Shown: in pieces, positions 1 to 64,000 of the stretch
Numbering within the stretch: the stretch's first letter is position 1
Layout of the letters: each line of letters starts with the position of its first letter
Assembly (NCBI GenBank): GCA_051004775.1
Contig: JBPCJZ010000084.1
Location: forward strand, 16,589 to 80,588
Length of the DNA stretch: 64,000 nt
Direction: 5' to 3'
Source of the DNA: Gemmatimonadota bacterium
GTDB lineage: Bacteria > Gemmatimonadota > Gemmatimonadetes > Palauibacterales > Palauibacteraceae
Program-made: the position numbers and the translations under genes
The notes under the pieces: generated by a model
Databases searched by the model: none
What the model was told of the DNA's origin: nothing
Seen by the model: the letters and a program-made list of their open reading frames with translations, nothing else

Positions 1-64
1 ACATTTTGCACGCAGAAGGCCCGCGTTATGTTCGATCGTCCACAATATCCCTCCAGGAGAGCTG

Positions 65-523
65 ATGGCCGGAGTCAATCGGACCGGAGTAATGGCCGGC
101 GGTCTGACCGCAGGCGTGATCCTCGTGGCCAGCGGGTTGGGACTCGGGCTCTTCGTCATCCTTCCGGAGGCACGACCTCTCATCGCCGAAGGTTACTCGC
201 CCAGTCCGGCGATTCCACTGCTCTTCCGACTCGGCCTTGGATTCGTCCTCGTCTGGGCGTACGCCGGCCTGCGTCCCCGCTACGGCGTGGGAGCGCGGTC
301 TGTCCTCGCGGCGGCGCTTACCGTATGGGCGGCAGCAACGGTCGGCGTCGTGTCGATCGCGTCGATGTTTCCCACCCTGTCTCCCCTGACGGCGGCGCTG
401 GTCGTGGTCTGGGGTCTCATCGAGTGCGTCGGCGCCGGCCTGGCGGGGGCGGCCATCTACCGCCGCCTGGCCGCCGCGCGAGCTCGCAGGCGGGGGAAGA
501 GCGTCGGCGAGCCCGTGGTGTGA
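65..523 (+). CDS. Hypothetical integral membrane protein (~4 TM)
   Basis: 152-aa ORF with four hydrophobic stretches; AGGAG RBS just upstream; no recognised family. Confidence 0.75.
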   Translation: MAGVNRTGVMAGGLTAGVILVASGLGLGLFVILPEARPLIAEGYSPSPAIPLLFRLGLGFVLVWAYAGLRPRYGVGARSVLAAALTVWAAATVGVVSIASMFPTLSPLTAALVVVWGLIECVGAGLAGAAIYRRLAAARARRRGKSVGEPVV

Positions 524-577
524 CCCGCCCGCTCGCCCGCGAACTGGCGAGCGGCGATGCGATGGACACAGCCTTGC

Positions 578-1219
578 TCAGCGGCCGATCGGCAGGCCCA
601 CTCCGAGGAAGAATTCCCACGCGCGGTTCTTGACGCTGCCGTCCGCGCCGCTGTCGTCGAGATTCGTGACTCCGAGATCGTAGCGAGCGTCTCCGGTGAC
701 CACGAACCGCCCGGCGGGCACGTCGACGCCGGCGCCGAACACGAGTCCGAAGTCGGCGCTCTTCGTGTCGACGTCCACCCGTTCACAATTGGCCTCGGCC
801 TCGCCCCCCTCGATGTCGAATCCCGAGATCTCGCAGCCCGTCTCGAAGGCGATCGTCGGGCCGAGATACACGCGAGGGCTGAGGCCGGATGCCGTCGAGA
901 TGTGATACTGCACGAGGATGGGCACCTGGATGTAGCTCAACTCCAGTTCGCCGCTCCCGGTGTCACCCTTGACGCCCTTGTTCAGGTAGAGCGCCTCGGG
1001 CTGGACGGACAGGGCGCCGGCGATCTGAACCTGGAGAAACGCGCCGAAGCCGAAGCCCGTCTTGCTCTTCGTGCCTTCGAGTTCCTGCTCCTCGGTGGCG
1101 CTCAGGTCGGAGACGATGAGACCCCCCTTGATGCCCACCATGTTCTGCTGGGCCTGAGCGCTCGGGACGACAGCCAGGCCTGACAGGGCCAGGGTGGATA
1201 AAACGATCAGTTTTCGCAT
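578..1219 (-). CDS. Outer-membrane beta-barrel (porin family, OMP_b-brl_2-like) protein
   Basis: Start re-assigned to ATG 1219 (MRKLIV..., RBS AGGAGA); signal peptide ending AQA; GIKGG, VQPEALY, YIQVP, ARYDLG and terminal WEFFLGVGL beta-strand pattern. Confidence 0.8.
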   Translation of the reverse strand: MRKLIVLSTLALSGLAVVPSAQAQQNMVGIKGGLIVSDLSATEEQELEGTKSKTGFGFGAFLQVQIAGALSVQPEALYLNKGVKGDTGSGELELSYIQVPILVQYHISTASGLSPRVYLGPTIAFETGCEISGFDIEGGEAEANCERVDVDTKSADFGLVFGAGVDVPAGRFVVTGDARYDLGVTNLDDSGADGSVKNRAWEFFLGVGLPIGR

Positions 1220-1430
1220 GGGGCGTCTCCTGACGCTGAAAGTCAGCACGGCTGAAGACGACGGGAGGCGGGGCGGGGCCTTCGAGTCGGCAACGCTGGG
1301 ACGACTCGGTGTCGCCGCCGCCGCTCCCGGTCGGGAAGGAGCCGGTAGTTGAGCGATATTCTACGCGGTGTTTCGGGCAGAGTCCAGCAATTGGCTTGCC
1401 CCCCGACCGCACCTCGTCGACAATACCCCG

Positions 1431-3698
1431 ATGGCACCCGTTTCAGCGCTCCGAGCACTCGTTCCAGTCGCCCTGGCCGCCACCGGTTTAGTCTCGATGG
1501 CCGGCGTCGCGTCGCGCGACTCCACGTCGTCGACGCCGGGAGGTTCGCCCGGTTGCGCCGCGGTCGACTCGAGTGGGCACGCACCGTCCCAGATGGATTC
1601 GGGTCGCGACTTGTTCTGTGTCCATCTCACCCCGGCGCCCGACTTTCGGGACGCGGTCGGAACGGTGGAGCTCCGCCGGATCCCCGGTCCGTTCACGGTG
1701 AGCCCGACGGTAGACGGACGAATGCGTTACGAGGGGATTGCGGACATCGGGGGCTTGCCGCCGGTGGACTCGCTCGGCGGGTTCGATGGATTCGCCGTGT
1801 GGATCGCCGGGCCGTCGATGACCCCGGCGCGTCGCATCGGACCGATACGGGAAGGCCGAACTTCGATCGGCCCGATCGACCTCAACCGATGGCTGATTCT
1901 CGTAGTGGCCGAGCGGGCGGGCGACGCCGAGGCCGTCGAACTGCCGCGAGGGCCGATCATCCTGCGCGGCCAGTCGCCCAGCCTGCGGAGACGCCCGGCC
2001 GATTTCCTCGAGTTCGCGCTCGGGGCGGCCCCGGTCGCGGAAGGAGTGACGGGCGCGGACGGAATGCCCCACGGGGCGATGCACGCCGGGGGCGGTGACG
2101 CGCCGGGGGACTCGGCCCGCTGGACCTCGGTACCCATGCCTGCGGGCGTCACCATGCTGGCGGCGATGATGCGGCTCCGTCCCGACGTGAAACCCTGGTT
2201 GCCGCGCCCTTCCGGCGCTCCGCCTCCCGCGGCCAGGCCGCGCGAGCGGCTGGAACTGAGCGATGGAGATACGCTGCGGCTCGAAGCGGCCCCGGTACTT
2301 CTCCGGATGCTGGGCCGCGACTTCGTCATGTATGGCTTCAACGGGCAGATACCCGGGCCTCTCCTCTCGGTGGCGCGGGAGGCCGAGATCACGGTTCAGT
2401 TCACGAACCACATCGACTGGCCGACGGCGATTCACTGGCACGGCATCCGTCTCGACAACGCGAGCGACGGCGTGCCCTTCGTCACGCAGGATCCGGTGCC
2501 CCCCGGCGGGAGCTTCACCTACACGGTGCGGTTTCCCGACGCCGGAATCTACTGGTACCATCCGCATCATCGTGAAGACGTCCTCCAGGACCTCGGCCTG
2601 TACGGCAATCTTCTCGTGGCGGACCCGCGGGCCGGGTACTTCGGACCGGCGCATCGCGAAGAAGTCCTCATGCTGGACGACCTGCTGGTGGGGGACGACG
2701 GACCGGTGCCGTACGGGGCGGAGGGCGCGACGCACCGGTTGAACGGTCGCTTCGGCAACGTGCTTCTGGTCAACGGACGGCCCGACTTCCGTCTGCGGGT
2801 CCAACCCGGCGAAGTCGTGCGTTTCTTCCTGACGAACGTGTCCAACACGCGCACGTACAATCTCTCGTTCGCCGGGGCGCGGATGAAGCTGGTGGGCTCC
2901 GACGTCGGAAATTTCGAGCGCGAGGAATGGATCGAGAGCCTCGTCCTGGCGCCGGCCGAGCGCTACGTGGTCCACGTCCGGTTCGATCGGTCAGGCGCCG
3001 CCGCGCTGCTCAACCGGGTGCAGGCGGTCGACCACATCAACGCGCGTTTCTTCGCGGAGGAAGACACCCTGGCGCATATCGACGTGTCGGGCGCCGGAGC
3101 GACCCCCGACCTCGATGCGGACTTCGCGGTACTCCGCGAGTCATCGGCCGCGGCGCGCTCCCTCGACCCGTACCGGGCGCTGATCGATCGTCCGGTGGAC
3201 CATCGACTCGTTCTCGAGATGCGCCCACGCGAGCTCCCCCTCGTCGTGCGGCGGCTGATGCAGGTGGACTCGACGTGGTTCGCGCCGGTCGAATGGTCCG
3301 GGACGATGCCGATGATGAACTGGATGTCGACGGGGACCCACGTCGCGTGGGTGCTGCGCGACCCCGACAGCGGCCTCGAGGACATGGCCATCGACTGGCG
3401 ATTCGACACGGGTGACGTCGTCAAGGTGCGGCTGCACAATCGGCGAGACGTGCTGCATGCGATGCACCATCCCATCCACCTGCACGGACAACGGTTCCTC
3501 GTCGTCGAGCAGGACGGTGTTCGCAACACCAACCTCGTGTGGAAGGACACGGTGCTCATTCCCGTCGGTTCCACCGTCGACATTCTCCTCGACGTTTCGA
3601 ACCCCGGCGCCTGGATGCTCCATTGCCACATCGCGGAGCACCTCGAAGCCGGGATGAAGATGGTCTTTCACGTCGACGGCCCGGGCGGGGTGGAGTGA
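1431..3698 (+). CDS. Multicopper oxidase (CueO/laccase-like) with extra N-terminal domain
   Basis: All four copper motifs present: HWHG, WYHPH, HPIHLHG, WMLHCHIAEHLEAGM; signal-like N-terminus from ATG 1431 (ORF track start 1368). Confidence 0.9.
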   Translation: MAPVSALRALVPVALAATGLVSMAGVASRDSTSSTPGGSPGCAAVDSSGHAPSQMDSGRDLFCVHLTPAPDFRDAVGTVELRRIPGPFTVSPTVDGRMRYEGIADIGGLPPVDSLGGFDGFAVWIAGPSMTPARRIGPIREGRTSIGPIDLNRWLILVVAERAGDAEAVELPRGPIILRGQSPSLRRRPADFLEFALGAAPVAEGVTGADGMPHGAMHAGGGDAPGDSARWTSVPMPAGVTMLAAMMRLRPDVKPWLPRPSGAPPPAARPRERLELSDGDTLRLEAAPVLLRMLGRDFVMYGFNGQIPGPLLSVAREAEITVQFTNHIDWPTAIHWHGIRLDNASDGVPFVTQDPVPPGGSFTYTVRFPDAGIYWYHPHHREDVLQDLGLYGNLLVADPRAGYFGPAHREEVLMLDDLLVGDDGPVPYGAEGATHRLNGRFGNVLLVNGRPDFRLRVQPGEVVRFFLTNVSNTRTYNLSFAGARMKLVGSDVGNFEREEWIESLVLAPAERYVVHVRFDRSGAAALLNRVQAVDHINARFFAEEDTLAHIDVSGAGATPDLDADFAVLRESSAAARSLDPYRALIDRPVDHRLVLEMRPRELPLVVRRLMQVDSTWFAPVEWSGTMPMMNWMSTGTHVAWVLRDPDSGLEDMAIDWRFDTGDVVKVRLHNRRDVLHAMHHPIHLHGQRFLVVEQDGVRNTNLVWKDTVLIPVGSTVDILLDVSNPGAWMLHCHIAEHLEAGMKMVFHVDGPGGVE

Positions 3699-4420
3699 CG
3701 GAGCCGGAAGCGTCGCCCTCGGTAGTGCGCCGGCACTTCGACAGCGTCGCGTTGGAGTACGAGACCAACCGTCTCGGCGGCTGGTACACGGCCCACGGCC
3801 GCTTCATCGCCGACGCGCTGGCGGGCCGACGGTTCCGCACCGTCGTCGACATCGGGTGCGGCACGGGGTGGCTGCTTCGCGAATTGCACCGTCGAGGCAT
3901 GCTCGAACGCGGTATCGGTCTCGACCTGTCACCGAACATGGTCGACGAAGCTGTGCGCCTCGCCCGGCTCGAAGGGGTCGACGATCTCGAGTTCCACGTG
4001 TGCGAATGGCCCGATGACATTCCGGCCAGCCTGGCGGCGGACCTGTCGGACGCCGTCGACCTTGTCGTGTGCGCCAGCAGCCTGCACTACTTCGTCGATA
4101 TCGAGCGAGCGCTGCTGCGCTGCCGCGACCTCCTCGCCGCCGGGGGAACGATCGCCATCCTGGAGCGTGCTCCGGAGCGTTCCTGGCCGACGCGGGCCTG
4201 GGGCCGCCTCCACGCACTAATCTTGCAGGATGGCGTCACGTTCATCGATACCGGGGACTTGCAGGAGGGCCTGCGGCGCGCCGGATTCCAGGATATCGCG
4301 GTCGCGGGGGTTCTGCGGCGATACTTCTGGAAGGGAAAGATCATCACGAGCATGGCGCTGTCCACGGCATGCGTCCCGTCTCCGAAGAGCGACCCGCGGG
4401 GACGAAGGAGTCCAGCTTGA
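3695..4420 (+). CDS. Class I SAM-dependent methyltransferase
   Basis: VVDIGCGTG motif I, GLDLSPNM, DLVVCASSLHY; GTG start overlaps upstream stop (GTGA). Confidence 0.85.
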   Translation: MTEPEASPSVVRRHFDSVALEYETNRLGGWYTAHGRFIADALAGRRFRTVVDIGCGTGWLLRELHRRGMLERGIGLDLSPNMVDEAVRLARLEGVDDLEFHVCEWPDDIPASLAADLSDAVDLVVCASSLHYFVDIERALLRCRDLLAAGGTIAILERAPERSWPTRAWGRLHALILQDGVTFIDTGDLQEGLRRAGFQDIAVAGVLRRYFWKGKIITSMALSTACVPSPKSDPRGRRSPA

Positions 4421-5481
4421 ATCCACTGGTAGACGCACCGGCCTCGCGCATTCCGCTGCCGCCGCAGTTCGCGGGGCTGCGCGATCGCCGCATCCTCGTC
4501 ACGGGCGTCGGCGGGTTCATCGGCGGCGCCCTGTTCCAGCGGCTGGTGGCGTACGGCCTCGACGTACTGGGAACCGTGCAGTACGAGGAGGAAGCCGAGA
4601 CTCTGCGCGCTCGCGGGTTCTCCGCCGACGTCCTGGACCTGGCGGATCTGGGGCCGTGGGATCCCCTCGTCGCCGGCCGCGACCTCGTGTTTCACGTCGC
4701 GGCGGCGTTCCAGGAGACGGAGCTGCCCGAGTCGGCCTACGACGTGGCCAATCACCAGGCGCCGCTCGAACTCGCCCGCGTGGCGGCCGCGGCCGGCGTG
4801 TCCCGCTTCGTTCATTGCAGCACCGTGGGCGTGCACGGCGACGTGCTCGAACTTCCCGCGACCGAACGTACGCCGTTTCATCCGATGGACGTGTACCATC
4901 GGACGAAGCTGGCCGGTGAACTAGCCGTCGTGGAGTTTGCTGTCCGGCAGCCCGAGGACGGGATGGTCGTGGTGGTCAATCGGCCCGCGATGGTGTATGG
5001 CCCCGGAGACACGCGGCTGCTGAAACTCTACCAGGCGATTCTGCGCCGACAGTTCGTGATGATCGGCTCGGGCGCTACGCTCGCCCACCTCGGCTACATC
5101 GACGACCAGGTGGATTCGTTCCTTCTGTGCGCCCTGCGGCCGCGGGCCGACGTCCACGGCGAGGCGTTCAACATCGCGTCGGGCACGCCGATCCCCCTGA
5201 CGGAGCTCGCCAGCCTCATCGCGGCGTCCTGCGGCGTACGGCTGCGTCGCCTGAAGGTTCCGCTGGCGCCCGTGCTGCTGGCGGGCCGCGTCTGCGAGGC
5301 GCTTTGCGCGCCGTTCGGCCTCCGGCCGCCGCTGTCGCGCAGGCGCGTCGGTTTCTTCAGCCACAATCGCGCGTTCGACCTCACCAAGGCGCGAGAGCGC
5401 CTCGGCTACGAGTCGGCCTGGCTCCCGGACGAGGGAATCCCGGCGACGATCGCGTGGTATCGGGAGAACGACCTGCTCTGA
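4417..5481 (+). CDS. NAD-dependent epimerase/dehydratase (extended SDR)
   Basis: TGVGGFIG Rossmann motif, STVGVHG, YHRTK catalytic YxxxK, RPAMVYGPGD; TTG start overlaps upstream stop (TTGA) with AAGGAG RBS. Confidence 0.88.
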   Translation: MNPLVDAPASRIPLPPQFAGLRDRRILVTGVGGFIGGALFQRLVAYGLDVLGTVQYEEEAETLRARGFSADVLDLADLGPWDPLVAGRDLVFHVAAAFQETELPESAYDVANHQAPLELARVAAAAGVSRFVHCSTVGVHGDVLELPATERTPFHPMDVYHRTKLAGELAVVEFAVRQPEDGMVVVVNRPAMVYGPGDTRLLKLYQAILRRQFVMIGSGATLAHLGYIDDQVDSFLLCALRPRADVHGEAFNIASGTPIPLTELASLIAASCGVRLRRLKVPLAPVLLAGRVCEALCAPFGLRPPLSRRRVGFFSHNRAFDLTKARERLGYESAWLPDEGIPATIAWYRENDLL

Positions 5482-5487
5482 AAGCGG

Positions 5488-5509
5488 TGACGGCCCACTG
5501 ACGGCCCGC
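5488..5509. repeat. 11-bp tandem duplication TGACGGCCC(A/G)C x2
   Basis: Read directly from the sequence, in the convergent intergenic gap. Confidence 0.7.
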
Positions 5510-5553
5510 TGAATCTCCGCCGAAGGCCCGGAGTTTCTCGAGCCCTCTCGGTG

Positions 5554-6795
5554 TCAGAGCAGAATGAGCGCGGCAAGCAGGACCGATTGCAGACTGGCGT
5601 AGGCGTTCCGGAGAGAACAAACGTAGGCCTCCGCCGAGTAGCGTTCCTCGGCACGGGCGCGAGCGGCAGCCCCAAGCCGCTGACGCCCCACTTCGTCTCG
5701 GGCCAGGCCCTCGAGCGTGGTGGCCAGGGCCTCGCCGTCGGGTTCGAACAGAGCGGCCGTCGTGTCGTCCAGCACCTCGGTATGCGTGCTCAGGCGCGTG
5801 GCCGCGATCGCTCTCCCCGCCGCCATGTAGGAGTAGATCTTCAGAGGCGTATTGCCGCCGCGCGTGCGCGGGGAGACGAGGACGTCGGCCTGGGCGAGAT
5901 AGAGAGCGAGGTCACCGAGCGGCCGCCGCCCGAAGAAGTGGATCCTGTCTGTCAGGCCTCGTTGCCGGACCTGATCCCGGAAGCTTGCTACGCGAACGTC
6001 CGTACCGCCGATCACCGCGATGCCGATCCCCGACCCGGCGGGCAGCCGCTCGGCCGCGTCGACGAGGAGATCGATTCCCTGGTAGCTGACGAGGTTGCCG
6101 ACGTACAGCGCCAGGGTGTGCGCATGAGGGAATGCGCCGCGGATGTCGTCGGGCGTCTCGCCGGTGGGTTCCTCATCTACGGGTGTGTCACGCAGTACGT
6201 GGACTCGATCCGCCGAATGGGCGTGCGACCGGGCGAAGTCCACGAGGTCGTCGGATACCGCGAGCACCAGGTCCGACGCCCTCACGGCCCAGTTCTCGAG
6301 CCAGCGGATCGGGCTGGCGAACGCGCGAAACGCCCAATGGCCTTCGAGGATGGACGCGGACAGGCTCGAATCCATGTCGTAGACGACCTTCGCCCCGTGG
6401 CGCCGACGGAGGACCAGCGCGGGGAAGATCGCCTCCTCGACCGCGTGCACGACGTCGTAGGCCCCGGGCTTCGCGCGTCGGGCGATCGCCGTGACGAGGG
6501 GTACGTCGAGGGCGATCTTGCGCCACGACAGTCCGACGGGCACCTCGTTGATGCCCGGGAGTCCGGGCGACCGAAACGTCCGGGCGGGCGCCAGCGACAT
6601 TTCCCGGCCGATCGGATACGTCAGGACATCCACCGCGTGGCCCTCCGACGTGAGGCAGCGGACGAGTCGCCGCGTCGCGATCGGCGTCCCGCGTTCCTCG
6701 TAGAACGGTTGCGGCGCTACGACCAGAATCTTCAGTCTCTGACTCCGAGGTCGGATCGTCGGTGTCGCACCGATGCTACGGGGCGGGGAGTTCAT
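5554..6795 (-). CDS. Glycosyltransferase family 4 (GT-B)
   Basis: KILVVAP N-terminus, LYVGNLVSYQGIDLL, ADVLVSPR...PLKIYSYMAAGRAI, typical of GT4; exact start uncertain. Confidence 0.85.
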   Translation of the reverse strand: MNSPPRSIGATPTIRPRSQRLKILVVAPQPFYEERGTPIATRRLVRCLTSEGHAVDVLTYPIGREMSLAPARTFRSPGLPGINEVPVGLSWRKIALDVPLVTAIARRAKPGAYDVVHAVEEAIFPALVLRRRHGAKVVYDMDSSLSASILEGHWAFRAFASPIRWLENWAVRASDLVLAVSDDLVDFARSHAHSADRVHVLRDTPVDEEPTGETPDDIRGAFPHAHTLALYVGNLVSYQGIDLLVDAAERLPAGSGIGIAVIGGTDVRVASFRDQVRQRGLTDRIHFFGRRPLGDLALYLAQADVLVSPRTRGGNTPLKIYSYMAAGRAIAATRLSTHTEVLDDTTAALFEPDGEALATTLEGLARDEVGRQRLGAAARARAEERYSAEAYVCSLRNAYASLQSVLLAALILL

Positions 6796-6995
6796 CCTGT
6801 ACCATTAGTTGCGGAAAAGCAGTACTCGCCCCCACAGCGGCCCGGCTGGCGTTCGCTGACGGTGGCACTCGACCCCATGGTTAAGCAAGAGCGTTGCCAA
6901 GATGCGCGACCGCGCGGAACCCCCGCGCACGACACCGACGAAACCCGTAGATTCTCCGCGTCAGCCCCCCCCGTGAATTCCAGGAGAGGTGGAGC

Positions 6996-8441
6996 ATGGT
7001 GAAACGGTCAGCGGTGGTCCCTTGCCTCGTCGCGCTGGTCGCGACGTTCGGTTGTCTGCTTCCCGAAGCCGCGGCGCAGTCCAGCGACCAACTATCGGAG
7101 AACGTGCGCAAGTATGTCGAGGTCGGCGAACCGGTCGTCGCCCTCGAGAACGTGACCTTGCTCGACGGGACCGGCTCCCCGGCGCGCCAGGGCCAGACGA
7201 TCGTCATCTCGAACGGAAGAATCGCCGCCGTGGGCGCGGCGGGCGAGGTCGAGATCCCGCGAGACGCCCGGCGACTCGACCTGAGCGGCCGTACCGTGGT
7301 CCCCGGACTGGTCGGCCTGCACGACCACCTCTTCTACATGGCAGCAGGCGGACGGGCGTCGCAGGCCAACTTCACGGCGCCGCGGCTGTATCTGGGGGCG
7401 GGCGTGACGACGATCCGCACGACGGGGAGCCGCCGTCCCTACGACGACATCAACGTCCGGGCCGACATCGAGCGCGGCTTCACACCGGGGCCTCGTATCC
7501 ACATCACCGCCCCGTACATCACCGGCGTCGACGGCGCGACGAGCATGGCCCAGATCGGATCGCCGGAGCAGGCCCGCCGGTTCGTCGCCTACTGGGCGGC
7601 CGAAGGAGCGGAGTGGATCAAGGCCTATACGGCGATCACTCGCGAGGACCTGGCCGCCGCCGTCGAGGAGGCCCATGAACAGGGGATCAAGGTCACCGGC
7701 CACATCTGCTCGGTCTCGTTCCGGGAAGCCGTCGCCCTCGGCATCGACAACATCGAGCATGGCTACGCGACGGCGTCCGATTTCATCGCATCCAAAGAGC
7801 CGGATCAGTGCCCGCCGAACCTGATGGTCCTGGTCGGCAGCGAGGACCCCGTCGGTGAGACGGCGGAGGACGTGATCCGGACGCTGGTCGACGCCGGGGT
7901 CGGGATGACCTCCACGCTCGCCGTGTACGAGCCGTTCATCCAGGGTCGCCCGACGAAGGACTCCCTTACGCTGGCAGTGATGGCGCCGGAAGTCAGAGAG
8001 GACTACCTGGCCGCGCGAGAGGAGATCGACGCGGATCCCGAGTATCCGCTGACCGACGTTCACTTCGAGAAGGCCATGGCGTTCGAGAAGGCGTTCGTGG
8101 AGGCCGGCGGGCTCCTGGCGGCGGGGGTGGATCCGACGGGGCTCGGCGGCGCGATCGCCGGGTTCGGCGACCAGCGCAATTACCAGTTGCTGCACGAGGC
8201 CGGTTTCACGCCGGAGCAGACGATCCAGATCATGAGCCTGAACGGCGCGCGAATCCTCGGCGTCGACGGCGACCTCGGTTCCGTCGAAGTCGGAAAGATC
8301 GCCGATCTCGCGGTGATGGACGGCGACCTCACGGTGGACCCGGGCGCCATCCGACGGGTGAACCTCGTGTTCAAGGACGGCGTCGGCTACGACTCGCAGC
8401 GCCTCATCGACGACGTGAAGGGAAGGGTGGGCATCAACTAG
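6996..8441 (+). CDS. Secreted amidohydrolase-family protein
   Basis: Signal peptide; PGLVGLHDH (HxH), IKAY, GHI, EHG, GVDP metal ligands; C-terminal GSVEVGKIADL. Confidence 0.88.
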   Translation: MVKRSAVVPCLVALVATFGCLLPEAAAQSSDQLSENVRKYVEVGEPVVALENVTLLDGTGSPARQGQTIVISNGRIAAVGAAGEVEIPRDARRLDLSGRTVVPGLVGLHDHLFYMAAGGRASQANFTAPRLYLGAGVTTIRTTGSRRPYDDINVRADIERGFTPGPRIHITAPYITGVDGATSMAQIGSPEQARRFVAYWAAEGAEWIKAYTAITREDLAAAVEEAHEQGIKVTGHICSVSFREAVALGIDNIEHGYATASDFIASKEPDQCPPNLMVLVGSEDPVGETAEDVIRTLVDAGVGMTSTLAVYEPFIQGRPTKDSLTLAVMAPEVREDYLAAREEIDADPEYPLTDVHFEKAMAFEKAFVEAGGLLAAGVDPTGLGGAIAGFGDQRNYQLLHEAGFTPEQTIQIMSLNGARILGVDGDLGSVEVGKIADLAVMDGDLTVDPGAIRRVNLVFKDGVGYDSQRLIDDVKGRVGIN

Positions 8442-8487
8442 AAGGACTTCAGCGACCTGGCAGACCGGCTTCCAGCGAGAGCTCCGG

Positions 8488-9558
8488 CTATTCCCGGAGC
8501 GCCCTGCGTAGCTTCCGGGCGAGCTCCGACGGCTCGATACCTCCGCCGTCGGAGCTGCTCACCGCCATGCCGATCGCCCACATCGCCTGCTCCCGTACGT
8601 CCGCATCCGGGTCCTCCAGGGCATCCGACAGCGCGCCGGCGGCGCGCGGGTCCTCGATCATGCCGAGCGCCCACGCCGCTTGTTTCCGGACGTCCGCGTC
8701 GCTGTCCGAGGACAGTGCCGTCACCAGGGCGTCGACCCCCACCGGGGACTCCACCATGCCGAGGCCCCACGCCGCCTGCTCCCTGACTTTCGGGTCGGCG
8801 TCCCTCAGCAGTTCGACGAGCGGATCGACGCCCCGGGGACTCTCGATCATGCCGAGGGCCCACGCCGTCTGCTTGCGCACTTCGTGGTTCTCGTCGTCGG
8901 CGGCATCCTGCAGGGCCGGGACGCCGCGGGTGTCCTCGATCATGCCGAGCGCCCACGCCGACTGCTCGCGAACGCGCGCCTGGGTATCCGAACCGAGGGC
9001 CCGCGACAACGCGGCGATGGCCGTAGCGTCCTCGATCATCCCGAGTGCCCATGCCGCGCGTTCCCGTACGGCAGCGGTCGCATCCCCGGCCAGGCTGCTG
9101 GACAGCTCGGGGATGGCCCGAGAATCCTCGATCAGCCCCAGGGCCAGCGCAGCGTTTTCGCGGCCGATCGGATCCGCGTCTCGTAGCACTCCCAGCAGCG
9201 GGTCGAGCGCTTCGGAGCCGAGCTCCTCGAGGGCGCCGGCGGCCTCACGGCCGGGCGATGAGTCGTCGTGCCATCCGCGCCGCCAGCCATAGCCGTCGCG
9301 GCACAGCCTGCCTTCGACCGACTCGCCGTCGCTCAGCAGGCGGAGCAGCGCCGGCATGGCCGTGCGTACGGCGAGACTGCCTCTCTCTCCGAGTTCGCAG
9401 GCGGCCATCGCGCGTTCGTGGGCGTCCGCCGAATCGAGACGTTCGATGATCTCCGCGGCATCCTGGGCGAGGGCAGGTCCTGAGCACCCGAGCGCGGCGC
9501 CGGCCGCCAGCGCCAGGGCTAGAGTTCGCGGCAATCGGGCCGATATCGCAACAGACAT
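8488..9558 (-). CDS. Secreted HEAT-repeat (PBS-lyase-like) protein
   Basis: Start ATG 9558 with GGAG RBS; signal peptide ...PALAQD; 7 repeats of R-x-x-A-A-W-A-L-G-M-I-E type plus 2 divergent repeats. Confidence 0.85.
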   Translation of the reverse strand: MSVAISARLPRTLALALAAGAALGCSGPALAQDAAEIIERLDSADAHERAMAACELGERGSLAVRTAMPALLRLLSDGESVEGRLCRDGYGWRRGWHDDSSPGREAAGALEELGSEALDPLLGVLRDADPIGRENAALALGLIEDSRAIPELSSSLAGDATAAVRERAAWALGMIEDATAIAALSRALGSDTQARVREQSAWALGMIEDTRGVPALQDAADDENHEVRKQTAWALGMIESPRGVDPLVELLRDADPKVREQAAWGLGMVESPVGVDALVTALSSDSDADVRKQAAWALGMIEDPRAAGALSDALEDPDADVREQAMWAIGMAVSSSDGGGIEPSELARKLRRALRE

Positions 9559-9581
9559 GAGTCGTCTCCGGCAAGGGTAAA

Positions 9582-9593
9582 AAATTAGCATCA
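9582..9593 (-). promoter_or_regulatory. Candidate extended -10 promoter (TGC-TAATTT) overlapping an operator half-site
   Basis: Minus strand reads TGATGCTAATTT about 25 nt upstream of ATG 9558; the 9-mer TTAGCATCA (9585-9593) also occurs in the blaI promoter. Confidence 0.5.
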
Positions 9594-9603
9594 CGGGTTC
9601 CAG

Positions 9604-9627
9604 AAAAGGCCCGCCGAAGCGGGCCTT
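9604..9627 (-). terminator. Intrinsic terminator after the M56-HEAT gene
   Basis: Minus strand GGCCCGC-TTCG-GCGGGCC followed by TTTT; UUCG tetraloop. Confidence 0.8.
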
Positions 9628-9642
9628 CCGGGAAACGCGGGT

Positions 9643-11679
9643 TCAGTTCAGGATCATGCCGAGCGCCCACATTGCTTTGTCGCGCACCTCGGCGTCCGGA
9701 TCTTCGACGGCGTCGACGACCGTATCGAGTCCCTCCCGATCCTCGATCATTCCGAGAGCCCAGACGATCTGCTTTCGGACGTCCGCCACGTTTTCCTGCG
9801 CGAAAGCGGCCGCGAGCCCACTGACAGCCGCGGAGGACTCGATCATGCCGAGCGCCCAGGCCGTCTGATCCCGCACCGCGGGAGATTCGTCCCGCAGCAG
9901 GGGCAGCAGCCCGTCGACCGCGGACGAGGACTCGATCATGCCGAGCGCCCACACCGCCTGCTTCCGCAGATCGGCATCCGAATCGCGTAGCAGGGGCGAC
10001 AGGGCTTCGACCGCGTCGGGCGACTCGATCATGCCGAGCGCCCAGGCCGCCTGTCGACGCACGGCCACACTCTCATCCAGGACTGCTTCACCGAGGGCCG
10101 GAACCGCGGCCGGGTCTTCGATCATCCCGAGAGCCCAGGCCGCTTCCTTGCGCACGCCCGCGTCCGTGTCGGACCGGACGGCGCGAGAGAGCGCTTCGAC
10201 CCCACGGGAATTCTCGATGCTCCCCAGCGTGTGCGCCGCCTTGCGGCGTAGTGACGCATCGTCGGACGACATGGCCTTCATCAGCGCCTCGAAGACCCGC
10301 GAATCGATCGTATCGGCGGCCAGCGCCGCGGCCGGATCATCGACGTCGGCGCCGCCCGACATCTCCAGCGATACGGTCCCCCCCGCTTCTCCCGCTTCGG
10401 AGTCGAGCTCGATGCCCTCGTTGGTCGACCGTTTCGTCGAAGTATTGGCGTCGCGATCGGTCGTTCGGCCTTCCACGAGGTCCAGCTGGCGCGGTTCGGC
10501 CTCGGCCAGCGGGGCCATCTCAGCTTCCGCCGTGTCGGCGTCGGGGGGGGGTGCAGGCTCGAGGGCCGCGAGCGGAACCACCATTGCCGCGAGCAGGGCC
10601 GTGCCGGCCAGCGCGGAACGTCGGCCCAGGCTGCGGCGGCTGCGTCGATGGTCGAGGATGGCGAGGACTCGTCCTTCGAGCTCCGATGAACGAGCCATGG
10701 CGACGGCGGCGCGCAGCGGCCGAGCCCCGCGGCTTAGCCCCCGGGCGACTTCGACGAGGTGATGCGCGTAGTCGGCGCCCTCCGTGCCGGCGGCGATCAC
10801 CGCGTCGTCACAGGCCCGCTCGCGGTGCGACCGCATGCGCCGGGCCGCGATCCAGGCCAGCGGGTTCGGCCAGTGCACGGCGAGCGCCAGCTCCGACAGA
10901 GCCTGCGCGAGACAATCGTTCCGGCGGAGGTGGGCCAGCTCGTGCAGAACGACGACCCGGCGCCGATCCTCCGGCCAGTCCTCGATCCCACGCGGCAGAA
11001 TCAGCCAGGACCCGAAGAGCCCCCACGCCATCGGCACACGGACCTCGTCGCTCACGACGACGCGCACGTCGCGCCGCAACCCGGCCTTCAGGGACAGGAG
11101 AGAGACGAGAATCGTCCACTGCCGATCGGTCACCGGGCGCCCGCGGCGCACCAGGCGCCGGGCCCGCCACAGGCCGAGTCCGAGGCGTCCCGCGAGAAGC
11201 GCCATCCCGATCAGCCACACGAACAGTACGATCGTCGGGATGGGCACCGACGACGCCCGTTCGATCTCGTGCGATGTCCCTGTTACCGTGGCGGGCACTG
11301 ACATGGAAGCGGGGAGCCCGGTCCCCGCGTCGACGCCCGCCGCCGATACTCCACCCCTCGGCCACGGCACGCCGCCCTTCTCGATGGAACCCGCCTCCGC
11401 ACCATTCGCCGCCTCGCGGCTGGAGGCGACGACCGCGGTAAGCGCCTCCGGAGCGGCTATCCGCCACTCGGGAAGGGCCGCGGTCAGGACCGGCAACGCG
11501 AGCAGGCCCGCCATCGCCAGCGCCCAGACGTGATAACGCACGGCCGCCGGTGCTCGCCTGGCCGCCAGCGCGACGGCGCCCGCCACCAGGAGCAGCGCCG
11601 CACCACGCAGGAGGATCGAAAGGGCGAGTGCTGCCGGCACCGCCGTCTGTCCGGATACTGCGTCCATGATCGTCTCCAC
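9643..11679 (-). CDS. BlaR1-like M56 metallopeptidase with C-terminal HEAT-repeat domain
   Basis: N-terminal TM helices, VPMAWG, HELAHLRRND zinc motif, HWPNPLAW, RERACDD; 7 HEAT repeats after the last TM; GTG start. Confidence 0.9.
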   Translation of the reverse strand: METIMDAVSGQTAVPAALALSILLRGAALLLVAGAVALAARRAPAAVRYHVWALAMAGLLALPVLTAALPEWRIAAPEALTAVVASSREAANGAEAGSIEKGGVPWPRGGVSAAGVDAGTGLPASMSVPATVTGTSHEIERASSVPIPTIVLFVWLIGMALLAGRLGLGLWRARRLVRRGRPVTDRQWTILVSLLSLKAGLRRDVRVVVSDEVRVPMAWGLFGSWLILPRGIEDWPEDRRRVVVLHELAHLRRNDCLAQALSELALAVHWPNPLAWIAARRMRSHRERACDDAVIAAGTEGADYAHHLVEVARGLSRGARPLRAAVAMARSSELEGRVLAILDHRRSRRSLGRRSALAGTALLAAMVVPLAALEPAPPPDADTAEAEMAPLAEAEPRQLDLVEGRTTDRDANTSTKRSTNEGIELDSEAGEAGGTVSLEMSGGADVDDPAAALAADTIDSRVFEALMKAMSSDDASLRRKAAHTLGSIENSRGVEALSRAVRSDTDAGVRKEAAWALGMIEDPAAVPALGEAVLDESVAVRRQAAWALGMIESPDAVEALSPLLRDSDADLRKQAVWALGMIESSSAVDGLLPLLRDESPAVRDQTAWALGMIESSAAVSGLAAAFAQENVADVRKQIVWALGMIEDREGLDTVVDAVEDPDAEVRDKAMWALGMILN

Positions 11680-11680
11680 C

Positions 11681-12070
11681 TCACCCCTCCTCGCGGCGTG
11701 CGCGCTCGATGAGAGCGGTAAGCCGGTTCAACTCGTCATCGGTCAGCTCGGCCGCTTCCTGGTCGAGCAGGGAAGCCATCATCTGTACCGCCGACCCCCC
11801 GAAGAATGTGTCTGCGACGTGCGCGAGGGCCGACTGGCGGGCCCGCTTGTGCGCCATCTTCGGACGATAGACGTACCGGGGCCCCTCCTGGACGTGGGTC
11901 ACGTGACCCTTGTCCTCCAGGATGCGGAGCTGGGCCCGAACCGCCGAGTAGCTCGGCGCGTTGGGGAGATTCTTCCGCACGTCCGCGACGCTTGCCTCTC
12001 CGAGCCGGAAGAGGGCATCCATGATCTGCCGCTCCCTGCGGCTCAGCCGATGCTGCAACTGCTCGATCAT
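11681..12070 (-). CDS. blaI: BlaI/MecI/CopY family transcriptional repressor
   Basis: LSRRERQIMDALF, SYSAVRAQLRILEDKGHV, FFGGSA pattern; directly upstream of the M56 gene; GGAGG RBS. Confidence 0.9.
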   Translation of the reverse strand: MIEQLQHRLSRRERQIMDALFRLGEASVADVRKNLPNAPSYSAVRAQLRILEDKGHVTHVQEGPRYVYRPKMAHKRARQSALAHVADTFFGGSAVQMMASLLDQEAAELTDDELNRLTALIERARREEG

Positions 12071-12081
12071 TCGTCCTCCGC

Positions 12082-12138
12082 TGCTAAGTAACTAGCACTT
12101 GATGCTAAGCATTTAACATGGGCGTCGCGGGGTGTCAA
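12082..12138 (-). promoter_or_regulatory. blaI promoter with clustered TGCTA/TAGCA operator half-sites
   Basis: Perfect -35 TTGACA (12133-12138) with an imperfect -10 (TTAAAT); TAGCA-N5-TGCTA (12093-12107), TGCTA-N6-TAGCA (12082-12097) and ATGCT-A-AGCAT (12102-12112). Confidence 0.65.
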
Positions 12139-12145
12139 GCGACGG

Positions 12146-12421
12146 CTAGCGTCCCCCGCGGGATATGAGCCGGATGACGGCAACGAACAGGGCCGCACCG
12201 ATGATCGACCACACGACGGGGAAGCTCGTGCCCGCGACCTCGAGCACGAAGAGATCGCCGACCCCGAGGGCGCGACCGAGCCACGCGCCGAGCAGGGCGC
12301 CGATGAAGCCGATGGCAATCGACACGAGACAGCCCCCGGTATCGAAGCCGACGATCGCCTGGCCGAGGGAGCCGATCACACCGGCGACGAGAAGGAACAG
12401 CAGCAGATCGATGAGCGTCAT
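12146..12421 (-). CDS. GlsB/YeaQ/YmgE (transglycosylase-associated) membrane protein
   Basis: 91 aa; LVSIAIGFIGALLG and WSIIGAALFVAVI hallmark segments. Confidence 0.85.
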   Translation of the reverse strand: MTLIDLLLFLLVAGVIGSLGQAIVGFDTGGCLVSIAIGFIGALLGAWLGRALGVGDLFVLEVAGTSFPVVWSIIGAALFVAVIRLISRGGR

Positions 12422-12714
12422 TGCATTACGTCCTGTTCATTGTTCGAAGACTGCTCGAATGCGTCCGTGGCCCATTCGGCCGCGAGCGCGACCCCGTGGA
12501 TGAGCTGATCGCCCATCCAGGTCAGCCCCGACCCGATCACGGTCTGGTCGAGCAGGCCCGCCCACACCGCCCCGAGCGCCAGGACGGCGACGACGAGGGC
12601 CGGCTTGAGGATGATGCGAAGGGTCTCCCTGATGACGAGCCACATGACCATGACCAGCAGGCCGAAGAACACCAGGGCGCCAACGAGCGAAGAGGGGATG
12701 GGGATGGATTCCAT
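12418..12714 (-). CDS. Hypothetical membrane protein
   Basis: Two hydrophobic segments; its stop overlaps the next start (ATGA); start could be 12714 or 12726. Confidence 0.7.
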   Translation of the reverse strand: MESIPIPSSLVGALVFFGLLVMVMWLVIRETLRIILKPALVVAVLALGAVWAGLLDQTVIGSGLTWMGDQLIHGVALAAEWATDAFEQSSNNEQDVMQ

Positions 12715-12824
12715 GGCCGGCTGCATCTCCCTGCGGCAGTGGGTTCGGTGGCCGCCGGGGCCGCCGGGGGGGGAAGATGGGGGAGGCCGCGGACGCCGCA
12801 CAAGAGAAGCGATCCGGACGGGAC

Positions 12825-12846
12825 TGTCGGTGGGGTAGGCTAAGGT
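12825..12846 (+). promoter_or_regulatory. PafBC/RecA-NDp-type promoter TGTCGG-N10-TAAGGT
   Basis: TGTCGGTG-GGGTAGGC-TAAGGT matches the mycobacterial consensus TGTCRgtg-N8-TAnnnT; 33 nt upstream of the exonuclease ATG. Confidence 0.7.
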
Positions 12847-12879
12847 ATCTAGTGTGAATCAACGAACACGGAGAGGACA

Positions 12880-13629
12880 ATGAACCTGCTGGCATTCGAC
12901 ATCGAAGCGACGGGGCTCGACCCGTACGAGGACCGTATCCTGGAGCTCGCGGTGATCCGAGTCGAGGACGACGCTCTCGTCTTCCACGCGTTCTTCGACC
13001 CTGAGGGTCCGATCCCCGCCGATTCTACCGAGGTGCACGGCATTACGTCCGAGACCGTTCGCGGCTGCGCGACGTTCGCGTCCTGCGCCGCGGCGATCCA
13101 GCGCCTGGTCGACGGGGCGGTACTCGTCGGGTTCGTCTCCCGCCGCTACGACACCCTGCTGCTCGACGCAGAACTTCGCCGGGCAGAGCAGGCGGGCCTG
13201 GACCTGGACACCGTCGCGGAGATCGACCTGTACCGCGTGTGGCGCGAGGCGGAGCCGCGTAATCTCGGGTCCGCGGTGAAGCGATTTCTCGGCCGGAAGC
13301 ACGACATGGCGCACAAAGCCGTTCCCGACACCGCCGTGCTGCCTCCCCTGCTGCGCGAAATGGGCCGACTATTCGGCTACTCGATCGACGACATGGTTCG
13401 GATGAGCCGGCCGGTGGGCGAGGTCGACAGGTCCGGCCGTTTCTGCGTGGACGAGGAGACCGGGGAAGTGGTGTTCAACTTCGGCAGGCACCGGGAACAG
13501 CCGGTCCGCCTTCACGACGAGTATCTCGAGTGGATGCTCGGCGAACGTTTCCCGCCCGACACGAAAGCCGCGATCCGCGTGCTCCGGCGCAACGGCTTCT
13601 CGTGGGGGTCGGAGCGTTCGGCCGCCTGA
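12880..13629 (+). CDS. DEDDh 3'-5' exonuclease (DnaQ/Pol III epsilon-like) with ExoX-like C-terminal domain
   Basis: FDIEATG (ExoI), RYDTLLL (ExoII), HKAVPDT (ExoIII); C-terminal FNFGRH...EYLEWML; GGAGAGG RBS. Confidence 0.9.
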   Translation: MNLLAFDIEATGLDPYEDRILELAVIRVEDDALVFHAFFDPEGPIPADSTEVHGITSETVRGCATFASCAAAIQRLVDGAVLVGFVSRRYDTLLLDAELRRAEQAGLDLDTVAEIDLYRVWREAEPRNLGSAVKRFLGRKHDMAHKAVPDTAVLPPLLREMGRLFGYSIDDMVRMSRPVGEVDRSGRFCVDEETGEVVFNFGRHREQPVRLHDEYLEWMLGERFPPDTKAAIRVLRRNGFSWGSERSAA

Positions 13630-13691
13630 CCCGGCCGGCCGGCCAGACCATGCCGGCCTGCACGGGCTGCGAGGGATGACCGCCGGGTGTG

Positions 13692-14972
13692 TCAGCGCGA
13701 GGCGATCGCGTCGATTCGCTCGCCCCGGAGCCACGCCAACGTCCCCCCGTCCAACGACGCGCGCTGAATGAACGTGTAGCGTCCGTCCTCCTCGTGGCGA
13801 AACTCGCCCGCGAAGGCGGCGCTGGCGTCGCCGATTGCCGGACCGCCCGGAGGTCCGCGAAGCTGCTCGAGAATTTCGTCCTCGCCGAGGCACATAGCGA
13901 TCAGCATCACCGGGACCTCCGCCGACCAGATGCGGCGGGCTCCCTCCACGTCGATACGCTCCTGGGTGCGGACATGGAGTCCGCCGCTTCGGTGGCAGCT
14001 CCGGTCTCGGTAGGGATCCGTTCCAGTACCCGTGCCCGGGTCGGGGCTCGCCAACGCCTTCAGCGACGACGCCAGGTAGACGGGGGCCGCGAAAGACTCG
14101 GCGGGCATCGGCGCCGAGGGCGCATGGTCTGTAGAGGTCGCCGGCATCTCCCAGGGCGAGTCTCCGGTCGCGCCGGTTCGCAGGAAGAAGGTGGCCACGG
14201 TCTGTCCCTCCCGGATGACCCGCATCCGGTAGGTCCCGGCATAGGGCAGCTCCGCCGTACGTATCCGCTCGTTCTCGGCCCGCTCGAAGGCCGCCGCCAG
14301 GATCCCCCACGCCGGATAGTCGTCCGCGGCGTCACCCGATTCGCGCCGCCAGGTGACAAGGTCGCTCACCGAGCCGTAGGGCCGCTGGGCCACCTCGTCG
14401 GGCGTCGGGAGCCGCTGGTAGAGGTCGAAGAGGTCCTCCGCGTCGAGCCGTCGCTGGCCCGAGCCGAGCGGATGCTCCCAGGGGCTGTTGGGGAATCCCT
14501 CCCACACGGCGAAGTATACGTCGAAGGTGGGGAATCCCCCCAGCCAGTCCTCCGACCGCCTCAACTCTCCGCGATAGAATCCTTCCGAGCCCGGCGGCGA
14601 CCAGGACCAGCTTCCGGTCCAGCGCATCGGTCGACAGTCATCGTCGAAACCCCACGGGACGAGTACGACGTGGCGATCGTCGCGGAGCGCGGCTTCGACA
14701 CGGTCTCCCGAAGCGCCTCCGACTCGGCGGACGTCGGCTACCTGTCCGAACGCCGGCTGTCCCGCGTCCGACAGGCCCGCGGGGATCGTATCCGGCAGCG
14801 GCGCGGCGACCAGCAGAGTCATCCCCGGTTGGCGCGCGCCCTCGCTGAACGGCGCCCCGCAGTCGGTCCCGGCTGGCCGGCCGGCCGGACTGGCGACGCC
14901 CGATGCGACCAGCGCCGCCGTGGCCGCGACGCCGATGGTGGCGAGGACGGGCGACGTTCGTGCCCCGGTCAC
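13692..14972 (-). CDS. Hypothetical exported protein (~426 aa)
   Basis: GTG 14972 overlaps the mscS stop (GTGA); signal-like N-terminus; globular composition; no recognised family. Confidence 0.7.
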   Translation of the reverse strand: MTGARTSPVLATIGVAATAALVASGVASPAGRPAGTDCGAPFSEGARQPGMTLLVAAPLPDTIPAGLSDAGQPAFGQVADVRRVGGASGDRVEAALRDDRHVVLVPWGFDDDCRPMRWTGSWSWSPPGSEGFYRGELRRSEDWLGGFPTFDVYFAVWEGFPNSPWEHPLGSGQRRLDAEDLFDLYQRLPTPDEVAQRPYGSVSDLVTWRRESGDAADDYPAWGILAAAFERAENERIRTAELPYAGTYRMRVIREGQTVATFFLRTGATGDSPWEMPATSTDHAPSAPMPAESFAAPVYLASSLKALASPDPGTGTGTDPYRDRSCHRSGGLHVRTQERIDVEGARRIWSAEVPVMLIAMCLGEDEILEQLRGPPGGPAIGDASAAFAGEFRHEEDGRYTFIQRASLDGGTLAWLRGERIDAIASR

Positions 14973-15928
14973 GTGCCCCCCGACGCCATCGCTTCCGCCG
15001 GCGCTTCGCGGCGGCCTGCGGTATGCAGGTGTACATCGCGCTGCGGGAAGGGAATGGTCACACCCTCCTGGTCGAACGTCAGCTTCACCTGCCGCAGGAT
15101 ATCCCAGCGGACCTCCCAGTAGTCGGCCGTGGCGCACCACGGGCGAACGATGAAGTCGACGGAGGAGTCGCCGAGATTCGACAGCTTGATGACGGGAGCC
15201 GGCTCGTCCAGCACCCCGGGGTGCTGTTCCACGATCCGGTGCAGGATGGCTTCCGCTTGCGGTATGTCGTCTCCGTAGCCGATCCCGAAGACCAGGTCGA
15301 TGCGGCGGATGCTCTCCGCGGTGATGTTCTTGATCACGTCACCCCAGATCTTGCCGTTCGGGATGATCATGCGCTGGTTGTCGAACGTGAGGAGCGTCGT
15401 CGTCACCAGGCTCATCCCGGCCACCTTCCCTGTCACGCCCGCGACCTCCACGGCATCGCCCACGTCGAACGGCGCGTAGGCGAGGATCATCGCGCCGGCT
15501 GCGAAGTTGGACAGGCTATCCTGCAGGGCGAAGCCCAGTACGAAGCCGGCGATGCCCAGGCCGGCGAGGACCGGGCCCAGGTGCACGCCGACGAGCGACA
15601 GCGCCACGACGAGGCCGAGGACCATGATGCCCTTGCCCGTCATGGAGACGAGCGTGTCCTCGAGTAATTGCGAGCTCCGTACGCTCCCATGCTCGGCCGC
15701 GCGGCGGACGACCCGCTTGGCCAGGCGGCCAAGTATCCAGAAGGCGAAGAGAGTTACAAGGACGATGGCCGCGCGCGAAACGAGCCACGGCCAGTGCTCG
15801 GAAATGAAACCCGGGAAGTCCCGGAGGAGTTGAGCCACGTCGGGCGTCGTCGCCGACGATCCCGCGGACGCCTCTTCCTGGGTCGCCACGAGTTGCAGCA
15901 GCGCCGACTGTAGCGCTGGTAGCGCCAT
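14969..15928 (-). CDS. mscS: Small-conductance mechanosensitive channel
   Basis: GFALQDSLSNFAAG, PFDVGDAVEV, IIPNGKI, RRIDLVFGIGY, IPFPQRDVH; start ATG 15928 with GGAGG RBS. Confidence 0.92.
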   Translation of the reverse strand: MALPALQSALLQLVATQEEASAGSSATTPDVAQLLRDFPGFISEHWPWLVSRAAIVLVTLFAFWILGRLAKRVVRRAAEHGSVRSSQLLEDTLVSMTGKGIMVLGLVVALSLVGVHLGPVLAGLGIAGFVLGFALQDSLSNFAAGAMILAYAPFDVGDAVEVAGVTGKVAGMSLVTTTLLTFDNQRMIIPNGKIWGDVIKNITAESIRRIDLVFGIGYGDDIPQAEAILHRIVEQHPGVLDEPAPVIKLSNLGDSSVDFIVRPWCATADYWEVRWDILRQVKLTFDQEGVTIPFPQRDVHLHTAGRREAPAEAMASGGT

Positions 15929-16034
15929 CCAGACCTCCGGGTTCGGTTCACTCACGAGCGGCCCCATGGCCGACCGACCCGAACTTACGAGCGCCGCGTA
16001 TCCGATCAAAGGCGGGGCTCGGGTGGTCGTCGGT

Positions 16035-17477
16035 TCAGATCGCGCCGCGTTCAGCGCCCCGCAGCAACTCCGGCACATCGAAGTCATACGCGTCGGCCCG
16101 GACAGATTCTGCTACGTCCCGCACGAACTCTCCCCGGTCATTGCGCTCCCGAAGATCGACGACGGGACCGGTCGGCGCGTCCGGTCGATCGGCGTTCAGC
16201 AGCACGACATCGGGGTGCAGCGCGTCGTCGGCATGCGTCGCGGTCACGAGGCCGAGTTCATCGTGCGTCGTACGGATCAGCGTGCCGATCGGAAAGAACG
16301 TAACGACGCTGACGAAGGCCTTGACGATGGCGGGGTTCAATTTTTCTCCTGCCATGCGAGCAAGAATGAGGCACGCCTGTTCTGGTGTTGCGGGATCCCG
16401 ATAGGAGCGCGCTCCCGTTACCGACTCATACACATCGGCGACGGCGACGACCTGGCTCATCGCATGCGGTCGCCGATCCGGACCCAGGTCGGGATATCCC
16501 CCGCCCCCATAGTCTAGATGATGTTCGAGCGCCACGACCGGTGTAAGCGGATTCAGGCCGTCGAGGGTGGCGAGGATTTCCGATCCGATGAGGGGATGCC
16601 GCCGGATTGTCCGCCATTCCCGGTCCGTGGGACGCCCCGCCTTCGTCAGTATCTCGACGGGAACACGTGTCTTCCCGACATCGTGGAGGAGAGCCGCTTC
16701 CGCAAGGATGTTCGTCTCCCGCTCGGCCAGTCCCAGTCGTTCGGCCAGGCGAACGCTGAGCAACGCGACATTCACGGAGTGCAGGTAGGAGAGATTCTCA
16801 TACTGCTTCAGGGCCATCACCTGGCTGAGGGCGACTCCGCTGCGCGCCACCCGACCGACAAGCACCTCGAGCAGGTCGTGAATCTCTCGTACGTCAGGGG
16901 AAAAACCGCTCTCGAAGCCCTCGAAGGCTTTTCGTGCCTGGTCCGCCGCGTGCCGGTAATCCGGATCCTCCAACCTGGCTGGAGCGTCGGGCCACATGCG
17001 GCCTGGCCGTCGATGGTGCACGGGCAGTATTCGCGCCAGGCTGACGTGCCGGACGCCCCGCGCCTGCAGCAATTCACCGACGGGCTCGCCGATACCTGGT
17101 CCCCGGTGCTCGCGCGCGATGAAGCTGCCGATGACGCGAATTTCCTCGCGCGTGATTCCCCGGTAGATGTGAAGGCTGTCGAGGCCGAGCGCGCTGAACT
17201 CCTCCAGCACGCGCTGGTGAACCCGACTTTCTCTCGGCAGCGGTTCCCCATCGTAGTTGAGGATCCCGCGAATCACATCCAGCTGCGCGACATCTCGATC
17301 TCCCACGAGCTGCGTCGCGTGGCGCAGCACGTCGTCGATCTGGGCTTCGATCCCCGGGTGGCCGTCGGGATACAACAGGCAGGCCCTTCGCAGGGCTGCG
17401 AGGGCGCGGAAGACCTGGCCGGGATCTAGACCCGGTTCGCGCCCTGTTCCAACAGGCGCGGCGACGGGAGAATTCAA
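16035..17477 (-). CDS. HD-GYP domain protein (putative cyclic-dinucleotide phosphodiesterase)
   Basis: HSVNVA, LLHDVGK, HPLIG, EHH...GGGYP, VADVYE...RSYR; TTG 17477 overlaps the upstream stop (TTGA). Confidence 0.85.
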   Translation of the reverse strand: MNSPVAAPVGTGREPGLDPGQVFRALAALRRACLLYPDGHPGIEAQIDDVLRHATQLVGDRDVAQLDVIRGILNYDGEPLPRESRVHQRVLEEFSALGLDSLHIYRGITREEIRVIGSFIAREHRGPGIGEPVGELLQARGVRHVSLARILPVHHRRPGRMWPDAPARLEDPDYRHAADQARKAFEGFESGFSPDVREIHDLLEVLVGRVARSGVALSQVMALKQYENLSYLHSVNVALLSVRLAERLGLAERETNILAEAALLHDVGKTRVPVEILTKAGRPTDREWRTIRRHPLIGSEILATLDGLNPLTPVVALEHHLDYGGGGYPDLGPDRRPHAMSQVVAVADVYESVTGARSYRDPATPEQACLILARMAGEKLNPAIVKAFVSVVTFFPIGTLIRTTHDELGLVTATHADDALHPDVVLLNADRPDAPTGPVVDLRERNDRGEFVRDVAESVRADAYDFDVPELLRGAERGAI

Positions 17478-19687
17478 CTTGCCCGCCGGAGATACTGGAG
17501 CGAGCACCAACCAAGCGCCCGCCGGTCCGGATTCCAGATCATCAGAAGATTCCATCGTAGCCGTCGAAAGATCGGATCGAGGCCAGCAAGTCCCCGTCGG
17601 GTGGCGCCGTCTGCGAGCTGTCGCGCCAGATCAGGGCTCTGTCTCACCAACCCGGGGTCTTCCAGGGCCGAAAGGATGAGCAGATTCGATACCTCGGGCG
17701 GATAGCACCAGAGAGCTTCGGCGGCCTGTCGCCTGACCTCGGCGACGCTGTGCCTCAGAGCTGCCGCCGTGCGTTCGGCGCCTTCACGGGATCCGATCCG
17801 GGCAAGAGCCAGGAACGCCTCGCGAACCACGCGCAGGTCATCATGGTCCAGACACTCCGCGATGTCCTTTTCGTATCCCCGACCGCCATGTCCCATGAGC
17901 GTCAGGACATTCCGTACGACGTACCACTCCGAATTCGACAGATGGGGGGCGAGGTCCTTCACCAGCTCGCCCGCCCGCGGAGCGAGCGACGTGAGCAGCC
18001 GATTGCGGGCGCTGCGGTCCGATTCCACGAGAAGACTCTTGATGAGGGCTGTCACACCCGTCGCCTTCAATCCGCAGATGATCGTCACCAGCGGAAGTTC
18101 GCCCGAGGGCGCCGGTGCAAGCGCCGATACGCGGTGAATGAATTCAGGGGTCAGGTAGTCAGCCAGAGCCTCACGAATCAGAGCCGCAATCTCCGGGTCG
18201 GTCGTCTCCCGATGTCTCCCGATGTCCGCGTACCGCGCCATCCCCGCGGCTAAGCGCACGACGTCACCGCGATGTTCGAGGCTCTGGAAGAGCCCGCGGC
18301 TCTTCCTCAAGACGGAACCGGCGACCTGAGTGTCGGCGCTGAGCGCGAGGATGTCGGCAAAGCACTGCACCTGCGCAGCGACCCCGTCGGTCTCCTCGAT
18401 CGCGCGCACTGACTCGGCGAGTGAAAGGCTCGCCTCCTCGTCGATGGACAGGTCGAATGACCGAAGAGCGAGAAACTCTCGGCCAGATTCATTCGCGGCT
18501 CGCAGCAAATGCGCCGCCCTGTCGGTGCGCGGCAGCGAACGACCCATGGCCGCGGCGGATGCGGAGCCCTCGTCTTCGAGCCGATCGCTCACGCGTTCGA
18601 TGATCGTCGAGAGCCGGGACTCGGGAAGATCCAGCTTCGCGATGCCGGCCGATAGCATTTCCACCCCTCCGACCCCGAGGTCGAGCAGGAGCCAGAGAGC
18701 GCTGCTGACCTCCTCGTCCGCGAAATGGCGCAGGATCCGTCCGCTGCGGGTGCCGTCGATCAGGCCGGGAAGCACCTGTTCTCGCAGGAGCCTATGCTTC
18801 GTGTCGGCGGGAAGCCCCTGGACGAATCCAGCGAGCTTCTCGAACAGCGCCTCACCGACTTCCGGAGCGGCGGCCGCGTACAATTCGGTGATCTCGGAAT
18901 AGTGCGTGACGAGAGCGTCGGAGCTCGACACCGTCTCTCGCCGCCGCCCGCCGATCTGCTGCAGAGCTACGGCGAGGGAGGGGGCGTCCCGAAGCAGAAG
19001 GGGCAGATCTTCGATTGCCACACGATCGAGGGCGACCGACGAGTCGATTCGGATCCATCCCCGCTCGGCCTGTTCTCTCGACGGATTTACCCCGGCCTGA
19101 CCTTCCTGCACGAGCGTCAACAGGGCCGGAGGGACCGAACCGCCTTCGATCGTCTGGTGCATGGCGATCACCTGCGTTCGAATCCCTGAGACACCGCGTT
19201 CGTCCAGAATCTCGGGCAAGTCCTCCGTGCGATCGAGCAGTTTTTCCGGGAATGCCAGAACAGCGCAGAACTGCTGTATATCGCGCGTTGACGCGGCCGC
19301 GTCCACCTCGAGGACGGAGACGTAGTTTCTGCGGAGCGCGAGAACGAGGGCCCGCTCGGCTCCGGTATCTCCCGCCAGGAACTCGCCTTCTACCTTGAGG
19401 CCCTCGTTCGTGACGTTGAGCGCCAGACCCACACGACCCCGAAGGGCCGACCGCAAGGCTTCTCTGACAACCTCGACGATGTCCCGACGTATGGGGCTCT
19501 CCGGAGGATACGTGTGGAAGGCCTGCACCGCCCGGGAGAGAGCCGTCACGAATTCGCTGATGCTTCGCAATCGTGCCTGGGGGGCGATGTCTATGGCGTC
19601 AGCGGGTTCCGGGTCCACATACTGGGACAGGAACGTCGCGTGCCCCGTCTCGTCAGGCACGTCGCTTACGAAGTCCTCACTTTGCAA
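17474..19687 (-). CDS. Large alpha-helical protein with C-terminal HEAT repeats
   Basis: WYVVRNVLTLMG, RVVREAFLALARIG, EVRRQAAEAL HEAT units; start re-assigned to TTG 19687 (GGGAG RBS). Confidence 0.75.
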   Translation of the reverse strand: MQSEDFVSDVPDETGHATFLSQYVDPEPADAIDIAPQARLRSISEFVTALSRAVQAFHTYPPESPIRRDIVEVVREALRSALRGRVGLALNVTNEGLKVEGEFLAGDTGAERALVLALRRNYVSVLEVDAAASTRDIQQFCAVLAFPEKLLDRTEDLPEILDERGVSGIRTQVIAMHQTIEGGSVPPALLTLVQEGQAGVNPSREQAERGWIRIDSSVALDRVAIEDLPLLLRDAPSLAVALQQIGGRRRETVSSSDALVTHYSEITELYAAAAPEVGEALFEKLAGFVQGLPADTKHRLLREQVLPGLIDGTRSGRILRHFADEEVSSALWLLLDLGVGGVEMLSAGIAKLDLPESRLSTIIERVSDRLEDEGSASAAAMGRSLPRTDRAAHLLRAANESGREFLALRSFDLSIDEEASLSLAESVRAIEETDGVAAQVQCFADILALSADTQVAGSVLRKSRGLFQSLEHRGDVVRLAAGMARYADIGRHRETTDPEIAALIREALADYLTPEFIHRVSALAPAPSGELPLVTIICGLKATGVTALIKSLLVESDRSARNRLLTSLAPRAGELVKDLAPHLSNSEWYVVRNVLTLMGHGGRGYEKDIAECLDHDDLRVVREAFLALARIGSREGAERTAAALRHSVAEVRRQAAEALWCYPPEVSNLLILSALEDPGLVRQSPDLARQLADGATRRGLAGLDPIFRRLRWNLLMIWNPDRRALGWCSLQYLRRAS

Positions 19688-19832
19688 TTTGCATACTCCC
19701 GTGACGGAATACGACCTATCCGGGGTCCTCCGGCGCCGGTGGCCGCCCCGAAGCGAGGATCCCGGGTCGAGGAGAGCAGGTTGCATGCCCGCCAGAACCA
19801 TGTGACTGTTACCCGCGCAGGAGGGCCGCTGG

Positions 19833-20264
19833 GTGCTGAAGGAGTTCAAGGAATTCGCCGCCAGGGGCAACATGCTCGACATGGCCGTCGGCATCGTGAT
19901 CGGCGCGGCCTTTGCCACGATCGTGAAGACTTTCGTCGACCACATCCTGATGCCGCCCATCGGCCTGCTGGCCGGCGGCGTGGACTTCGCTGACCTCTAC
20001 GTGCTGCTCGAGCCGGGCGATCCCGCCGGGCCGTACGCCTCCTTCGCCGCGGCCCAGGAAGCGGGCGCCGTGACGATCGGGTACGGACAGTTCATCAACG
20101 ACGTGATCGCCTTCTTCATCGTCGCCTTCTGCGTGTTCCTCGTCGTCAGGGGATACAACGCGATGATGCGCAAGGAAGAGCCGGCCCCGGCGGCCCCGCC
20201 GGAGCCCTCGGCGGAAGAGAAGCTGCTCGGCGAGATCCGCGACCTGCTGGCGGCGAAAGCGTAG
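19833..20264 (+). CDS. mscL: Large-conductance mechanosensitive channel
   Basis: LKEFKEFAARGNMLDMAVGIVIGAAF, YGQFI, LLGEIRDLL. Confidence 0.96.
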   Translation: MLKEFKEFAARGNMLDMAVGIVIGAAFATIVKTFVDHILMPPIGLLAGGVDFADLYVLLEPGDPAGPYASFAAAQEAGAVTIGYGQFINDVIAFFIVAFCVFLVVRGYNAMMRKEEPAPAAPPEPSAEEKLLGEIRDLLAAKA

Positions 20265-20278
20265 CGGCCTCCGCCGGA

Positions 20279-22996
20279 TCAGCCGACGACGACCGTCGCG
20301 TCCAGCGTGCGGTCGACGCGGGCCCGCGTTTCCTCGAAGTGTGCCCGCGTGACGCGGTCCACTCCGGATCCTGCGAGGGCGCGACCGAGCCGGCGCGACA
20401 GCTCCGACAACTCGAGCCGGGCGAGGGCCGAAGCGTCACCCGGAGCGCTCTCAGACAACGTCAGGTCAGTGAGCCTGTCCGTATACAGACGCTGCAGGTT
20501 ACGACGTACGGGGCTGGCGCTGCGTGCGTTCCCGCCGGACCCGAGTTCCGTCCACACCGCGCCGGTCAGGCTGCGGAACATCTCGGTAACCGTGTAAGCT
20601 TCCTCACCACCTCGGGACAGCGCCTCCTGGTCGAGCATGCGTGCGAGCCGCGGGGGCGTCATCAGGTTCGACAGCAGGGCGCCGTGGATCGCCTGCATGT
20701 TGGCGAGGACCGGGAAGCGCAGGATCGTCGACGGGGACTGGCCCCAGTGATTCCACCGGTTGGGCAGCAGCCGGTTGAGCAGTTCTTCGTCGAACTCGAA
20801 GGCGTCCTCGGCCAGCATCGACTCGATGATCAACTCGACGGCCGCGCGCTGCTGCTCCGGCGAGACGGGCGTGAACGCCGGTCGCTGGTCCGGATCGCCA
20901 CGATGATCGCGTACGACGTAGGCGCCCCCGACGTACTTCACGACGGGAATCGTCGCGTTCAGCCGTTCGAACATCAGGCTATTGACGGCGTTGCGCAGTC
21001 GCTGGTAGCCCTCGCCCTCCCGCAGGATTCGTGTCTCGACCGTCGGCATGATCTTCTCGACGACCTCCGCCCGGCTCCGCGCGTAGGCGATATGGTCGGA
21101 GCCCAGCTCCCAGGCGCTGCTCAGCGGGTCGACCGCGAACGCGCCGAGCCAGTTGTCCTCGTCGGTGCCGTAGGGGTGCATCGGATCGGCGGACTGCGAC
21201 GCGATCTTCTGGAGGCCGTTCATCTCGGCCGCGGAGTTCTTCGCCGGCGTGCCGCTCTCGACGAGCGGTCCGTCTGCCGACTGCTCGTAGATCGTCGCGT
21301 AGGCATACTGGATCGCCCACCGGTCGTAGGACCCGGCGACGACGTTCCAGTAGTGCCCCTGCTGCTCGGGGTCGGGCGAGATGTTGACCGGCGTATAGTC
21401 CATGACGGACAGGCTCACCCCGTTGCGGCCGGTGAACGACTTGTCGTGCAGCTTCTCGACCGGGACGCCGGCCGAGCTCTTGAAGTTGTGCCGCAGCCCG
21501 AGCACGTGCCCGACCTCGTGGAGCGTCAGGTCGACGATCGCGTCGCCGATGTACTCCTCCGGCACGTCGTGATCCGGGTCGAGCGTCCCGAGTCCGAGCA
21601 TGGCGGCGTGCTGGAAGCCGAGTTGATGCGCCATGCCCACCTCGGCGAAGCACATCTGCGCCACCTGCCACGGATCCAGCGCGAGCGCCTGGCTGTCGAG
21701 CTGGCCGCGCATCGCGATCATCGCCTCGAGATCGCTCTGCGGCTCGGCGGCCGCACCCGGGTTGGCGAGTCGCTGGTAGTTCCAGATCCATCCCTGCATG
21801 AACCCGGAAGAAATCAGCACGTCGCCGTTGAGCTGCTCGCCGGTGCGCGGGTCCGACTGCGAGGGTCCGATGGCGTAGCCCATCTGGTGCGCGGCCGTCC
21901 AGCGGACGGCGGAGTAGCGGATGTCCTCGGCGTCCCAGGTCGAGTCTTCGGCGGCCGTCGGGGCGTCCTTCGCGACGATGCCGTTGATGAAGCCCGCCTG
22001 CTCGAACGCGCCGTTCCACGCCTCGATGCCGGCGCGCACGTATGGCCGGTACGCTTCGGGCACGCTCCGGTCGATGTAGAACACGATCGGTTTGACCGGC
22101 TCGGACATCGCGGCGGTCGGATCCTTCTTCTCGAGGCGCCAGCGTCGCACGATCTGCACGTAGAGGTCGGGTTCCTGGTCGCGGGAGAAGTCCTTCATGG
22201 CGTCGAGGAAATGTCCCACCCGGTCGTCGGCGAGCCGGATGCGCATGGGTTCGTCCGGCAGGGCGTAAATCGAGTAGCGCACACCGATCGGAACCGAGCG
22301 GTCGTCGGGGATCCCTTCGCCGCCGAACGTGGCGTTCTCGCTCTGAGTGTACGTGAGGAGCGCGTCGATTTCGACGTTCTCCGGGAATCCCTTGATTCCG
22401 TCAACGTAGCTGCGGTCGGCGTCGAGGCTCGCCGGTTTGTCGTCGTAGTATGGCCTCAGATTCTGGCTGAATCCGGAGTAGTCGGACACCAGGAATTTCG
22501 TGATGTCCACGACCACGTGCTTCGTCGAGTCGTGCTGGCTCTTCACGTCCCACGCGGCGACGACGGAGTGGGCCACGTTGCCGTCGACCGACACCCGCAT
22601 CGGGCTGCCTTCGTTGGCCGTGAACCTCGTATTGCGATGCTCGAGCACGATCTTGTCGCCGACACGCCGCAGCCGCATGAGCTGCGCGCCGGAGAGCGGC
22701 AACCCCTGGTGGATGTTGAACACGCCGGTGCCGCGGCTGATGTGCATCGTCATCCCGAAGTCGGTGTCGAGCATCGACTCGGGCACCTCGAGGAAGATCG
22801 TGTTGTCGCGCTTACGATGGAGGGTCAGGAAGCCCTCGATCGCTTCGGTGTCCTTCAGCAGCTCGTCCCACGGCTCGAACGGGCTTTCTTCGTCGTCACC
22901 GGCCCCGGGATTCGTCTCCGGTCCCTGCTTTCCGCAGGCGGCCACAGCCAGCAGGCCGACCATCAGGGCCGTGAGTCCCGACCGCTGAATTCGCAT
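20279..22996 (-). CDS. Zinc-dependent metzincin lipoprotein (DUF5117/DUF4953, EcxA-like)
   Basis: Lipobox VAAC; RLADDRVGHF, RWRLE, DIRYS; HEVGHVLGLRHNF zinc motif and SVMDY Met-turn; start ATG 22996 with GGGGAG RBS. Confidence 0.88.
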   Translation of the reverse strand: MRIQRSGLTALMVGLLAVAACGKQGPETNPGAGDDEESPFEPWDELLKDTEAIEGFLTLHRKRDNTIFLEVPESMLDTDFGMTMHISRGTGVFNIHQGLPLSGAQLMRLRRVGDKIVLEHRNTRFTANEGSPMRVSVDGNVAHSVVAAWDVKSQHDSTKHVVVDITKFLVSDYSGFSQNLRPYYDDKPASLDADRSYVDGIKGFPENVEIDALLTYTQSENATFGGEGIPDDRSVPIGVRYSIYALPDEPMRIRLADDRVGHFLDAMKDFSRDQEPDLYVQIVRRWRLEKKDPTAAMSEPVKPIVFYIDRSVPEAYRPYVRAGIEAWNGAFEQAGFINGIVAKDAPTAAEDSTWDAEDIRYSAVRWTAAHQMGYAIGPSQSDPRTGEQLNGDVLISSGFMQGWIWNYQRLANPGAAAEPQSDLEAMIAMRGQLDSQALALDPWQVAQMCFAEVGMAHQLGFQHAAMLGLGTLDPDHDVPEEYIGDAIVDLTLHEVGHVLGLRHNFKSSAGVPVEKLHDKSFTGRNGVSLSVMDYTPVNISPDPEQQGHYWNVVAGSYDRWAIQYAYATIYEQSADGPLVESGTPAKNSAAEMNGLQKIASQSADPMHPYGTDEDNWLGAFAVDPLSSAWELGSDHIAYARSRAEVVEKIMPTVETRILREGEGYQRLRNAVNSLMFERLNATIPVVKYVGGAYVVRDHRGDPDQRPAFTPVSPEQQRAAVELIIESMLAEDAFEFDEELLNRLLPNRWNHWGQSPSTILRFPVLANMQAIHGALLSNLMTPPRLARMLDQEALSRGGEEAYTVTEMFRSLTGAVWTELGSGGNARSASPVRRNLQRLYTDRLTDLTLSESAPGDASALARLELSELSRRLGRALAGSGVDRVTRAHFEETRARVDRTLDATVVVG

Positions 22997-23252
22997 CGTT
23001 CTCCCCGCGTGAGCTGGATGAAGGTCCCTGGCGCCGGAATGGTAGACGCGGCGCAGGACGCGAGCAACTTCCCCGGGGTAGTTGTCGGGGCGGCGTTCCA
23101 CAACGCGGAGAGCCGGCTCCGGACTTGCCTCGGCGCGGTCCCGGCGGCCACTTTCGGGCTCTGCGAAGGATCGGCCGGCGTGTCTCGGAGGGGTGCATGA
23201 AGAAGATCGTCCACGAGCTGCACCGCCGCACGCTCGAATCGAGGGCCCCGCA

Positions 23253-23933
23253 ATGAACGTCTGTCTCCTGGCCTTTGCCGCGATCGCCGCGGCGCCCCTT
23301 TTTCCCGGACATGCGCCGGGCCAGACCGCGGCGCTCGCGGTGCCCGTCGACACCGCCGGGCTGGCGAGCGGGCCGTACGCCGAGGCGTCCATGCTTCTCG
23401 AGAAGACGCTGTTCAAGGTTGACGTGCTGGGGCTCGAACTCCACTTCGATCCCGATTCACGCGACCGGATCCGTTCGGCGGCGGGAGATCCTCGGGAGAA
23501 GGGAAGCGACGAGCGGGATCAGGCCCTGGCGGACGCCGCCGCGCACGCGTCCGGCGCCTGGGCGCGCATCCGCTTTCACCGCGACATCAAGCTCGGGCAG
23601 TTCGTCGACGCCGCGCGGGAGAGCCTCGCCGAGGCGCGGAAGGCGGGCTACATCGACGCGGCCGCAGAGAACGAGATCGGCGGGAACCTGCCCCGGTGGT
23701 ACGCCTTTCTCGCCGTGCGGAAGATCCGCAAGGGCGACGAGATGCACTACCGGATCCGGGGCGACACGCTCCGCACCGTGTACGTCGGCCGTGACGGCGA
23801 CGTGCTGCTGGACCAGGTCGACGTGGGACCCGAGCGCGTCGCTTCGGTCCTCGGCGGCTACTTCGCGCGCGGCTCCGACTTTCGAAAGCCGCTCCTCCGA
23901 TCGCTCGCGGCGAACGGAGGCACCGGCAACTAG
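23253..23933 (+). CDS. Secreted protein, chalcone-isomerase-like fold (tentative)
   Basis: Signal peptide; ARIRFHRDIKLGQF...KGDEMHY...VLGGYF...PLLRSL resembles the Chalcone_3 pattern; family call is from memory only. Confidence 0.6.
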   Translation: MNVCLLAFAAIAAAPLFPGHAPGQTAALAVPVDTAGLASGPYAEASMLLEKTLFKVDVLGLELHFDPDSRDRIRSAAGDPREKGSDERDQALADAAAHASGAWARIRFHRDIKLGQFVDAARESLAEARKAGYIDAAAENEIGGNLPRWYAFLAVRKIRKGDEMHYRIRGDTLRTVYVGRDGDVLLDQVDVGPERVASVLGGYFARGSDFRKPLLRSLAANGGTGN

Positions 23934-23940
23934 AGCACGG

Positions 23941-23980
23941 CGGGCGCGGCGATCACGCGCCGGGCGAGGCGATCACGCGC
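23941..23980. repeat. 20-bp tandem duplication CGGGCG(C/A)GGCGATCACGCGC x2
   Basis: Read directly from the sequence; one mismatch; convergent intergenic gap. Confidence 0.8.
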
Positions 23981-23984
23981 CCGT

Positions 23985-25370
23985 CTACCAACGCGACCCG
24001 TACAGCGACGGAATCCGGAACGCCCGGAAGATGTAGGTCCCCTCGAGGCCGGTGAGTTCGAGGGTCGCCACGCCATTCGCATCGACTTCGTCTACCCGGC
24101 CCGCCGTACCGAACGACACGAGGCCACCGCCACCGGGCAGCACTTCTGTGCTCCCCCCGATCGGCGAAAAGGCGTTCATCGCGTCGGCGAAGTCCCACAC
24201 CAGGTCGGCGGTCATCGCGGTCTCGTCGATCTCGTAGCGGACGAGACGGCTCGGCGACATGGTCCCGTTGTCGAGGAACTGGATCAGCCCGGGCTCCACT
24301 ACGCGCAGTCCATGCTGGCGTTCGAACGCCCGTACCGGGTCGGTGATCGTGAACTGGTTGGCCAGGCCGCCGAGCCGCCAGGTCACCGATCCGTCCTGCC
24401 CGTCGATCTTCGTGATCTCGTTCAGTGACCGCCACGAAAGAATCAGGTCGCCGTCCGCTTCGATCGCGATCCCGTTGCCGTGAACGATGTTGACGCTCTC
24501 CGCCCCGGTGAACACATCCGGGTCGATGTCGTCGAGGCTGAAGTGCTCGCGCGTGTTGAACTGGAAGGCCACCTGGCCGGCCGGCGTCACCCGCTGGAGC
24601 GAGTTCCACTCGACGACGCCGGTGGCCGAGCCGCCGCGCGCCGACAGGTCGGTCGGCTGAGGATCGTTGCACAGCACGAACGCGTCGCCGTCCGCGAGGA
24701 TCCGCACGTCGTGGAACCGCGTCTCGAGCCCGACGCAACCCACCGTCCGCACCTCTTCGCCACGTTCGTTGAATACCCGATAAAATCGATCGGCGTCGTT
24801 GCGCCCGAACACCGTATACTCGCCCGACGGATGGGCCTGAAAGTTGACCAGGTTGGAGTCTGGGCGCGCCAGGTACCAGCGAATCCGGCCCGCGTTGTCG
24901 ATGATAACTGGCCCTTCGGGGTGGGCGAGCCCGATGAAACCGTCCTCGGCGCCGGTCCCGACCGGGACGACCTCGGGAAGCCAGGCGGGAAGGGAATCGG
25001 TTACGAGCGTGATCGTCTCGACCGTGTCGGCGTCCGCGCCGGCAAACAGGATGACGTCGATTTCATAGCTGCGCCCCGCGAGCATCCCGAGCGCGGAACC
25101 GACGGCTGTCCCCCCGGCGAACGGATAGGCGGCCGAGCGCTCGGGCGCCTCCCCCGCGGTGCGGAGCGCGAAAGCGACCGAATCGTAACCCGTGGCATCC
25201 ACGTCGATCCGTGCGCTGTTGACGTTCGCCGCGGCCGGCGTCACAATCGCCGACTCGAAGATGGGATCCAGCGGGGGATCGACGGTGGAGTCCGAACAGG
25301 CGATGAGGAAAGCGGCTCCGGCGAGGGCGATCCAGCCCCCACGATCGTTCGTCAGTTGCAGCTTCCGCAT
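23985..25370 (-). CDS. Arylsulfotransferase (ASST)-like beta-propeller lipoprotein
   Basis: Lipobox LIAC; HDVRI, VHGNGI, LILSWRSLNEITKID, WRLGG, RQHG, FLDNG motifs. Confidence 0.8.
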   Translation of the reverse strand: MRKLQLTNDRGGWIALAGAAFLIACSDSTVDPPLDPIFESAIVTPAAANVNSARIDVDATGYDSVAFALRTAGEAPERSAAYPFAGGTAVGSALGMLAGRSYEIDVILFAGADADTVETITLVTDSLPAWLPEVVPVGTGAEDGFIGLAHPEGPVIIDNAGRIRWYLARPDSNLVNFQAHPSGEYTVFGRNDADRFYRVFNERGEEVRTVGCVGLETRFHDVRILADGDAFVLCNDPQPTDLSARGGSATGVVEWNSLQRVTPAGQVAFQFNTREHFSLDDIDPDVFTGAESVNIVHGNGIAIEADGDLILSWRSLNEITKIDGQDGSVTWRLGGLANQFTITDPVRAFERQHGLRVVEPGLIQFLDNGTMSPSRLVRYEIDETAMTADLVWDFADAMNAFSPIGGSTEVLPGGGGLVSFGTAGRVDEVDANGVATLELTGLEGTYIFRAFRIPSLYGSRW

Positions 25371-25534
25371 ACGCTCCTGTCCGGTACCGGTGACTCTGCT
25401 CTCTTCCCGCTGCGAAACTATGCGATCGGGTTGCGTCGCGCCCGCTTCGAATTGCCGTTCCGCACACCCGGGCGGTCGCGGTTATATTGCGTCCGATCGT
25501 CGCAGGCCTTCAAGCCGCTCAACGGAGAACGAGA

Positions 25535-26428
25535 ATGCGCTGGAGACAGGGACGCAAGAGCACGAACGTCGAGGACCGCAGGGGCCAGCGCCTGACCGGA
25601 AGCGGATTGAAGATCGGCGGCGGCATGGGTCTCCTGGTCCTCGTGGTCGTCGTGCTCATGGGCGGTGATCCGATGCAGCTTCTGTCGGCGATCCTCGGCG
25701 GGGGCGGCGCGGGTCAGGCTCCGGCGCCCGCGCCAGCTCCCTCGGCAGCGCCTTCCGGACGCCCGGGCGCCGACGACGAGCTCGGTGAGTTCACGACCCG
25801 CGTGCTCGGCATGACCGAAGACGCCTGGACGGAGATCTTCGCGGCCTCGGGCCAGCGGTATCGGCCGCCCGTCCTCGTGATGTTCACCGACGCGACGCAG
25901 TCGGCCTGCGGCTACGGCTCATCGGCGACCGGACCGTTCTACTGCCCCTCTGACCAGAAGGTCTACATCGACCTCGGGTTCTTCGGCGACCTCGCCCGGA
26001 TGGCCGGGGTCGGCTCGGAGGACTTCGATTTCGCCGGCGCGTACGTGATCGCCCACGAAGTCGGGCACCACGTGCAGAACCTTCTCGGCACCTCTGACGC
26101 CGTGCGCCAGGCGCAGACACGCTCGCCCGGCGACGCGAACCGGCTCTCCGTCCTGCTCGAACTGCAGGCGGACTGCTTCGCGGGCGTGTGGGCGAACCGC
26201 ACGAACGCCCGTGGCGGCGGCCAGGTGCTCGAGCCGGGCGACGTAGAGGAAGGCCTCCGCACCGCCGCCGCGATCGGCGACGATCGAATGCTGAAGAACG
26301 CGGGGCGGTCCGCGTCGCCCGAATCCTTCACCCACGGCTCATCGGAGCAGAGGCAGCAGTGGCTGCGGCGCGGGCTCGACAGCGGCGATCCCGACACGTG
26401 CGACACGTTCGCCCAGGCCGGCTATTAG
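25535..26428 (+). CDS. ypfJ: Neutral zinc metallopeptidase (YpfJ family)
   Basis: MRWRQGRKSTNVEDRRG start, GPFYCPSD, AHEVGHHVQ, ELQADCFAG, FTHGSSEQR. Confidence 0.93.
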   Translation: MRWRQGRKSTNVEDRRGQRLTGSGLKIGGGMGLLVLVVVVLMGGDPMQLLSAILGGGGAGQAPAPAPAPSAAPSGRPGADDELGEFTTRVLGMTEDAWTEIFAASGQRYRPPVLVMFTDATQSACGYGSSATGPFYCPSDQKVYIDLGFFGDLARMAGVGSEDFDFAGAYVIAHEVGHHVQNLLGTSDAVRQAQTRSPGDANRLSVLLELQADCFAGVWANRTNARGGGQVLEPGDVEEGLRTAAAIGDDRMLKNAGRSASPESFTHGSSEQRQQWLRRGLDSGDPDTCDTFAQAGY

Positions 26429-26463
26429 CGGCCGGTGACCTGCTACTAGCCGCCTCGAACCCC

Positions 26464-27627
26464 GTGCCGACCGACCGCATCAGCAAGGCGCAGCGTTGGC
26501 TCGACCTGATCGCCTACCTGCTCGGGCGGCGGCGTCCGGTTACCGTCGAGCAGATCTTCTCGGCTGTTCCCGCCTATCGCGAGGCCGCGGGTCCGGAAGG
26601 CGATCCGCTCCCCGCGTCGGTGCGCCGGATGTTCGAGCGTGACAAGGACGAGCTGCGGACCCTCGGCGTTCCGATCGAGACCGAACGCTTCACGATCAAC
26701 TACGGCACGGAGTTCGTCGACGGCTACGTGCTGCGTCCCGACGCGTTTTATCTGCCGTATCTGAAGCTGGTCGACGAAGCCGTCGTACCCGCCTCCCCGG
26801 AGACGTACGCCCGCGCGGCCGCCGCCGGGCATGCGGCGGGCCGCGACGCGTCCGGCGCGCCGAGCGCTCAGGAGTTCACTGCGGGGGAAGTCCAGCTTCT
26901 GCTCGGCGCCCTCCAGGAAGCCGCCGGCCTGCCGGATTCCCCGTTCACGGACGCGTCGAGTTCCGCCGCCCGCAAGCTGTCCTTCGACCTCGGCCCGGCC
27001 GATCGAACGGGCCCCGTTCGCGCGGAGGAGCCGGGCGGGTCGGAGCAGGCGGCGATGATCCGGCAGTTGAGCGAGGCCCTGCTCCGCCGCAAGCGAGTCG
27101 ACTTCCGGTACCACGGCATCCGCCGGGGCGAACCGACGGACCGGTCCGTGGCCCCGTACGGGCTCTTCATGGAACGGGGAGCCTGGTATCTCGTCGGGTT
27201 CGATGAACTGCGCGATGGGATTCGCGTGTTCCATGCGGGCCGGATGGAGGCGCCGCGCACAAACAGCCGCGCGCCCGCGACCGCCGACTACGCAATCCCC
27301 GACGACTTCGACCTCAGTTCCCATCGCGACCGGGAGGCGTGGCAGTTCGGCGAGGAAGACGAACCGGTGACGGCACGAGTGCGCTTCCAGGCTCCCCATG
27401 ACCGGTGGGCCGCGCGGAACGGCTACGGTGAGCCCGAAGAGACGGCCGGCCCCGCCGCGGGCCAGGCGGGCGGACACGCCTCGATTCGCCGCTTCACGGT
27501 GCGCGATCCGGGGCCCTTCTGCGATTGGATCCTTGGATTGCGGGGGGCGGCGGATATTCTCGAACCGCCCGAGCTGCGCGCGGAAGTCGGACGCCGCGCG
27601 CGGGCGATCGCGGAAGGTCATCGCTGA
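26464..27627 (+). CDS. WYL-domain transcriptional regulator, PafB-like
   Basis: N-terminal HTH SKAQRWLDLIAYLL...RRMFERDKDELRTLGVPI; WYL core VAPYGL...GAWYLVGFD...RVFHAGRM; WCX tail; GTG start 26464 estimated. Confidence 0.9.
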   Translation: MPTDRISKAQRWLDLIAYLLGRRRPVTVEQIFSAVPAYREAAGPEGDPLPASVRRMFERDKDELRTLGVPIETERFTINYGTEFVDGYVLRPDAFYLPYLKLVDEAVVPASPETYARAAAAGHAAGRDASGAPSAQEFTAGEVQLLLGALQEAAGLPDSPFTDASSSAARKLSFDLGPADRTGPVRAEEPGGSEQAAMIRQLSEALLRRKRVDFRYHGIRRGEPTDRSVAPYGLFMERGAWYLVGFDELRDGIRVFHAGRMEAPRTNSRAPATADYAIPDDFDLSSHRDREAWQFGEEDEPVTARVRFQAPHDRWAARNGYGEPEETAGPAAGQAGGHASIRRFTVRDPGPFCDWILGLRGAADILEPPELRAEVGRRARAIAEGHR

Positions 27628-28574
27628 TGGCCGGCTCCGCCGCGGACCAGCTCGCGCGCCTGCTCTACCTGCTTCCGGCGGCAGCCCGGGGCGGCCTCTC
27701 CACCCGCGAGGCGGCCGCGCGGCTGGAGGTCGACGAGGAGACCGTCCTGGCCGACCTCGCCGACGTCACGGCGCGGGAGTTCTACCATCCGGCGGGGGGC
27801 GCCGACGACGTCCGGGTCGAGATCGAAGCCGAACGCATCCACATCCGAGGAGAGAAGTTCATGCGACCCCCGCGCCTCAATGCGCGCGAGGCGCTGGCTG
27901 TGCACCTCGCCCTGCGTCGCCACGCGGCGGGGCTCGGCGGGGAGGCGCGCGCGGCCGTGCTCGAACTTGCGGAGCGCGTCGGCCGGATCCTCGCCTCGGA
28001 GAATACGGAGGAGGACGCTCGGCGCATCGCGCTCGAGGAGGAGGCCGTGGGGCTCCGGCTCGAGCTCCAGGCCGCCGCCAGCGAAGGCATCCGCTGCCGA
28101 ATGGTCTATCTGCGGCCAGGCGCGGAGGCGGAGACCGAGCGCACGCTCGATCCGTACGCGGTCGTCGGATCGCACGGCTCCTGGTTCGTGATCGGATTCA
28201 GCGACCCGCGCGGCGACGTGCAGGTGTTTCGTCTCGATCGCATCCTCGAACTGGAGGACACGGGCGAGCGTTTCGAACCGCCGTCCGACTTCGATACGGC
28301 GCCGTACGTGGAAGGCGGGCGGGTGTTCCGCGCGGAGACGACCCGCGAGGTCCGGGTGCGCTATCGCGGAACGGCGGCGGCGCGCATGCGGGAGTGGTAT
28401 CCGGCGGCGGAGAGCGTCGGCGAGGAGACGCTAGTGGTTTACGCAGTCGCCGACCCCGAGTGGATCGTCCGGCACGTCCTCGAGCACGGGGGAACGGCGG
28501 AGGTCGAGTCGCCGCCGGACGTGCGCGGACTCGTCGCGGAGGCCGCGGCGACTCTCGGTGGAGCGTATCCGTGA
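27627..28574 (+). CDS. WYL-domain transcriptional regulator, PafC-like
   Basis: QLARLLYLLP...EAAARLEVDEETVLADL HTH; LDPYAVV...SWFVIG...FRLDRI; ATG overlaps the pafB-like stop (TGATG). Confidence 0.9.
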   Translation: MAGSAADQLARLLYLLPAAARGGLSTREAAARLEVDEETVLADLADVTAREFYHPAGGADDVRVEIEAERIHIRGEKFMRPPRLNAREALAVHLALRRHAAGLGGEARAAVLELAERVGRILASENTEEDARRIALEEEAVGLRLELQAAASEGIRCRMVYLRPGAEAETERTLDPYAVVGSHGSWFVIGFSDPRGDVQVFRLDRILELEDTGERFEPPSDFDTAPYVEGGRVFRAETTREVRVRYRGTAAARMREWYPAAESVGEETLVVYAVADPEWIVRHVLEHGGTAEVESPPDVRGLVAEAAATLGGAYP

Positions 28575-28685
28575 AGCGGGGCTGACGGCGCCGAAACCAG
28601 CCACGGCGAGGTAGAAGTCCGGCGCGGCCGGACAGGGCCCACGCGGCGGGCCGAGCGGGGCTGTCGGCTCCACGCCCGCGGACCG

Positions 28686-28691
28686 TACTGT
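28686..28691 (+). promoter_or_regulatory. Candidate -10 (TACTGT) 5 nt before the addB ATG, possibly leaderless
   Basis: TANNNT directly before ATG 28697; no SD; TGTCGG 18 nt upstream. Confidence 0.35.
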
Positions 28692-28696
28692 GCCCC

Positions 28697-31600
28697 ATGC
28701 CGCTCCGAATCGTACGAGCTCCGACGAGTGCCGGGTTGTGGTCGGCCTGCATGGAAGGCTGGCTCGACGACCTGGGCCCGGCCACCGGACCGGGTCCGCA
28801 CGCCTCCCGCCTCTGGCTCGTCCACCGAACCCAGCGCGATGCCGCACTCTCCGCGTCGGTCGCTCGCGGCGTGCCCGGTTGGTTCGATCCACCCCTTCAC
28901 TTCCTCTCGGAGCTCGGCGAGTTGTTCGGCATTCAGCGTCGCCCGATCGGCATCCTCACCGGCCGCCTCCTGGTCGCCAGGCTCGCCCGCGACCACGGAA
29001 GACGCATCGGGCTGCGCGCGTCCTTCGGCGAAGAGGGTCCCGCCCGCTCTCACATGCTCGACGGACTGATCGGCGAGCTGCTGGCGGAGGGCGTCGCGCC
29101 CGCGGCGCTGCGCGAGAGCCTCGGGGGCCGTCCGAGCGACGAGTTCGGCCGCCTGCGCAACGCCTGGGTCTGTGACACGTACGCGGCCCTGCTGGACGCG
29201 CTCGCGCATCAGGGGCTGTACGACGCACGGCAGATCCACGCACTGGCCGCCGAGCGCATCGAGACGGGCGGGCTGAGCGTCGCTGTGCGGGGCGCACGCA
29301 CGCTCCACGTGTACGGCCTGAGTTCGCTCAGCCGCCGCGAACGCTTGTTTCGGGCGCTGGCCGCTCAGGCGTCGGTGGATGTCCGGGTATATCAGCTCGA
29401 CGAAGGCGAACCCTCGGAGTGGGACGATCTCCCCGGCGTGGCCGACTCGCCGGCCACTGTTGCGGACGCCGCGCCTCGCGCCGCCGCTGTGCCCGACGTC
29501 GCGCCCGTCGCGCCCGACACTGCCGAAAGCGAAGATCGCGCGGCGGGCGTCACGATCCGGCCCGCTCCCGACGCGGTACGCGAAGCCGCCTACGTGGCGC
29601 GCCGTGTGAAGCAGTTGCTCGCCGCGGGGGAGTGCCGCCCATCGGAAGTGGCGGTCGTCGCGCGTTCGGGCCGGGAGGATACGCGCAGGATCCATCGGGC
29701 CCTGGAAGACGCGGGCGTCCCCTCCTCCGCCCGGCTCCGTACGGTTCTGGCCCAGATTCCCGCACTGCGAGCGCTCCTCGACCTGTTCGGGGCGGAGGCC
29801 TCGGGTTGGGACTACGGCAGTCTGCGCACCGTGGGCACGAGTCCGTACTTCGCGATCGGCCTCGACGCGCGGCCGCTCGACTACCTCGCTTCCAAGCGAC
29901 GCATCGCCGGGCTCGCGAACTGGGAGGGGGCGCTGGCCGAGCTGGCCGAGGCCCTGGCTCACGATCGGGACCATCCGGAAGCGCGCCGCCTCCGCGGCCG
30001 CGGTATCGGTTCGGACCGCGTGGCGGCCGCCGCGCGTGGCGTAGCCAGGCTGCGGGAGCACGTCGCGGGTCTGGCCGGCCAGCGTGGGGAGTCGGACTGG
30101 ATCGATCTCACCCGGTCCTTCACCGCCGGCGGGGGCCTCGAATACCTGCGGCGAATTTGCCGGGTGGTCGGAGGACGCTACGATCTCGTCCGCCTGGATC
30201 AGCGTGGCGTGCGCGTGCTCGACTCCCTCCTTGCGGAATGGCGGGGTCTGCTCTCGACGTCCACGGGTCTGACGGCGGCCGACTGGCACGGCCGGCTTCG
30301 CCGGCTGCTCGAGGCGAACGAACTCGCGCTCTCGACGCCTTCGTACCATGGAGTCAAGATTCTCGAGGCGCACGAAGCCGCCCTGACACCGTTTCGCCAT
30401 GTCTTCGTCGTGCACGCCAACGACGGCGAGTTTCCGCGGACGCCGCGCGCGGCGGGCATCTTCACCGACGGAGAACGGGCCGCGCTGCGAGCCGCGGGTC
30501 TTCCTCTCGAGGACCGCACGACCGCACTGCGCCGCGAACGCTCCCTGTGGCGCGCCGTTACCGCGGGGGAGTCGGTGACGCTCACGTACCGGACGTCGAC
30601 CTCCGCCGGGGTGCCGCTGCTTCCGTCGCTCATGGTGCCCGACCACGAGGCGGAGAGCGCGCTGCCCCGCACGATCGTGCACGCCGATGATGATCTCGAG
30701 GCCGTCAGCCGGGCCGAGCAACTGCGCCTCGAGGTACTGCGTCTCGCCAGGAAGCGTCGCGGCGGCGAAGAGGGCAAGCTCGAAGTCGCCGACGTTCCCG
30801 CCGTCCGCCATGCCGTCCTCGGCGCCTTCGCCGAGGAGCTGCGCGCCGGCCGCCTGGACGACGTGGAATCGATCGAGCCCGGGCTAGGACTCGAACCGTC
30901 TCCCTTGCTCGGACGGGATCGTCCGCTGTCCCAGCGGTCCCATGCGTGGAACGGCCGCCTTCGGGACCCCGCACTGCTCCAAGTGATCGGGGAGCGATTC
31001 GGGCCGGAACACGTCTGGTCGGCGAGCCAGTTGCAGCAGTATGCGGTCCGCCCGTTCGATTTTCTGCTGGCCCGCGTGCTGCGCATCGAACTCCGCGAGG
31101 AGGCGGGGGAGGAGACGTCCCCGATGGCCTCGGGCAGCGTGGTTCACGCGGTGCTCGAGGCGCTCCACGGTCGCCTGCTGGGCGCGGACGAGGCCGGCTT
31201 CGCCGCGGGTCCTGCCCTGCTGGAGGAGGTGTCCCGCGACGTGTTCAAAAGGCTCGAGCGCGAGGCCGGACTCTGGCTCGGCCTGCCCGCCCTCTGGAAC
31301 CTGAAGCGTGCGCATCTGCGCGAGACCGTCCGCGGCTTCGTGACCTGGGACTTCGCCTGGCTAGCGAAGCGCTCGGCCCGGCCCGAGGCGGTGGAAGCGC
31401 GGTTCGGATCCGACGGCGCGGAGCCGGTGGAGATCACGGGCACCGACCTCGCCGGGCGAGCCGCCGCCCTGCGGCTTGCCGGCCGGATCGATCGCGTCGA
31501 TCGGGTCGGGCGTGCGGGCGATCGGCTGCGGATCGTGGACTACAAGCTCGGTGATCCCCCCGCGAGGAAGCGCTACGATGACGGAGCGCTGCTCCAGTCC

Positions 31601-31921
31601 GCCCTCTACTCGGCGGCGTGGGAGCGGCTGGGGAGCCGGCGACCGAGCGAGGCGCTGTTCCTCTCGATCCGCAGCCCCGGCAAGGGCTCGATGTCGGGTC
31701 TCAAAGACAGTGGCGTCGAGGACGTACTTCGATTTGCGTTGTCCATCCCGGCACGTGTGCGCGCCGGGCTGTTCGAACCGGTGCAGGCGGCCACCGCGCA
31801 CCCTGCCTCCGACTGGCAGCCCGGCCCCGAGATCACCCGCACGCAGTCCTGGATCACCGCCGGGCACCGCTTCGACAACCCGGCGGAGGGCGCCGCCCCG
31901 GGGAGCCCCGGCGATGAGTGA
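28697..31921 (+). CDS. addB: AddB/RexB-like subunit (inactive helicase domain + PD-(D/E)XK nuclease)
   Basis: EAAYVARRV, VAVVARS, HVFVVHANDGEFP; C-terminal SASQL, GSVVHAVLE, GRIDRVD, IVDYK, LQSALY; no intact Walker A. Confidence 0.85.
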   Translation: MPLRIVRAPTSAGLWSACMEGWLDDLGPATGPGPHASRLWLVHRTQRDAALSASVARGVPGWFDPPLHFLSELGELFGIQRRPIGILTGRLLVARLARDHGRRIGLRASFGEEGPARSHMLDGLIGELLAEGVAPAALRESLGGRPSDEFGRLRNAWVCDTYAALLDALAHQGLYDARQIHALAAERIETGGLSVAVRGARTLHVYGLSSLSRRERLFRALAAQASVDVRVYQLDEGEPSEWDDLPGVADSPATVADAAPRAAAVPDVAPVAPDTAESEDRAAGVTIRPAPDAVREAAYVARRVKQLLAAGECRPSEVAVVARSGREDTRRIHRALEDAGVPSSARLRTVLAQIPALRALLDLFGAEASGWDYGSLRTVGTSPYFAIGLDARPLDYLASKRRIAGLANWEGALAELAEALAHDRDHPEARRLRGRGIGSDRVAAAARGVARLREHVAGLAGQRGESDWIDLTRSFTAGGGLEYLRRICRVVGGRYDLVRLDQRGVRVLDSLLAEWRGLLSTSTGLTAADWHGRLRRLLEANELALSTPSYHGVKILEAHEAALTPFRHVFVVHANDGEFPRTPRAAGIFTDGERAALRAAGLPLEDRTTALRRERSLWRAVTAGESVTLTYRTSTSAGVPLLPSLMVPDHEAESALPRTIVHADDDLEAVSRAEQLRLEVLRLARKRRGGEEGKLEVADVPAVRHAVLGAFAEELRAGRLDDVESIEPGLGLEPSPLLGRDRPLSQRSHAWNGRLRDPALLQVIGERFGPEHVWSASQLQQYAVRPFDFLLARVLRIELREEAGEETSPMASGSVVHAVLEALHGRLLGADEAGFAAGPALLEEVSRDVFKRLEREAGLWLGLPALWNLKRAHLRETVRGFVTWDFAWLAKRSARPEAVEARFGSDGAEPVEITGTDLAGRAAALRLAGRIDRVDRVGRAGDRLRIVDYKLGDPPARKRYDDGALLQSALYSAAWERLGSRRPSEALFLSIRSPGKGSMSGLKDSGVEDVLRFALSIPARVRAGLFEPVQAATAHPASDWQPGPEITRTQSWITAGHRFDNPAEGAAPGSPGDE

Positions 31922-34900
31922 GTTCCGGTGGACCCCCGAGCAGGTCCGCGTCCTGCTCGATCGGGAGAATGGCCTGCTCGCGGCGAGCGCCGGAACGGGG
32001 AAGACCCGGACGATCGTCGGGAAGATCGGCTGGCTGCTTGGAATCGACGTCGGGCCGGGCCCCGACGGACTGCCGATTCCCCCGCCCCCGGCTCCGTGTT
32101 CGCTCGATCAGATTGCCGCGATCACCTTCACCGAGAAGGCCGCCTCGGAACTGAAAGACCGCCTGCGGGACATCGTGGAGGGCTCCGACCGAGCAGCCGA
32201 ACTCCGCTGGGAACTCGACCGCGCGTCCGTGGGCACCATTCATGGTTTCTGCGCCGGACTGCTGCGCGAGCACGCACTGCGGCTCGACATCGATCCGACC
32301 TTCCGGGTGCTCGATGATCGCGAAGCGACGCTCCGTCTGCACGAGATCATTCGAGCCGTCGTCCTGCGGGCCGTCGAGGAGGGTGGGGACGCGATCGGGA
32401 ACCTGCTCGACCGCTTCCAGCTCTACGACGGCAACTACCGCACGGGCCTCGTCGGGGTCGTGGATTCCGCCGTCCGGGACCTTCGCTGGCACGCGCACGC
32501 GTACGACGACTGGGTGATCGATCGATCGAGTGCTGCCGAGCCCGCGGCGCTCGATCTCGATCGGCTCCGGGCGATCGCCGCCGAGCGACTTTCCGGCGCC
32601 GTCATGGACGCCGGAGACGAGGCGGCGCTCGAACTCGCCGACGCCCTGTACGGCCTCGCGCATCGGGCGGTGGCCGACTGGCTGCGGTGGATGGAGGAGG
32701 AGAACGTCCGGGACTTCGACAGCCTCATCCTCGACGCACGCCGCCTCCTGACGCGCCCCGAACACCGGTCGGCCCTGGAGTCTATCCGTGCGGGGCTTCG
32801 CATCCTGATCATCGACGAGTTCCAGGACACGGACGCCGCGCAGCGCGACATCGCGTTCGCGCTCGCGGGGATCGGAGATCCGGATCCCGGTCCCGTACCC
32901 CAGCTGCTGGTCGTCGGCGATCCGAAGCAGAGCATCTACGGATTCCGGGGTGCGGACGTGCGCGTGTGGAACGACGTGCGCCGACGGTTGTGCGGGGACC
33001 GGCCGCCCATGCGGCTGACCGAGAACTTCCGCAGTCAGCCCGGCCTGGTCGAGTTCATCAACGAGGTGGCAGAGGCCGCGATCGAGAACGCGGGCGACGC
33101 GTCGAAGGAGCACGATCGGGATCTGTACATTCCCTACACGCCGCTCCAGGCGTACCGGTCCGAAGCGCCCGGCCAGGGTGTCGACTGGCTCGACTGCACG
33201 GTCGAAGGCGGCACCCGTTCGGATCGGGCCGCGCTGGAGGCCCGACTCGTCGCGTCCAGGGTCCGTTCGCTCCTCGACGGGGAGAAACTGAGGGATCCCC
33301 GCACCCTCGAGCTCCGTGGCGTCGAAGCGCGGGATATCGCGATCCTGGCCCGGACGCGTCGCGCGCTCGACGAAGTGGACGAGGCCCTGCGCGAAGCCGG
33401 GATCCGGGTATACAACGCCGCCCGCCTCGGCCTGTCGAACCGGGCGGAAGTGCTCGACCTCGTCACCACGCTCCGGCTGCTCGCGGACCCCGAGGACGAC
33501 TACCACGCCTGCGCCTGGCTGAGATCTCCGCTCGTGGGCCTGCGCGACGAGGTAGTGGTGCGCTTTCGCCTGGATCGCGGGGCGCGGCCGGGTGCCCTGC
33601 TGCGACAGGCGCGCCGCCACATCGAACGCTGCGAGAGCGGAGACGCTTCGTGGTTCGAGGCGCCCGAGCATCCGGAGGTAGCCGGCATCGAGCGCGAGGC
33701 TCTCAGTCGCGGCCTCGACGCGCTGGCGGAAGCCCAGGCCCTCGTCGATCGCGCCCCCGCATCGGAACTGCTCGAAGACATCGTGCGCCGGACCGGATAC
33801 CGCCTCCATCTGCTCCTGCGTCCCGGTGCCGAGGAGTCCCTCGCGGCAATGGAGCGATTCTCCGCCTTACTCGACGAGTATCGGCACCTTCCAGTCGGGA
33901 CGTTCCTCGCGCTGTGGGACCGCTGGGGCGATCAGGATCTCGGGATTCCGCAGGCGCCGTTGTTCAGCGCCGCTGACGACGTCGTGACGCTCCAGACGAT
34001 CCACACGGCGAAGGGCCTGGAATGGCCGATCGTGTTTCTCCTGCGCGCGGGCGACGGGAGTACCGACCGCTTGAAGGATTCCTACGTGTCGGACCCTCGA
34101 CTCGGCCCTGCGCTGCTGCCGAAGGCCTCCGAGCGAGGGGCACGGGCGGGCGCCATCGCCGAGCGCGTCCTGGCCGCGGAACGGGCGGAAGAATCCAGGC
34201 TTCTCTACGTCGCGCTCACTCGCGCGGCCGACCGGATCGTCGTCTCCGCCCACGATGTCGACGCGGGGTACATGGAGTTTCTGCGGCCGGCCCTGCGCGA
34301 CGCTGTGCCGCCCCACCTCGTCGCCGCCGACGGAGGTCCTCGGCCAGGCCGGAAGGCCGCACGCGCGGCGCGCGTCGACGATCCAGCCAGCCGGACGGGA
34401 AGCCAGATCGAAGTGTTCGATCCGGACGGGACGGGACAGATGGACCTGTTCCTCAATCGTCGGCCGGGCGGCGAGCCCCCGGAGGCGGCCGAAGGCCTTC
34501 GGCGCGTCGTCTACCGGACGCCCGATCCGGGGCAGGGTTCACTCACGCCGCTCCCGGTCACCCTGGACTGGCTCGACGCGCTCGTGCCGGGCCCGGTGGA
34601 CGGCCTCGCGCGGCCGATCGAGGTTCCCACCGAGAGGCCCGTCACCTCGGCGACGGAACTGCAGCTCCGCGCGGCCGATCCCGCTGCCTGGCGCCTCCGC
34701 TACGTACACGCCGTCGAAGAAGCATGGCGGTTCGCTCCGACAGGCGCGGCGACCGGGATTCCCGCGACGCTTCGCGGCACCTTGATCCACGGGGTGCTGG
34801 AGCGGATTCGAGCGATCGACGACCTCGCCGACGTCCTGGACGAGACGATCGCGGGGCTGGATGCACCCCCCGGCGTGGAGGAACAGCTCCGGCCCGGCGC

Positions 34901-35255
34901 CGAGTATCGATTGGCACTCGAGACGGAAATCGCCCGCGTCGTGAAGGGCGAGGAGTGGCAATGGTACGTCGAGGGCGAGCACTCCCGTGAACTTCGCTTC
35001 CTGGTCCTCGACACGCCCGGACCCTGGATCACAGGGGCCCTCGACCTGTACCGCGCCACGCCCGAGCCGTGGGTCATCGACTTCAAGACGCATCGGATCG
35101 GCGCGGCGGAGATTCCGGCGGTAGCGGAGGAGTATCGCATCCAGGCCGACGTGTATCGGGGGGCCGTGGCGGCCCTGAGCGGTCGCGCGCCGGGCGTCCG
35201 CTTGCACTTCACGCACCCCAACGTCGCCACCGACCTGTCCCGGCCCCGCGACTGA
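31914..35255 (+). CDS. addA: AddA-like UvrD helicase-nuclease
   Basis: ASAGTGKT, ITFTEKAA, TIHGFC, DEFQDT, GDPKQSIYGFRG, ENFRS, TIHTAKGLEW, RLLYVALTRA; nuclease GTLIH, GALDL, IDFKT; ATG 31914 overlaps the addB end by 8 nt. Confidence 0.92.
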   Translation: MSEFRWTPEQVRVLLDRENGLLAASAGTGKTRTIVGKIGWLLGIDVGPGPDGLPIPPPPAPCSLDQIAAITFTEKAASELKDRLRDIVEGSDRAAELRWELDRASVGTIHGFCAGLLREHALRLDIDPTFRVLDDREATLRLHEIIRAVVLRAVEEGGDAIGNLLDRFQLYDGNYRTGLVGVVDSAVRDLRWHAHAYDDWVIDRSSAAEPAALDLDRLRAIAAERLSGAVMDAGDEAALELADALYGLAHRAVADWLRWMEEENVRDFDSLILDARRLLTRPEHRSALESIRAGLRILIIDEFQDTDAAQRDIAFALAGIGDPDPGPVPQLLVVGDPKQSIYGFRGADVRVWNDVRRRLCGDRPPMRLTENFRSQPGLVEFINEVAEAAIENAGDASKEHDRDLYIPYTPLQAYRSEAPGQGVDWLDCTVEGGTRSDRAALEARLVASRVRSLLDGEKLRDPRTLELRGVEARDIAILARTRRALDEVDEALREAGIRVYNAARLGLSNRAEVLDLVTTLRLLADPEDDYHACAWLRSPLVGLRDEVVVRFRLDRGARPGALLRQARRHIERCESGDASWFEAPEHPEVAGIEREALSRGLDALAEAQALVDRAPASELLEDIVRRTGYRLHLLLRPGAEESLAAMERFSALLDEYRHLPVGTFLALWDRWGDQDLGIPQAPLFSAADDVVTLQTIHTAKGLEWPIVFLLRAGDGSTDRLKDSYVSDPRLGPALLPKASERGARAGAIAERVLAAERAEESRLLYVALTRAADRIVVSAHDVDAGYMEFLRPALRDAVPPHLVAADGGPRPGRKAARAARVDDPASRTGSQIEVFDPDGTGQMDLFLNRRPGGEPPEAAEGLRRVVYRTPDPGQGSLTPLPVTLDWLDALVPGPVDGLARPIEVPTERPVTSATELQLRAADPAAWRLRYVHAVEEAWRFAPTGAATGIPATLRGTLIHGVLERIRAIDDLADVLDETIAGLDAPPGVEEQLRPGAEYRLALETEIARVVKGEEWQWYVEGEHSRELRFLVLDTPGPWITGALDLYRATPEPWVIDFKTHRIGAAEIPAVAEEYRIQADVYRGAVAALSGRAPGVRLHFTHPNVATDLSRPRD

Positions 35256-35304
35256 TGCCGGGCCAGTACTGCGCGTGGGCGCGGCCACCGGACCGCGGTG
35301 ACGA

Positions 35305-35922
35305 CTAGAGCAGGGGAATGCCGATCCCGGCCGTGAACTCCCACGACCGATTCTTGAAGTTGACCGTCACGTCCTCGATCTCTCCGACATCCGACAGCCC
35401 GAGATAGTAGCGACCGTCGCCCCAAAGGCTCAGCCCGCCGAGGCCGAGTTGCAGGTCGGCGCCGAAGACGGCGTTGAGGTCGGTACGGTTCACGCTGAAC
35501 TCGGCGATGTCGTCGCACGAGGTCTTTCCTCCCTCGTCCTCGAGGTCGCACGCCACGTTGAAGCCCAGTGCGACGCCGCCGAACACGCCGGGACGCAGGA
35601 GACCCACCGGCACGCCGATCTTCAGCAGGGCGGGGACCTCGATGTACGCGAGGTCGATGGAACCGCCGCCCTGGAAAGCGGTGCCGCGGTTCGCGTACAG
35701 GACCTCCACCTGGTACCCGAGCAGGCCGAAGCTCTGATTGTAGAACGCGCCCGCCACCAGCCCCGTGCGGTTCTCTTCGTCGAAGACGTCGTCGACGCTC
35801 ACATCCAGCGTCGAAATGCTGGTTCCCGCCCGCACGCCGAATGTCCGCCCCTGCGCGAGAGCCGAGGAGGCCGTCGTGACGACCATCAACGCGACGAGCG
35901 CGGCCAGCCGTGGATTCCGCAT
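35305..35922 (-). CDS. Outer-membrane beta-barrel (porin family) protein, paralogue of 578..1219
   Basis: Signal peptide; FGVRAG, YIEVP, DGRYYLG, KNRSWEFTAGIG. Confidence 0.8.
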   Translation of the reverse strand: MRNPRLAALVALMVVTTASSALAQGRTFGVRAGTSISTLDVSVDDVFDEENRTGLVAGAFYNQSFGLLGYQVEVLYANRGTAFQGGGSIDLAYIEVPALLKIGVPVGLLRPGVFGGVALGFNVACDLEDEGGKTSCDDIAEFSVNRTDLNAVFGADLQLGLGGLSLWGDGRYYLGLSDVGEIEDVTVNFKNRSWEFTAGIGIPLL

Positions 35923-36152
35923 GGTTCACTCCTGCTATGGTGGAGGCAGGCCCCGAACGCGGACGCTGCCGAACATTCTCGTGTCCCTGGACTCCAACAG
36001 GCCTCACTAGTGAACTCCGGATTCGAATGCGTGTTCCGGCGCGCCGGGCGCGGCCAGCTCGTCGCCCACGTTTGCCCGGCGGCTACCGTGGATGCGAAGT
36101 TGGCCGTACGGAAGTCGCTCAGTATCCGCAGAGAATGATGGGGGAACGCCGA

Positions 36153-37445
36153 ATGCATTACCGAATCACGCGCGCGGCGACGCGCTGCGCGGCCGCCGGG
36201 CTGGTCGTCACCTTCGCCGCGTGTGCGGGCGCCGCGCCCGCACCGGCCGGTATCCAGGCCCAGCAGGCTGTCGCGGTCGACAGCAGCCGGCTCGCCGAGG
36301 CCCGCGCGGTGCTCGAACGCCACCCGATCTTCGATGGCCACAACGACCTCCCGTGGGCGATACGCACGGCGGAGCGCCCGCTCGACGTCGAAGCCTACGA
36401 TCTTCGGGTACGCACCACCGGACACACGGACCTGGCGCGCCTCCGCGAGGGCGGCGTGGGAGCGCAGTTCTGGTCGGTCTACGTCCCCGGCGAGATCGCC
36501 GACTCCGGATTCGCGCGGGTGCAGCTCGAACAGATCGACGTCGTGCGGCGGATGATCGCCCGGTATCCCGAGCTCGAGTTCGTGGGCACCGCCGACGAAG
36601 TCGAGCGGGCGATGGCCGCGGGCCGGATCGCCTCGATGATCGGCATGGAGGGTGGCCACGTCATCGAAAACTCGCTCGGCGCGCTCCGGGCGTACTACGA
36701 CCTCGGCGCCCGCTACATGACGCTGACCCACAACGTCACGCTCGACTGGGCCGACGCCGCCTCCGACAGCGCGCGGCACGGCGGCCTGACGGAGTTCGGC
36801 GTCGCCGTGGTCCACGAGATGAATCGACTGGGCATGCTGGTCGACCTGTCGCACGTCTCTCCCGCGACGATGAACGACGCGCTCGACGCTACGAAGGCGC
36901 CGGTGATCTTCTCTCACTCGTCGGCCCGCGCCCTGACCGACCACGTGCGCAACGTGCCCGATGACGTGCTCCGGCGGCTGACGTCGAACGGCGGGGTAGT
37001 GATGGTCACGCACGTACCGGTGTTCGTGTCCGAATCGTTGCGGCAGTGGGGCGTCCGCCGCGAAGACCTGCGGGACTCCCTGGCCGCGCAGCAGGCAGAC
37101 GAGGACGAAGCGGAGGAGGCCGACGAAGCTTTCCTGCGCGACAATCCTCCCCCCGTCGCCACCATCGCCGACGTGGCCGACCACATCGAGCACGTCCGGG
37201 ACGTCGCCGGGATCGATCACGTCGGCATCGGGGGTGACTACGACGGGATCAGCTCCACTCCGGTAGGGCTCGACGACGTCTCGACGTACCCCCTGCTCAT
37301 CGCCGAGCTCCTGCGACGCGGCTGGAGCGAGGTCGAGGTGGGCAAACTGACGAGCGGCAACATCCTGCGGGTCCTGCGCCAGGCGGAGGAAGTGTCCCGG
37401 ACGCTACGGGCGGAAGGTCCGCCGGGCACGGACCGACTCCCCTGA
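36153..37445 (+). CDS. Membrane dipeptidase (peptidase M19) lipoprotein
   Basis: Lipobox FAAC; DGHNDLP, GAQFWSVY, GMEGGH, YMTLTH, LVDLSH, SHS, GIGGDYDG. Confidence 0.92.
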   Translation: MHYRITRAATRCAAAGLVVTFAACAGAAPAPAGIQAQQAVAVDSSRLAEARAVLERHPIFDGHNDLPWAIRTAERPLDVEAYDLRVRTTGHTDLARLREGGVGAQFWSVYVPGEIADSGFARVQLEQIDVVRRMIARYPELEFVGTADEVERAMAAGRIASMIGMEGGHVIENSLGALRAYYDLGARYMTLTHNVTLDWADAASDSARHGGLTEFGVAVVHEMNRLGMLVDLSHVSPATMNDALDATKAPVIFSHSSARALTDHVRNVPDDVLRRLTSNGGVVMVTHVPVFVSESLRQWGVRREDLRDSLAAQQADEDEAEEADEAFLRDNPPPVATIADVADHIEHVRDVAGIDHVGIGGDYDGISSTPVGLDDVSTYPLLIAELLRRGWSEVEVGKLTSGNILRVLRQAEEVSRTLRAEGPPGTDRLP

Positions 37446-37547
37446 GGGAATGAAAGCGGGCCGCGCGGCGTCCAACGGGATGAGAGCGGCGGACCGCGTA
37501 TCGATCGGCCGGTGCCCGACCCGGCAACGCGCCGGAAGGGCCGGCCG

Positions 37548-37576
37548 GGAGTGTGCAGGAAAGTACGTGACACTCC
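37548..37576. promoter_or_regulatory. Inverted repeat GGAGTGT-N15-ACACTCC, candidate enhancer (UAS)
   Basis: Perfect 7-bp arms, 110-140 bp upstream of a sigma54-like site. Confidence 0.45.
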
Positions 37577-37620
37577 GCAAAGCGCCGCCCAACTGTAGCG
37601 TTTCCAACACCGTCGCCGCG

Positions 37621-37680
37621 GGAAATCACTTTATATGAGATTGAATATCTGCATATCAAATAACGATATAGATGTTTGTG
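37621..37680. promoter_or_regulatory. AT-rich segment (17/60 GC), candidate IHF or bending region
   Basis: 28% GC by count; contains the TATCAA core of the IHF consensus but lacks the TTR element. Confidence 0.45.
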
Positions 37681-37688
37681 CGCAGATC

Positions 37689-37704
37689 TGGCACGCACTT
37701 CGCA
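37689..37704 (+). promoter_or_regulatory. Sigma54 (-24/-12) promoter TGGCACGCACTTCGCA
   Basis: GG-N10-GC spacing; one mismatch to TGGCAC-N5-TTGCA. Confidence 0.6.
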
Positions 37705-37884
37705 CGGGTAGGGATGAAATCGGACGACATCGTGTCCCGGACCGCCCCCGAGCGTGGATATTCCGGCGGGCGGGTTCCGGCGGGTTCCGAAAGAGTTGAT
37801 CGCGCGGCCGCGGAAGTTACATTAGCTGCGATGCGCCCCGCCCCGAGGGGGTCAGGGTCACGTGGCAGACGGAGGCTATGCAGA

Positions 37885-38355
37885 GTGAACGGAATCAGAC
37901 TTTGGACGCGCGACGGGGCTCGACGGGGCCTTCGTGGTGATCGTAGAGACAGTGGCCAGGCGCTGGCGGAGATCGCGATCGCGCTTCCGATCCTGCTCCT
38001 GATGATGGTCGGCATCTTCGAGTTCGCCCGAGCCTACCAGATCCAGCAGGTGGTGGTGAACGCGGCGCGCGAGGGAGCCCGAACGGTCGTGCTGCCCGGA
38101 GTAGACTCCGACTCGGCGAAGAAAATCGTCAACAACTATCTCGCGAGCGGCAACGTTACGCCGGCGTCGGTAACCGTTAACAACATCGATAGCCCGGGAA
38201 CGGATCCGGGTCAAACCGGCAACGCCATGAGCGTGCAAATTACTGTGGACTATTCGTTCACCCTGGTCGGACCCATGGTCCGCCTCGCGACAGGCAAAGA
38301 CGGCGGGCCCGGCGACATCACGCTGTCTTCCCAGGCTACGATGCGGCACGAGTAG
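37885..38355 (+). CDS. TadE/TadG-like pseudopilin
   Basis: SGQALAEIAIALPILLLMMVGIFEF prepilin motif and NAAREGAR; GTG 37885 with GGAGG RBS (ATG 37831 is an alternative). Confidence 0.88.
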   Translation: MNGIRLWTRDGARRGLRGDRRDSGQALAEIAIALPILLLMMVGIFEFARAYQIQQVVVNAAREGARTVVLPGVDSDSAKKIVNNYLASGNVTPASVTVNNIDSPGTDPGQTGNAMSVQITVDYSFTLVGPMVRLATGKDGGPGDITLSSQATMRHE

Positions 38356-38361
38356 GCCCTC

Positions 38362-38399
38362 ACGAAGCGAGCGGCGCCCAACGAAGACAGCGGCGCCCA
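38362..38399. repeat. 19-bp tandem duplication ACGAAG(CG/AC)AGCGGCGCCCA x2
   Basis: Read directly from the sequence; two mismatches; convergent gap. Confidence 0.7.
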
Positions 38400-38426
38400 A
38401 CCGTTGCCACGGGTCGCGAACGAAAC

Positions 38427-38460
38427 AAGCCCGGACCCCCGACGAGGAGTCCGGGCTTTC
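38427..38460. terminator. Probable bidirectional terminator hairpin
   Basis: AAGCCCGGAC (38427-36) / GTCCGGGCTT (38449-58), between convergent genes. Confidence 0.65.
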
Positions 38461-38522
38461 TCTCGTCCGGTCGGCAAGCTCGCGCCCGCGACGCCCGCCG
38501 GAGGCGGCAGGCCGCGCGACGA

Positions 38523-38894
38523 CTACTTGTCGCGGTACCGCTTGGTCATGCCGCCGCGCTCTTCCTCGCCCACAGGTTCGTCGCCGGTATTGATGAAACT
38601 GCTGCCGGGCTCGTCCGTGTCGATGTTCGCGGTGATCGGCTTCTCGTACCGCAGCATGTCCACGAAGGAACCGAGGCAACTGAACGGGAGAAAGCAGCAC
38701 GCGAGGCGCCCGTCCTGGTTCCACACGGGGGTCGGAAAGTCCTCGCCGTCGGGCAGAAAATAGAAGATGAGCCGCAGGTGGTCACCGAAGCACGCCACGA
38801 CGCCGCGCGCCCGCGTGTCGCAGCCGGCCCACTGCGTGACGTGATCTCCGAGCGTCACGCGATACTTCTTCACCTCGAATACGTGCTTGGCCAT
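38523..38894 (-). CDS. Hypothetical protein (123 aa)
   Basis: Non-GC-biased, protein-like composition (LIFYFL...LRYEKP...TGDEPVGEEE); the only sensible ORF in the gap. Confidence 0.75.
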   Translation of the reverse strand: MAKHVFEVKKYRVTLGDHVTQWAGCDTRARGVVACFGDHLRLIFYFLPDGEDFPTPVWNQDGRLACCFLPFSCLGSFVDMLRYEKPITANIDTDEPGSSFINTGDEPVGEEERGGMTKRYRDK

Positions 38895-39011
38895 CGCTGG
38901 AATTCCCCGTTGCGCATTGAAGTCACCGATGAACGGACAGGGCGGAAGATTACACGTCCGCGGCTTGAAAGCGAGACGAGAGCTGAGCGCTCGAGCGCGG
39001 TAAGCGGTCGA

Positions 39012-39704
39012 TCAGCCCAGCTTCCGCAGGAACGACTCCGCCATCCTCGGCCCGCCGGCTTCGTCCTCGTGCTTGAAGAAAACGTAGGCTTCGTCCCAAT
39101 CGGCCGCCTCTACGCGCTCGATCCATCGCCCGAGTTCCTCGTCGGAATAGTCGGCGCGGCGCAGCCTGAGATAGCCCATCGGCCCGGTGCGGACGATCTT
39201 GCCCGCCTCTTCCTCAGTGTCGGCGGTACAGAGAGCGGCGCCCCGGTCACGAAGCAGTTCCACGACGTCGTCTTCGAACCACGAGGCGTGGCGGAATTCG
39301 AAGGCAGCCCGGGTCGGAGCGGCGAGGAGATCGAGAAAGCCGCGCAGGCGTTCGACGTCCTTCTTCATGTTCGGCGGCAGCTGAAACAGCACGGCCCCGA
39401 GGCGCGAGCCGAGCGTGGCGGCGGTTCGGAGGAAGTATTCGAGTTCTTCCTCGACGCCACCAAGCCGTTTGAAGTGGGTGATCCGCCGCGAGGCCTTCAG
39501 CACGAAGCGGAAATCGGAACCGGTTTTGTCCGCCCAGCCGTCGAGCACCTCCGACTTCGGCATCCGGTAGAACGTGTTGTTGATCTCGACGGCCGGGAGG
39601 CGCGACGCGTAGTACTCCAGCATCTTCGCGGCGGAGAGATCCTCCGGGTAGAAGGCCCCCTTCCACTCCTTGTAGCTGAAGCCGCTCGTGCCCGCGCGTA
39701 TCAT
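39012..39704 (-). CDS. DUF72 (YecE-like) protein
   Basis: GTSGFSYKEWKGAFYP, VEINNTFY, FQLPP, AFEFRH, YLRLR, YVFFKHE. Confidence 0.92.
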   Translation of the reverse strand: MIRAGTSGFSYKEWKGAFYPEDLSAAKMLEYYASRLPAVEINNTFYRMPKSEVLDGWADKTGSDFRFVLKASRRITHFKRLGGVEEELEYFLRTAATLGSRLGAVLFQLPPNMKKDVERLRGFLDLLAAPTRAAFEFRHASWFEDDVVELLRDRGAALCTADTEEEAGKIVRTGPMGYLRLRRADYSDEELGRWIERVEAADWDEAYVFFKHEDEAGGPRMAESFLRKLG

Positions 39705-39712
39705 GCCCTACG

Positions 39713-42304
39713 CTACTCGCCCGAGACCCGACCGGCGAGGCGACCGAGCGCGCCAATCAGGTCCGGCTCTGTCTCGAGCACGTCGAGCAGCGGATCCTCG
39801 GACATGCGGGCGAGACGGCGGGGCATGCTCCGAATCGTGAACTTGTCGAGCCGCAGCCGGCCGTTCACCTCGCGCCAGCGCAGCGGCGCGGAGACCCAGG
39901 CGCCGGCGACCGGACGCACGCTGTAGGGCGCCACAAGCAGCTGGCCGCGCCGATTCTGCAGGAAGTCGACGTACACTTTGCCCTCCCGTTCGTCGAGGGC
40001 TCGTGCGATGGTCGCGACGCCCGGCATCTCTTCGACGACGACCCTCGCGAGCAACTCACCGAGCGTACGGGACTGCTCGTAGGTGAACACGCGGCCGAGC
40101 GGGATCAGCACGTGGAGCCCGCTCGACCCGCTCGTCTTCACGTAGTTGGGGAGCTCGATCTCGTCGCACAGCCGGTGAAGGAACTTCGCGATCTCCACCA
40201 CCTCCGAGAACGGCGCCCCCTTCGGGTCGAGGTCGAGGATGCACCAGTCGGGCCGGTCGAGGCTGTCGACGCGGCTGGCCCAGACGTGGAGCGGGATCGA
40301 CCCCAGGTTCGCCAGGTAGAGCAGGGAAGCCTCGTCGTCGCAGACGAAGTAGTCGATCTTCTTGTCGGAGCTCTCGCTCGCGACGTTCACCGTGCGAATC
40401 CACTCCGGAGTGGAGACCGGCGCGTTCTTCTGGTAGAATGACTTGCCGTCGATTCCGTCGGGATAGCGCGTGAGGACGAGAGGGCGGTCGGCCAGGTACG
40501 GGAGCAGCCACGGCGCGACGGCCCGGTAGTATTCATACAGGTCGCGCTTCGTATAGCCTTCATCGGGCCAGAAGATCTTCTCCGGGTTCGACAGCGCGGG
40601 GAGTTGCAGGGCCGGCTCCTCCGAGTCGGCAGCCGCGTCGGCCTCGAAGTCGTGGCCGTCTTCGTCCTCCCCGCGCGCCGCGGACGGAACCCCGCTCGCG
40701 TCCTCCGGGAACGCGCATTGCCCGGGCTCCTTGTCGTCGCGCAGCCTCACGAACACGGGGTGGCGCAGGAGCCCATCGTTCGTCCACTCCAGGTAGCGCA
40801 CCTCCGCGACGCACACGGGCTCGACCCACGTCGAGTCGGCGTCCTTCGGGCTGCCTACGGCCGGGGAAGCCCCGGTCGCAAGCGGAGCCAGCGCGTCGCG
40901 GAGCGCGGCGAGTTCCGCATCCGTGAAGCCCGTCCCGACGCGTCCGGCGTAGCGCAACTCTCCGTCGTCCAGCCCCGCCAGGTGCAGCGCCCCGAAGCCT
41001 GAGCGCGACCCCTTCGGCGCGGTGAAGCCGACGATCACCAGGTCCGCCGTCCGTTCGGCGCGCACCTTCCGCCAGGCATCCGAACGACCCTTCCGGTAGG
41101 GGCTCCCGAGCCGCTTTCCCACGATGCCTTCGAGCCCCAGGCCGACGACCTGTTCGTACAACGCCTCTCCCTGTTCCCGGAAGTCGTCGACATAGCGCAG
41201 CGGACCGGCCGGGGGCAGGAGGTCGCGGAGCAGCGCCTTCCTGCGTTCCACGGGGAGGCCGCGCAGGTCGTGGCCGCACAGGCCGGGTAGATCGAAAGCG
41301 TAGAACGTGGCGGGTCGTCGCAGCGACGCGCCCTTCACGTCGACGGCCCGCCGCAGCCGCGCCCGGTTCTGCAGGCGCTGGAAGTCCGGCCGGCCGGCCG
41401 GATCGTGCATCACGACTTCGCCGTCGATCACCGCATCCGTGATCGGCAGGGCCTTGATGGCTCGCGCCAGCTCCGGAAACGAGCGCGTCGCGTCGTTCCC
41501 GTTGCGGGTGAGGAGCCGCACCCCGGGTCCCGTCTTGGCCGCGAGCATCCGGTATCCGTCGAGCTTGAGCTCGAACATCCAGTCCGGGTCGCTGAACGGC
41601 TCATCGACGGCTCGCGCCAGCATGATCCCCAGGCGCTCGGCACGGACGGGGCGGGCCGGCGCCTCCAGTTTCTCGAGGCGCCGGGCGAACTCGGCGGAGC
41701 GTTCGACCCCCTCGCCGAGTTCCGTCACCGTGAGGCCGCTGAGCACGGATGCCTGCGAAATCGTGGCGTCCGCCTCGGGCGCCGCCTCGCGCTCGGCCGC
41801 GCTCATGTGCCGCGTCTCGCGGATCATGAGCCACTCGTTCTCCGCGCGCTTGATCTTCACGAGCGTCCAGACGCCGCGGAGCTTGTATCCCCGCAGCTCG
41901 AACAGGAGCTTGCCGGACTCGAGGCCGGCCACCGGATCCTCGAGGGCGCTCCAGGTTCCCCGATCCCAGATGATCATGGCGCCGGCGCCGTAGTTGCCCT
42001 CCGGGATCACGTCCTCGAAGTCGACGTACTCGAGCGGGTGGTCCTCGACGTGCACGGCGAGGCGCTTCTCGGCGGGGTCTAGCGACGGCCCCTTCGGCAC
42101 GGCCCACGAGGCGAGGGAACCGCCCAGCTCGAGTCGGAGGTCCCAGTGCAGCCGGGACGCGTCGTGCTGATGAATAACAAACAGGCCGCCGCCCGCAGCG
42201 TCCGCGTCCACGTCCGGCGCGCCGACCGGGCCCACCCCTGGCTCCGGCGTCGCGCCGGGCACGCGTTTGCCGCGATACCGCTCCAGCCGGTCCGCGGGAC
42301 TCAC
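39713..42304 (-). CDS. ligD: NHEJ DNA ligase D (phosphoesterase-ligase-polymerase order)
   Basis: PE: FVIHQHDASRLHWDLRLE, SWAVPKGPS; LIG: ELKLDGYR, EGIVGK; POL: LSNPEK, FYQK, DLDP, KTSG, DFLQN, APYSVR. Confidence 0.95.
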   Translation of the reverse strand: MSPADRLERYRGKRVPGATPEPGVGPVGAPDVDADAAGGGLFVIHQHDASRLHWDLRLELGGSLASWAVPKGPSLDPAEKRLAVHVEDHPLEYVDFEDVIPEGNYGAGAMIIWDRGTWSALEDPVAGLESGKLLFELRGYKLRGVWTLVKIKRAENEWLMIRETRHMSAAEREAAPEADATISQASVLSGLTVTELGEGVERSAEFARRLEKLEAPARPVRAERLGIMLARAVDEPFSDPDWMFELKLDGYRMLAAKTGPGVRLLTRNGNDATRSFPELARAIKALPITDAVIDGEVVMHDPAGRPDFQRLQNRARLRRAVDVKGASLRRPATFYAFDLPGLCGHDLRGLPVERRKALLRDLLPPAGPLRYVDDFREQGEALYEQVVGLGLEGIVGKRLGSPYRKGRSDAWRKVRAERTADLVIVGFTAPKGSRSGFGALHLAGLDDGELRYAGRVGTGFTDAELAALRDALAPLATGASPAVGSPKDADSTWVEPVCVAEVRYLEWTNDGLLRHPVFVRLRDDKEPGQCAFPEDASGVPSAARGEDEDGHDFEADAAADSEEPALQLPALSNPEKIFWPDEGYTKRDLYEYYRAVAPWLLPYLADRPLVLTRYPDGIDGKSFYQKNAPVSTPEWIRTVNVASESSDKKIDYFVCDDEASLLYLANLGSIPLHVWASRVDSLDRPDWCILDLDPKGAPFSEVVEIAKFLHRLCDEIELPNYVKTSGSSGLHVLIPLGRVFTYEQSRTLGELLARVVVEEMPGVATIARALDEREGKVYVDFLQNRRGQLLVAPYSVRPVAGAWVSAPLRWREVNGRLRLDKFTIRSMPRRLARMSEDPLLDVLETEPDLIGALGRLAGRVSGE

Positions 42305-42608
42305 CAGGAAACCTTCACGGAGAAGCGAAGAGCACCGGCGCGGCCGCTACGATCCAAGGGAATCTCATGGTCGACATCCTCGCTGAGAAGGCTGCGGATC
42401 GAGGCGCAGGGATTCTATCGGGCGGAGATTCTCCCCGCGAACAACCTGCCATACGTCAGGGTGCCGGGCCGGCAGCCGCCGGTCATACCGGTGCGCCCGA
42501 TATTTTCCCCGATCCCGCCGCAACAGTAGTTTCCATCAGGCCCGCGACGCCCCCGGCGGACGCGGCGAGAGGGGACCGCCAGACCACGAGCGCAGGAGTA
42601 GAGACGAC

Positions 42609-43463
42609 ATGAGCGCCCGACCGATGGGATCGGCCACTGTATCGTTCGGACTCGTATCCGTTCCCGTGAAGCTATTTTCTACCGCGGACAACACGAGCAA
42701 GATTTCCTTCAACTGGATCTCGCCCTCCTCCGGCGCGCGAGTCAAGCAGAAGTACTGGGATCCGAAGGAAGAGCGCCTGGTGGAGCGCGACGAACTGGTG
42801 AAGGGATACGAGTTCGCGCGCGACCAGTATGTGCTGTTCGAGCCCGACGAACTGAAGGTGCTCGACGCGCAGGCGACCAACACGATCGACATCGAGGAGT
42901 TCATCCCGTTCGAGGCCGTGGAGCGGCTGTGGCTGAACAAGGCCTACTTCCTCGGCCCGGACCGCGGTGGGGAGCGGGCGTACCGCCTGCTCAGTGCGGC
43001 GCTCCAGAAGACGGGCCGCGCGGCCCTCGGACGCTATGCGGCCCGCGGCAAGGAATACATCGTCCTCGTGCGGCCGATCGGCGACGGTCTGATGCTCGAA
43101 CAGCTCTACTACCCGGAGGAACTGCGCTCTTTCGAGGAAGTTCCGACCGGAGACGCCGAAGTGAAGAAGGCCGAACTGGACCTGGCGGTGCAGCTCATCG
43201 AGCAGGCGTCCGCCGACGAGTTCAAGCCGGAGCAGTTCGAGGACTCGGTCCACAAGCGCGTCCTCGCGCTCATCGAGAAGAAGATCGAGGGCGAAGAGAT
43301 CACCGCCGCACCGGAAGTGGAGCCCGAAGGCAAGATCATCGATCTCATGGAGGCGCTGAAGGCGAGCCTCGGAGACGCCGACTCGGGGGCGGCGGGAAAG
43401 AAACGGAAACCCGCGAAGCCGGCTGCCGCCAGGAAGACGCAGCGCAAGGCAGCCTCCAAGTAG
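42609..43463 (+). CDS. ku: NHEJ Ku protein
   Basis: SFGLVSVPVKLF, LVKGYE, YFLGPD, AYRLL, IDLMEALKASL, basic tail; AGGAG RBS. Confidence 0.95.
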   Translation: MSARPMGSATVSFGLVSVPVKLFSTADNTSKISFNWISPSSGARVKQKYWDPKEERLVERDELVKGYEFARDQYVLFEPDELKVLDAQATNTIDIEEFIPFEAVERLWLNKAYFLGPDRGGERAYRLLSAALQKTGRAALGRYAARGKEYIVLVRPIGDGLMLEQLYYPEELRSFEEVPTGDAEVKKAELDLAVQLIEQASADEFKPEQFEDSVHKRVLALIEKKIEGEEITAAPEVEPEGKIIDLMEALKASLGDADSGAAGKKRKPAKPAAARKTQRKAASK

Positions 43464-43466
43464 GGC

Positions 43467-44303
43467 GTGACTACTTACAGGACCACGGACGTTGCCGACC
43501 TGCTCGGCATGTCCGCCGCGCGCGTGCGCCGGCTCGCGCGAACGGCCGGGCTGGATCCGGACCGGGAGGCGGGCGGGCGCTACGGTTTCGGGTTCCGCGA
43601 CCTGGTTCTGCTCAAGACCGCGGTCGCTCTCGAGGAGAGCGGAATCACGCCCCGGCGGCTCCTGCGCTCCATTCGTGCCCTCGGCGAGCAACTTCCGGCC
43701 GATCGTCCGCTCACTGCCGTTCGGATCACGTCGGAGACCGGCGCGGTCGTCGCTGTCGATCGGGATACGGCCTGGGACGTCGAGAGCGGCCAGACCCGCC
43801 TGCCGCTCGATCGCGCGGAGGACACCGAGGAGCGGGCTGTGTCGGCCATCTCCGCGCGTCGGCCGCGACGTCAGCGTCCGGATCGCAAGCCGAGCCCGGA
43901 GGAGTGGTTCGATCTAGGGTGCGCCCTCCAGGCGGAGCAATCCGCGCAGGCCGAGCAGGCCTTCCGCAACGCGCTCGCCGGCGACCCCTCCCATGCCGAC
44001 GCCGCGGTGAACCTCGGCTACCTCCTCCATGAGCGGGAAGACGCCGCTCGCGCGGAGGCGGCGTACCGGCAGGCTCTGGCGGCGGCGCCCGGGCACCCTA
44101 CGGCCGCGTTCAATCTCGCCGTGGCGCTGGAGGACCAGGACCAGGCCGATGAAGCGCTACAGTGGTATCTCGTTGCCATCGAGGCAGACCCTCTGATGGC
44201 CGACGCGTACTACAACCTGTCGCGGCTCTGCGAGGAACGGGGCGACCGCGCGGCGGCGCTCCGTTACCTCCGGAGCTACAGTGAACTCGTGCGCATCGGC
44301 TGA
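43467..44303 (+). CDS. MerR-like HTH + TPR protein
   Basis: YRTTDVADLLGMS...YGFGFRDLVLL HTH; four TPR-like units (AAVNLG, AAFNLA, AYYNLS); starts 3 nt after the ku stop. Confidence 0.85.
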   Translation: MTTYRTTDVADLLGMSAARVRRLARTAGLDPDREAGGRYGFGFRDLVLLKTAVALEESGITPRRLLRSIRALGEQLPADRPLTAVRITSETGAVVAVDRDTAWDVESGQTRLPLDRAEDTEERAVSAISARRPRRQRPDRKPSPEEWFDLGCALQAEQSAQAEQAFRNALAGDPSHADAAVNLGYLLHEREDAARAEAAYRQALAAAPGHPTAAFNLAVALEDQDQADEALQWYLVAIEADPLMADAYYNLSRLCEERGDRAAALRYLRSYSELVRIG

Positions 44304-44524
44304 CGCGGCGGGCCGCGCGAGCCCATGATGCGTGGGGTCGCGCGAGCCATCAGTGCCCGGAAGTGTCCGGCGACGGGACGCGGTGTCGCGAAAGCGCACG
44401 TTCAGGGACGGGCGACCGGCCGGGCGCTGGTGGAACTCTTGCTATGACAGGCACATGGATTTGAACGAAGCTGGCATGTCATCTGCAATTGTCGAAGTAA
44501 TGTCCATCCGAGGAGGTGAGGGGT

Positions 44525-47005
44525 TTGGGACGACTGCTGCGTGACATCAGGTTCGGTTCGCGCTTTCTGGCGAAGCATCCGGCGTTCACGGCGCTCGTCG
44601 TCGTGACGCTCGGGCTCGGGATCGGGGCGAGCACCGCAATCTTCAGCGTCGTCAATCGCGTGCTGCTCGAGCCGCTTCCATACGCGGAGCCCGAGCGGCT
44701 CGTCCTGATCCGTCACGACATCCGCAACACGGATTTTTCCGGCGCGCCGGTTCCACCTGCCGACGTGATGGACTTCCGCGAGCAGGTGAACGTGTTCGAG
44801 GCCATCGCCGCGACAGATCGCACGTTCGACCGCAATCTTACCGGCGACGGGCCGGCCGAGGTCGTCCGCGTCGCCGGTGTCACCGCGAACTTCTTCGACG
44901 TGCTCGGAGTCCGGGCCGAGCGAGGCCGGACCTTCGTCGAATCGGACGGGCAGCGCGGCGCCTCCGGCCTCTCGGCGGACGGCTCGCCGATCGGCGGGAA
45001 CGTGGTGATCAGCCACGGCCTGTGGAAACGGCGCTTCGCCGAGGACGAAGGGGTCATCGGTCGCATTTTGATGCTGAACGACGTTCCGCTGCAGATCGTC
45101 GGTGTCATGCCGGCCGACTTTCGCCTGCACATGCCTGTGAACGCCGGTATGCCCACCGACATCGACGTGTGGAATCCCACTCGGTTCGACTACCGGCTGG
45201 TCCCGCGCAACAGCCAGAATGCGAACCGCCGGATCATCGCCCGCCTGGCCCCCGGCGTCACATTGCCGGAAGCCCAGCGTCAGGCCGATGCCGTGGCCGC
45301 GTGGCAGCGAGAGACCTACGACTATCACCGCAATGCGGACATCCATATTTCGGTCGCGCCGATGCACGCCGCGATCGTCCGCCACGTCCGTCCGATCCTT
45401 ATCGGCCTGTTCGCGGCGGTCGGGATCGTGCTGATCATCGCCTGCGCCAACGTCGCCAACCTTCTCCTCGTACAGGCGACCTCGCGGGAGCGGGAGATCG
45501 CGATTCGGGCGGCGGTTGGCGGCGGGCGTCGTCGCATCCTTGCCCAGTTGATGACCGAGAGCCTCCTGCTGGCGACGGTGGGCGGGCTGATGGGGCTGCT
45601 GATCGCCCGCTGGGGCATCGACCTGTTGCTCGCGGCCCGACCGGCGAACCTGCCGCGGCTCGAGTCGGTGCCGATCGATGGCCGGGTCCTCGCCTTCACG
45701 CTCGGGATCACCGTGGGCTCCGCGATGCTGTTCGGAACGTTTCCCGCGCTGCAGGCGTCGCGCCCCGACCTGCATCGGAATCTGAACGACCGCGGCGTGC
45801 GTACGGGCGACCGGAACAAGCGGAGCCTCCGGGGAGCGCTCGTGGTATCGGAGGTAGCGCTCGCGATGGTGCTGCTGATCGGGGCGGGCCTGATGGTCCG
45901 AAGCCTGCGGGCCGTGGAGCGCATCGACCTGGGCTTCTCTCCGGAAGAGGCGCTCTCCTTCAACCTCACGCTTCCATTCGCGCGCTACGGCACGATCGAA
46001 GAGCGCGGAAAGTTCATCCGGCGCCTCGAGCTGGCGGCGGGGAAGCATCCGGGCATCCTTGCAGCAGGCGTGACCTCGGTTCTCCCGCTCGGCGGCCAGT
46101 TCTGGACGTCTCCGTACAGGGTCGAGCGCCACGAGGATGGGTCGCAGTTCGGGGGCGAGGCGAACTATCAGATGGTCACTCCCGGAATGTTCGGGGCGCT
46201 CGAGATGCGGCTCGTCGCGGGTCGATGGCTGACCGACGATGACAACGATTCGGAGGCGAGCGTCGTCGTAGTCGACCGTTCTCTCGCCGCACGGGCCTGG
46301 CCGGGCCGGTCCCCGGTGGGAAGGAAGCTGTACGCCGAGGGCTTCGGCACGCCCTCCCGCTGGTTCAAGGTGGTCGGCGTCGTCGAATCACTGCACCTGG
46401 ACGATCCGATCGAGCCGTCGCGGGAGACGATCTTCTTCCCCTACGAGTCGCAGGGCGCGGTGCCCTCGGTCTCATTCGTCGCGCGGAGCGCCGCCGGTGA
46501 CCCGAAGGAACTGGCCGGGCCGTTGCACGAGATGGTGAAGGACCTCGATCCCGAAATTCCGCTCGGCGCCGTTCGACCGCTGGAGGCGTACGTGTCGGAC
46601 GCTACCGCGCCCGTTCGGTTCGCTACGATGCTGATCGGCATCTTCGCCCTGGTGGCGCTCGCGCTTGCCGCGGTCGGCGTGTACGGGGTCGTATCGTCGC
46701 TCGTGCGTCAGCGAACCCGCGAGATTGGCCTTCGCCTCGCCCTCGGCGCTCCGCAGCCCCGGATCGTTCGCGCGGTGATGGCTCGTGGCCTGCGGCTCGG
46801 CGTAGCTGGTCTCGTGACCGGCGCTCTCGCGTCCCTCGCGCTCACGCGCATGACCGCCAGCGTCGTTACGGGGGTGAGCCCCACGGACCCACTGACGTAC
46901 GCTGTCGTCGGGGGTATCCTGCTCGCGGTCACGGGCATCGCCAGCGCGGTACCTGCGCGGCGCGCCGTGCGCGTGGACCCGATGGAAGCCCTTCGGTATG
47001 AATGA
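44525..47005 (+). CDS. ADOP-type duplicated ABC permease (MacB/FtsX)
   Basis: RDIRFGSRFLAKHPAFT, LGLGIGASTAIFSVV, ACANVANL, REIAIRAAVG, REIGLRLALGA, DPMEALRYE; TTG 44525 after AGGAGG. Confidence 0.92.
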   Translation: MGRLLRDIRFGSRFLAKHPAFTALVVVTLGLGIGASTAIFSVVNRVLLEPLPYAEPERLVLIRHDIRNTDFSGAPVPPADVMDFREQVNVFEAIAATDRTFDRNLTGDGPAEVVRVAGVTANFFDVLGVRAERGRTFVESDGQRGASGLSADGSPIGGNVVISHGLWKRRFAEDEGVIGRILMLNDVPLQIVGVMPADFRLHMPVNAGMPTDIDVWNPTRFDYRLVPRNSQNANRRIIARLAPGVTLPEAQRQADAVAAWQRETYDYHRNADIHISVAPMHAAIVRHVRPILIGLFAAVGIVLIIACANVANLLLVQATSREREIAIRAAVGGGRRRILAQLMTESLLLATVGGLMGLLIARWGIDLLLAARPANLPRLESVPIDGRVLAFTLGITVGSAMLFGTFPALQASRPDLHRNLNDRGVRTGDRNKRSLRGALVVSEVALAMVLLIGAGLMVRSLRAVERIDLGFSPEEALSFNLTLPFARYGTIEERGKFIRRLELAAGKHPGILAAGVTSVLPLGGQFWTSPYRVERHEDGSQFGGEANYQMVTPGMFGALEMRLVAGRWLTDDDNDSEASVVVVDRSLAARAWPGRSPVGRKLYAEGFGTPSRWFKVVGVVESLHLDDPIEPSRETIFFPYESQGAVPSVSFVARSAAGDPKELAGPLHEMVKDLDPEIPLGAVRPLEAYVSDATAPVRFATMLIGIFALVALALAAVGVYGVVSSLVRQRTREIGLRLALGAPQPRIVRAVMARGLRLGVAGLVTGALASLALTRMTASVVTGVSPTDPLTYAVVGGILLAVTGIASAVPARRAVRVDPMEALRYE

Positions 47006-47055
47006 CGCCGGCCTGACCAGCATTGCCAGAAGACTCAACCAGTCCGGGAGGACTC

Positions 47056-48093
47056 GTGACACACTGCCCCTCGCTCCATCTTCACCGGGTCGCCGCGGCG
47101 ACGATCGCCGCCGTGCTGGCCGTGGCGGTGCATCCCTCGTCGGCGGACGCCCAGGAGTTCACGACGGAGGTCGAGGAATGGACCGTCCCATGGGCCGGAA
47201 GTCGCCCCCGGGATCCCTACGTCGCGCCCGATGGCCGCGTGTGGTTCGTCGGGCAGACGGCGGACTACGCGGCGGTCTTCGATCCCGAGACGGAAGAGTT
47301 CGAGAAGTTCGACCTCGGTCCGGGCGTCGGGCCGCACAACCTGATCGTCGACGAGGAAGGACTGGTCTGGTTCGCGGGCAACCGCCAATCGCACATCGGC
47401 ATTCTCGACCCCGAGACGGGGCGGATCGAGCGCATTCAGATGCCAGACCCGGCGGCGCGGGATCCTCACACCCTGATCTTCGGCGACCGTGGCGAGATCT
47501 GGTTCACGGTGCAGGGCGGCAACTTCGTCGGCCGCGTCGATCGAGCCACGCGCAAGGTCGACCTCGTGCCCGTGCCGACTCCCGACTCGCGGCCGTATGG
47601 GATCCACCTCGATTCCAGCGGGCACCCGTGGTTCGTCGAGTTCGCCGGAGGAAAAGTGGGGACGATCGACCCGGAGACGCTCGAGCTGACCGAGTATCCG
47701 CTTCCCGCCACGGACGGACGGCCCCGGCGGATCGCGGTCGACTCGCGCGACCACATCTGGTACGTGGACTACGCCAGGGGCGAGCTCGGCCGGATGACGC
47801 CCGAGGGGGAATTCTCGGCCTGGAGCGCGCCCTCCGAAGGGGGAAGCCGGCCGTACGCGCTGGGCGTCGACGACGTTGATCGTCTGTGGTACGTCGAGAC
47901 GGGACCTTCGCCCAATCGACTGGTGGCCGTCGACTCGCAGACCGGACGGACGCTGTCGGTCACGCCGATACCGAGCGGCGGCGGCGCGGTGCGCCACATG
48001 ATGTTCGATGCTGAACGAGGTGCGTTCTGGTTCGGGACCGACGCGAATACGCTGGCGCGCGTGCGCGTGCCGCCGGCCTCACCCGCGTCGTGA
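47056..48093 (+). CDS. Secreted virginiamycin B lyase (Vgb)-like beta-propeller
   Basis: Repeated P-x-x-I-x-x-D-x-x-G-x-x-W-F blades (GPHNL, DPHTL, RPYGI, RPRRI, RPYAL); signal peptide ADA; GTG start. Confidence 0.85.
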   Translation: MTHCPSLHLHRVAAATIAAVLAVAVHPSSADAQEFTTEVEEWTVPWAGSRPRDPYVAPDGRVWFVGQTADYAAVFDPETEEFEKFDLGPGVGPHNLIVDEEGLVWFAGNRQSHIGILDPETGRIERIQMPDPAARDPHTLIFGDRGEIWFTVQGGNFVGRVDRATRKVDLVPVPTPDSRPYGIHLDSSGHPWFVEFAGGKVGTIDPETLELTEYPLPATDGRPRRIAVDSRDHIWYVDYARGELGRMTPEGEFSAWSAPSEGGSRPYALGVDDVDRLWYVETGPSPNRLVAVDSQTGRTLSVTPIPSGGGAVRHMMFDAERGAFWFGTDANTLARVRVPPASPAS

Positions 48094-48097
48094 GGAC

Positions 48098-48115
48098 CCC
48101 GGATGGCCCGGATGG
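48098..48115. repeat. 9-bp tandem duplication CCCGGATGG x2
   Basis: Read directly from the sequence; convergent gap. Confidence 0.55.
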
Positions 48116-48146
48116 AGTCCACCCGACGCGTCGGTAGGGGGTGGGC

Positions 48147-48971
48147 TCAGGGCGTCGGGTCGGGGTAGTCGAACCGGATCGTACCGATGCCGAGCGTCGA
48201 ATCGCTGACTGCCGCGGCGATGTCGGCATCGTACTGCTCGAATGGGCAGGACGACTCCGTCGTACCGCTGAGGTCGAGCGAGACCGCAACGGTCGTCGAG
48301 TCCCCCGCGACGAGCGCCGTAACGGTCGACGGCGTGATGACCGCCTGCGCTCCGGTGCACAGTGAATCCGCATCGCTCGTCCGCCGGACCATGTCCAGCG
48401 CCAGCGCGATCGGGCCCAGGTCGATGTCGCTGACGTTGCGCAGCGTGAAGGCGGTATCCCGGCCTGCCCCTACATCGACGAGAGACGGGGCGAACACGAG
48501 GTCTCCGAACATCGGTTCAGGCTCTTCGTGATCGAAGCGGATCGTACCGACGCCGAGGATCTGGTTGTTGACCGCCGCCGCGATGTCCGCGTCGTACTGC
48601 GCAAACCGACAGAACTCCACGGTCGTGTTCGACAGGTCGAGCGTGACGTCGACGGTGGTCGACGCCCCGACCGCGAGGGACGAAATAGACGAAGGCACGA
48701 CATCGGCCTCGACGCCGGCGCACAGCGAGTCGGCATTCGTCGTGAGCCGGACGAGGTCGAGGCCGATGAGGATCGGCCCGAGGGCGACGTCACCCGAGTT
48801 CGTCAGCGTGAAGGATGTGTCGCGCGCCAATCCGATGTTGACGAACGAAGGCGCGAAGGCGAGATCGCCGAACATCGGGCCCATGGTCCCGTCGTCCCCG
48901 CAGGCGGTGAAGAGCAGAAGGAAACCCGGGACGGCGAAGGCGGCGGAGCGGGTCGAGCGGCGCATGTGCAT
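48147..48971 (-). CDS. Hypothetical lipoprotein made of two tandem 121-aa domains
   Basis: Lipobox FTAC; both units begin MFGDL and end GTIRFD; ATG 48971 with GGGAG RBS. Confidence 0.82.
   Translation of the reverse strand: MHMRRSTRSAAFAVPGFLLLFTACGDDGTMGPMFGDLAFAPSFVNIGLARDTSFTLTNSGDVALGPILIGLDLVRLTTNADSLCAGVEADVVPSSISSLAVGASTTVDVTLDLSNTTVEFCRFAQYDADIAAAVNNQILGVGTIRFDHEEPEPMFGDLVFAPSLVDVGAGRDTAFTLRNVSDIDLGPIALALDMVRRTSDADSLCTGAQAVITPSTVTALVAGDSTTVAVSLDLSGTTESSCPFEQYDADIAAAVSDSTLGIGTIRFDYPDPTP
48150..48875 (-). repeat. Internal 363-bp duplication (48513-48875 and 48150-48512)
   Basis: Colinear ungapped alignment of the two protein halves by eye. Confidence 0.85.
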
Positions 48972-49226
48972 CCAATTCTCCCTGGTCGCGGGCCCGGCAT
49001 CAGCCCGTGAAACGTCGAACCGCAAGCGGATCAGTCCGCCTCGGCCAATCTTTCCCGTATCCCCGGACCGTGCAACACGCCGGGACGAACGCCCGCCGCA
49101 TCGCGCCGCCCCGGTTGACTCCGGCGCCGATTCGCGGCAAGTTGCTTTGCTGTCGCCGAAGTGCCGCGCCGCCGCCCAGTGGCGGCCCCGGGCGCCCGGC
49201 CTGGACATGCAGTCTGGAGCTGAAGA

Positions 49227-49583
49227 ATGAAGACCGGAATCCATCCCGAATATACTCCCGCGCGGATCACATGTGCCTGCGGTCGCGTCACCGAAACGTT
49301 CGCGACGGTCGAAGAGCTGCACGTGGAGATCTGTTCCCATTGTCATCCGTTCTACACGGGCCGCCAGAAGCTGATCGATACGGCTGGCCGGGTCGAGCGC
49401 TTCCGCCGTAAGTACGGCGACTCGAAGGGCGCCGCGGAGCCGAAAGCTGCCTCCTCCGAGGGGGACGAGGCGGAAAAGGCGGACGGGGCGGACGAGGCGG
49501 ACGAGGCGGACGAGGCGGAAACGGCCGCCGTGGCCACCGGCGATGGCGACGCGTCGGCCGGATCAGAAGAACCGCAGGATTGA
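49227..49583 (+). CDS. rpmE: 50S ribosomal protein L31 (Zn-binding type) with acidic C-terminal tail
   Basis: [29 protein letters not shown]. Confidence 0.97.
49479..49523 (+). repeat. 9-bp coding tandem repeat GCGGACGAG (ADE) in the L31 tail
   Basis: 3 perfect and 2 imperfect units. Confidence 0.8.
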
Positions 49584-49643
49584 CCCCCGGGTCGTGACCG
49601 CCGGCCCGCGGTCACACCGGCCCTCCCGCCCCCAGGTACGACC

Positions 49644-50729
49644 GTGAGCGCCGATCCGACAACGCTCGCCGCCCCGATCCGCTCGGCGATCGAGCGCCAT
49701 GCCGAGCTGAACCGCCGGATGGCGGATCCGAACGTCCTCGAGGACCACGATCTGCTGCGGCGGCTCGCCCAGGAGCATTCCGACCTCGGTCCGCTCGTCG
49801 AGGCGGGCAAGCGCTTCCTGCGCGTGCTCGAAGAACGGGAGGACGCGGAAGGGCTCGTCCGCTCCGAACGCGGAGAGATGGCCGAGATGGCCAGGGCCGA
49901 GGTGGGCCGGCTCGACGCCGAGGCCGAGGCCATGGTCGACGGACTCCGCCGGCTGCTCGTTCCCCGCGATCCGCTCGAGGATCGGCCGGCGGTCGTCGAG
50001 ATCCGCGCCGGGACGGGCGGCGACGAGGCCGCCCTGTTCGCCGCGGACCTCTTCCGGATGTATTCCCGCTACGCCGACGGGCAGGGCTGGTCGATCGATA
50101 TCGCCTCGACGAGCGAGGGCGTCCTCAACGGGCTGAAGGAAGTGATCTTTACCGTGAGCGGGAGGGACGCATACGGCCGCCTCAGGTACGAGTCCGGCGT
50201 CCACCGGGTACAGCGCGTGCCGGTGACCGAGAGCTCCGGCCGCATCCACACCTCAGCCGCGAGCGTGGCCGTCCTGCCTGAGGCCGAAGACGTCGATGTC
50301 GAGATAGATCCCGGGGATCTGAAGATCGACGTGTACCGGTCGTCGGGCCCCGGCGGGCAGTCGGTCAACACCACCGACTCGGCCGTGCGGATCACCCACA
50401 AACCGACGGGCCTCGTCGTCACGTGCCAGGATGAGAAATCGCAGCACAAGAACAAGGCGAAGGCACTCAAAGTGCTGCGCAGCCGCCTCCTGGATCGACG
50501 GATCGCCGCCCAGGAAGCCGAGCGTGCGCGAGAGCGCCGTCTACAGGTCGGCACCGGTGATCGTTCGGCGAAGATCCGCACGTACAACTTTCCGCAGAAT
50601 CGGCTGACGGACCACCGGATCAACCTCACGCTCCACCGCCTCGAGACGGTCCTCGACGGAGACCTCGACGAGGTCATCGAAGCGCTGCGCACCGCCGGCA
50701 TGGAAGAGCGGCTGGAAGCGCAGACGTGA
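49644..50729 (+). CDS. prfA: Peptide chain release factor 1
   Basis: [29 protein letters not shown] (PVT), [10 protein letters not shown]. Confidence 0.97.
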
Positions 50730-51661
50730 CCCCGAGGCGCCCGGATCCGCCGCGGCTGCGCGACGTTCTGCGCGGTCTCACGACGGAACTCGAGGCCGCC
50801 GGTGTCGACAGCCCCCGTCCGGAGGCCGAGCGACTGCTCGCCCACGTTCTCGGGGCCGAACGCTCCGGTCTGGCTCTTCGGAGCGACGAACCCCTGCCCG
50901 ACGAAGCCGCGGCGGAACTTGCGCGCCTGATCGCCCGCCGCACGGCCGGTGAGCCGCTGCAGCATCTCGAGGGAACTGTCGCGTTTCGTGAACTCGTACT
51001 GCGCGCCGACGCCCGGGCGCTCATCCCGCGGCCCGAAACGGAACAACTCGTCGATCTCGTCGCCCGTGGCCTGCGCGAACAGGCCGGCGACGGCGTACGG
51101 GTCGTCGCGCGTCCCGGCGCCCCCCGGAGGCCACCAGCGGCTCGCCTGGCTCTCGACATTGGGACCGGGAGCGGGGCCATCGCCCTGTCGCTGATCGCCG
51201 AAGGCCTGGCCGAGCGTGTCGTGGCCCTCGACCTCTCGCCGCCGGCGCTCGAACAGGCCCGCGAGAACCTCGACCTCTCGGGCGTTGACCCGTCGCGCCT
51301 CGACCTGCGCCCTACCGGGCAGGATCCGTTCGCCGCCCTCGAGCCGGGCGAGCGGTTCGACCTCGTCGTCTCCAATCCGCCCTACGTGAGCACGGCCGAA
51401 CTCGCAAACCTTCCGGCAGAAGTCCGTCGTGAGCCGGGGGAAGCGCTGGCCGGCGGGCGCGACGGTCTCGACGTCATCCGCCTGATCGTCCGCCGCGGCC
51501 CGGAGTTCATGGTGCCCGGGGCCGGTCTGTTTCTCGAGATTGCGGCCACCCAGGGGCAGGTCGTAACCGGGCTGCTCGAGGCCGCGGACACGTGGCGGGC
51601 CGTGCGTTGCCACCCTGACCACTCCGGTCGTGACCGCTTCGCCACGGCGCGCCGGAAGTGA
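50726..51661 (+). CDS. prmC: Release factor glutamine methyltransferase
   Basis: [29 protein letters not shown]; coupled to prfA. Confidence 0.95.
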
Positions 51662-51709
51662 CAACCGCGGGTCGCGGCTCCCCGCATCGCGCGGAGGCCA
51701 TGCGGTCGC

Positions 51710-51715
51710 TATAAT
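51710..51715 (+). promoter_or_regulatory. Consensus -10 TATAAT upstream of the ylbF-pgsA-ino1-tmk run
   Basis: Perfect hexamer in a 100-nt intergenic gap; no good -35. Confidence 0.5.
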
Positions 51716-51762
51716 TTCGGTCTCTCGACAATCCGACGACTCCAATCCTACATGATTTGAAT

Positions 51763-52134
51763 ATGGAAACGACGAATAGAGATCGCATCGTGGAACGCGC
51801 CGTCGAAGTCGGCCGCCTCGTATCCCAGACGTCGGAATTCCGGCATCTGAAGTCGGCCCACAAGGAGATCGGCGACGATCGCGACGCCACCGGACGGATC
51901 AACGAGATGCGCGAGCTGCAGACCCAGATGCTCGAGCAGATCGAGCGGGGCGAGGAGCCGCCGGAGGAATCGCGCGAAAAGCTGGAGCAACTCGGCCAGG
52001 AGCTGCAGTCGAATTCCAGGTACCAGGCCCTCATCTCGGCGCAGGCCAACTTCGACCGGCTGATGGAGAAGATCCAGGAGTCGATCGGGGCGGGAATCCG
52101 CGCGGGTGAAGAAAGCCGGATCGTCATTCCTTGA
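51763..52134 (+). CDS. YlbF/YmcA (Com_YlbF)-like protein
   Basis: Helical; AVEVGRLVSQTSEF...Y..LISAQANFDRLMEKI pattern. Confidence 0.7.
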   Translation: METTNRDRIVERAVEVGRLVSQTSEFRHLKSAHKEIGDDRDATGRINEMRELQTQMLEQIERGEEPPEESREKLEQLGQELQSNSRYQALISAQANFDRLMEKIQESIGAGIRAGEESRIVIP

Positions 52135-52811
52135 TCAAGGGCCTTCGCGACCTCGGTGAGCGGGGCCTGCGCGCCGCCGTGGAGCCGATCGTCGACGCCT
52201 TCACGCGCTGGCGAGTGCACCCGAACACGCTGAGTTCGCTCGGTTTCCTGATCACCTGCTCGTCCGGATACTTCTTTCACCAGCACCAGGTACGCACCGC
52301 CGGCGCTCTGATCCTGGCGGGCGGAATCTTCGATCTGTTCGACGGCAGCGTCGCCCGGCGCACCGGGCTCGCCTCTCCGTTCGGGGCGTTCTACGATTCG
52401 ACACTCGACCGGTTGTCGGAGATCGTCGTGTACCTGGGCCTGCTGTCGCTGTACAACGACTACCGCCTGGTGCTCGGCGACGTCGGCATGATCTACGTGG
52501 TGATGCTCGCGATGGCCGGGTCGCTGATGATCAGCTATACCCGGGCGCGCGCCGAGGCGCTTGGCATCAACTGCTCGATCGGTCTCATGCAGCGCGCCGA
52601 GCGCGTGCTGCTGATCGGCCTGGCGGCACTTGCCTTCGGGGAAGGCGACGCGGGCGTCGTACTCAAGGGCGTGCTCGTCGGCCTCGCGGTGCTGACGAAC
52701 CTGACCGTGATTCAGCGCATCTGGTGGGTGTATCGCAACACGCGGCCGGCGGGCGTGGCCGTGGGTCCTGCGATCCGGCGCGACCCGTCTGATCGGGGCC
52801 CGAATACCTGA
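52131..52811 (+). CDS. CDP-alcohol phosphatidyltransferase (probable phosphatidylinositol-phosphate synthase)
   Basis: HPNTLS, DLFDGSVARRTGLASPFGAFYDSTLDR signature, SYTRARAE; adjacent to ino1. Confidence 0.88.
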   Translation: MIKGLRDLGERGLRAAVEPIVDAFTRWRVHPNTLSSLGFLITCSSGYFFHQHQVRTAGALILAGGIFDLFDGSVARRTGLASPFGAFYDSTLDRLSEIVVYLGLLSLYNDYRLVLGDVGMIYVVMLAMAGSLMISYTRARAEALGINCSIGLMQRAERVLLIGLAALAFGEGDAGVVLKGVLVGLAVLTNLTVIQRIWWVYRNTRPAGVAVGPAIRRDPSDRGPNT

Positions 52812-52868
52812 AGCATCCGGGCGCCGCTGCGGCGGTGCCCCTTCTATCCAATCAGGAGACGTCACGAG

Positions 52869-54188
52869 ATGCAGGAAGCGAACGGACGCGAGATCCAGCC
52901 CGCCGAAGGACGACTTGGTGTTCTACTGGTCGGGCTGGGCGCCGTGTCGACGACGACGATCGCCGGAGTGGAGTCCATCCGCCGTGGCCTGACGAAGCCG
53001 ATCGGATCCCTGACGCAGATGAACACGATCCGCCTCGGGAAGCGGACGGACGCCCGCGCCCCGCTGATCAAGGAGTTCGTGCCCCTGACCGGTCTCGATG
53101 ACGTGGTGTTCGGCGCGTGGGATCCGATCCCCGACGACGCGTACGACTCCGCGAAGCACTGCGGCGTGCTCAAGACGGAAGATCTCGACCCGATCGCCGA
53201 CTATCTGAAGTCGATCGAGCCGATGCCCGCGGTATTCGACAAGAAGTACGTGAAGAAGCTCGACGGGACGAACGTGAAGAAGGGAGACAGCAAGTACGAT
53301 CTCATGGAGCAGCTTCGCGCCGACATCCGCAACTTCAAGGAATCCAAAGGCTGTGAGCGCCTCGTCATCGTGTGGTGCGCCTCGACCGAAATCTTCCTGC
53401 AGCCCACGGCCGTGCACGCCACGATCGAGTCCTTCGAGCAGGCCATGCGCGACAGCGACGACGCCGTGGCGCCCTCGATGCTCTACGCATGGGCGGCCCT
53501 GCAGGAGAGCGTTCCGTTCGCCAACGGGGCGCCCAACCTGACGGTCGACCTGCCGTGCATGCTCGAGCTCGCCAGACAGAACTCGGTGCCCGTGTGCGGC
53601 AAGGATTTCAAGACCGGCCAGACTTTCATGAAGACCATCCTCGCGCCGGGCCTCAAGACGCGCATGCTCGGTCTCTCCGGATGGTTCTCGACGAACATTC
53701 TCGGCAACCGCGACGGCGAGGTTCTCGACGATCCCGAGAGCTTCAAGACGAAAGAAGAGTCGAAGCTCGGCGTTCTGGAACACATCCTGCAGCCCAAGAT
53801 GTATCCGGACCTGTACGGCGACATGTACCACAAGGTGCGGATCAACTACTATCCGCCGCGTGGTGACAACAAGGAGGGCTGGGACAATCTCGACATCTTC
53901 GGATGGATGGGATACGGCATGCAGATCAAGATCGACTTCCTGTGCAGGGACTCGATCCTCGCCGCGCCGCTCGTCCTCGACCTCGCGCTGTTCCTCGATC
54001 TCGCGCAGCGCGCCGGCATGCACGGCATCCAGGAGTGGCTCTCCTTCTACTTCAAGAGCCCCCAGGTCGCGCCCGGCCTCTATCCCGAGCACGACATCTT
54101 CATCCAGCACTGGAAGCTCAAGAACACGCTCCGCTGGCTCATGGGCGAAGAGCAGATCACGCATCTCGGTGTCGAATACTACGACTGA
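52869..54188 (+). CDS. ino1: myo-inositol-1-phosphate synthase
   Basis: GLGAVST, NGAPN, GKDFKTGQT, WFSTNILGNRDG, SKLG, GDNKEGWD, CRDSILAAP. Confidence 0.95.
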   Translation: MQEANGREIQPAEGRLGVLLVGLGAVSTTTIAGVESIRRGLTKPIGSLTQMNTIRLGKRTDARAPLIKEFVPLTGLDDVVFGAWDPIPDDAYDSAKHCGVLKTEDLDPIADYLKSIEPMPAVFDKKYVKKLDGTNVKKGDSKYDLMEQLRADIRNFKESKGCERLVIVWCASTEIFLQPTAVHATIESFEQAMRDSDDAVAPSMLYAWAALQESVPFANGAPNLTVDLPCMLELARQNSVPVCGKDFKTGQTFMKTILAPGLKTRMLGLSGWFSTNILGNRDGEVLDDPESFKTKEESKLGVLEHILQPKMYPDLYGDMYHKVRINYYPPRGDNKEGWDNLDIFGWMGYGMQIKIDFLCRDSILAAPLVLDLALFLDLAQRAGMHGIQEWLSFYFKSPQVAPGLYPEHDIFIQHWKLKNTLRWLMGEEQITHLGVEYYD

Positions 54189-54927
54189 TCGCGCGTCGAC
54201 CGGCGGCTGCTTCGTCGTCTTTGAAGGCGTAGAAGGCGCGGGCAAGTCCACCCACGTGCGCCGCGTCGCGGAGCGGCTGGACCGCTGCGGCATCGCGTAC
54301 CTGCTCGTGCGCGAACCGGGCGGAACGGAGGTCGGGGAGCGCGCGCGTCAACTCGTGCTCGATCCGCGGTTCGAGATGGGGCCCGAGGCGGAGCTGTTCC
54401 TCTACCTGGCCGCGCGGGCCGAGTTCGTCCGCCGCCTGGCGCGTCCTGCGCTCGAACGCGGCGAGCTCGTACTGGCCGATCGCTACCAGCTTTCGACCTT
54501 CGCCTACCAGGGCCGTGGGCGAGGCCTCGACCTCGACCTGGTGCGACAGGTGAACCGGATTGCCACCGGGGGGCTCGAACCCGACCTGACGCTGCTCCTC
54601 ACCGTCGACCCGGAAGTCGGGCGCAGCCGCCAGCGCGGCCGCCCGGATCGCATCGAGGGCGAGCGGGCGGATTTTCATCGAGTCGTGGCCGACGCGTACG
54701 ACGAGTTTGCCGCGGCCAACGATCGGACGATCCGGATCGTGGCCGACGGGCCCCACGACGTCGTCCACGAGCGGATCTGGAATGAACTCTCCACGCGCTG
54801 GCCGGAGAGGTTTCCGGCCGCGTCCGCACGGGCCGGAAACATTTCCGCGCCGGGCGAGTTTCACGAATGTGAGCCGCCCGCGCGGGGCGGTTCGGACATC
54901 GAATCAACGGGGCAGGAGGCGGAATGA
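54169..54927 (+). CDS. tmk: Thymidylate kinase
   Basis: FEGVEGAGKST, REPGGT, ADRY...AYQG, DRIE; GTG start estimated. Confidence 0.93.
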   Translation: MSNTTTDRASTGGCFVVFEGVEGAGKSTHVRRVAERLDRCGIAYLLVREPGGTEVGERARQLVLDPRFEMGPEAELFLYLAARAEFVRRLARPALERGELVLADRYQLSTFAYQGRGRGLDLDLVRQVNRIATGGLEPDLTLLLTVDPEVGRSRQRGRPDRIEGERADFHRVVADAYDEFAAANDRTIRIVADGPHDVVHERIWNELSTRWPERFPAASARAGNISAPGEFHECEPPARGGSDIESTGQEAE

Positions 54928-56573
54928 ATACACGGCGAGGGCGGTTTGCGGCGGTAGGGATTGTCGCCGTGGCGCTGGTCACGGGCGGATCCCTCCTGCA
55001 GTCGCAGGCGGCCGACCGTGTATCGAACTCCACGCTGTTCGACCTCGTGCATCGCTACGTCGCGGAGCGCTACGTCGAGGAGATCAATCCGGACTCGCTG
55101 TACGAGAAGGCGATCGACGGCCTGCTCGTGGAACTCGGCGATCCGTACGCGGCCTATATCCGGGGCGCCGACGACGGCACCCTGCTGTCGAACAACTACG
55201 GCGGCGTCGGCATGCGGGTGCTCGCCGGAGAGGACGGGATCAGCGTGCTCGGCGTGATCCCCGACAGCCCTTCGTCGCGGCTCGACCTGCAGAAGATGGA
55301 CCGCATCGTCGAAGTCGAAGGGGAATCGACGCTCGGGTGGACCCAGGAGGAAGCCGTGGAGGCTCTGCGCGGCCAGCGCGGCGAGCCGGTAGCGGTCAAG
55401 GTCACGCGTGAGGGGCGCCGCGAGCCGTTCGACGTGGTGATCGTGCGCGACGCCGTCCACCTCGACGCGACGCGCACGGTGATGCTCGAGGGCGACGTCG
55501 GCTACGTGCGCCTCGAGCAGTTCAGCCGGTCCTCGGCCCGCGAGCTTCAGCGCAGCATCGACAACCTGCGCGAGCGCGGCGCCGAGTCAGTGATCCTCGA
55601 CCTGCGCTATAATGCCGGAGGGATCCTGCCCGAGGCGGTCGAGATCGCGGACCTGTTCGTCCCGCCCAACTCGCCGGTCGTGGAAACCCGTGGTCGCGAC
55701 CCGCAGGACAACCAGAGCTTCACGGCGCCCGGGCCCGACCGTTATCCGGGCCTGCCGATGGTCGTGCTGGTCAACGGATATTCGGCCAGCGCGTCGGAGA
55801 TCGTAGCCGGGGCTCTGCAGGATTTCGACCGCGCCGTCGTCATGGGTTCCCGCACGTTCGGCAAGGGCGTGATGCAGAGCGTGTTCCCCCTCCCCGGACA
55901 GCACTACCTGAGGCTGACCACGGGAACCTGGTACACCCCGAGCGGCCGCTCCATCCATCGCGACCGCGACATGGAAGCCGCGCTCGTACCCTCCGAGTTC
56001 AACCAGGCGGTCAACCAGGCGGTATCGCTCGGTCTCGCGGATGCCCCGCTGGCCAGCCCGGTCGTCGAAGCCGATACCGCGGGGCGCCAGGTGTTCCGCA
56101 CGGCGAGCGGCCGGCCGGTCTACGGCGGCGGCGGAATTCAGCCGGATATTCTCGTTCATCCCGACACGCTGACGATCCCGGAGCAGGAACTGCGGGCGGC
56201 GATGATCGACGCGGAAGTCTCGCTCGAGACGCTGAGCCTGCGCTTCGCCGTCGACTGGGTTCGGGCGCACCCCCGGGCCCGGCCGACCGAGGTCACGCCG
56301 GAGCTTCGCCGGGAGTTCGTCAGGTTCGTCGAGACGAACACCGAGGGCGTGATCGACGAGGTGACGCTCCAGGAGGGAAGCGGCCTGGTCGACTACAGGC
56401 TCGGCAGCCAGCTCGCCACGGTCGCGTTCGACGACGAGGCGGGACTCAAGGTCCTGCTCGACCGCCAGCGCGAAGTACAGGACGCGGCGGAGCTGCTCCG
56501 CGCGGCCACGACTCCCGAGCAGTTGATCGCGCTCGCCGCGGCCGAGCGTGCCGCGACGTCGGTGGGCGGATGA
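54924..56573 (+). CDS. S41A C-terminal processing protease (PDZ), copy 1
   Basis: GGVGM PDZ, DLRYNAGG, SASASEIVAGALQD, TFGKG. Confidence 0.92.
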   Translation: MNTRRGRFAAVGIVAVALVTGGSLLQSQAADRVSNSTLFDLVHRYVAERYVEEINPDSLYEKAIDGLLVELGDPYAAYIRGADDGTLLSNNYGGVGMRVLAGEDGISVLGVIPDSPSSRLDLQKMDRIVEVEGESTLGWTQEEAVEALRGQRGEPVAVKVTREGRREPFDVVIVRDAVHLDATRTVMLEGDVGYVRLEQFSRSSARELQRSIDNLRERGAESVILDLRYNAGGILPEAVEIADLFVPPNSPVVETRGRDPQDNQSFTAPGPDRYPGLPMVVLVNGYSASASEIVAGALQDFDRAVVMGSRTFGKGVMQSVFPLPGQHYLRLTTGTWYTPSGRSIHRDRDMEAALVPSEFNQAVNQAVSLGLADAPLASPVVEADTAGRQVFRTASGRPVYGGGGIQPDILVHPDTLTIPEQELRAAMIDAEVSLETLSLRFAVDWVRAHPRARPTEVTPELRREFVRFVETNTEGVIDEVTLQEGSGLVDYRLGSQLATVAFDDEAGLKVLLDRQREVQDAAELLRAATTPEQLIALAAAERAATSVGG

Positions 56574-58171
56574 GGCCGGTGGAGACGTACCGGACCGGCG
56601 TCGCCGTCCTCGTCGCCCTGGGCGGGCTCGCGGCGGGAGGATCGCTCATGCAGCGGGCGGCTTCCGCCCAGGAGACGGGTTCGTTCGATCGCGCCCAGTT
56701 GCGGCGCGTCGCCCAGATCATCTCACGGCGCTACGTCGAGGAGATCCCCGCCGACCGCGTCTACCGCATGGCGATAGACGGCATGCTCGAGGAACTCGGC
56801 GATCCGAATACTTCGTTCATCGATGTGGCCGACGCGACGGACCTGGAGATCACGACGACAGGCAACTACGCGGGCCTGGGCATCCGGGTGCAGATGGTGG
56901 CCGACTGGGTCACCGTGATGAGCGTGATTCCGGGGACGCCGGCCGAGCGCGAGGGCCTGCTGCCAGGTGACCGGATCGTGGGCATCGACGGCAAGAGCGT
57001 CGCCGGCTGGGAAGAGGTACGCGTCATCGAGCGGCTGCGCGGTGAGGAAGGCGACCCGGTACGCGTCTCCCTCGGGCGGTTCGGGCTGTCGGAGCCCGTC
57101 GAGCTCGTCGTCACCCGCGAGAACATTCACGTTCCCCCCGTCCTCGCGTACCGCCTCGACGACCAGATCGGGGTCGTGCAGCTCACATCGTTCAGCCTCG
57201 AGGCCCGGGCGGAGCTCAAGCAGGCGATCGAGCGGCTGCGGGACGAGGGCGCCACGCGGCTGATCTTCGATCTCCGCGGCAATCCCGGCGGCCTGCTGGA
57301 AGAGGGCGTCGCGGTGAGCGATCTGTTCCTCACCCGCGGGACGACGATCGTCACCACGGCGTCCCGCGTGGACGACCAGAATTATCTGTTCCGTTCGGAG
57401 CACGACCCGACGTTCTCGGACCTGCCGATGGCCGTGCTGGTCGACGGGACGAGCGCGAGCGCATCGGAGATCGTCGCGGGCGCCCTGCAGGATCACGACC
57501 GTGCGCTGGTCGTCGGCACGCCAAGCTTCGGCAAGGGATCGATGCAGACGGTCTACGCCATTCCGGGCGGTCACCACCTGAAGCTGACCACCGCGAACTG
57601 GTTCACCCCGAGCGGTCGCTCGATCCAGCGGGAGCACGACCTCGACGGCCTTCCCGTCGCGACGTCGGATCCGGCGGCGATCGACGCGACGCCGGTGGAA
57701 CGCCCGGACACGACGGGGCGGAAGGTGTACTACACCGAGGGCGGGCGACCCGTCTACGGAGGCGGGGGGATCGTGCCCGACGTGATCGTGGCGGACTCGG
57801 CGACGGATTCCGAACGCCGTCTCGGCAGCGAACTGAAACGCCAGGCCCTGTCGATTCGCCAGCTCGCGTTCCGCTTCGCCGTGAAATGGCGGGCGGAGCA
57901 TCCGGATATGACCGCGGACTTCGTCGTCACGCCGGAGATGCGGAACCGTTTTCTCGAGCTCCTGCGCGACGAAGAGATCGGGATCGACGACGCGGTCTAC
58001 GCGGACGTCTCCAAGCTGATCGACCGTTTCCTGGCGGTGCAGCTCGCAAATACGGGGTTCGGAGAACTGGAGTCGCTGCGCCGCAGCCACCAGGGAGACC
58101 CGCAGTTCGAACGCGCCGCGGAATTACTGCGTGGGGCGGGTTCGACGGAAGAACTGCTGAAGACCGACTGA
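56570..58171 (+). CDS. S41A C-terminal processing protease (PDZ), copy 2
   Basis: AGLGI PDZ, DLRGNPGG, SASASEIVAGALQD, SFGKG; ATGA overlap with copy 1. Confidence 0.92.
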   Translation: MRPVETYRTGVAVLVALGGLAAGGSLMQRAASAQETGSFDRAQLRRVAQIISRRYVEEIPADRVYRMAIDGMLEELGDPNTSFIDVADATDLEITTTGNYAGLGIRVQMVADWVTVMSVIPGTPAEREGLLPGDRIVGIDGKSVAGWEEVRVIERLRGEEGDPVRVSLGRFGLSEPVELVVTRENIHVPPVLAYRLDDQIGVVQLTSFSLEARAELKQAIERLRDEGATRLIFDLRGNPGGLLEEGVAVSDLFLTRGTTIVTTASRVDDQNYLFRSEHDPTFSDLPMAVLVDGTSASASEIVAGALQDHDRALVVGTPSFGKGSMQTVYAIPGGHHLKLTTANWFTPSGRSIQREHDLDGLPVATSDPAAIDATPVERPDTTGRKVYYTEGGRPVYGGGGIVPDVIVADSATDSERRLGSELKRQALSIRQLAFRFAVKWRAEHPDMTADFVVTPEMRNRFLELLRDEEIGIDDAVYADVSKLIDRFLAVQLANTGFGELESLRRSHQGDPQFERAAELLRGAGSTEELLKTD

Positions 58172-58200
58172 CGGTGCCGACGGGCGAGACCCGCAGGCAC

Positions 58201-58258
58201 AAAAAAAGCCGGGCGGAGTGCGGAGCCGGATCAACTCGGCGCGCCTCCGCCCGGCTTT
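58201..58258 (-). terminator. Intrinsic terminator of the HU gene (probably bidirectional)
   Basis: AAAGCCGGGCGGAG (58205-18) / CTCCGCCCGGCTTT (58245-58); A7 run gives U7 on the minus strand. Confidence 0.8.
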
Positions 58259-58268
58259 CTGGTCGAAG

Positions 58269-58562
58269 CTAGTCGCGCACCCGCTCCTTGAGACCCTTGC
58301 CGGCCCGGAACGAAACGCTGTTGCGAGCCGCGATCTTGATCGTCGCGCCCGTCTGCGGGTTCCGGCCCGTGCGCGCCTTCGTCCGCCGCGTCTTGAACGT
58401 ACCGAAGCCGGTGATGGTGAAGTCCCGGCCGCCATCGAGTTCGATGGCAATAATGCCATCCCGATCCTTGGTCGAGAAGATCGCATCGATCACATCCATG
58501 GCCTTCGACTTCGAGATGTCGGTCTTCTTGGCGAGCTTCTCCGCGAATTCCTGTTTGGTCAC
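58269..58562 (-). CDS. hup: HU histone-like DNA-binding protein
   Basis: MTKQEF, ITGFGTF, ARTGRNPQTG, FRAGKGLK; AGGAG RBS. Confidence 0.95.
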   Translation of the reverse strand: MTKQEFAEKLAKKTDISKSKAMDVIDAIFSTKDRDGIIAIELDGGRDFTITGFGTFKTRRTKARTGRNPQTGATIKIAARNSVSFRAGKGLKERVRD

Positions 58563-58811
58563 GCTACTCTCCTGTGGAACGGGGAAAAAACGGTGCTTAT
58601 GGCAACGCTGACCCCATTATGGGTGGACTATTCACCGCCCGCAAGGCATGCCGGGCGATTTGAGCGCGGAAGTCCGCGACGTTCGAACGAGACTTCGCCG
58701 ACGCGGCGAAGCGAAACTCGACGGACCCCCCGAACGTAGGGTCCCGCAGAGACGGACAGGTGCGGCGCCCGACCGGGAGTCGTGGAACGGGGAGCGGAGG
58801 GAACGGTAGAC

Positions 58812-59279
58812 ATGCAAGAGATTACAGCACAGCAAGATACAGAAGTTGGTGCGGACGGTGAGAAGGCTGCGAAGGGGGGGTGGGGACAAGTCGGACGCGA
58901 CGTGCTGGTCTTTCAATTCAAGCTCGTCGTGGACGGCTTCAAGGACCTGTTCCTCGCCCAGGTCGCGCTCGGCGCGGCGCTGGTGGATCTGATCCGCCGC
59001 GACGGCACGCCGGGGCGACGGTTCTACGGGATCGTCCGCCTCAGCCATCGCTTCGAAGAGTGGATCGACCTGTATGAGCCACTCGTCCGGGTCCCCGATG
59101 ACGCGCCGCACTACACGCCGAAGACGTCGCGCAGCGTCGACGACCTCATCGACGGGGTCGAAGCTTCGGCGCGGACCGTCGCGGAGACATCGGCGCGCGT
59201 GGCGACCCGGGGCGCCGCCGCGGTGCGCGGCGCGCGTGAGGGGAGCCGAAGCGGGCCCGAGGCGTTCGGGGGGACCTGA
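58812..59279 (+). CDS. Hypothetical protein
   Basis: RDVLVFQFKLVVDGFKDL...FYGIVRL..RFEEWIDLY is protein-like; start 58812 or 58782. Confidence 0.7.
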   Translation: MQEITAQQDTEVGADGEKAAKGGWGQVGRDVLVFQFKLVVDGFKDLFLAQVALGAALVDLIRRDGTPGRRFYGIVRLSHRFEEWIDLYEPLVRVPDDAPHYTPKTSRSVDDLIDGVEASARTVAETSARVATRGAAAVRGAREGSRSGPEAFGGT

Positions 59280-59315
59280 CCCGAGCCTCAGAAAGCCTGT
59301 CGAAGAACGGGGGCG

Positions 59316-59375
59316 GGACGCGCGAGCGGACGCGCGAGTGGTCCTACGACTGGTCGTGCGCCGGGTCGTGCGGCG
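59316..59375. repeat. Two adjacent 12-bp tandem duplications
   Basis: GGACGCGCGAG(C/T) x2 at 59316-59339; GGTCGTGCG(C/G)CG x2 at 59352-59375. Confidence 0.65.
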
Positions 59376-59485
59376 GGTGGGCAATCCCGGGCGCGGCTGA
59401 CGCACCTGGCAGCGAGGCGTATACTTGACCCTCGCGTGGCGAACAGCCGCGCGATCGGCAGGTCACTCGCACCGGAGCTGCATCC

Positions 59486-60508
59486 CTGAATAGCGGATCC
59501 ATCGAGGTTCTCGTCGAGCGCGGAGCTCGCGTCGAATCACGCCATCGCGTCCACGCGGCCGTGTGCCGCTCCGACCGAGGGAAAGTGGCCACCTTCGGCG
59601 ACCCCGCCGCCTCCTCGTTCTGGCGTTCGGCGCTGAAGCCATTCCAGGCGCTTCCCATCGTAGACGACGGCGTCGCCGACGCGTTCGACTATGGCCCCGA
59701 GCACCTCGCCGTGACCTGCGCCTCGCACGGGGGGCGTCCGGAGCACCTGGCGCGCGTCGAGCATATCCTCGCGGCCATCGGAAGGTCGCCGGAGGATCTG
59801 CACTGCGGCCCGCACACCCCGTACGACGAGGAGGCGGCGCAGACACTGGCCTGCGCCGGCCACGCACCCGGACGGCTCCACAACAACTGTTCGGGCAAGC
59901 ACGCCTCGATGCTGGCGCTGGCTCTTCACCGCGGGTGGGAGCCGGAAGGGTACTGGCGCTTCGACCATCCGGTGCAGGCGAGGGTCCGCGATCTGCTGCC
60001 GGACTACATCGACGCGTCTCCGGCCGACCTGCCGTGGGAGGCGGACGGCTGCGGGATCCCCACGGTGCTGATTCCACTTGAGGCCATGGCGCTCGCCTAC
60101 GCCCGACTCGCCGACGGAGCCGCGGCGACCGGGTCGGCGCCGGCCGCCGTTGTCGACGCGATGACGCGCCACCCGGATCTTACCTCGTCCCCGGGGCGCG
60201 AACCGCTCCGCATCATGCAGGCGACGGAAGGCCGCCTCCTCGCGAAGGAAGGCGGCGAGGGCGTGCTGTGCATCGCCGCCGTCGGGGAGGACTGGGGCAT
60301 GGCGCTCAAGGTCGAGGACGGATCGCGGCGCGCGGTCGGACCCGCGGCCGTCGCGCTCCTCGGATCCTGCGGTCTGCTCGAACCCGCGGAGGCGGCGGCG
60401 CTCCTGGACCTGGCCGAGCCGCCGATCCTGGATACCCTCGGATGCGCTGCCGGAAGGATTCATGCCGTGGCCGGCCGGGCAGCCGACGCGATGGATCGCC
60501 GCGCGTGA
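59486..60508 (+). CDS. L-asparaginase II (Rhizobium etli AnsA-type) family protein
   Basis: ERG..VESRH, RSALKPFQA, CASH, NNCSGKH, DGCG, AKEG; proposed CTG start at 59486 (ORF track start 59561 cuts off a conserved motif). Confidence 0.85.
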   Translation: MNSGSIEVLVERGARVESRHRVHAAVCRSDRGKVATFGDPAASSFWRSALKPFQALPIVDDGVADAFDYGPEHLAVTCASHGGRPEHLARVEHILAAIGRSPEDLHCGPHTPYDEEAAQTLACAGHAPGRLHNNCSGKHASMLALALHRGWEPEGYWRFDHPVQARVRDLLPDYIDASPADLPWEADGCGIPTVLIPLEAMALAYARLADGAAATGSAPAAVVDAMTRHPDLTSSPGREPLRIMQATEGRLLAKEGGEGVLCIAAVGEDWGMALKVEDGSRRAVGPAAVALLGSCGLLEPAEAAALLDLAEPPILDTLGCAAGRIHAVAGRAADAMDRRA

Positions 60509-61176
60509 GCGTCGCCTCGCCCCGCGCGCTGGGGGAGTCGGAGCGTACCCTGGTCTGTCTGTCGGAGGCTATGGCCAGCCGGGACGAGGCCGGTATCGAA
60601 GCGGAGCTCCGCCGTGCCGCGGGTAACACACCGCCGGAGCGCGTCGACGAAGCCGTGCTCCAGGCGTGCCTGTTCCTCGGGTTTCCGGCCACACTCGAGA
60701 CGGCCATGAGGTGGGCCGCGATTCGTGGAGCGCCGGCCGGCGAAAGCGAGACGCCGGAGTCCGCGAGCGACGAAGTACTGGCGCGCGGGGAGGATTTGTG
60801 CCGGCGGGTGTACGGCTCCGCGTATGACGGTCTACGCGACAACGTCGCGGCGGCCCACCCCGCGCTGGATCGGTGGATGGTGCTCGACGGCTATGGCCGG
60901 GTGCTGTCGCGCCCGGGCCTCGCAGCCTGGATCCGGGAACTGTGTATCGTCGCGATGCTGGCGAGCCGCGACTGGGAGCGTCAGTTGCATTCGCATCTCC
61001 GGGGAGCCCTGCGGCTCGGCGCGGAGCCAGACCAGGTGGCGGAGGCTCTGACGATCGGTGTCGCCCGGCAGACGGCGGAGACCCGGCGCCGGCTGACGAA
61101 GCTGTGGGAGGGTGTACGTGAACGGCACGAAGGGCGGGAGCCTGTTGAAGACTTGGATTCAATAGATGTTCATTGA
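60505..61176 (+). CDS. Carboxymuconolactone decarboxylase (CMD/AhpD-like) family protein
   Basis: LFLGFP, GYGRVLSRPGL, RELC, QLHSHLRGALRLG; GTGA overlap. Confidence 0.82.
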   Translation: MSVASPRALGESERTLVCLSEAMASRDEAGIEAELRRAAGNTPPERVDEAVLQACLFLGFPATLETAMRWAAIRGAPAGESETPESASDEVLARGEDLCRRVYGSAYDGLRDNVAAAHPALDRWMVLDGYGRVLSRPGLAAWIRELCIVAMLASRDWERQLHSHLRGALRLGAEPDQVAEALTIGVARQTAETRRRLTKLWEGVRERHEGREPVEDLDSIDVH

Positions 61177-62218
61177 TTTCGCGCGGATTCGGCTGCAGGG
61201 TGGCCCCGGGGGCGCCGGCGCCATGGCGTTTCGCCGCGAGACGGGGGTGCCCCGTGGCGGGCCCTCCGGCGGCAACGGCGGAACCGGGGGCGACGTACTG
61301 CTGGTCGCCGACCCGCAGCTCGACACGTTGCTCGACTTCAGCTATCGCGAGAGCTATACCGCCGGTCGCGCGGGTCACGGCGAGGGCAGCAACCGGACCG
61401 GCAAGGACGGCGAGGACCTGGAGCTGCCCGTCCCGCCGGGCACGATCGTCCGGGACGCGGACACGGGCGAGGCGATAGGCGAACTGCTCGAACCGGGAGA
61501 CCGGCTGATCGTGGCCCGCGGCGGCAGGGGCGGCCGCGGGAACGCCTCCTATGCCACCTCGACGCACCAGACTCCTCGCGAATGGCAGCCCGGTGAATGG
61601 GGCGAAGAACGGCGTATCGAGCTCGAGCTCAAGCTCATTGCGGATGTCGGCCTCGTCGGCGAACCCAACGCCGGGAAGTCGACGTTCCTCGCCGCCGTCT
61701 CGGCGGCGCGTCCCAAGGTGGCCGACTATCCGTTCACGACGCTCAGGCCCAATCTCGGCGTCGTTCCGATCACCGACGGCCGGACGATCGTCGTCGCCGA
61801 TATCCCGGGCATCATCGAAGGCGCGGCCGGCGGCAAGGGCCTGGGAACCAAGTTCCTGCGGCACATCGAGCGGACGCGGACCCTCGCCCTCTTCGTGCCC
61901 TCCGACGCGGCCGATCCTCAGCAGACCTACGAGACGCTTCGCGCCGAACTCAGAACGCACGACATCGCGCTCGCCGCGATCGCCCACTGCCTCGTGATCA
62001 CGAAGGCGGACCTCGTTCCAGAGTCTGAGCGCGAGGCGTTGGCCGAGTCGGTCTACGCCCCCGAGGCATGGGGGACCTTCGTCGTTTCGAGCGTCGCCGG
62101 CTACGGGCTCGGACCGTTGAAGCGGGGGCTGTGGGAGCGGGCCGAAGAGATCCGGGCACTCGAACGCGGCGAGGCCGAGACCGAGCGGTTTCCCGAGCTC
62201 GACGAGTGGCGCCCGTAG
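61166..62218 (+). CDS. obgE: Obg GTPase
   Basis: MFIDFA, Gly-rich Obg fold, GEPNAGKST, ADYPFTT, DIPG, FLRHIER, TKAD. Confidence 0.97.
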   Translation: MFIDFARIRLQGGPGGAGAMAFRRETGVPRGGPSGGNGGTGGDVLLVADPQLDTLLDFSYRESYTAGRAGHGEGSNRTGKDGEDLELPVPPGTIVRDADTGEAIGELLEPGDRLIVARGGRGGRGNASYATSTHQTPREWQPGEWGEERRIELELKLIADVGLVGEPNAGKSTFLAAVSAARPKVADYPFTTLRPNLGVVPITDGRTIVVADIPGIIEGAAGGKGLGTKFLRHIERTRTLALFVPSDAADPQQTYETLRAELRTHDIALAAIAHCLVITKADLVPESEREALAESVYAPEAWGTFVVSSVAGYGLGPLKRGLWERAEEIRALERGEAETERFPELDEWRP

Positions 62219-63381
62219 GCGAACGGGCGCCCGCGATCGGGCGCGAGGCGGGCGCGCTACTCGCCCTCGACAGCGCGGACTACGTCGGCCCCGTGACGGT
62301 GACCCGGTTGCTGGAGCGCTACGAGTCGCCCCTGCGGGCCCTGGAGGCGGCCGCGAGGTCGCCTCTCCTCACGCGCCGCCAGCGGCAGGGCGTCGCGGCC
62401 GTGCGTCGGGGCCGCACGGCCGAGGCAACGGCACGCGACGCGGCCGCCCGCGCGCGCGACGAGATGCCACGCGGGGCGCGGCTCGTCACCTGCGTAGACC
62501 CGGCGTATCCCCATCGGCTTCGCCGACTCCATCATCCGCCCGTGGTTCTCTGGGCATGGGGTCCGCTCGCGATCGACGCCCCGCGGACGGTGGCGGTCGT
62601 CGGCACGCGTCGAGCCACGCGGGAGGCACGGGGCCTGGCGTTCGAAATCGGGGCCGGGCTCGCGCGCCGGGGAGTGCGAGTGGTGAGTGGGATGGCCGCC
62701 GGAATCGATGCCGCCGCGCACCGCGGAGCCGCGTCCGTCGGTGGAGAGACGGTCGGCGTGCTCGGTTCAGGGCTCCGGTTCACGTACCCGGTCGAGAACG
62801 TCCGCCTGTACGACCGCATGCGGGCCGACGGCCTCCTGCTCACGGAATTCGAACCGGGTGAAAGGCCCGTAGCGTGCAACTTTCCGAGGCGCAACCGGAT
62901 CGTCGCGGCCCTGGCCGACGCGGTCGTGGTTGTGCAGGCCGGCCCGCGCAGCGGGGCCCTCCTGACCGTGGGTCACGCGATCGACATCGGCGTCGACGTG
63001 ATGGCCTGTCCCGGTCCCGTGAGCGAGCCGGGAAGCGCGGGCTGCCACGACCTGCTCCGCGACGGCGCCGGTCTCGTGACGTCGGCCGAGGATGTGTGCC
63101 GGCTTCTCGCCCGGAGCTGGGGAGGCGAAGACGTCGTCGACGCCCCCGGCCCCGCAGATTCCGGGGACAAGGGCGACCCCGGGCCGGCCGCGACCGTGCC
63201 CGCGGCGTGGGACCCGACGGAAGCGGCCGTGCTGGCGCGACTCGACGTGGAGCCGGCGGCGCTCGACGAGCTCGCCGGGCTCGGCGGCGGGGCCGCGGCG
63301 GTGGCCGGGCTGCTCACCCGTTTAGAACTCGAGGGCGCCGTGCGCGGGCTGCCGGGCTGCCGCTACGAGCGTTGCCGGTGA
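62206..63381 (+). CDS. dprA: DNA-processing protein DprA/Smf
   Basis: YPHRL...PPVVL, VAVVGTR, VSGMAAGIDAAAH, FPRRNRI, SGALLT; start estimated. Confidence 0.93.
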   Translation: MAPVGERAPAIGREAGALLALDSADYVGPVTVTRLLERYESPLRALEAAARSPLLTRRQRQGVAAVRRGRTAEATARDAAARARDEMPRGARLVTCVDPAYPHRLRRLHHPPVVLWAWGPLAIDAPRTVAVVGTRRATREARGLAFEIGAGLARRGVRVVSGMAAGIDAAAHRGAASVGGETVGVLGSGLRFTYPVENVRLYDRMRADGLLLTEFEPGERPVACNFPRRNRIVAALADAVVVVQAGPRSGALLTVGHAIDIGVDVMACPGPVSEPGSAGCHDLLRDGAGLVTSAEDVCRLLARSWGGEDVVDAPGPADSGDKGDPGPAATVPAAWDPTEAAVLARLDVEPAALDELAGLGGGAAAVAGLLTRLELEGAVRGLPGCRYERCR

Positions 63382-64000
63382 GCGAACCCGGCCCGCCGAT
63401 CCGGCCGCGAAGCGTCTACGTTCACGTACCGTTCTGCACGAAACGGTGCCACTACTGCGACTTCTCCGTCGCGCGCGCCAAGACCCCGCCGATCGACGCC
63501 TACGTCGACGCGGTCGGCCGGGATCTCGACCAGTGGTGGGCGGAACTTGAGCTCGCGGGGCGGCTCGACGTCGATACGATATTCATCGGTGGCGGCACGC
63601 CTTCGCTTCTCGGAGCCGACGGGATGCGCCGTCTCGCGGGCAAGCTCGAGGAACGCTTCGACTGGGACGCCGAAACGGTGGAGTGGACGGCGGAGGCGAA
63701 TCCGCGCAGCCTGACGTCCGACGTCTGCGAGGCCTGGCGGGAGCTCGGGATCAATCGGGTGAGCCTCGGCGTTCAATCGTTCCAGGACGGCCCGCTCGAA
63801 TGGCTCGGCCGGTTGCACGACGCCGCGGAAGCCTCCGCCGCCGTCCGGCGTGCGCGCGAGGGCGGGTTCGAACGCATCAACATCGACCTGATCTTCGGCC
63901 TGCCCGCCGACGTCGAGCGCGACTGGCCCGCGGATGTAGACCGGGCATGCGAGCTTGGCGTGACGCATGTCAGTGCCTATGGGTTGACCGCCGAGCCCCG
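63378..64000 (+). CDS. hemW: Radical SAM heme chaperone HemW (HemN-like), cut off by the window end
   Basis: Not in the ORF track because it has no stop here; GTG 63378 gives YVHVPFCTKRCHYCDF, IFIGGGTPS, EANP, RVSLGVQSF, NIDLIFGLP, HVSAY. Confidence 0.93.
   Translation, partial: MSEPGPPIRPRSVYVHVPFCTKRCHYCDFSVARAKTPPIDAYVDAVGRDLDQWWAELELAGRLDVDTIFIGGGTPSLLGADGMRRLAGKLEERFDWDAETVEWTAEANPRSLTSDVCEAWRELGINRVSLGVQSFQDGPLEWLGRLHDAAEASAAVRRAREGGFERINIDLIFGLPADVERDWPADVDRACELGVTHVSAYGLTAEP

Follow-up and report, generated by a model that had tools for sequence, protein, structure and literature searches.

The window (the whole 64,000-nucleotide stretch of Gemmatimonadota DNA analyzed here) carries a three-gene module that probably encodes an autoregulated, BlaI/BlaR1-type regulated-proteolysis switch, which would respond to a non-β-lactam signal and chiefly put out an exported protein paralogous to its sensor; we put the probability of this reading, drawn from sequence, at about 60%. 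The three minus-strand genes were found at the coordinates given by the first-pass annotation and encode, as it had described, a BlaI-family repressor, an M56 protease with seven C-terminal HEAT repeats (M56-HEAT protein), and a signal-peptide protein with seven HEAT repeats (the partner); seven repeat anchors were counted in each array.

Gene Organization

The blaI-like gene (11681..12070, minus strand) encodes a 129-residue winged-helix repressor of the BlaI/MecI/CopY family in which residues 9-122 match positions 1-114 of the 115-position Penicillinase_R profile (PF03965, E 5e-25); among 72 BlaI homologues the C-terminal region TFFxGS...AALL is conserved. The gene for the 678-residue M56-HEAT protein, a membrane metalloprotease of the BlaR1 type (9643..11679, minus strand), begins 1 nt past the blaI stop codon, and the two genes are predicted to be translationally coupled. 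The open reading frame of the partner reaches to a GTG at 9594 (368 residues); the true start is likely the ATG at 9558, with GGAG ahead of it, giving a protein of 356 residues (8488..9558, minus strand). At 79% completeness, the assembly (2.36 Mb) leaves room for a second BlaI.

The M56 Protease and Its Topology

A profile search assigns residues 24-341 of the M56-HEAT protein to PF05569 (E 5e-33). The zinc-binding motif HELAH (residues 246-250; 10930..10944, minus strand) aligns with HEYAH of S. aureus BlaR1, and ERACDD (residues 287-292; 10804..10821, minus strand), the presumed region of the third zinc ligand, aligns with EVEAD; the H, E, and H of the former (alignments A1 and A3) and E287 and D291 of the latter are invariant among 17-23 homologues, and the protease is predicted to be catalytically intact. 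The M56 profile matches S. aureus BlaR1 (8EXS/8EXP) with an E-value of 1.7e-15, aligning TM3 to pre-TM4 of 8EXS, while the NCBIfam model blaR1_generic matches residues 136-368 only (96 bits vs a cut-off of 400). Profile searches of the M56-HEAT protein gave no match to PF00905 or to a penicillin-binding or β-lactamase domain.

Hydropathy and charge bias indicate four transmembrane segments, with which helices 9-35, 41-64, 143-175, and 349-367 of the AF2 model agree. RRSRRSLGRR lies just before TM4 and an acidic stretch just after it; past TM4 runs an acidic, disordered, presumably periplasmic linker (residues 374-455; 10315..10560, minus strand; 20 D/E vs 5 K/R), with pLDDT below 50 across residues 382-451. 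The charge bias and the homology to BlaR1 put the HEAT domain on the non-cytoplasmic side, so that the predicted topology is a cytoplasmic M56 domain and a periplasmic C-terminal sensor, as in BlaR1 and as the first-pass annotation had expected; a cytoplasmic HEAT domain is not supported.

Paralogous HEAT Arrays

The sensor array (9646..10269, minus strand; seven repeats of 31 residues) and the partner array (8524..9183, minus strand; seven repeats) have a common repeat signature, Q-A-A-W-A-L-G-M-I-E, and in six of seven repeats each carries Gln, Trp, and Met at alphaRep positions 23, 26, and 30. The Trp stands within WALGM, the six partner instances being four WALGM, one WGLGM, and one WAIGM. 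That the two arrays are paralogues built on one uniform consensus had been proposed from the letters alone, and BLASTP agrees: they align in register over 229 residues at 49% identity (191 bits, E 3e-59), vs 29% identity and 25 bits for the sole other HEAT protein in the window (17474-19960), and a search of the rest of the 2.36-Mb assembly at E<1e-3 returned no further matching array. The similarity is well above what chance would give and far above that to a generic HEAT protein encoded in this genome. At the DNA level only 2.4 repeat units are alike (79%), so the uniform Trp/Met ladder is not an artefact of recent amplification.

Both arrays show the 31-residue helix-turn-helix repeat, VRxxAAxALGxI consensus, and right-handed solenoid of PBS-HEAT-like and alphaRep-type proteins (PF13646, PF03130). 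Profile E-values for the sensor and partner are 1e-46 and 2e-67 with HEAT_2 and 9e-24 and 1e-36 with HEAT_PBS; phmmer comparison of the arrays with alphaRep chains gives E-values as low as 6e-54, and the AF2 model of the partner is a solenoid (pLDDT 91). Foldseek ranks alphaRep binders best (TM 0.8-0.89), followed by peptide-binding armadillo and importin-α proteins. The phycobiliprotein lyases CpcE/F and NblB were considered and rejected, scoring 24-95 bits vs cut-offs of 220-330 and having the repeat type alone in common with the arrays.

The partner begins with a predicted signal peptide (9466..9558, minus strand; ALA|QD, with a lipobox-like ALGC motif), and all partner homologues whose start is credible have a hydrophobic segment at the N terminus. 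Between signal peptide and array lies a partner-specific cap (DAHERAMAAC...VEGRLCRDGYGWRRGW...SSPGREAA; 9214..9456, minus strand) with two cysteines, C54, which is invariant, and C86, conserved in at least 90% of partner homologues; the first occupies the repeat position taken by Trp in other repeats. Partners thus capped have a conserved, Cys-tethered loop of Trp, Gly, and Arg that is absent from sensors, and the cap loop at residues 75-101 is modeled with low confidence by AF2. No catalytic motif was found in the partner, which is read as a binding protein. Short partners of one to three repeats occur in many loci, including most of those in Gemmatimonadota.

Promoters and Candidate Operators

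A -35-like TTGACA (12133..12138, minus strand) marks the predicted blaI promoter and keeps equal spacing to the operator in many related loci. Operator 1 (TGTTAAATGCTTAGCA; 12103..12118, minus strand) has one mismatch to TGCTA-N6-TAGCA and overlaps an extended -10-like TGtTAAAT; Operator 2 (TGCTAGTTACTTAGCA; 12082..12097, minus strand) has perfect half-sites. Chance alone would give about 0.5 exact sites across the entire 2.36-Mb assembly. Of 78 loci compared, most have TGCTA-N6-TAGCA ahead of blaI, typically twice in tandem.

The M56 gene is followed by a terminator-like hairpin, GGCCCGC-ttcg-GCGGGCC and then TTTTCT (9602..9625, minus strand), which was recognized by eye, the T-run being too short for the terminator scan; a hairpin and T-run stand at the equivalent position in L001, L004, L005, L007, L009, L010, L013, and L033. 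Beyond it, the candidate partner-gene operator (TGCTAATTTTTTACCC; 9575..9590, minus strand) has two mismatches, both in the right half, and contains an extended -10-like TGcTAATTT. The orthologous position holds TGCTAAAATTTTACCA in L001, TGCTAATTTTTTAACA in L004 and L013, and the perfect TGCTAATTTTTTAGCA in L008. Among the 18 long-class loci, the M56-partner gap contains such a site in nine at ≤1 mismatch and in 14 at ≤2, vs chance expectations of 0.0014 and 0.024 per gap. In the genome of L089 the partner is absent from the locus, and an unlinked copy lies behind a perfect operator. Candidate operators therefore appear to overlap the promoters of both the regulator operon and the target gene, which favors the co-regulation of the third gene on which the first-pass interpretation depended.

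Operator-like sites were also seen before an exported amidohydrolase gene in the window's genome, where the site is not conserved in homologues, and before serine-hydrolase genes (PF00144) of two related genomes. The related genomes hold two to seven BlaI paralogues, which may share operator half-sites.

Distribution of the Module

The comparison set comprised 80 loci from Gemmatimonadota, Acidobacteriota, and MAGs labelled Rhodothermota/Bacteroidota. The gene order noted at this single locus recurs widely: blaI is adjacent to, co-oriented with, and ahead of the M56-HEAT gene in 77 of 77 testable loci, and an exported HEAT-only gene lies directly downstream in 55 of 68 (within 2.6 kb in two more). 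More than 1,200 protein clusters have this architecture, which occurs at over 500 genome loci; the module is widespread among soil bacteria and not unique to its source genome. The literature search found no paper on a BlaI/M56-HEAT module, in line with the earlier statement that no characterized system has this architecture; the architecture itself is not rare.

The Trp/Met Ladder and the Presumed Binding Face

The variable positions 18, 19, 22, 23, 26, and 30 of alphaReps form the concave binding face (PMC3754942). Alignment to alphaRep chains puts the Trp and Met ladders at positions 26 and 30, and derived ladder residues at concave-face positions are common to sensor and partner arrays. 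The constant Trp/Met ladder emphasized at first pass holds for the arrays of the window; the Met is confined to one clade, and the residue at position 30, uniform inside each array, is clade-specific (M, Q, or E), many sensors of the M56-HEAT family having Trp plus Glu ladders. At position 30, sensor and partner match across the 10 M-clade loci and in the Q clade (L022, L069, and L078) and differ in L008 (Q/A) and in L038 and L064 (E/A). The M clade forms one group in the M56-core tree (support 94/87, slightly below the star threshold of the tree tool), which suggests joint inheritance of sensor and partner; cognate sensor-partner pairs show no greater similarity than same-clade pairs.

Proposed Mechanism and Alternatives

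In the favored model, BlaI dimers on the operator sites would repress both transcription units. Occupancy of the concave Gln/Trp/Met stripe of the sensor would be relayed through TM4 to switch on the cytoplasmic M56 domain, and BlaI would be inactivated by cleavage; the residues that correspond to the N101-F102 cleavage site of staphylococcal BlaI are not conserved among the 72 homologues. The output would be more sensor and a burst of free solenoid. The signal might be an extended, periodic periplasmic ligand, such as a glycan strand or extended peptide, that is read once by each repeat; by binding this ligand too, the free paralogue would both act on it, by shielding or sequestration, and dampen the signal. 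Short partners and the sensor/partner differences at position 30 in other clades make a poor fit to a single shared ligand. As to the sensor-resembles-effector logic first suggested for this locus, the resemblance and the operator stand, while the role of effector does not follow from them, a co-sensor or feedback element being equally possible.

Such a co-sensor is the basis of an alternative that is possible rather than probable, in which the exported paralogue, as ligand or co-sensor, would dock concave-to-concave on the tethered array and gate the protease; with a similarly limited chance, the circuit would gauge the pool of free partner, titrated for example by an envelope component, in direct negative feedback. 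AlphaRep A3 and bA3-2 do bind via their concave faces (PMC3754942), the M/M and Q/Q ladders would be self-complementary (no E/E pair was seen, E-ladder sensors occurring with Ala partners), M-clade partners are more acidic than their sensors at concave positions in most loci, and the partner-only Cys-tethered loop could be a plug or pseudo-ligand. The clade sample behind these patterns is small, however, with about 4-5 independent lineages; cognate pairs show neither extra similarity nor obvious locus-level co-variation, and a circuit that induced only an inhibitor would have no evident output. It is rather unlikely that the arrays compete for one periodic envelope polymer (e.g., un-crosslinked peptidoglycan glycan strands, whose disaccharide repeat of ~1 nm would match one Trp per HEAT repeat) or bind each other, in a self-referential envelope surveillance of soil Gemmatimonadota and Acidobacteriota. 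If so, the cell would gauge an exposed polymer rather than a small molecule, with a natural repeat-register "ruler" as sensor, and the BlaR family would have a second, non-covalent way of sensing.

Flux sensing by transporter-sensor pairs provides the analogy for a quite unlikely reading, in which the HEAT array would be a docking scaffold reporting the state of an envelope machine (a MacB/FtsX-type permease or a CBM9/DUF5916 outer-membrane-type protein) and the paralogue an accessory adaptor. A CBM9/DUF5916 gene lies 3' of the partner on the same strand in nine loci, an unlinked one stands behind a perfect operator in the genome of L043, and in L002 and L028 the order is M56 gene, operator, MacB-type permease gene, partner gene; yet neither gene adjoins the module of the window, such linkage may be chance, given the great abundance of MacB-type permeases and Ser/Thr kinases in these phyla, and operator half-sites may be shared among BlaI paralogues. 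An ordinary sensor-resistance system for β-lactams or other cell-wall drugs, or a cytoplasmic HEAT domain and no sensor at all, is highly improbable. The BlaR1 of the family names and the operator-like sites ahead of hydrolase genes speak for a drug sensor, but the sensor contains neither PF00905 nor a penicillin-binding domain, the PF00144 site in G001 has another BlaI/M56 pair some 4 kb away, and the amidohydrolase site is not kept in homologues; charge bias and BlaR1 homology argue against a cytoplasmic array.

Comparison with Known Systems

Antibiotic sensing through regulated proteolysis has its classic example in BlaR1/MecR1. The module resembles BlaI/BlaR1 and MecI/MecR1 (Staphylococcus aureus, Bacillus licheniformis; BlaR1 structures 8EXP-8EXT) in its PF03965 repressor beside a four-TM M56 zinc protease, HEXXH and downstream Glu/Asp motif, C-terminal sensor outside the membrane, palindromic candidate operators over the promoters of the regulator operon and a separately transcribed target, and a target akin in fold to the sensor. 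It differs in that the sensor is an alphaRep-like HEAT solenoid instead of a penicillin-binding (class D β-lactamase-like) domain, which makes covalent acylation chemistry impossible; the target lacks catalytic motifs and is read as a binding protein, both arrays would be periplasmic because the host is diderm, and the candidate operator, TGCTA-N6-TAGCA, departs from the TACA/TGTA type of BlaI/BlaR1. The sensor of BlaR1 and the enzymes it regulates have only a superfamily fold in common, so the sensor-effector analogy is loose.

Also related are non-canonical BlaIR systems such as CenIR of Clostridioides difficile, a BlaI-like repressor and M56 protease with no transpeptidase domain and a non-β-lactam signal; the CenR sensor is short and disordered, and a secreted paralogous target is not described there (PMC13492132). 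In the accompanying census a TP domain occurs in <10% of BlaR-like proteins and a blaI gene is nearby in about 96%; most lack a penicillin-binding sensor and their signals are unknown, and HEAT is absent from the nine architectures with ≥100 entries (TonB_C, TP, M23, Plug, CarbopepD_reg_2, DUF4825, Amidase_3, and others; PMC13492132). The module offers a handle on such signals, with a known sensor fold, a predictable binding face, invariant ladder residues, and a defined operator; its single conserved target, being a soluble version of the sensor, is an obvious bait for ligand finding. It is abundant in two dominant, poorly cultured soil phyla, and its signal probably has general lessons for how such bacteria keep watch on their envelope or environment.

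The arrays share with alphaRep binders and their natural PBS-HEAT-like parents (MTH187, 1TE4; 3LTJ, 4JW2) the 31-residue VRxxAAxALGxI repeat, at 35-42% identity. Importin-α and designed armadillo repeat proteins, which read extended basic peptides repeat by repeat, likewise have a Trp ladder and, one helical turn off, another constant residue that is polar or acidic; they are eukaryotic, cytosolic proteins of three-helix ARM repeats and distant Foldseek matches (15-20% identity), and the resemblance is best taken as analogy, not membership. Whereas the binding-face positions of the natural alphaRep parent family are hypervariable from repeat to repeat, positions 23, 26, and 30 are constant Gln, Trp, and Met along these arrays, which, unlike alphaReps, are predicted to be exported or are fused to a membrane protease; as natural exported alphaRep-like binders they should be of interest to protein engineers.

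Gene organization and topology of the module

The module consists of three genes in one orientation on the minus strand (8488-12070), and the first-pass annotation had described them accurately: a blaI repressor gene, a gene for an M56 protease fused to HEAT repeats (M56-HEAT; its repeat array is here called the sensor), and a gene for an exported HEAT-only protein, the partner. blaI (11681-12070, minus strand) encodes a 129-aa repressor of the BlaI/MecI/CopY family that matches PF03965 over its full length (E 5e-25); a phmmer search of the PDB with BlaI gave nothing beyond a weak CopR match. One base past the blaI stop begins the M56-HEAT gene (9643-11679, minus strand), whose 678-aa product contains Peptidase_M56 at residues 24-341 (E 5e-33), followed by HEAT_2 (E 1e-46). 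The partner gene lies in a 368-aa open reading frame extending up to 9594 (minus strand; HEAT_2 E 2e-67) with a hydrophobic N-terminus; its start is probably the ATG at 9558, eight bases past a GGAG, giving a product of 356 aa. Both arrays have seven 31-residue repeats with Trp in six of the seven; the motif WALGM runs throughout the sensor and occurs four times in the partner, alongside WGLGM and WAIGM. An Rfam scan of 8000-13000 found no match. Two small membrane-protein genes with overlapping stop and start (12146-12801, minus strand) immediately precede the blaI promoter in the same orientation; they encode a 91-aa Transgly_assoc (GlsB/YeaQ-type) protein and an unnamed 127-aa protein.

The M56 protein carries the motifs HELAH (residues 246-250) and ERACDD (residues 287-292), the residues of which are invariant in two homologue alignments. 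The PDB matches of a profile of the M56 part are exclusively cryo-EM chains of Staphylococcus aureus BlaR1 (8EXS/8EXP, E 1.7e-15), with HELAH aligned to HEYAH and ERACDD to EVEAD; BlaR1 was recovered solely through this sequence profile, a Foldseek search with the full-length sensor model returning HEAT matches only. Hydropathy indicates four transmembrane segments, at about residues 22-40, 51-69, 145-163, and 355-373, with positive charges after the first and third and before the fourth (RRSRRSLGRR) and an acidic stretch after the fourth. In the AF2 model, long helices match these segments, residues 382-451 form an acidic, disordered linker, and residues 456-673 a confidently modelled solenoid. 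The predicted arrangement is that of BlaR1, with a cytoplasmic protease and the C-terminal domain on the outer side of the membrane. A signal peptide ending in ALA before QD, with a lipobox-like ALGC motif, heads the partner, and an N-terminal hydrophobic segment is present in every partner homologue with a credible start. Given the BlaR1-like topology and the partner signal peptide, the sensor and partner arrays are both predicted to be periplasmic.

Distribution and conservation

The M56-HEAT fusion is common. A search with the HEAT region returned 1,257 protein clusters, and PF05569 is present in 118 of the top 120, which JGI names 'HEAT repeat protein/beta-lactamase regulating signal transducer with metallopeptidase domain'. 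A locus scan with one genome per species gave more than 515 loci, of which the best 80 were kept; by record titles these come from Gemmatimonadota, Acidobacteriota, and Rhodothermota/Bacteroidota, plus one metagenome-assembled genome (MAG) labelled Acidimicrobiia. Among these 80, blaI lies directly upstream of the M56-HEAT gene in all 77 testable loci. The third gene is conserved as well: a same-strand HEAT-only gene directly follows the M56 gene in 55 of the 68 loci with enough downstream sequence, 18 of these partners being long and like that of the window and 37 short (178-300 aa, often overlapping the M56 stop). The partner gene is 1.2-2.6 kb away in two of the 68 and is missing from the flank in 11; in the genome of one of these 11 (locus L034), a partner gene unlinked to the module is preceded by a perfect operator (L089).

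Comparison of window 8488-12070 with relatives G011-G040 found the module in three of eight genomes of the same genus, a patchy presence, in none of 11 other genera of the family, and in seven of 12 genomes of the sister family. The closest M56 relatives of the window module include Acidobacteriota, an observation that, with the patchy presence, points to gain and loss or to interphylum transfer. The Acidimicrobiia-labelled module (L021, CAXMUQ010000240.1) is sister to that of the Gemmatimonadota locus L035 in the M56 tree (100/98 support); either mis-binning of the contig or recent transfer may explain this.

Regulatory DNA

The palindrome TGCTA-N6-TAGCA, a putative BlaI operator, is found upstream of blaI across related loci, usually duplicated with three to five bases between the copies, the first of which overlaps an extended -10 element (e.g., TGCTAGAAT) 17 bases past TTGACA. 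In the window, TTGACA (12133-12138) is followed by TGTTAAATGCTTAGCA (12103-12118) and TGCTAGTTACTTAGCA (12082-12097), all on the minus strand. The gap between the M56 and long-class partner genes also has a fixed order: stop, GC hairpin with T-run, about ten bases, operator, ribosome-binding site, ATG. The window matches this layout, with a terminator-like hairpin at 9602-9625 (minus strand), which a terminator scan did not call because its T-run is short, and the operator TGCTAATTTTTTACCC at 9575-9590 (minus strand), with two mismatches, both in the right half; the related locus L001 has TGCTAAAATTTTACCA at this place and L008 a perfect site. An operator with at most one mismatch occurs in this gap in 9 of the 18 long-class loci, and with at most two in 14, against 0.0014 and 0.024 sites expected per 150-nt gap. 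The layout and these counts support the earlier proposal that the partner has its own promoter, putatively BlaI-controlled, behind a terminator. Partners of the short class are instead coupled translationally to the M56 gene. A MacB/FtsX-type permease gene stands between the M56 and partner genes in two Acidobacteriota loci (L002 10219-12716, L028 6174-8633), where the order past the M56 gene is operator, duplicated MacB_PCD/FtsX permease gene, partner gene, a layout that suggests an operator-permease-partner transcription unit.

Besides blaI, a whole-genome operator scan gave one convincing site, in front of an exported amidohydrolase gene (PF01979; 2912-4348) on contig C193: a tandem operator-like pair, TGCTATTAATCCAGCA g GGCTAAAAAAATAGCA, at 2864-2896 (L093), behind TTGACG. 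Homologues in 30 relatives, at most 40% identical and thus distant, have no operator there, and this gene is a possible additional BlaI target, a lead more than a finding. A second exported amidohydrolase gene (window 6996-8441, plus strand) converges on the partner gene. The same scan of ten related genomes found sites before genes for PF00144 serine hydrolases, a CBM9/DUF5916 protein, an FG-GAP protein, and unnamed exported proteins. At L086 (G009:C27:197735) and L088 (G001:C50:9647), a perfect operator immediately precedes a gene for an exported PF00144 protein (serine hydrolase of the beta-lactamase family). Another BlaI/M56 pair is located about 4 kb from the G001 site, which raises the possibility that half-sites are shared among BlaI paralogues; because of this, and because each of the ten genomes has two to seven BlaI paralogues, tying their sites to the HEAT module is unsafe. 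A CBM9/DUF5916 gene lies 3' of the partner on the same strand in nine loci (L046, L048, L052, L056, L065, L075, L076, L077, L079), and in the genome of L043 (Rhodothermales) an unlinked CBM9/DUF5916 gene starts 24 nt past a perfect TGCTA-N6-TAGCA (L085 1501-1516).

Paralogy and the concave face of the arrays

Sensor and partner are paralogous, as had been proposed: a BLASTP alignment of the two arrays, in register, covers 229 residues with 49% identity (191 bits, E 3e-59), versus 29% and 25 bits for the second HEAT protein of the window (17474-19960), and the 2.36-Mb, 79%-complete assembly holds no further array match at E<1e-3. With the partner as query, M56-fused arrays are among the best non-orthologous matches. 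Likeness at the DNA level covers only 2.4 repeat units, so recent amplification is not the source of the uniform ladder. Cognate sensor-partner pairs are no more alike than same-clade pairs, which makes the duplication old; since cognates are not best mutual matches, locus-by-locus concerted evolution and recent duplication were both dropped.

The family repeat consensus is V-R-x-Q-A-A-W-A-L-G-[E/Q/M]-I-E-[D/S]. Both proteins resemble the artificial alphaRep binders (E down to 6e-54, Foldseek TMt 0.8-0.89, 35-42% identity), whose variable positions 18, 19, 22, 23, 26, and 30 form a concave binding surface (PMC3754942); the Gln, Trp, and Met of the module repeats align with positions 23, 26, and 30. 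Concave positions differ from repeat to repeat in the natural parent family of alphaRep, whereas in the module arrays they are constant. Position 30 is uniform within each array and clade-specific: sensor and partner both have Met in the window and in L001, L004, L005, L007, L009, L010, L013, and L020, and both have Gln in L022, L069, and L078; Gln is paired with Ala in L008, and Glu with Ala in L038 and L064. None of the compared loci pairs Glu with Glu. A tree built from the M56 catalytic core places the M-type systems, represented by 4 Gemmatimonadota and 9 Acidobacteriota-type rows, in one cluster with 94/87 support, just below the tree tool's star threshold; by this clustering, the protease stays linked to its sensor type and partner type even across phyla.

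An N-terminal cap, absent from sensors, is common to all partners: DAHxRAMAACxLG ... VEGRLCR..GW..GW ... SSPGREAA in the M clade and AVRGxxPxxCE(L/M)xxRxL..GWGWG in others. Two partner Cys are invariant or nearly so, the first at a repeat position otherwise occupied by Trp and the second in a Trp/Gly/Arg-rich loop, where AF2 confidence is low. A disulfide may plausibly fasten the loop to the beginning of the concave face.

Proposed mechanism and signal

A BlaIR-type module with an intact protease and a HEAT sensor predicted to face outward is well founded, as are putative repressor sites covering both its own operon and the exported sensor paralogue. BlaI would act as repressor; occupation of the sensor groove would activate the M56 protease, and cleavage of BlaI would then allow production of the free solenoid. 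The favoured signal is a periodic, extended ligand that each repeat would read once and that both arrays would share, which fits the identical ladders of the window's clade. Direct pairing of the sensor and partner solenoids, ranked second, draws on the missing Glu/Glu pairs, the charge difference between sensor and partner, and the partner-only loop; two alphaReps can likewise bind one another through the concave face (PMC3754942).

A third and weaker possibility is that the HEAT array acts as a scaffold for CBM9/DUF5916 or MacB-type proteins. Beta-lactam sensing is unlikely, the module having no penicillin-binding domain. Copper sensing, suggested by a CopY-like repressor and the Met/Trp ladder, for which CusF is a precedent, was rejected: Met gives way to Gln, Glu, Ala, or Asn in sister clades, and a His or Cys ladder is absent.

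Comparison with known systems

The literature library that was searched contained no paper connecting M56/BlaR1 proteins with HEAT repeats. The CenIR study (2026) surveyed about 15,000 M56 proteins, found a transpeptidase domain in fewer than 10%, and does not name HEAT among the frequent M56 architectures (PMC13492132). The module is a real, recurrent, uncharacterised form of a known signalling type and not a one-off of this genome.

Follow-up and report, generated by a model that had tools for sequence, protein, structure and literature searches.

Is the PafBC switch, which the searchable literature treats as mycobacterial or actinobacterial, also at work in the Gemmatimonadota? The question arises from a 64,000-nt stretch of a Gemmatimonadota assembly (hereafter, the window), for which a first-pass annotation made from the letters alone had reported the arrangement TGTCGG-N10-TAnnnT at 12825-12846 of the forward strand, 33 nt before a DnaQ-like exonuclease gene, had noted a PafB/PafC-like pair in the same window, and had proposed that the cis-element and its mechanism extend beyond Actinobacteria. 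Our search of the literature found no paper connecting PafBC with Gemmatimonadota. From comparisons within this genome and across the phylum, we consider it likely that 12825-12846 is a damage promoter of the PafBC type, independent of LexA and operating through sigma adaptation (coordinates of all features are listed in Table 1).

The sequence and a PF00929 match to the downstream gene agree with this initial description. TGTCGG and TAAGGT are separated by a 10-nt spacer (TGGGGTAGGC), and 33 nt lie between the end of the motif and the exonuclease ATG at 12880. The site also agrees with an extended published form of the motif, TGTCRGTG-N8-TANNNT. At the -35 position (12818-12823), the sequence ACGGGA is unlike TTGACA, such that this is a promoter without a -35 box, and the upstream neighbor is a divergent small membrane ORF, making the region from ~12716 to 12879 a true intergenic promoter region. 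The consensus of PafBC promoters is given as tGTCgg(N10)tA(N3)T (PMC8635444). When both strands of the whole window are searched, TGTCGG-N10-TANNNT has a single match, in line with the earlier scan by eye of the intergenic regions, and the 0.1 to 0.2 chance matches per window that had been estimated were about right: dinucleotide-preserving shuffles expect 0.08 matches per window, and 7 of 100 shuffles contain at least one, so that the lone match is, as a matter of chance, only mildly unlikely. No matches were returned by an Rfam search of the window.

Table 1. Features of the window discussed in the text, with the basis of each assignment
Feature	Coordinates	Strand	Basis
Candidate PafBC-type promoter motif, TGTCGG-N10-TAAGGT (full sequence TGTCGGTGGGGTAGGCTAAGGT)	12825..12846	+	Sequence read; in register in 9/11 orthologous promoters
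"-26 element" TGTCGG, presumed contact of the PafB-like HTH	12825..12830	+	Information-content peak; GTC-reading residues of PafB kept
-10 hexamer TAAGGT (TAnnnT)	12841..12846	+	Sequence read and anchored alignment
Predicted transcription start	12852..12854	+	Usual distance of 6-8 nt past the -10 box
Ribosome-binding site GGAGAGGA	12870..12877	+	Sequence read
DEDDh (DnaQ/RNase T-like) 3'-5' exonuclease gene, 249 aa, putatively regulated	12880..13629	+	Domain profiles
pafB-like gene, GTG start, 387 aa; wHTH, WYL, WCX	26464..27627	+	Pfam WYL and WCX; start-corrected; PDB alignment
pafC-like gene, 315 aa; HTH_PafC, WYL, WCX	27627..28574	+	Pfam; start-corrected; PDB alignment
addB-like and addA-like helicase-nuclease genes	28697..35255	+	Directly 3' of pafBC; context

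The gene behind the motif encodes an exonuclease domain in roughly its first 160 residues (PF00929 at 4.4e-18, NCBIfam DnaQ-type/DEDD models, and the PADLOC DEDDh model), with the catalytic DxE, D, and H-x4-D motifs all intact; the C-terminal ~90 aa have no domain match. Each of the seven other genus members has an orthologue, as do three additional genera within the family, and, among the 41 genomes searched, all 11 orthologues are confined to genomes that encode a PafB-like protein. The upstream regions of 9 of the 11 orthologues, from the genus and one other genus, contain TGTC(R)N-N10-TAnnnT at an equal distance to the start codon (one of these nine with CATGAT as its -10 box), and this motif is the sole conserved part of the upstream region. 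An anchored alignment of eight exonuclease promoters makes the same point at single-base level: information is high only at TGTC, at positions 5 to 7, and at TAnnnT, whereas the N10 spacer, the flanks, and the -35 position are all near zero. The motif is absent from the distant orthologues (47 to 50% identity). One relative, G011, has the contiguous gene order pafB-pafC-exonuclease, with TGTCAC-N10-TATGAT between pafC and the exonuclease gene. Convergent with the exonuclease gene in the window is a 482-aa ORF (13692-15140, reverse strand) that has no Pfam, NCBIfam, or PADLOC match.

The presence of a PafB/PafC-like pair in the window was upheld by Pfam domains and by alignment to the Mycobacterium smegmatis proteins. 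The N-terminal HTH domain of the PafB-like protein aligns to M. smegmatis PafB (7p5x_AY and 9fnd_X; E 4e-19, phmmer against PDB), and the PafC-like protein aligns over its full length (residues 6-310) to M. smegmatis PafC (7p5x_AX; E 1e-7, phmmer against PDB), as well as to the C-terminal half of 6sj9, the fused PafBC of A. aurescens. The start of the pafC-like gene overlaps the stop of the pafB-like gene by 1 nt, and a WYL-domain search of the assembly found only two WYL proteins in the genome, which are these adjacent two. Judged by such alignments, the pair are genuine relatives of PafB and PafC. Residues that touch DNA in the known system can also be followed. According to cryo-EM work (PMC8635444), PafB R46 and R50 read the guanines of GTC, a triplet that is strictly conserved, and the recognition helix is RMFERDKDELRTLGVPIET in the PafB-like protein and RMFERDKNELRDLGIPLET in M. 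smegmatis, with RMFERDK identical; from the aligned helices, both arginines are kept. In the form RR[MKTAN]FERDK, this segment is present in all 15 of the Gemmatimonadota PafB-like proteins examined. Binding of single-stranded DNA (ssDNA) requires R181, Y196, R204, R208, R211, and R214 of PafB and R201 and R204 of PafC (PMC11804915), of which seven of eight are conserved here (PafB R181, Y196, R204, R208, and R214; PafC R201 and R204), the remaining one, PafB R211, being His in this genome.

The pafBC pair is flanked by a ypfJ-like peptidase gene on one side and by addBA on the other. The pafB-like gene of the window begins 36 nt past ypfJ, and no TGTC-type site lies ahead of it. The addB promoter (window 28670-28699) reads CTGTCGG-N18-TACTGT-N5-ATG, a leaderless geometry, and TGTCGT-N18-TA[CA]TGT is conserved at addB in G003 and G004; we do not count it among the PafBC-type promoters, since its TGTCGG is spaced by N18 instead of N10, but it may represent a separate, PafBC-related promoter class.

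Elsewhere in the assembly (2.36 Mb in 198 contigs, 68% G+C, estimated to be 79% complete), the slightly relaxed pattern TGTCRG-N10-TANNNT has six matches, three within genes and three intergenic. The three intergenic matches precede the exonuclease gene, an sbcD/sbcC-like operon (an SbcD/Mre11-like phosphoesterase, then an SbcC-like ATPase), and an imuA-imuB-dnaE2 cassette (ImuA-like, ImuB-like, one further unannotated gene, and a DnaE2-type polymerase); SbcD and ImuA are family-level assignments, because their NCBIfam scores are below the curated cut-offs. Enrichment at repair genes had been proposed as a check in the first pass: all three intergenic strict matches are placed in this way, as are sites at recA and ssb in two lineages independent of the window (G215 and G257, see below), which supports the proposal, but uvrA, uvrB, and ruvB of this genome have no site upstream. 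The same is true of recN, uvrD, and dnaE. Such gaps at uvrA, uvrB, ruvB, recN, and uvrD imply a regulon much smaller than the ~150 genes of mycobacteria. The recA gene is missing from this 79%-complete assembly.

Two further observations concern this set of promoters. Our position-weight-matrix scan yielded a candidate on C36 (11576-11597, reverse strand), TGTCGGACCCCTGCGCCATGTT, with CATGTT as its -10 box, 45 nt ahead of a gene for an 801-aa vWA-domain protein; it is closely like the exonuclease sites of the relatives and is a possible further regulon member. In addition, sbcD promoters of the genus (in this genome, C71:3850-3892) have a second conserved element, CTGTCC[CG], 13 nt upstream of TGTCGG, which may represent either an additional contact or another site.

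The number of matches itself carries no argument. We dropped motif-count enrichment after finding that TGTC-N12-TANNNT at spacer 10 is not commoner than at spacers 6-15 or than other tetramers, and reversed-pattern controls in the relatives give totals similar to those of the motif; as counts are unenriched, the case rests on position, conservation, and gene context. Unenriched totals, together with a single window match of the sort seen in 7 of 100 shuffles, are what might be expected if 12825-12846 were an ordinary weak housekeeping promoter whose TGTCGG is a chance or lineage-inherited spacer with no regulatory role. We hold this to be very unlikely: the -26 hexamer has been conserved while its flanks and the N10 spacer diverged, the promoter has no -35 box, and the hexamer recurs in the same register at non-homologous repair promoters both here and in other families.

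Across the 41 genomes searched (this one, G000, and 40 relatives), 16 encode a PafB-like protein, and motif presence tracks PafB presence. The sbcD promoter contains the motif in 8 of 11 PafB-positive genomes versus 0 of 8 PafB-negative genomes (Fisher p = 0.003; p = 0.055 when counted by genus), an association whose statistics are weakened by shared ancestry. Regarding the PafB-positive genomes without the sbcD motif, the gene is operon-internal in G009 and G015, its upstream region is cut at a contig end in G001, and G010 has no motif; PafB-negative G018 retains a homologous sbcD promoter, in which TGCCGC replaces TGTCGG. Every genus member with imuA (six genomes) keeps the imuA site (TGTCAG; CGTCGG in G002), which is not conserved outside the genus. 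As a control, we scanned four PafB-negative genomes from this family; strict matches there precede genes for PTS-IIA-like, gcvH, mlaE-like, and secreted proteins, with one repair-gene exception, addB in G018, which is preceded by TGTCGG-N10-TATGTT.

This distribution bears on the possibility that some other factor (for example, an unrelated activator or an alternative sigma factor) reads the promoter, sharing the TGTC/-10 geometry and co-occurring with the pair by chance, while the WYL pair controls something else, such as only addBA. Room for such a factor is left by the facts that PafBC-like binding at the site is something that we infer, that the addB promoter right beside pafBC has TGTCGG at N18 and not at N10, and that G018, with no detectable PafB, still has the motif before addB. 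However, the recognition helix of the PafB-like protein is nearly the same as one structurally shown to read GTC at this exact spacing (PMC8635444), the -10 box TAnnnT is of the housekeeping type, motif loss follows the absence of PafB, and the genome has no WYL proteins beyond the pair, all of which make another factor unlikely. With PafB and PafC as the putative readers, the proposed extension of the cis-element beyond Actinobacteria gains credence: the host belongs to Gemmatimonadota, the pair is genuine by alignment, and the motif is both conserved and linked to PafB. Because this Gemmatimonadota host also has true PafB and PafC genes, the PafBC switch is probably not confined to Actinobacteria, and the locus most likely represents a new phylum for a known mechanism.

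The genome also encodes LexA (C120:12405-13004, reverse strand), whose candidate box is a direct repeat, TTCGG-N6-TTCGG, with two copies in the lexA promoter. The same repeat lies just 3' of the imuA -10 box in both families and occurs, as the reverse complement CCGAACAAATTGCGAAAG, over the recA -35 box in this family. (It can also be read as TTTCG-N7-GTTCGG, resembling the alphaproteobacterial GTTC-N7-GTTC type.) With LexA present and a conserved box at imuA and recA, the exonuclease promoter might itself be under LexA/SOS control, its TGTCGG forming part of a repressor operator; yet the box found at lexA, imuA, and recA is absent from the exonuclease promoter region (12716-12879), and the TGTC element is neither palindromic nor a repeat, leaving a LexA operator at this site extremely improbable.

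In this family, GTC[AG][GC]AG occurs in PafBC register at recA in 9 of 11 PafB-positive versus 0 of 6 PafB-negative genomes; since the LexA-type box begins right beside the G of GTC, we count this result as supporting only. We likewise down-weighted recA as evidence, because its conserved block consists mainly of this LexA-type box, which matches the imuA box in reverse complement.

Beyond this family, 83 of 301 Gemmatimonadota genomes (28%), distributed over 47 of 127 genera, have the PafC-type HTH (PF19187); of the control organisms named, only C. glutamicum and B. subtilis were positive. The recA gene is preceded by TGTCGGACCGAGGCCTTATCTT in G215 (family f5) and by TGTCCGAGGAGCATGCTAGAGT in G257 (family f9). 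When these two genomes were scanned with the motif, additional sites appeared ahead of ssb (PF00436), rmuC (PF02646), a DUF488 gene, and the pafB-like gene of G257, so that motif sites are at recA, ssb, and rmuC in G215 and at recA and the pafB-like gene in G257. In most genomes of families f3, f4, and f6 that are positive for the PafC domain, recA has a LexA-type box only and no motif. The site ahead of the pafB-like gene in G257 (contig C98) is TGTCCGCAGCCACAGGTATGAT, which suggests autoregulation in that lineage.

Taken as a PafBC-type promoter, the site can be fitted to a specific scheme modeled on mycobacterial PafBC, within which binding, activation by ssDNA, sigma contact, transcription start, and damage induction are steps that we infer. 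The PafB/PafC-like WYL heterodimer, whose genes lie 13.6 kb downstream, would activate the exonuclease promoter, rendering it damage-inducible and LexA-independent, in four steps: (i) DNA damage would produce ssDNA, to be bound by the WYL domains; (ii) the PafB-like HTH would read the GTC of TGTCGG, centered near -26; (iii) the PafC-like HTH would replace the contact that region 4 of the housekeeping sigma normally makes at -35, which is missing here; and (iv) sigma would read the -10 box TAAGGT, with transcription predicted to start near 12852-12854. Promoters of this type may likewise serve the sbcD/sbcC-like operon and imuA-imuB-dnaE2 in the present genome, and recA, ssb, rmuC, and pafB itself in other Gemmatimonadota.

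Comparison with actinobacterial PafBC (PMC8635444, PMC6789036, PMC11804915) reveals both a common core and several departures. Shared features are the two tandem, translationally coupled HTH-WYL-WCX paralogues, the identical GTC-reading RMFERDK and conserved ssDNA-binding arginines, a non-palindromic -26 hexamer at exactly N10 from a TAnnnT -10 box with no -35, putative DNA-repair targets (recA and ssb in some lineages), and coexistence with a LexA system. The departures, apart from the phylum itself, begin with genomic setting: there is no pafA, dop, or proteasome, and pafBC resides between ypfJ and addBA, outside any Pup-proteasome locus, the setting that the literature describes for PafBC. 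A search for Pup_ligase (PF03136) gave no hit in this genome and was positive in 0 of the 16 family genomes examined, with the control, C. glutamicum, positive. Moreover, the regulon is apparently small, at 3 to 6 promoters per genome versus ~150 genes; position 7 of the motif prefers A (TGTCRGA(C/G)C); PafB R211 is His; and the HTH-WYL linker of PafB is longer (387 aa, versus 331 aa, for the protein).

Two other damage-response systems invite comparison. DriD of Caulobacter crescentus (PMC9186387, PMC13004042) is likewise a WYL-WCX, ssDNA-sensing activator of a LexA-independent damage response, functions that we propose for the present pair by analogy with mycobacterial PafBC; however, DriD is the homodimeric product of a single gene and has a palindromic site, whereas the pair described here consists of two distinct subunits and its putative site is an asymmetric hexamer at a fixed spacing from the -10 box. 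Like the proposed system, LexA/SOS controls damage-inducible repair genes, and at imuA, and probably also at recA, it overlaps with the PafBC-type element; LexA, however, represses through an operator of its own (in this lineage, the candidate TTCGG-N6-TTCGG direct repeat), and the exonuclease promoter has no such operator.

That a conserved PafB/PafC pair, matching the known system in its DNA-reading residues and -26/-10 promoter geometry, occurs in a Gram-negative phylum without pupylation suggests that the mechanism is independent of the Pup-proteasome locus and possibly of actinobacterial RNA polymerase (RNAP) accessories. We tentatively extend this to a broader view, in which PafBC-type sigma adaptation may be a free-standing, widespread bacterial damage-response module that is not tied to the Pup-proteasome and that, in Gemmatimonadota, could form a two-tier network with LexA, the imuA and recA promoters combining a -26 element with a LexA direct-repeat operator. 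If that were true, the mechanism would work without RbpA and CarD, the actinobacteria-specific RNAP partners used in published PafBC assays. The motif would also offer a simple signature by which LexA-independent damage regulons of uncultured lineages could be predicted from sequence, and the compact core regulon that it predicts (the DEDDh exonuclease, an SbcCD-like nuclease, ImuA-ImuB-DnaE2, and, in some lineages, recA, ssb, and rmuC) lends itself to comparison with the ~150-gene regulon of mycobacteria.

Some additional observations from the promoter scans are recorded here. Strict matches also precede a gene for an ARPP-1 family protein (PF20208; G019:C2:22917) and, on G004:C119, a gene for a protein of the glyoxalase/bleomycin-resistance fold. 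In the sister family f2, most members of which are without PafB, recA has a distinct conserved promoter, GTTGATAATCGTTTGAGC-N9-TAG[TG]GT, containing the 12-mer CTAGTGTGAATC; this same 12-mer occurs at 12849-12860 of the window, right after the -10 box of the exonuclease promoter.

Follow-up and report, generated by a model that had tools for sequence, protein, structure and literature searches.

The window analysed here, a 64,000-nt stretch of uniform GC content, belongs to a Gemmatimonadota MAG (79% complete), and confirmation of the phylum bears out the initial annotation in placing the host outside the actinobacteria. In it lie two tandem genes for WYL-domain regulators, preceded by a ypfJ-type zinc metallopeptidase gene and followed by genes for the two subunits of an AddAB-type helicase-nuclease (Table 1). 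The initial annotation, made from the sequence alone, had described two translationally coupled HTH-WYL-WCX genes with PafB-type and PafC-type N-termini, located 122 nt upstream of addB-addA and behind ypfJ. All of this was recovered: Pfam identifies the domains of both proteins, including the HTH_PafC domain of the second, the stop codon of the first gene and the start codon of the second share one nucleotide (TGATG), the NCBIfam YpfJ equivalog recognizes the metallopeptidase gene, which ends 35 nt before the pair, and the interval between the second gene and addB measures exactly 122 nt. The addB and addA genes in turn overlap by 8 nt.

Table 1. Features of the regulator locus and of the upstream exonuclease gene, with positions counted from the first nucleotide of the window.
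Feature	Position	Strand	Description
PafBC-type promoter	12825-12846	+	TGTCGGTG-N8-TAAGGT; -26 element TGTCGG, 10 nt, -10 TAAGGT
RNase T / DnaQ-like 3'-5' exonuclease	12880-13629	+	249 aa; Pfam RNase_T 4.4e-18; candidate regulon member
ypfJ-type zinc metallopeptidase	25487-26428 (probable ATG 25535)	+	Pfam Zn_peptidase 4.5e-102; NCBIfam YpfJ equivalog 1e-100
pafB orthologue	26464-27627	+	GTG start, 387 aa, wHTH-WYL-WCX; Pfam WYL 2.5e-20, WCX 5e-11
pafC orthologue	27627-28574	+	315 aa, HTH_PafC-WYL-WCX; Pfam HTH_PafC 1.7e-9, WYL 9e-17, WCX 4e-9
addB upstream element	28662-28691	+	TGTCGG (28662-28667), 18 nt, TACTGT (28686-28691), 5 nt, ATG
addB-type subunit	28697-31921	+	1074 aa; Pfam PDDEXK_1 6e-28
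addA-type subunit	31914-35255	+	1113 aa; Pfam UvrD-helicase 3e-43, UvrD_C

Searches against solved structures returned PafBC, PafB and PafC chains (6sj9, 7p5x, 9fnd) as the only significant relatives of the two proteins. The N-terminus of the first, which carries the sequence RRMFERDKDE, aligns to residues 4-99 of M. smegmatis PafB (PafB HTH match 1.3e-9), and residues 6-310 of the second align over their full length to residues 5-310 of M. smegmatis PafC (7p5x_AX). Following the PafC chains, the search with the second protein lists two generic WYL chains at E=0.017. With the threshold relaxed to E<=10, neither protein matched BrxR or CapW and the first did not match DriD, and PADLOC relates both only to generic CRISPR-associated WYL models; the grouping with defence-island WYL regulators that had been flagged for checking was thus not observed.

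The relationship of the pair to PafB and PafC was inferred with IQ-TREE from 56 sequences, comprising 25 Gemmatimonadota pairs and three actinobacterial loci. The resulting tree, which contains no outgroup from other WYL families, groups the first gene with actinobacterial PafB and the second with actinobacterial PafC, each with 99% SH-aLRT support, and its PafB and PafC halves are largely congruent. One of the actinobacterial references (L077) represents the canonical paf locus, since its pair directly follows mpa, dop, pup, prcB, prcA and pafA. The tandem arrangement is retained in 52 of the 54 Gemmatimonadota loci with sufficient flanking sequence, and in relatives harboring any WYL gene the pair accounts for all of them.

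Functional residues defined in actinobacterial PafBC are likewise conserved. The motif RMFERDKDELR, which includes the arginines R46 and R50 through which PafB reads a GTC triplet (PMC8635444), shows no substitution in any of the aligned PafB sequences displayed, Gemmatimonadota and actinobacterial, the window protein among them. Among the residues lining the ssDNA groove (R181, Y196, R204, R208, R211 and R214 in PafB; R201 and R204 in PafC; PMC11804915), R181, Y196 and R214 are present in 58/58 Gemmatimonadota PafB proteins, R208 is occupied by arginine or lysine in 58/58, R211 is present in 54/58, being replaced by histidine in this genome, and R204 is variable. The second gene retains both PafC arginines within the FRxDRI motif; its position aligned to D62 is non-acidic, in a segment of uncertain alignment. 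Taken together, the tree, the conserved residues and the solved relatives support the identification of the two genes as counterparts of PafB and PafC.

In the literature, PafBC is presented as the master activator of the response to DNA damage in mycobacteria and actinobacteria, and it owes its name to a location in the pafA/Pup-proteasome cluster that is not needed for its regulatory activity. The initial annotation had noted that Pup-proteasome genes are missing from the window, and this extends to the genome: the Pup_ligase profile produced no matches in either the window or the assembled genome, and tblastn searches of the genome with the Mpa, Dop, PrcB, PrcA and PafA proteins of an actinobacterial locus yielded one generic AAA match only. 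No genome of the family contains a Pup ligase, and in a sample of 301 genomes from the phylum the seven encoding a Pup ligase and the 90 (~30%) encoding a PafC-type HTH do not overlap. The expectation of a LexA-independent circuit did not hold in the sense of a LexA-free lineage, as this genome encodes lexA (C120:12402-13004) and contains LexA boxes; the pair would therefore govern a second damage regulon beside SOS, as in mycobacteria, rather than replace LexA. A motif search of this incomplete MAG did not find its primary sigma factor.

The genes downstream of the pair encode a predicted end-resection enzyme. AddA joins a UvrD-like motor (GTGKT) to a C-terminal RecB-type nuclease (GALDLY...IDFKT) and has B. 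subtilis AddA (3u44_A, 3e-40) as its best solved relative, with AdnB and RecB ranking below, while AddB has no Walker A motif, ends in a PD-(D/E)XK nuclease (GRIDRVD...VDYK) and has B. subtilis AddB (3u44_B, only 3e-5) as its best solved relative. Both proteins are strongly divergent, and scores against the NCBIfam AddA and AddB models all fall far below the respective cut-offs. In plan they resemble B. subtilis AddAB (3U44/3U4Q), with a motor and a RecB nuclease in AddA and an inactive motor and a nuclease in AddB; both the B. subtilis enzyme and mycobacterial AdnAB are likewise two-subunit helicase-nucleases for the resection of double-strand breaks. In contrast to B. subtilis AddB, which carries a C-terminal iron-sulfur cysteine cluster, the Gemmatimonadota protein has no cysteine beyond residue 488, indicating that this cluster is absent. 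The proposed synteny of the two WYL genes with addB-addA proved to be fixed in the genus (8/8 genomes) and present in part of the family, but it is sporadic over the phylum (5/21 loci with full flanks). A ypfJ gene precedes the pair in five further loci (L003, L007, L012, L015 and L023).

The regulatory element that the initial annotation had placed at position 12825 is real. It is situated 33 nt before the exonuclease start codon, has no evident -35, and constitutes the sole match in the genome to the strict RecA-NDp pattern (TGTCRGTG-N8-TANNNT; 0.2 expected). In 9 of 10 orthologues the form TGTC[AG]N-N10-[TC]AnnnT occurs at the equivalent place upstream of the exonuclease gene, within flanks that otherwise do not align. 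The gene itself was found in 10 of 31 relatives, all of them bearing the pair (10/15 versus 0/16 pair-less genomes), and in one (G011) it is located between pafC and addB. Furthermore, the 33 sites collected upstream of exo, addB, sbcD and imuA yield the consensus TGTCgG-N10-TAtnnT, which equals the motif tGTCgg(N10)tA(N3)T obtained by ChIP in M. smegmatis (PMC8635444); a looser version of the pattern has a background of 0.017 per 100 nt.

Upstream of addB the promoter takes the form CTGTCGGTGTCGG-N10-TATACTGTG-N4-ATG in the genus, again with flanks that do not otherwise align. Six pair-bearing relatives (G001, G005, G006, G007, G011 and G014) present the canonical TGTCGG-N10 arrangement, and three more present weaker forms, with either a cAnnnT -10 (G003 and G004, at N10) or GTCAC. 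The window site is degenerate, retaining only a displaced distal copy of TGTCGG with N18 in place of N10 (8 nt too far), and G002 has no box before addB, so that transcription of addBA in both may simply continue from pafBC. In mycobacteria, adnA depends exclusively on PafBC and imuA'/B is controlled by both LexA and PafBC (PMC8682763); by analogy with adnAB, addBA is a plausible direct target of the pair.

The association between box and regulator is not clean, however, because the box persists upstream of addB in three genomes in whose assemblies no WYL gene was found, and in which no remnant of one was detected within 8 kb of addB. G012 (87% complete) and G018 (93% complete) carry TGTCGG-N10, and G019, a member of the sister family (97% complete), carries TGTCAG-N10-cATATT. 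The addB motif shows no correlation with the pair, occurring in about 9/13 genomes that have it and in 3/5 that do not. These genomes give reason to suppose that TGTCGG-N10-TAnnnT promoters are read by another factor, or by RNA polymerase alone, and that the pair has different targets. We regard this as unlikely, given that box and spacing are identical to the experimentally defined PafBC site (PMC8635444), that the GTC-reading residues are invariant in Gemmatimonadota PafB, that the exonuclease gene with the best box is confined to pair-bearing genomes, and that -35/-10 and ECF-type promoters need a wider gap than 10 nt. Moreover, at the completeness of G012 and G018 the pair may merely be unassembled.

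In a scan across the genus, recurrent matches before orthologous genes were limited to exo, addB, sbcDC and imuAB. The box precedes sbcD in five verified genomes and imuA in all six genomes of the genus. Upstream of imuA a LexA box is accompanied by a TGTCAG box. This TGTCAG box is positioned between the -35 and -10 elements of an ordinary promoter, and other pair-bearing genera lack it, making imuA a candidate at the genus level only. For recA, the family shares a block of the form CCGAAnAAATTGCGAAAGTC[GAC][GC]-N10-TAnnnT, the first part of which is a LexA box (GAAC-N7-GAAA) overlapping a -35; GTCGG abuts this LexA box and pair-less genomes retain GTCC[GC], which leaves recA ambiguous as a PafBC target. 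Raw counts of the pattern show no clear enrichment, either for TGTCRG-N10-TANNNT in this genome (6 versus 3.4 expected) or in the genus (69 versus 52 for the reversed control), and only recurrence before orthologous genes is informative.

Other matches were discarded. An rpoZ-like gene was rejected as a target, its recurrent matches falling within the gmk coding sequence, as was a match at 42669-42690, which is antisense and inside ku; the divergent ku/ligD promoters of the window contain no box. No box indicative of autoregulation was found upstream of ypfJ or pafB, and a promoter and terminator scan over 25300-28760 gave no informative signal.

The lack of clear genome-wide enrichment, the adjacency to addBA fixed throughout the genus and the precedent of many WYL regulators that control their neighbors, such as CapW and BrxR (PMC9122601, PMC11662680), would also be compatible with a purely local repressor or activator of the ypfJ-addBA cluster, unrelated to TGTCGG boxes elsewhere. 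This possibility appears improbable, as the box recurs with unchanged spacing before four unlinked DNA-repair loci, the pair is mostly separated from addBA across the phylum, and the proteins are PafB and PafC orthologues with intact GTC-reading residues and no CapW or BrxR match. Finally, it is extremely unlikely that the pair is a BrxR/CapW-type defence-island regulator whose UvrD-like and PD-(D/E)XK neighbors form a Gabija-like anti-phage module: AddA does match the UvrD-helicase models of GajB in PADLOC, the best at 1.5e-36, and the WYL proteins do match generic CRISPR-associated models, but the GajB matches span only the shared UvrD fold, AddA is nearest to its B. subtilis namesake and carries a RecB nuclease at its C-terminus, PADLOC yields no match for AddB, no GajA, BREX or CBASS genes adjoin the pair, and the uniform GC content and the chromosomal synteny retained in all eight genus genomes are not those of an island.

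Our preferred reading, which we consider probable, is that these genes are PafB and PafC orthologues acting in Gemmatimonadota devoid of a Pup-proteasome, by analogy with mycobacteria, on the promoters of DNA-repair genes. PafB and PafC would form a heterodimer holding ssDNA in the groove of its WYL and WCX domains, and this heterodimer would then occupy promoters in which TGTCGG lies some 26 nt before the start site and the -10 is normal, with no -35. The PafB HTH is predicted to read the GTC triplet, while the HTH of PafC would engage region 4 of the housekeeping sigma factor in place of a -35 element ("sigma adaptation"), with the outcome that DNA-repair genes are turned on. In this genus the candidate regulon would comprise the adjoining AddAB, the exonuclease encoded 13.6 kb upstream and SbcDC, as well as ImuAB jointly with LexA, and the cell would possess two damage regulons, one of LexA and one of PafBC type, like mycobacteria.

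Comparison with characterized systems places the pair closest to actinobacterial PafBC. In M. smegmatis and M. tuberculosis (7P5X, 9FND), PafB and PafC are likewise encoded by two paralogous genes in tandem, both of wHTH-WYL-WCX type and each orthologous to one of the two described here, whereas in Arthrobacter aurescens (6SJ9) the two are fused. The RMFERDK motif, the arginines and tyrosine of the ssDNA groove and the TGTCGG-N10-TAnnnT element before DNA-repair genes are common to both phyla, as are an end-resection helicase-nuclease as target (here presumed), an imuAB promoter with both a LexA box and a PafBC-type box, and coexistence with LexA/SOS. Unlike its actinobacterial counterparts, the pair resides in organisms of Gram-negative type with no pafA, dop, pup or proteasome in genome or family, it follows ypfJ and directly precedes its presumed target, and that target is of the AddAB rather than the AdnAB type. 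The Gemmatimonadota PafB also has a longer, low-complexity linker (whole protein 387 aa versus about 331) and, in this genome, histidine at R211. DriD of Caulobacter crescentus and the Acinetobacter/Moraxellaceae activators are also WYL proteins that sense ssDNA in SOS-independent damage responses of Gram-negatives, but they are homodimers acting on palindromic upstream sites, in contrast to the predicted B/C heterodimer and -26 box. BrxR and CapW share the wHTH-WYL-WCX architecture and a location beside the genes they control, as here, yet are homodimeric repressors of phage-defence operons, and the Gemmatimonadota pair has no defence neighbors.

The locus does not represent the undescribed system that had been proposed; it is PafBC, a system already known, in a phylum new to it. 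Our literature search found no paper naming PafBC together with Gemmatimonadota. To our knowledge, promoter recognition by sigma adaptation has been demonstrated with mycobacterial RNA polymerase only. More tentatively, and with somewhat less than even confidence, we propose that PafBC and the -26-box promoters may not be a Pup-tied actinobacterial invention but a more ancient, independent two-subunit damage activator, which would also work with a Gram-negative-type housekeeping sigma factor and command AddAB, SbcDC and a DnaQ-like exonuclease. In lineages where it is joined to addBA, the maker and the sensor of ssDNA might constitute a self-reinforcing double-strand-break circuit.

These data provide a concrete candidate regulon (addBA, sbcDC, the exonuclease gene and imuAB) for a soil phylum with an unstudied damage response, and make the Gemmatimonadota a natural case in which to examine whether sigma adaptation can operate without actinobacteria-specific polymerase partners. 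The orthologues with intact DNA- and ssDNA-binding residues, the boxes before repair genes and the lack of overlap between PafC-type HTH and Pup ligase point to a mechanism that does not depend on pupylation and could be carried over to phyla other than the Actinobacteria.

Re-examination of gene order, coordinates, overlaps and domains showed that the initial annotation had described this locus correctly throughout: ypfJ is followed by two tandem HTH-WYL-WCX genes overlapping by one base (TGATG), and these by addB and addA. The GC content of the window is even (65-73%), and its genome is a MAG of 2.36 Mb in 198 contigs (79% complete), whose relatives are Gemmatimonadota labelled Longimicrobiales for the most part. 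A ligD-like gene encoding 863 aa lies 7 kb downstream of addA, divergent from ku, making the window rich in double-strand-break repair genes; a PafBC-type box was sought in the ligD-like/ku intergenic region, and none was found.

Features of the window and of other contigs (C) of the same genome
Feature	Position	Strand	Details
Exonuclease box	12825-12846		TGTCGGTGGGGTAGGCTAAGGT
Exonuclease gene	12880-13629	+	RNase T/DnaQ-like, 249 aa, Pfam 4.4e-18
ypfJ	ORF 25487-26428, probable ATG 25535	+	Pfam Zn_peptidase 4.5e-102; NCBIfam YpfJ equivalog 1e-100
Gene 1 (pafB)	26464-27627	+	387 aa; WYL, WCX
Gene 2 (pafC)	27627-28574	+	315 aa; HTH_PafC, WYL, WCX
Distal addB TGTCGG	28662-28667
addB	28697-31921	+	122-nt gap after gene 2; PDDEXK_1
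addA	31914-35255	+	8-nt overlap with addB; UvrD-helicase, UvrD_C
QMDLF of AddA	34437-34451		residues 842-846
ligD-like gene	39713-42304	-
ku	42609-43463	+
vWA homologue	C36:10292-11530
sbcD-like nuclease	box C71:3871, gene 3989-5116		then sbcC-like ATPase
lexA	C120:12402-13004
imuA	C146:24710

To place the two WYL proteins, we compared them with solved structures. Gene 1 matched solely the fused PafBC of A. aurescens (6sj9, 8e-20) and M. smegmatis PafB (9fnd_X and 7p5x_AY, ~4e-19), with its residues 5-108 aligning to PafB residues 4-99, RMFERDK included. Gene 2 matched the PafC half of 6sj9 (1.8e-15) and aligned end to end with M. smegmatis PafC (1.3e-7), PafB following at 7e-5. No match of the pair to DriD, BrxR or CapW was found among solved structures, even with the threshold at E=10, and PADLOC returned generic CRISPR-associated WYL models alone. 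Tandem pairs (n=60) were taken from fetched loci of other genomes (L), and a tree was inferred from 25 Gemmatimonadota and three actinobacterial pairs, the main gap being the lack of an outgroup of other WYL families. The first genes of both phyla fall on one side of this tree and the second genes on the other (99% SH-aLRT each); on either side each phylum is a single group, and the branching of the B and C halves is largely congruent. In the actinobacterial reference L077, mpa, dop, pup, prcB, prcA and pafA lie immediately upstream of the pair, identifying it as a canonical paf locus.

The residues known from mycobacterial structures are likewise retained, among them the two arginines of R-MFE-R-DK that read the GTC triplet (PMC8635444). 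Of the PafB ssDNA-groove residues whose roles come from those structures (R181, Y196, R208, R211 and R214; PMC11804915), R181, Y196 and R214 are present in all 58 Gemmatimonadota PafB proteins, R208 occurs as R/K in 58/58, and R211 is kept in 54/58, being replaced by His in the window protein, L003 and L011; F-R-x-D-R-I is retained in PafC. On the strength of the structure matches, the tree and these functional residues, we file gene 1 as the orthologue of PafB and gene 2 as that of PafC, bearing out the PafB/PafC-like assignment first made for the pair over a defence-type or DriD-like one.

The accompanying statement that no Pup-proteasome genes lie in the window also holds for the assembled genome: a profile search of the 79%-complete MAG gave no match to the Pup ligase, and tblastn with L077 Mpa, Dop, PrcB, PrcA and PafA returned one generic AAA ATPase and nothing else. 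Across 301 evenly drawn genomes of the phylum, the Pup ligase occurs in seven, none of them in the same family, and a PafC-type HTH in 90, from 52 of 127 genera, with zero overlap between the two sets; the HTH_PafC model alone is unspecific, since it also matches the E. coli and B. subtilis controls. The WYL matches in the 31 closest genomes are exactly the pair and no others, and phylum-wide 52 of 54 loci have the second gene after the first. MAGs labelled Gemmatimonas aurantiaca (L039 and L041) are among the carriers of the pair.

The synteny with addBA proposed at the outset stood within the genus and did not extend to the phylum. All eight genomes of the genus have the pair linked to addBA, adjacent in most and separated by 0.9 kb in the relative G007. 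Elsewhere in the family the gap is 2.6 kb, with the exonuclease gene, in G011 and ~1.1 kb in G014, and pair and addBA lie on different contigs in G009, G010 and G015. Among the 21 phylum loci flanked by 8 kb or more on each side, AddB- and AddA-like genes are within reach in five, located downstream, upstream or on the opposite strand. The linkage is thus a lineage feature that arose in several arrangements, not a phylum-wide fixed operon. Other neighbors recur: a conserved ~394-aa protein with no Pfam match, absent from the window's own genome, is an immediate neighbor of the pair, in most cases on its upstream side, in 13 loci (L023:6747-7931, L004, L005, L012 and L015 among them); a vWA protein (~425 aa) is a neighbor in eight (e.g. 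L019:12217-13494), its homologue here (51% identity) being unlinked to the pair; and a RecB-like nuclease-helicase neighbors it in one.

The nearest solved relative of AddA is B. subtilis AddA (3e-40), followed by AdnB and RecB, and the protein carries GTGKT and the C-terminal nuclease motif GALDLY...IDFKT. AddB gives a weak match to B. subtilis AddB (3e-5) and has no Walker A; unlike B. subtilis AddB, which has its own iron-sulfur cluster cysteines, it presents no cysteine beyond residue 488 and hence lacks that cluster, while keeping the nuclease motif GRIDRVD...VDYK. Judged by these sequence features, the helicase-nuclease is AddAB-type, not AdnAB, and highly divergent. A QMDLF motif occurs in the low-complexity stretch between the motor and nuclease of AddA, and the addB matches in G003, G013 and G019 contain one in-frame TGA, which could reflect a sequencing error or frameshift, or mark a pseudogene.

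The motif defined by ChIP in M. smegmatis is tGTCgg(N10)tA(N3)T, with the box at -26 and no -35 (PMC8635444). Its sole strict match in the present genome lies 33 nt before the exonuclease ATG; with a single match genome-wide raw counts prove nothing, and comparison with relatives is informative instead. The exonuclease gene is found in 10/31 relatives, all of which carry the pair (its position in G011 is between pafC and addB), and 9/10 of them have TGTC[AG]N-N10-[TC]AnnnT at the equivalent upstream position, within unalignable surroundings, indicating that the cis-element initially reported at 12825 is genuine. The genus form before addB is CTGTCGGTGTCGG-N10-TATACTGTG-N4-ATG (G001, G005, G006 and G007), the position of the -10 hexamer implying a message that would be leaderless or nearly so. 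GTCGG or GTCGT-N10-cATAAT or cATACT precedes addB in G003 and G004, and canonical boxes with no evident -35 element precede it in G011, G014, L012, L015 and L023.

A genus-wide scan with TGTCRG-N10-TANNNT produced 69 matches versus 52 for the reversed control pattern, and only four recurrent orthologous promoter groups: the exonuclease, addB, imuA and the sbcD-like nuclease, whose box was confirmed in five genomes. All six imuA-holding genomes of the genus present TGTCAG-N10-TATCAT and a downstream LexA box before imuA; this box sits within the spacer of an ordinary promoter and is missing in other genera. The 33 compiled sites yield the consensus TGTCgGaccc-N5-cTAtnnT; in these loci the background frequency of a looser pattern is 0.017 per 100 nt. 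The boxes before addB and imuA agree with the mycobacterial regulon, in which adnA is exclusively PafBC-dependent and imuA'/B answers to both LexA and PafBC (PMC8682763). Upstream of the -26 box, at a distance of 6-13 nt, many of these PafBC-type promoters have a further GTC element, as in CTGTCCCGCGTCGTGTCGG before sbcD (C71:3840-3892) and CTGTCGGTGTCGG before addB.

Some of the box evidence does not fit. Upstream of addB the window retains only the distal TGTCGG, with 18 nt between it and TACTGT; the proximal copy has decayed to CCACG. G002 has no addB box and a pafC-addB distance of only 40 nt. In these two genomes pafBC transcription may continue into addBA. TGTCGG-N10 precedes addB in G012 and G018 (same family), and a weaker TGTCAG-N10-cATATT does so in G019 (sister family), yet no WYL gene was detected across these assemblies and no remnant within 8 kb of addB; incomplete assembly (87% and 93% complete) may account for the absence of the pair in G012 and G018. 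Upstream of recA, the family shows GTC[GAC][GC]-N10-TAnnnT directly after a LexA box overlapping the -35, and pair-less genomes retain a GTCC version.

The circuit had been proposed as LexA-independent. Since lexA is present in the genome and in 30/31 relatives, the lineage has SOS as well and is not one devoid of LexA. The lexA promoter here contains the direct-repeat operator CTTC-N7-GTTC, apparently the operator of the order (TTCGGnTCCTGTTCGG; lexA loci L113-L141, recA L083-L110, imuA L224-L245), which is similar to the alphaproteobacterial GTTC-N7-GTTC type. The lexA promoters contain the repeat twice; at recA one copy (GAAC-N7-GAAA) covers the -35, and at imuA the repeat follows the -10. 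recA is absent from this MAG and present in relatives; in G017 (C7:77068-80430) and G002 (C431) its match is split into three or two pieces lying apart in a single long open frame (1181 aa in G017), suggesting that RecA of some relatives may hold one or two inteins.

With PafB/PafC orthology, conservation of DNA-reading and ssDNA-groove residues, PafA absence, LexA presence and conserved -26-type boxes at four DNA-repair loci shown, mycobacterial work suggests how the system would operate. PafB and PafC would form a heterodimer activated by ssDNA from breaks or stalled forks, PafB reading GTC and PafC substituting for the -35 contact on sigma, and AddAB, SbcDC, the exonuclease and ImuAB would be induced. 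Positive feedback, in which AddAB-made ssDNA would induce AddAB, is plausible, and in principle the same would hold in mycobacteria. The pair had been put forward as an undescribed system; as PafB and PafC orthologues it belongs to the known PafBC system and adds no new mechanism. A literature search found no paper combining PafBC and Gemmatimon*, and the PafBC literature found speaks of actinobacteria only. These results extend the phyletic range of PafBC and separate it from pupylation.
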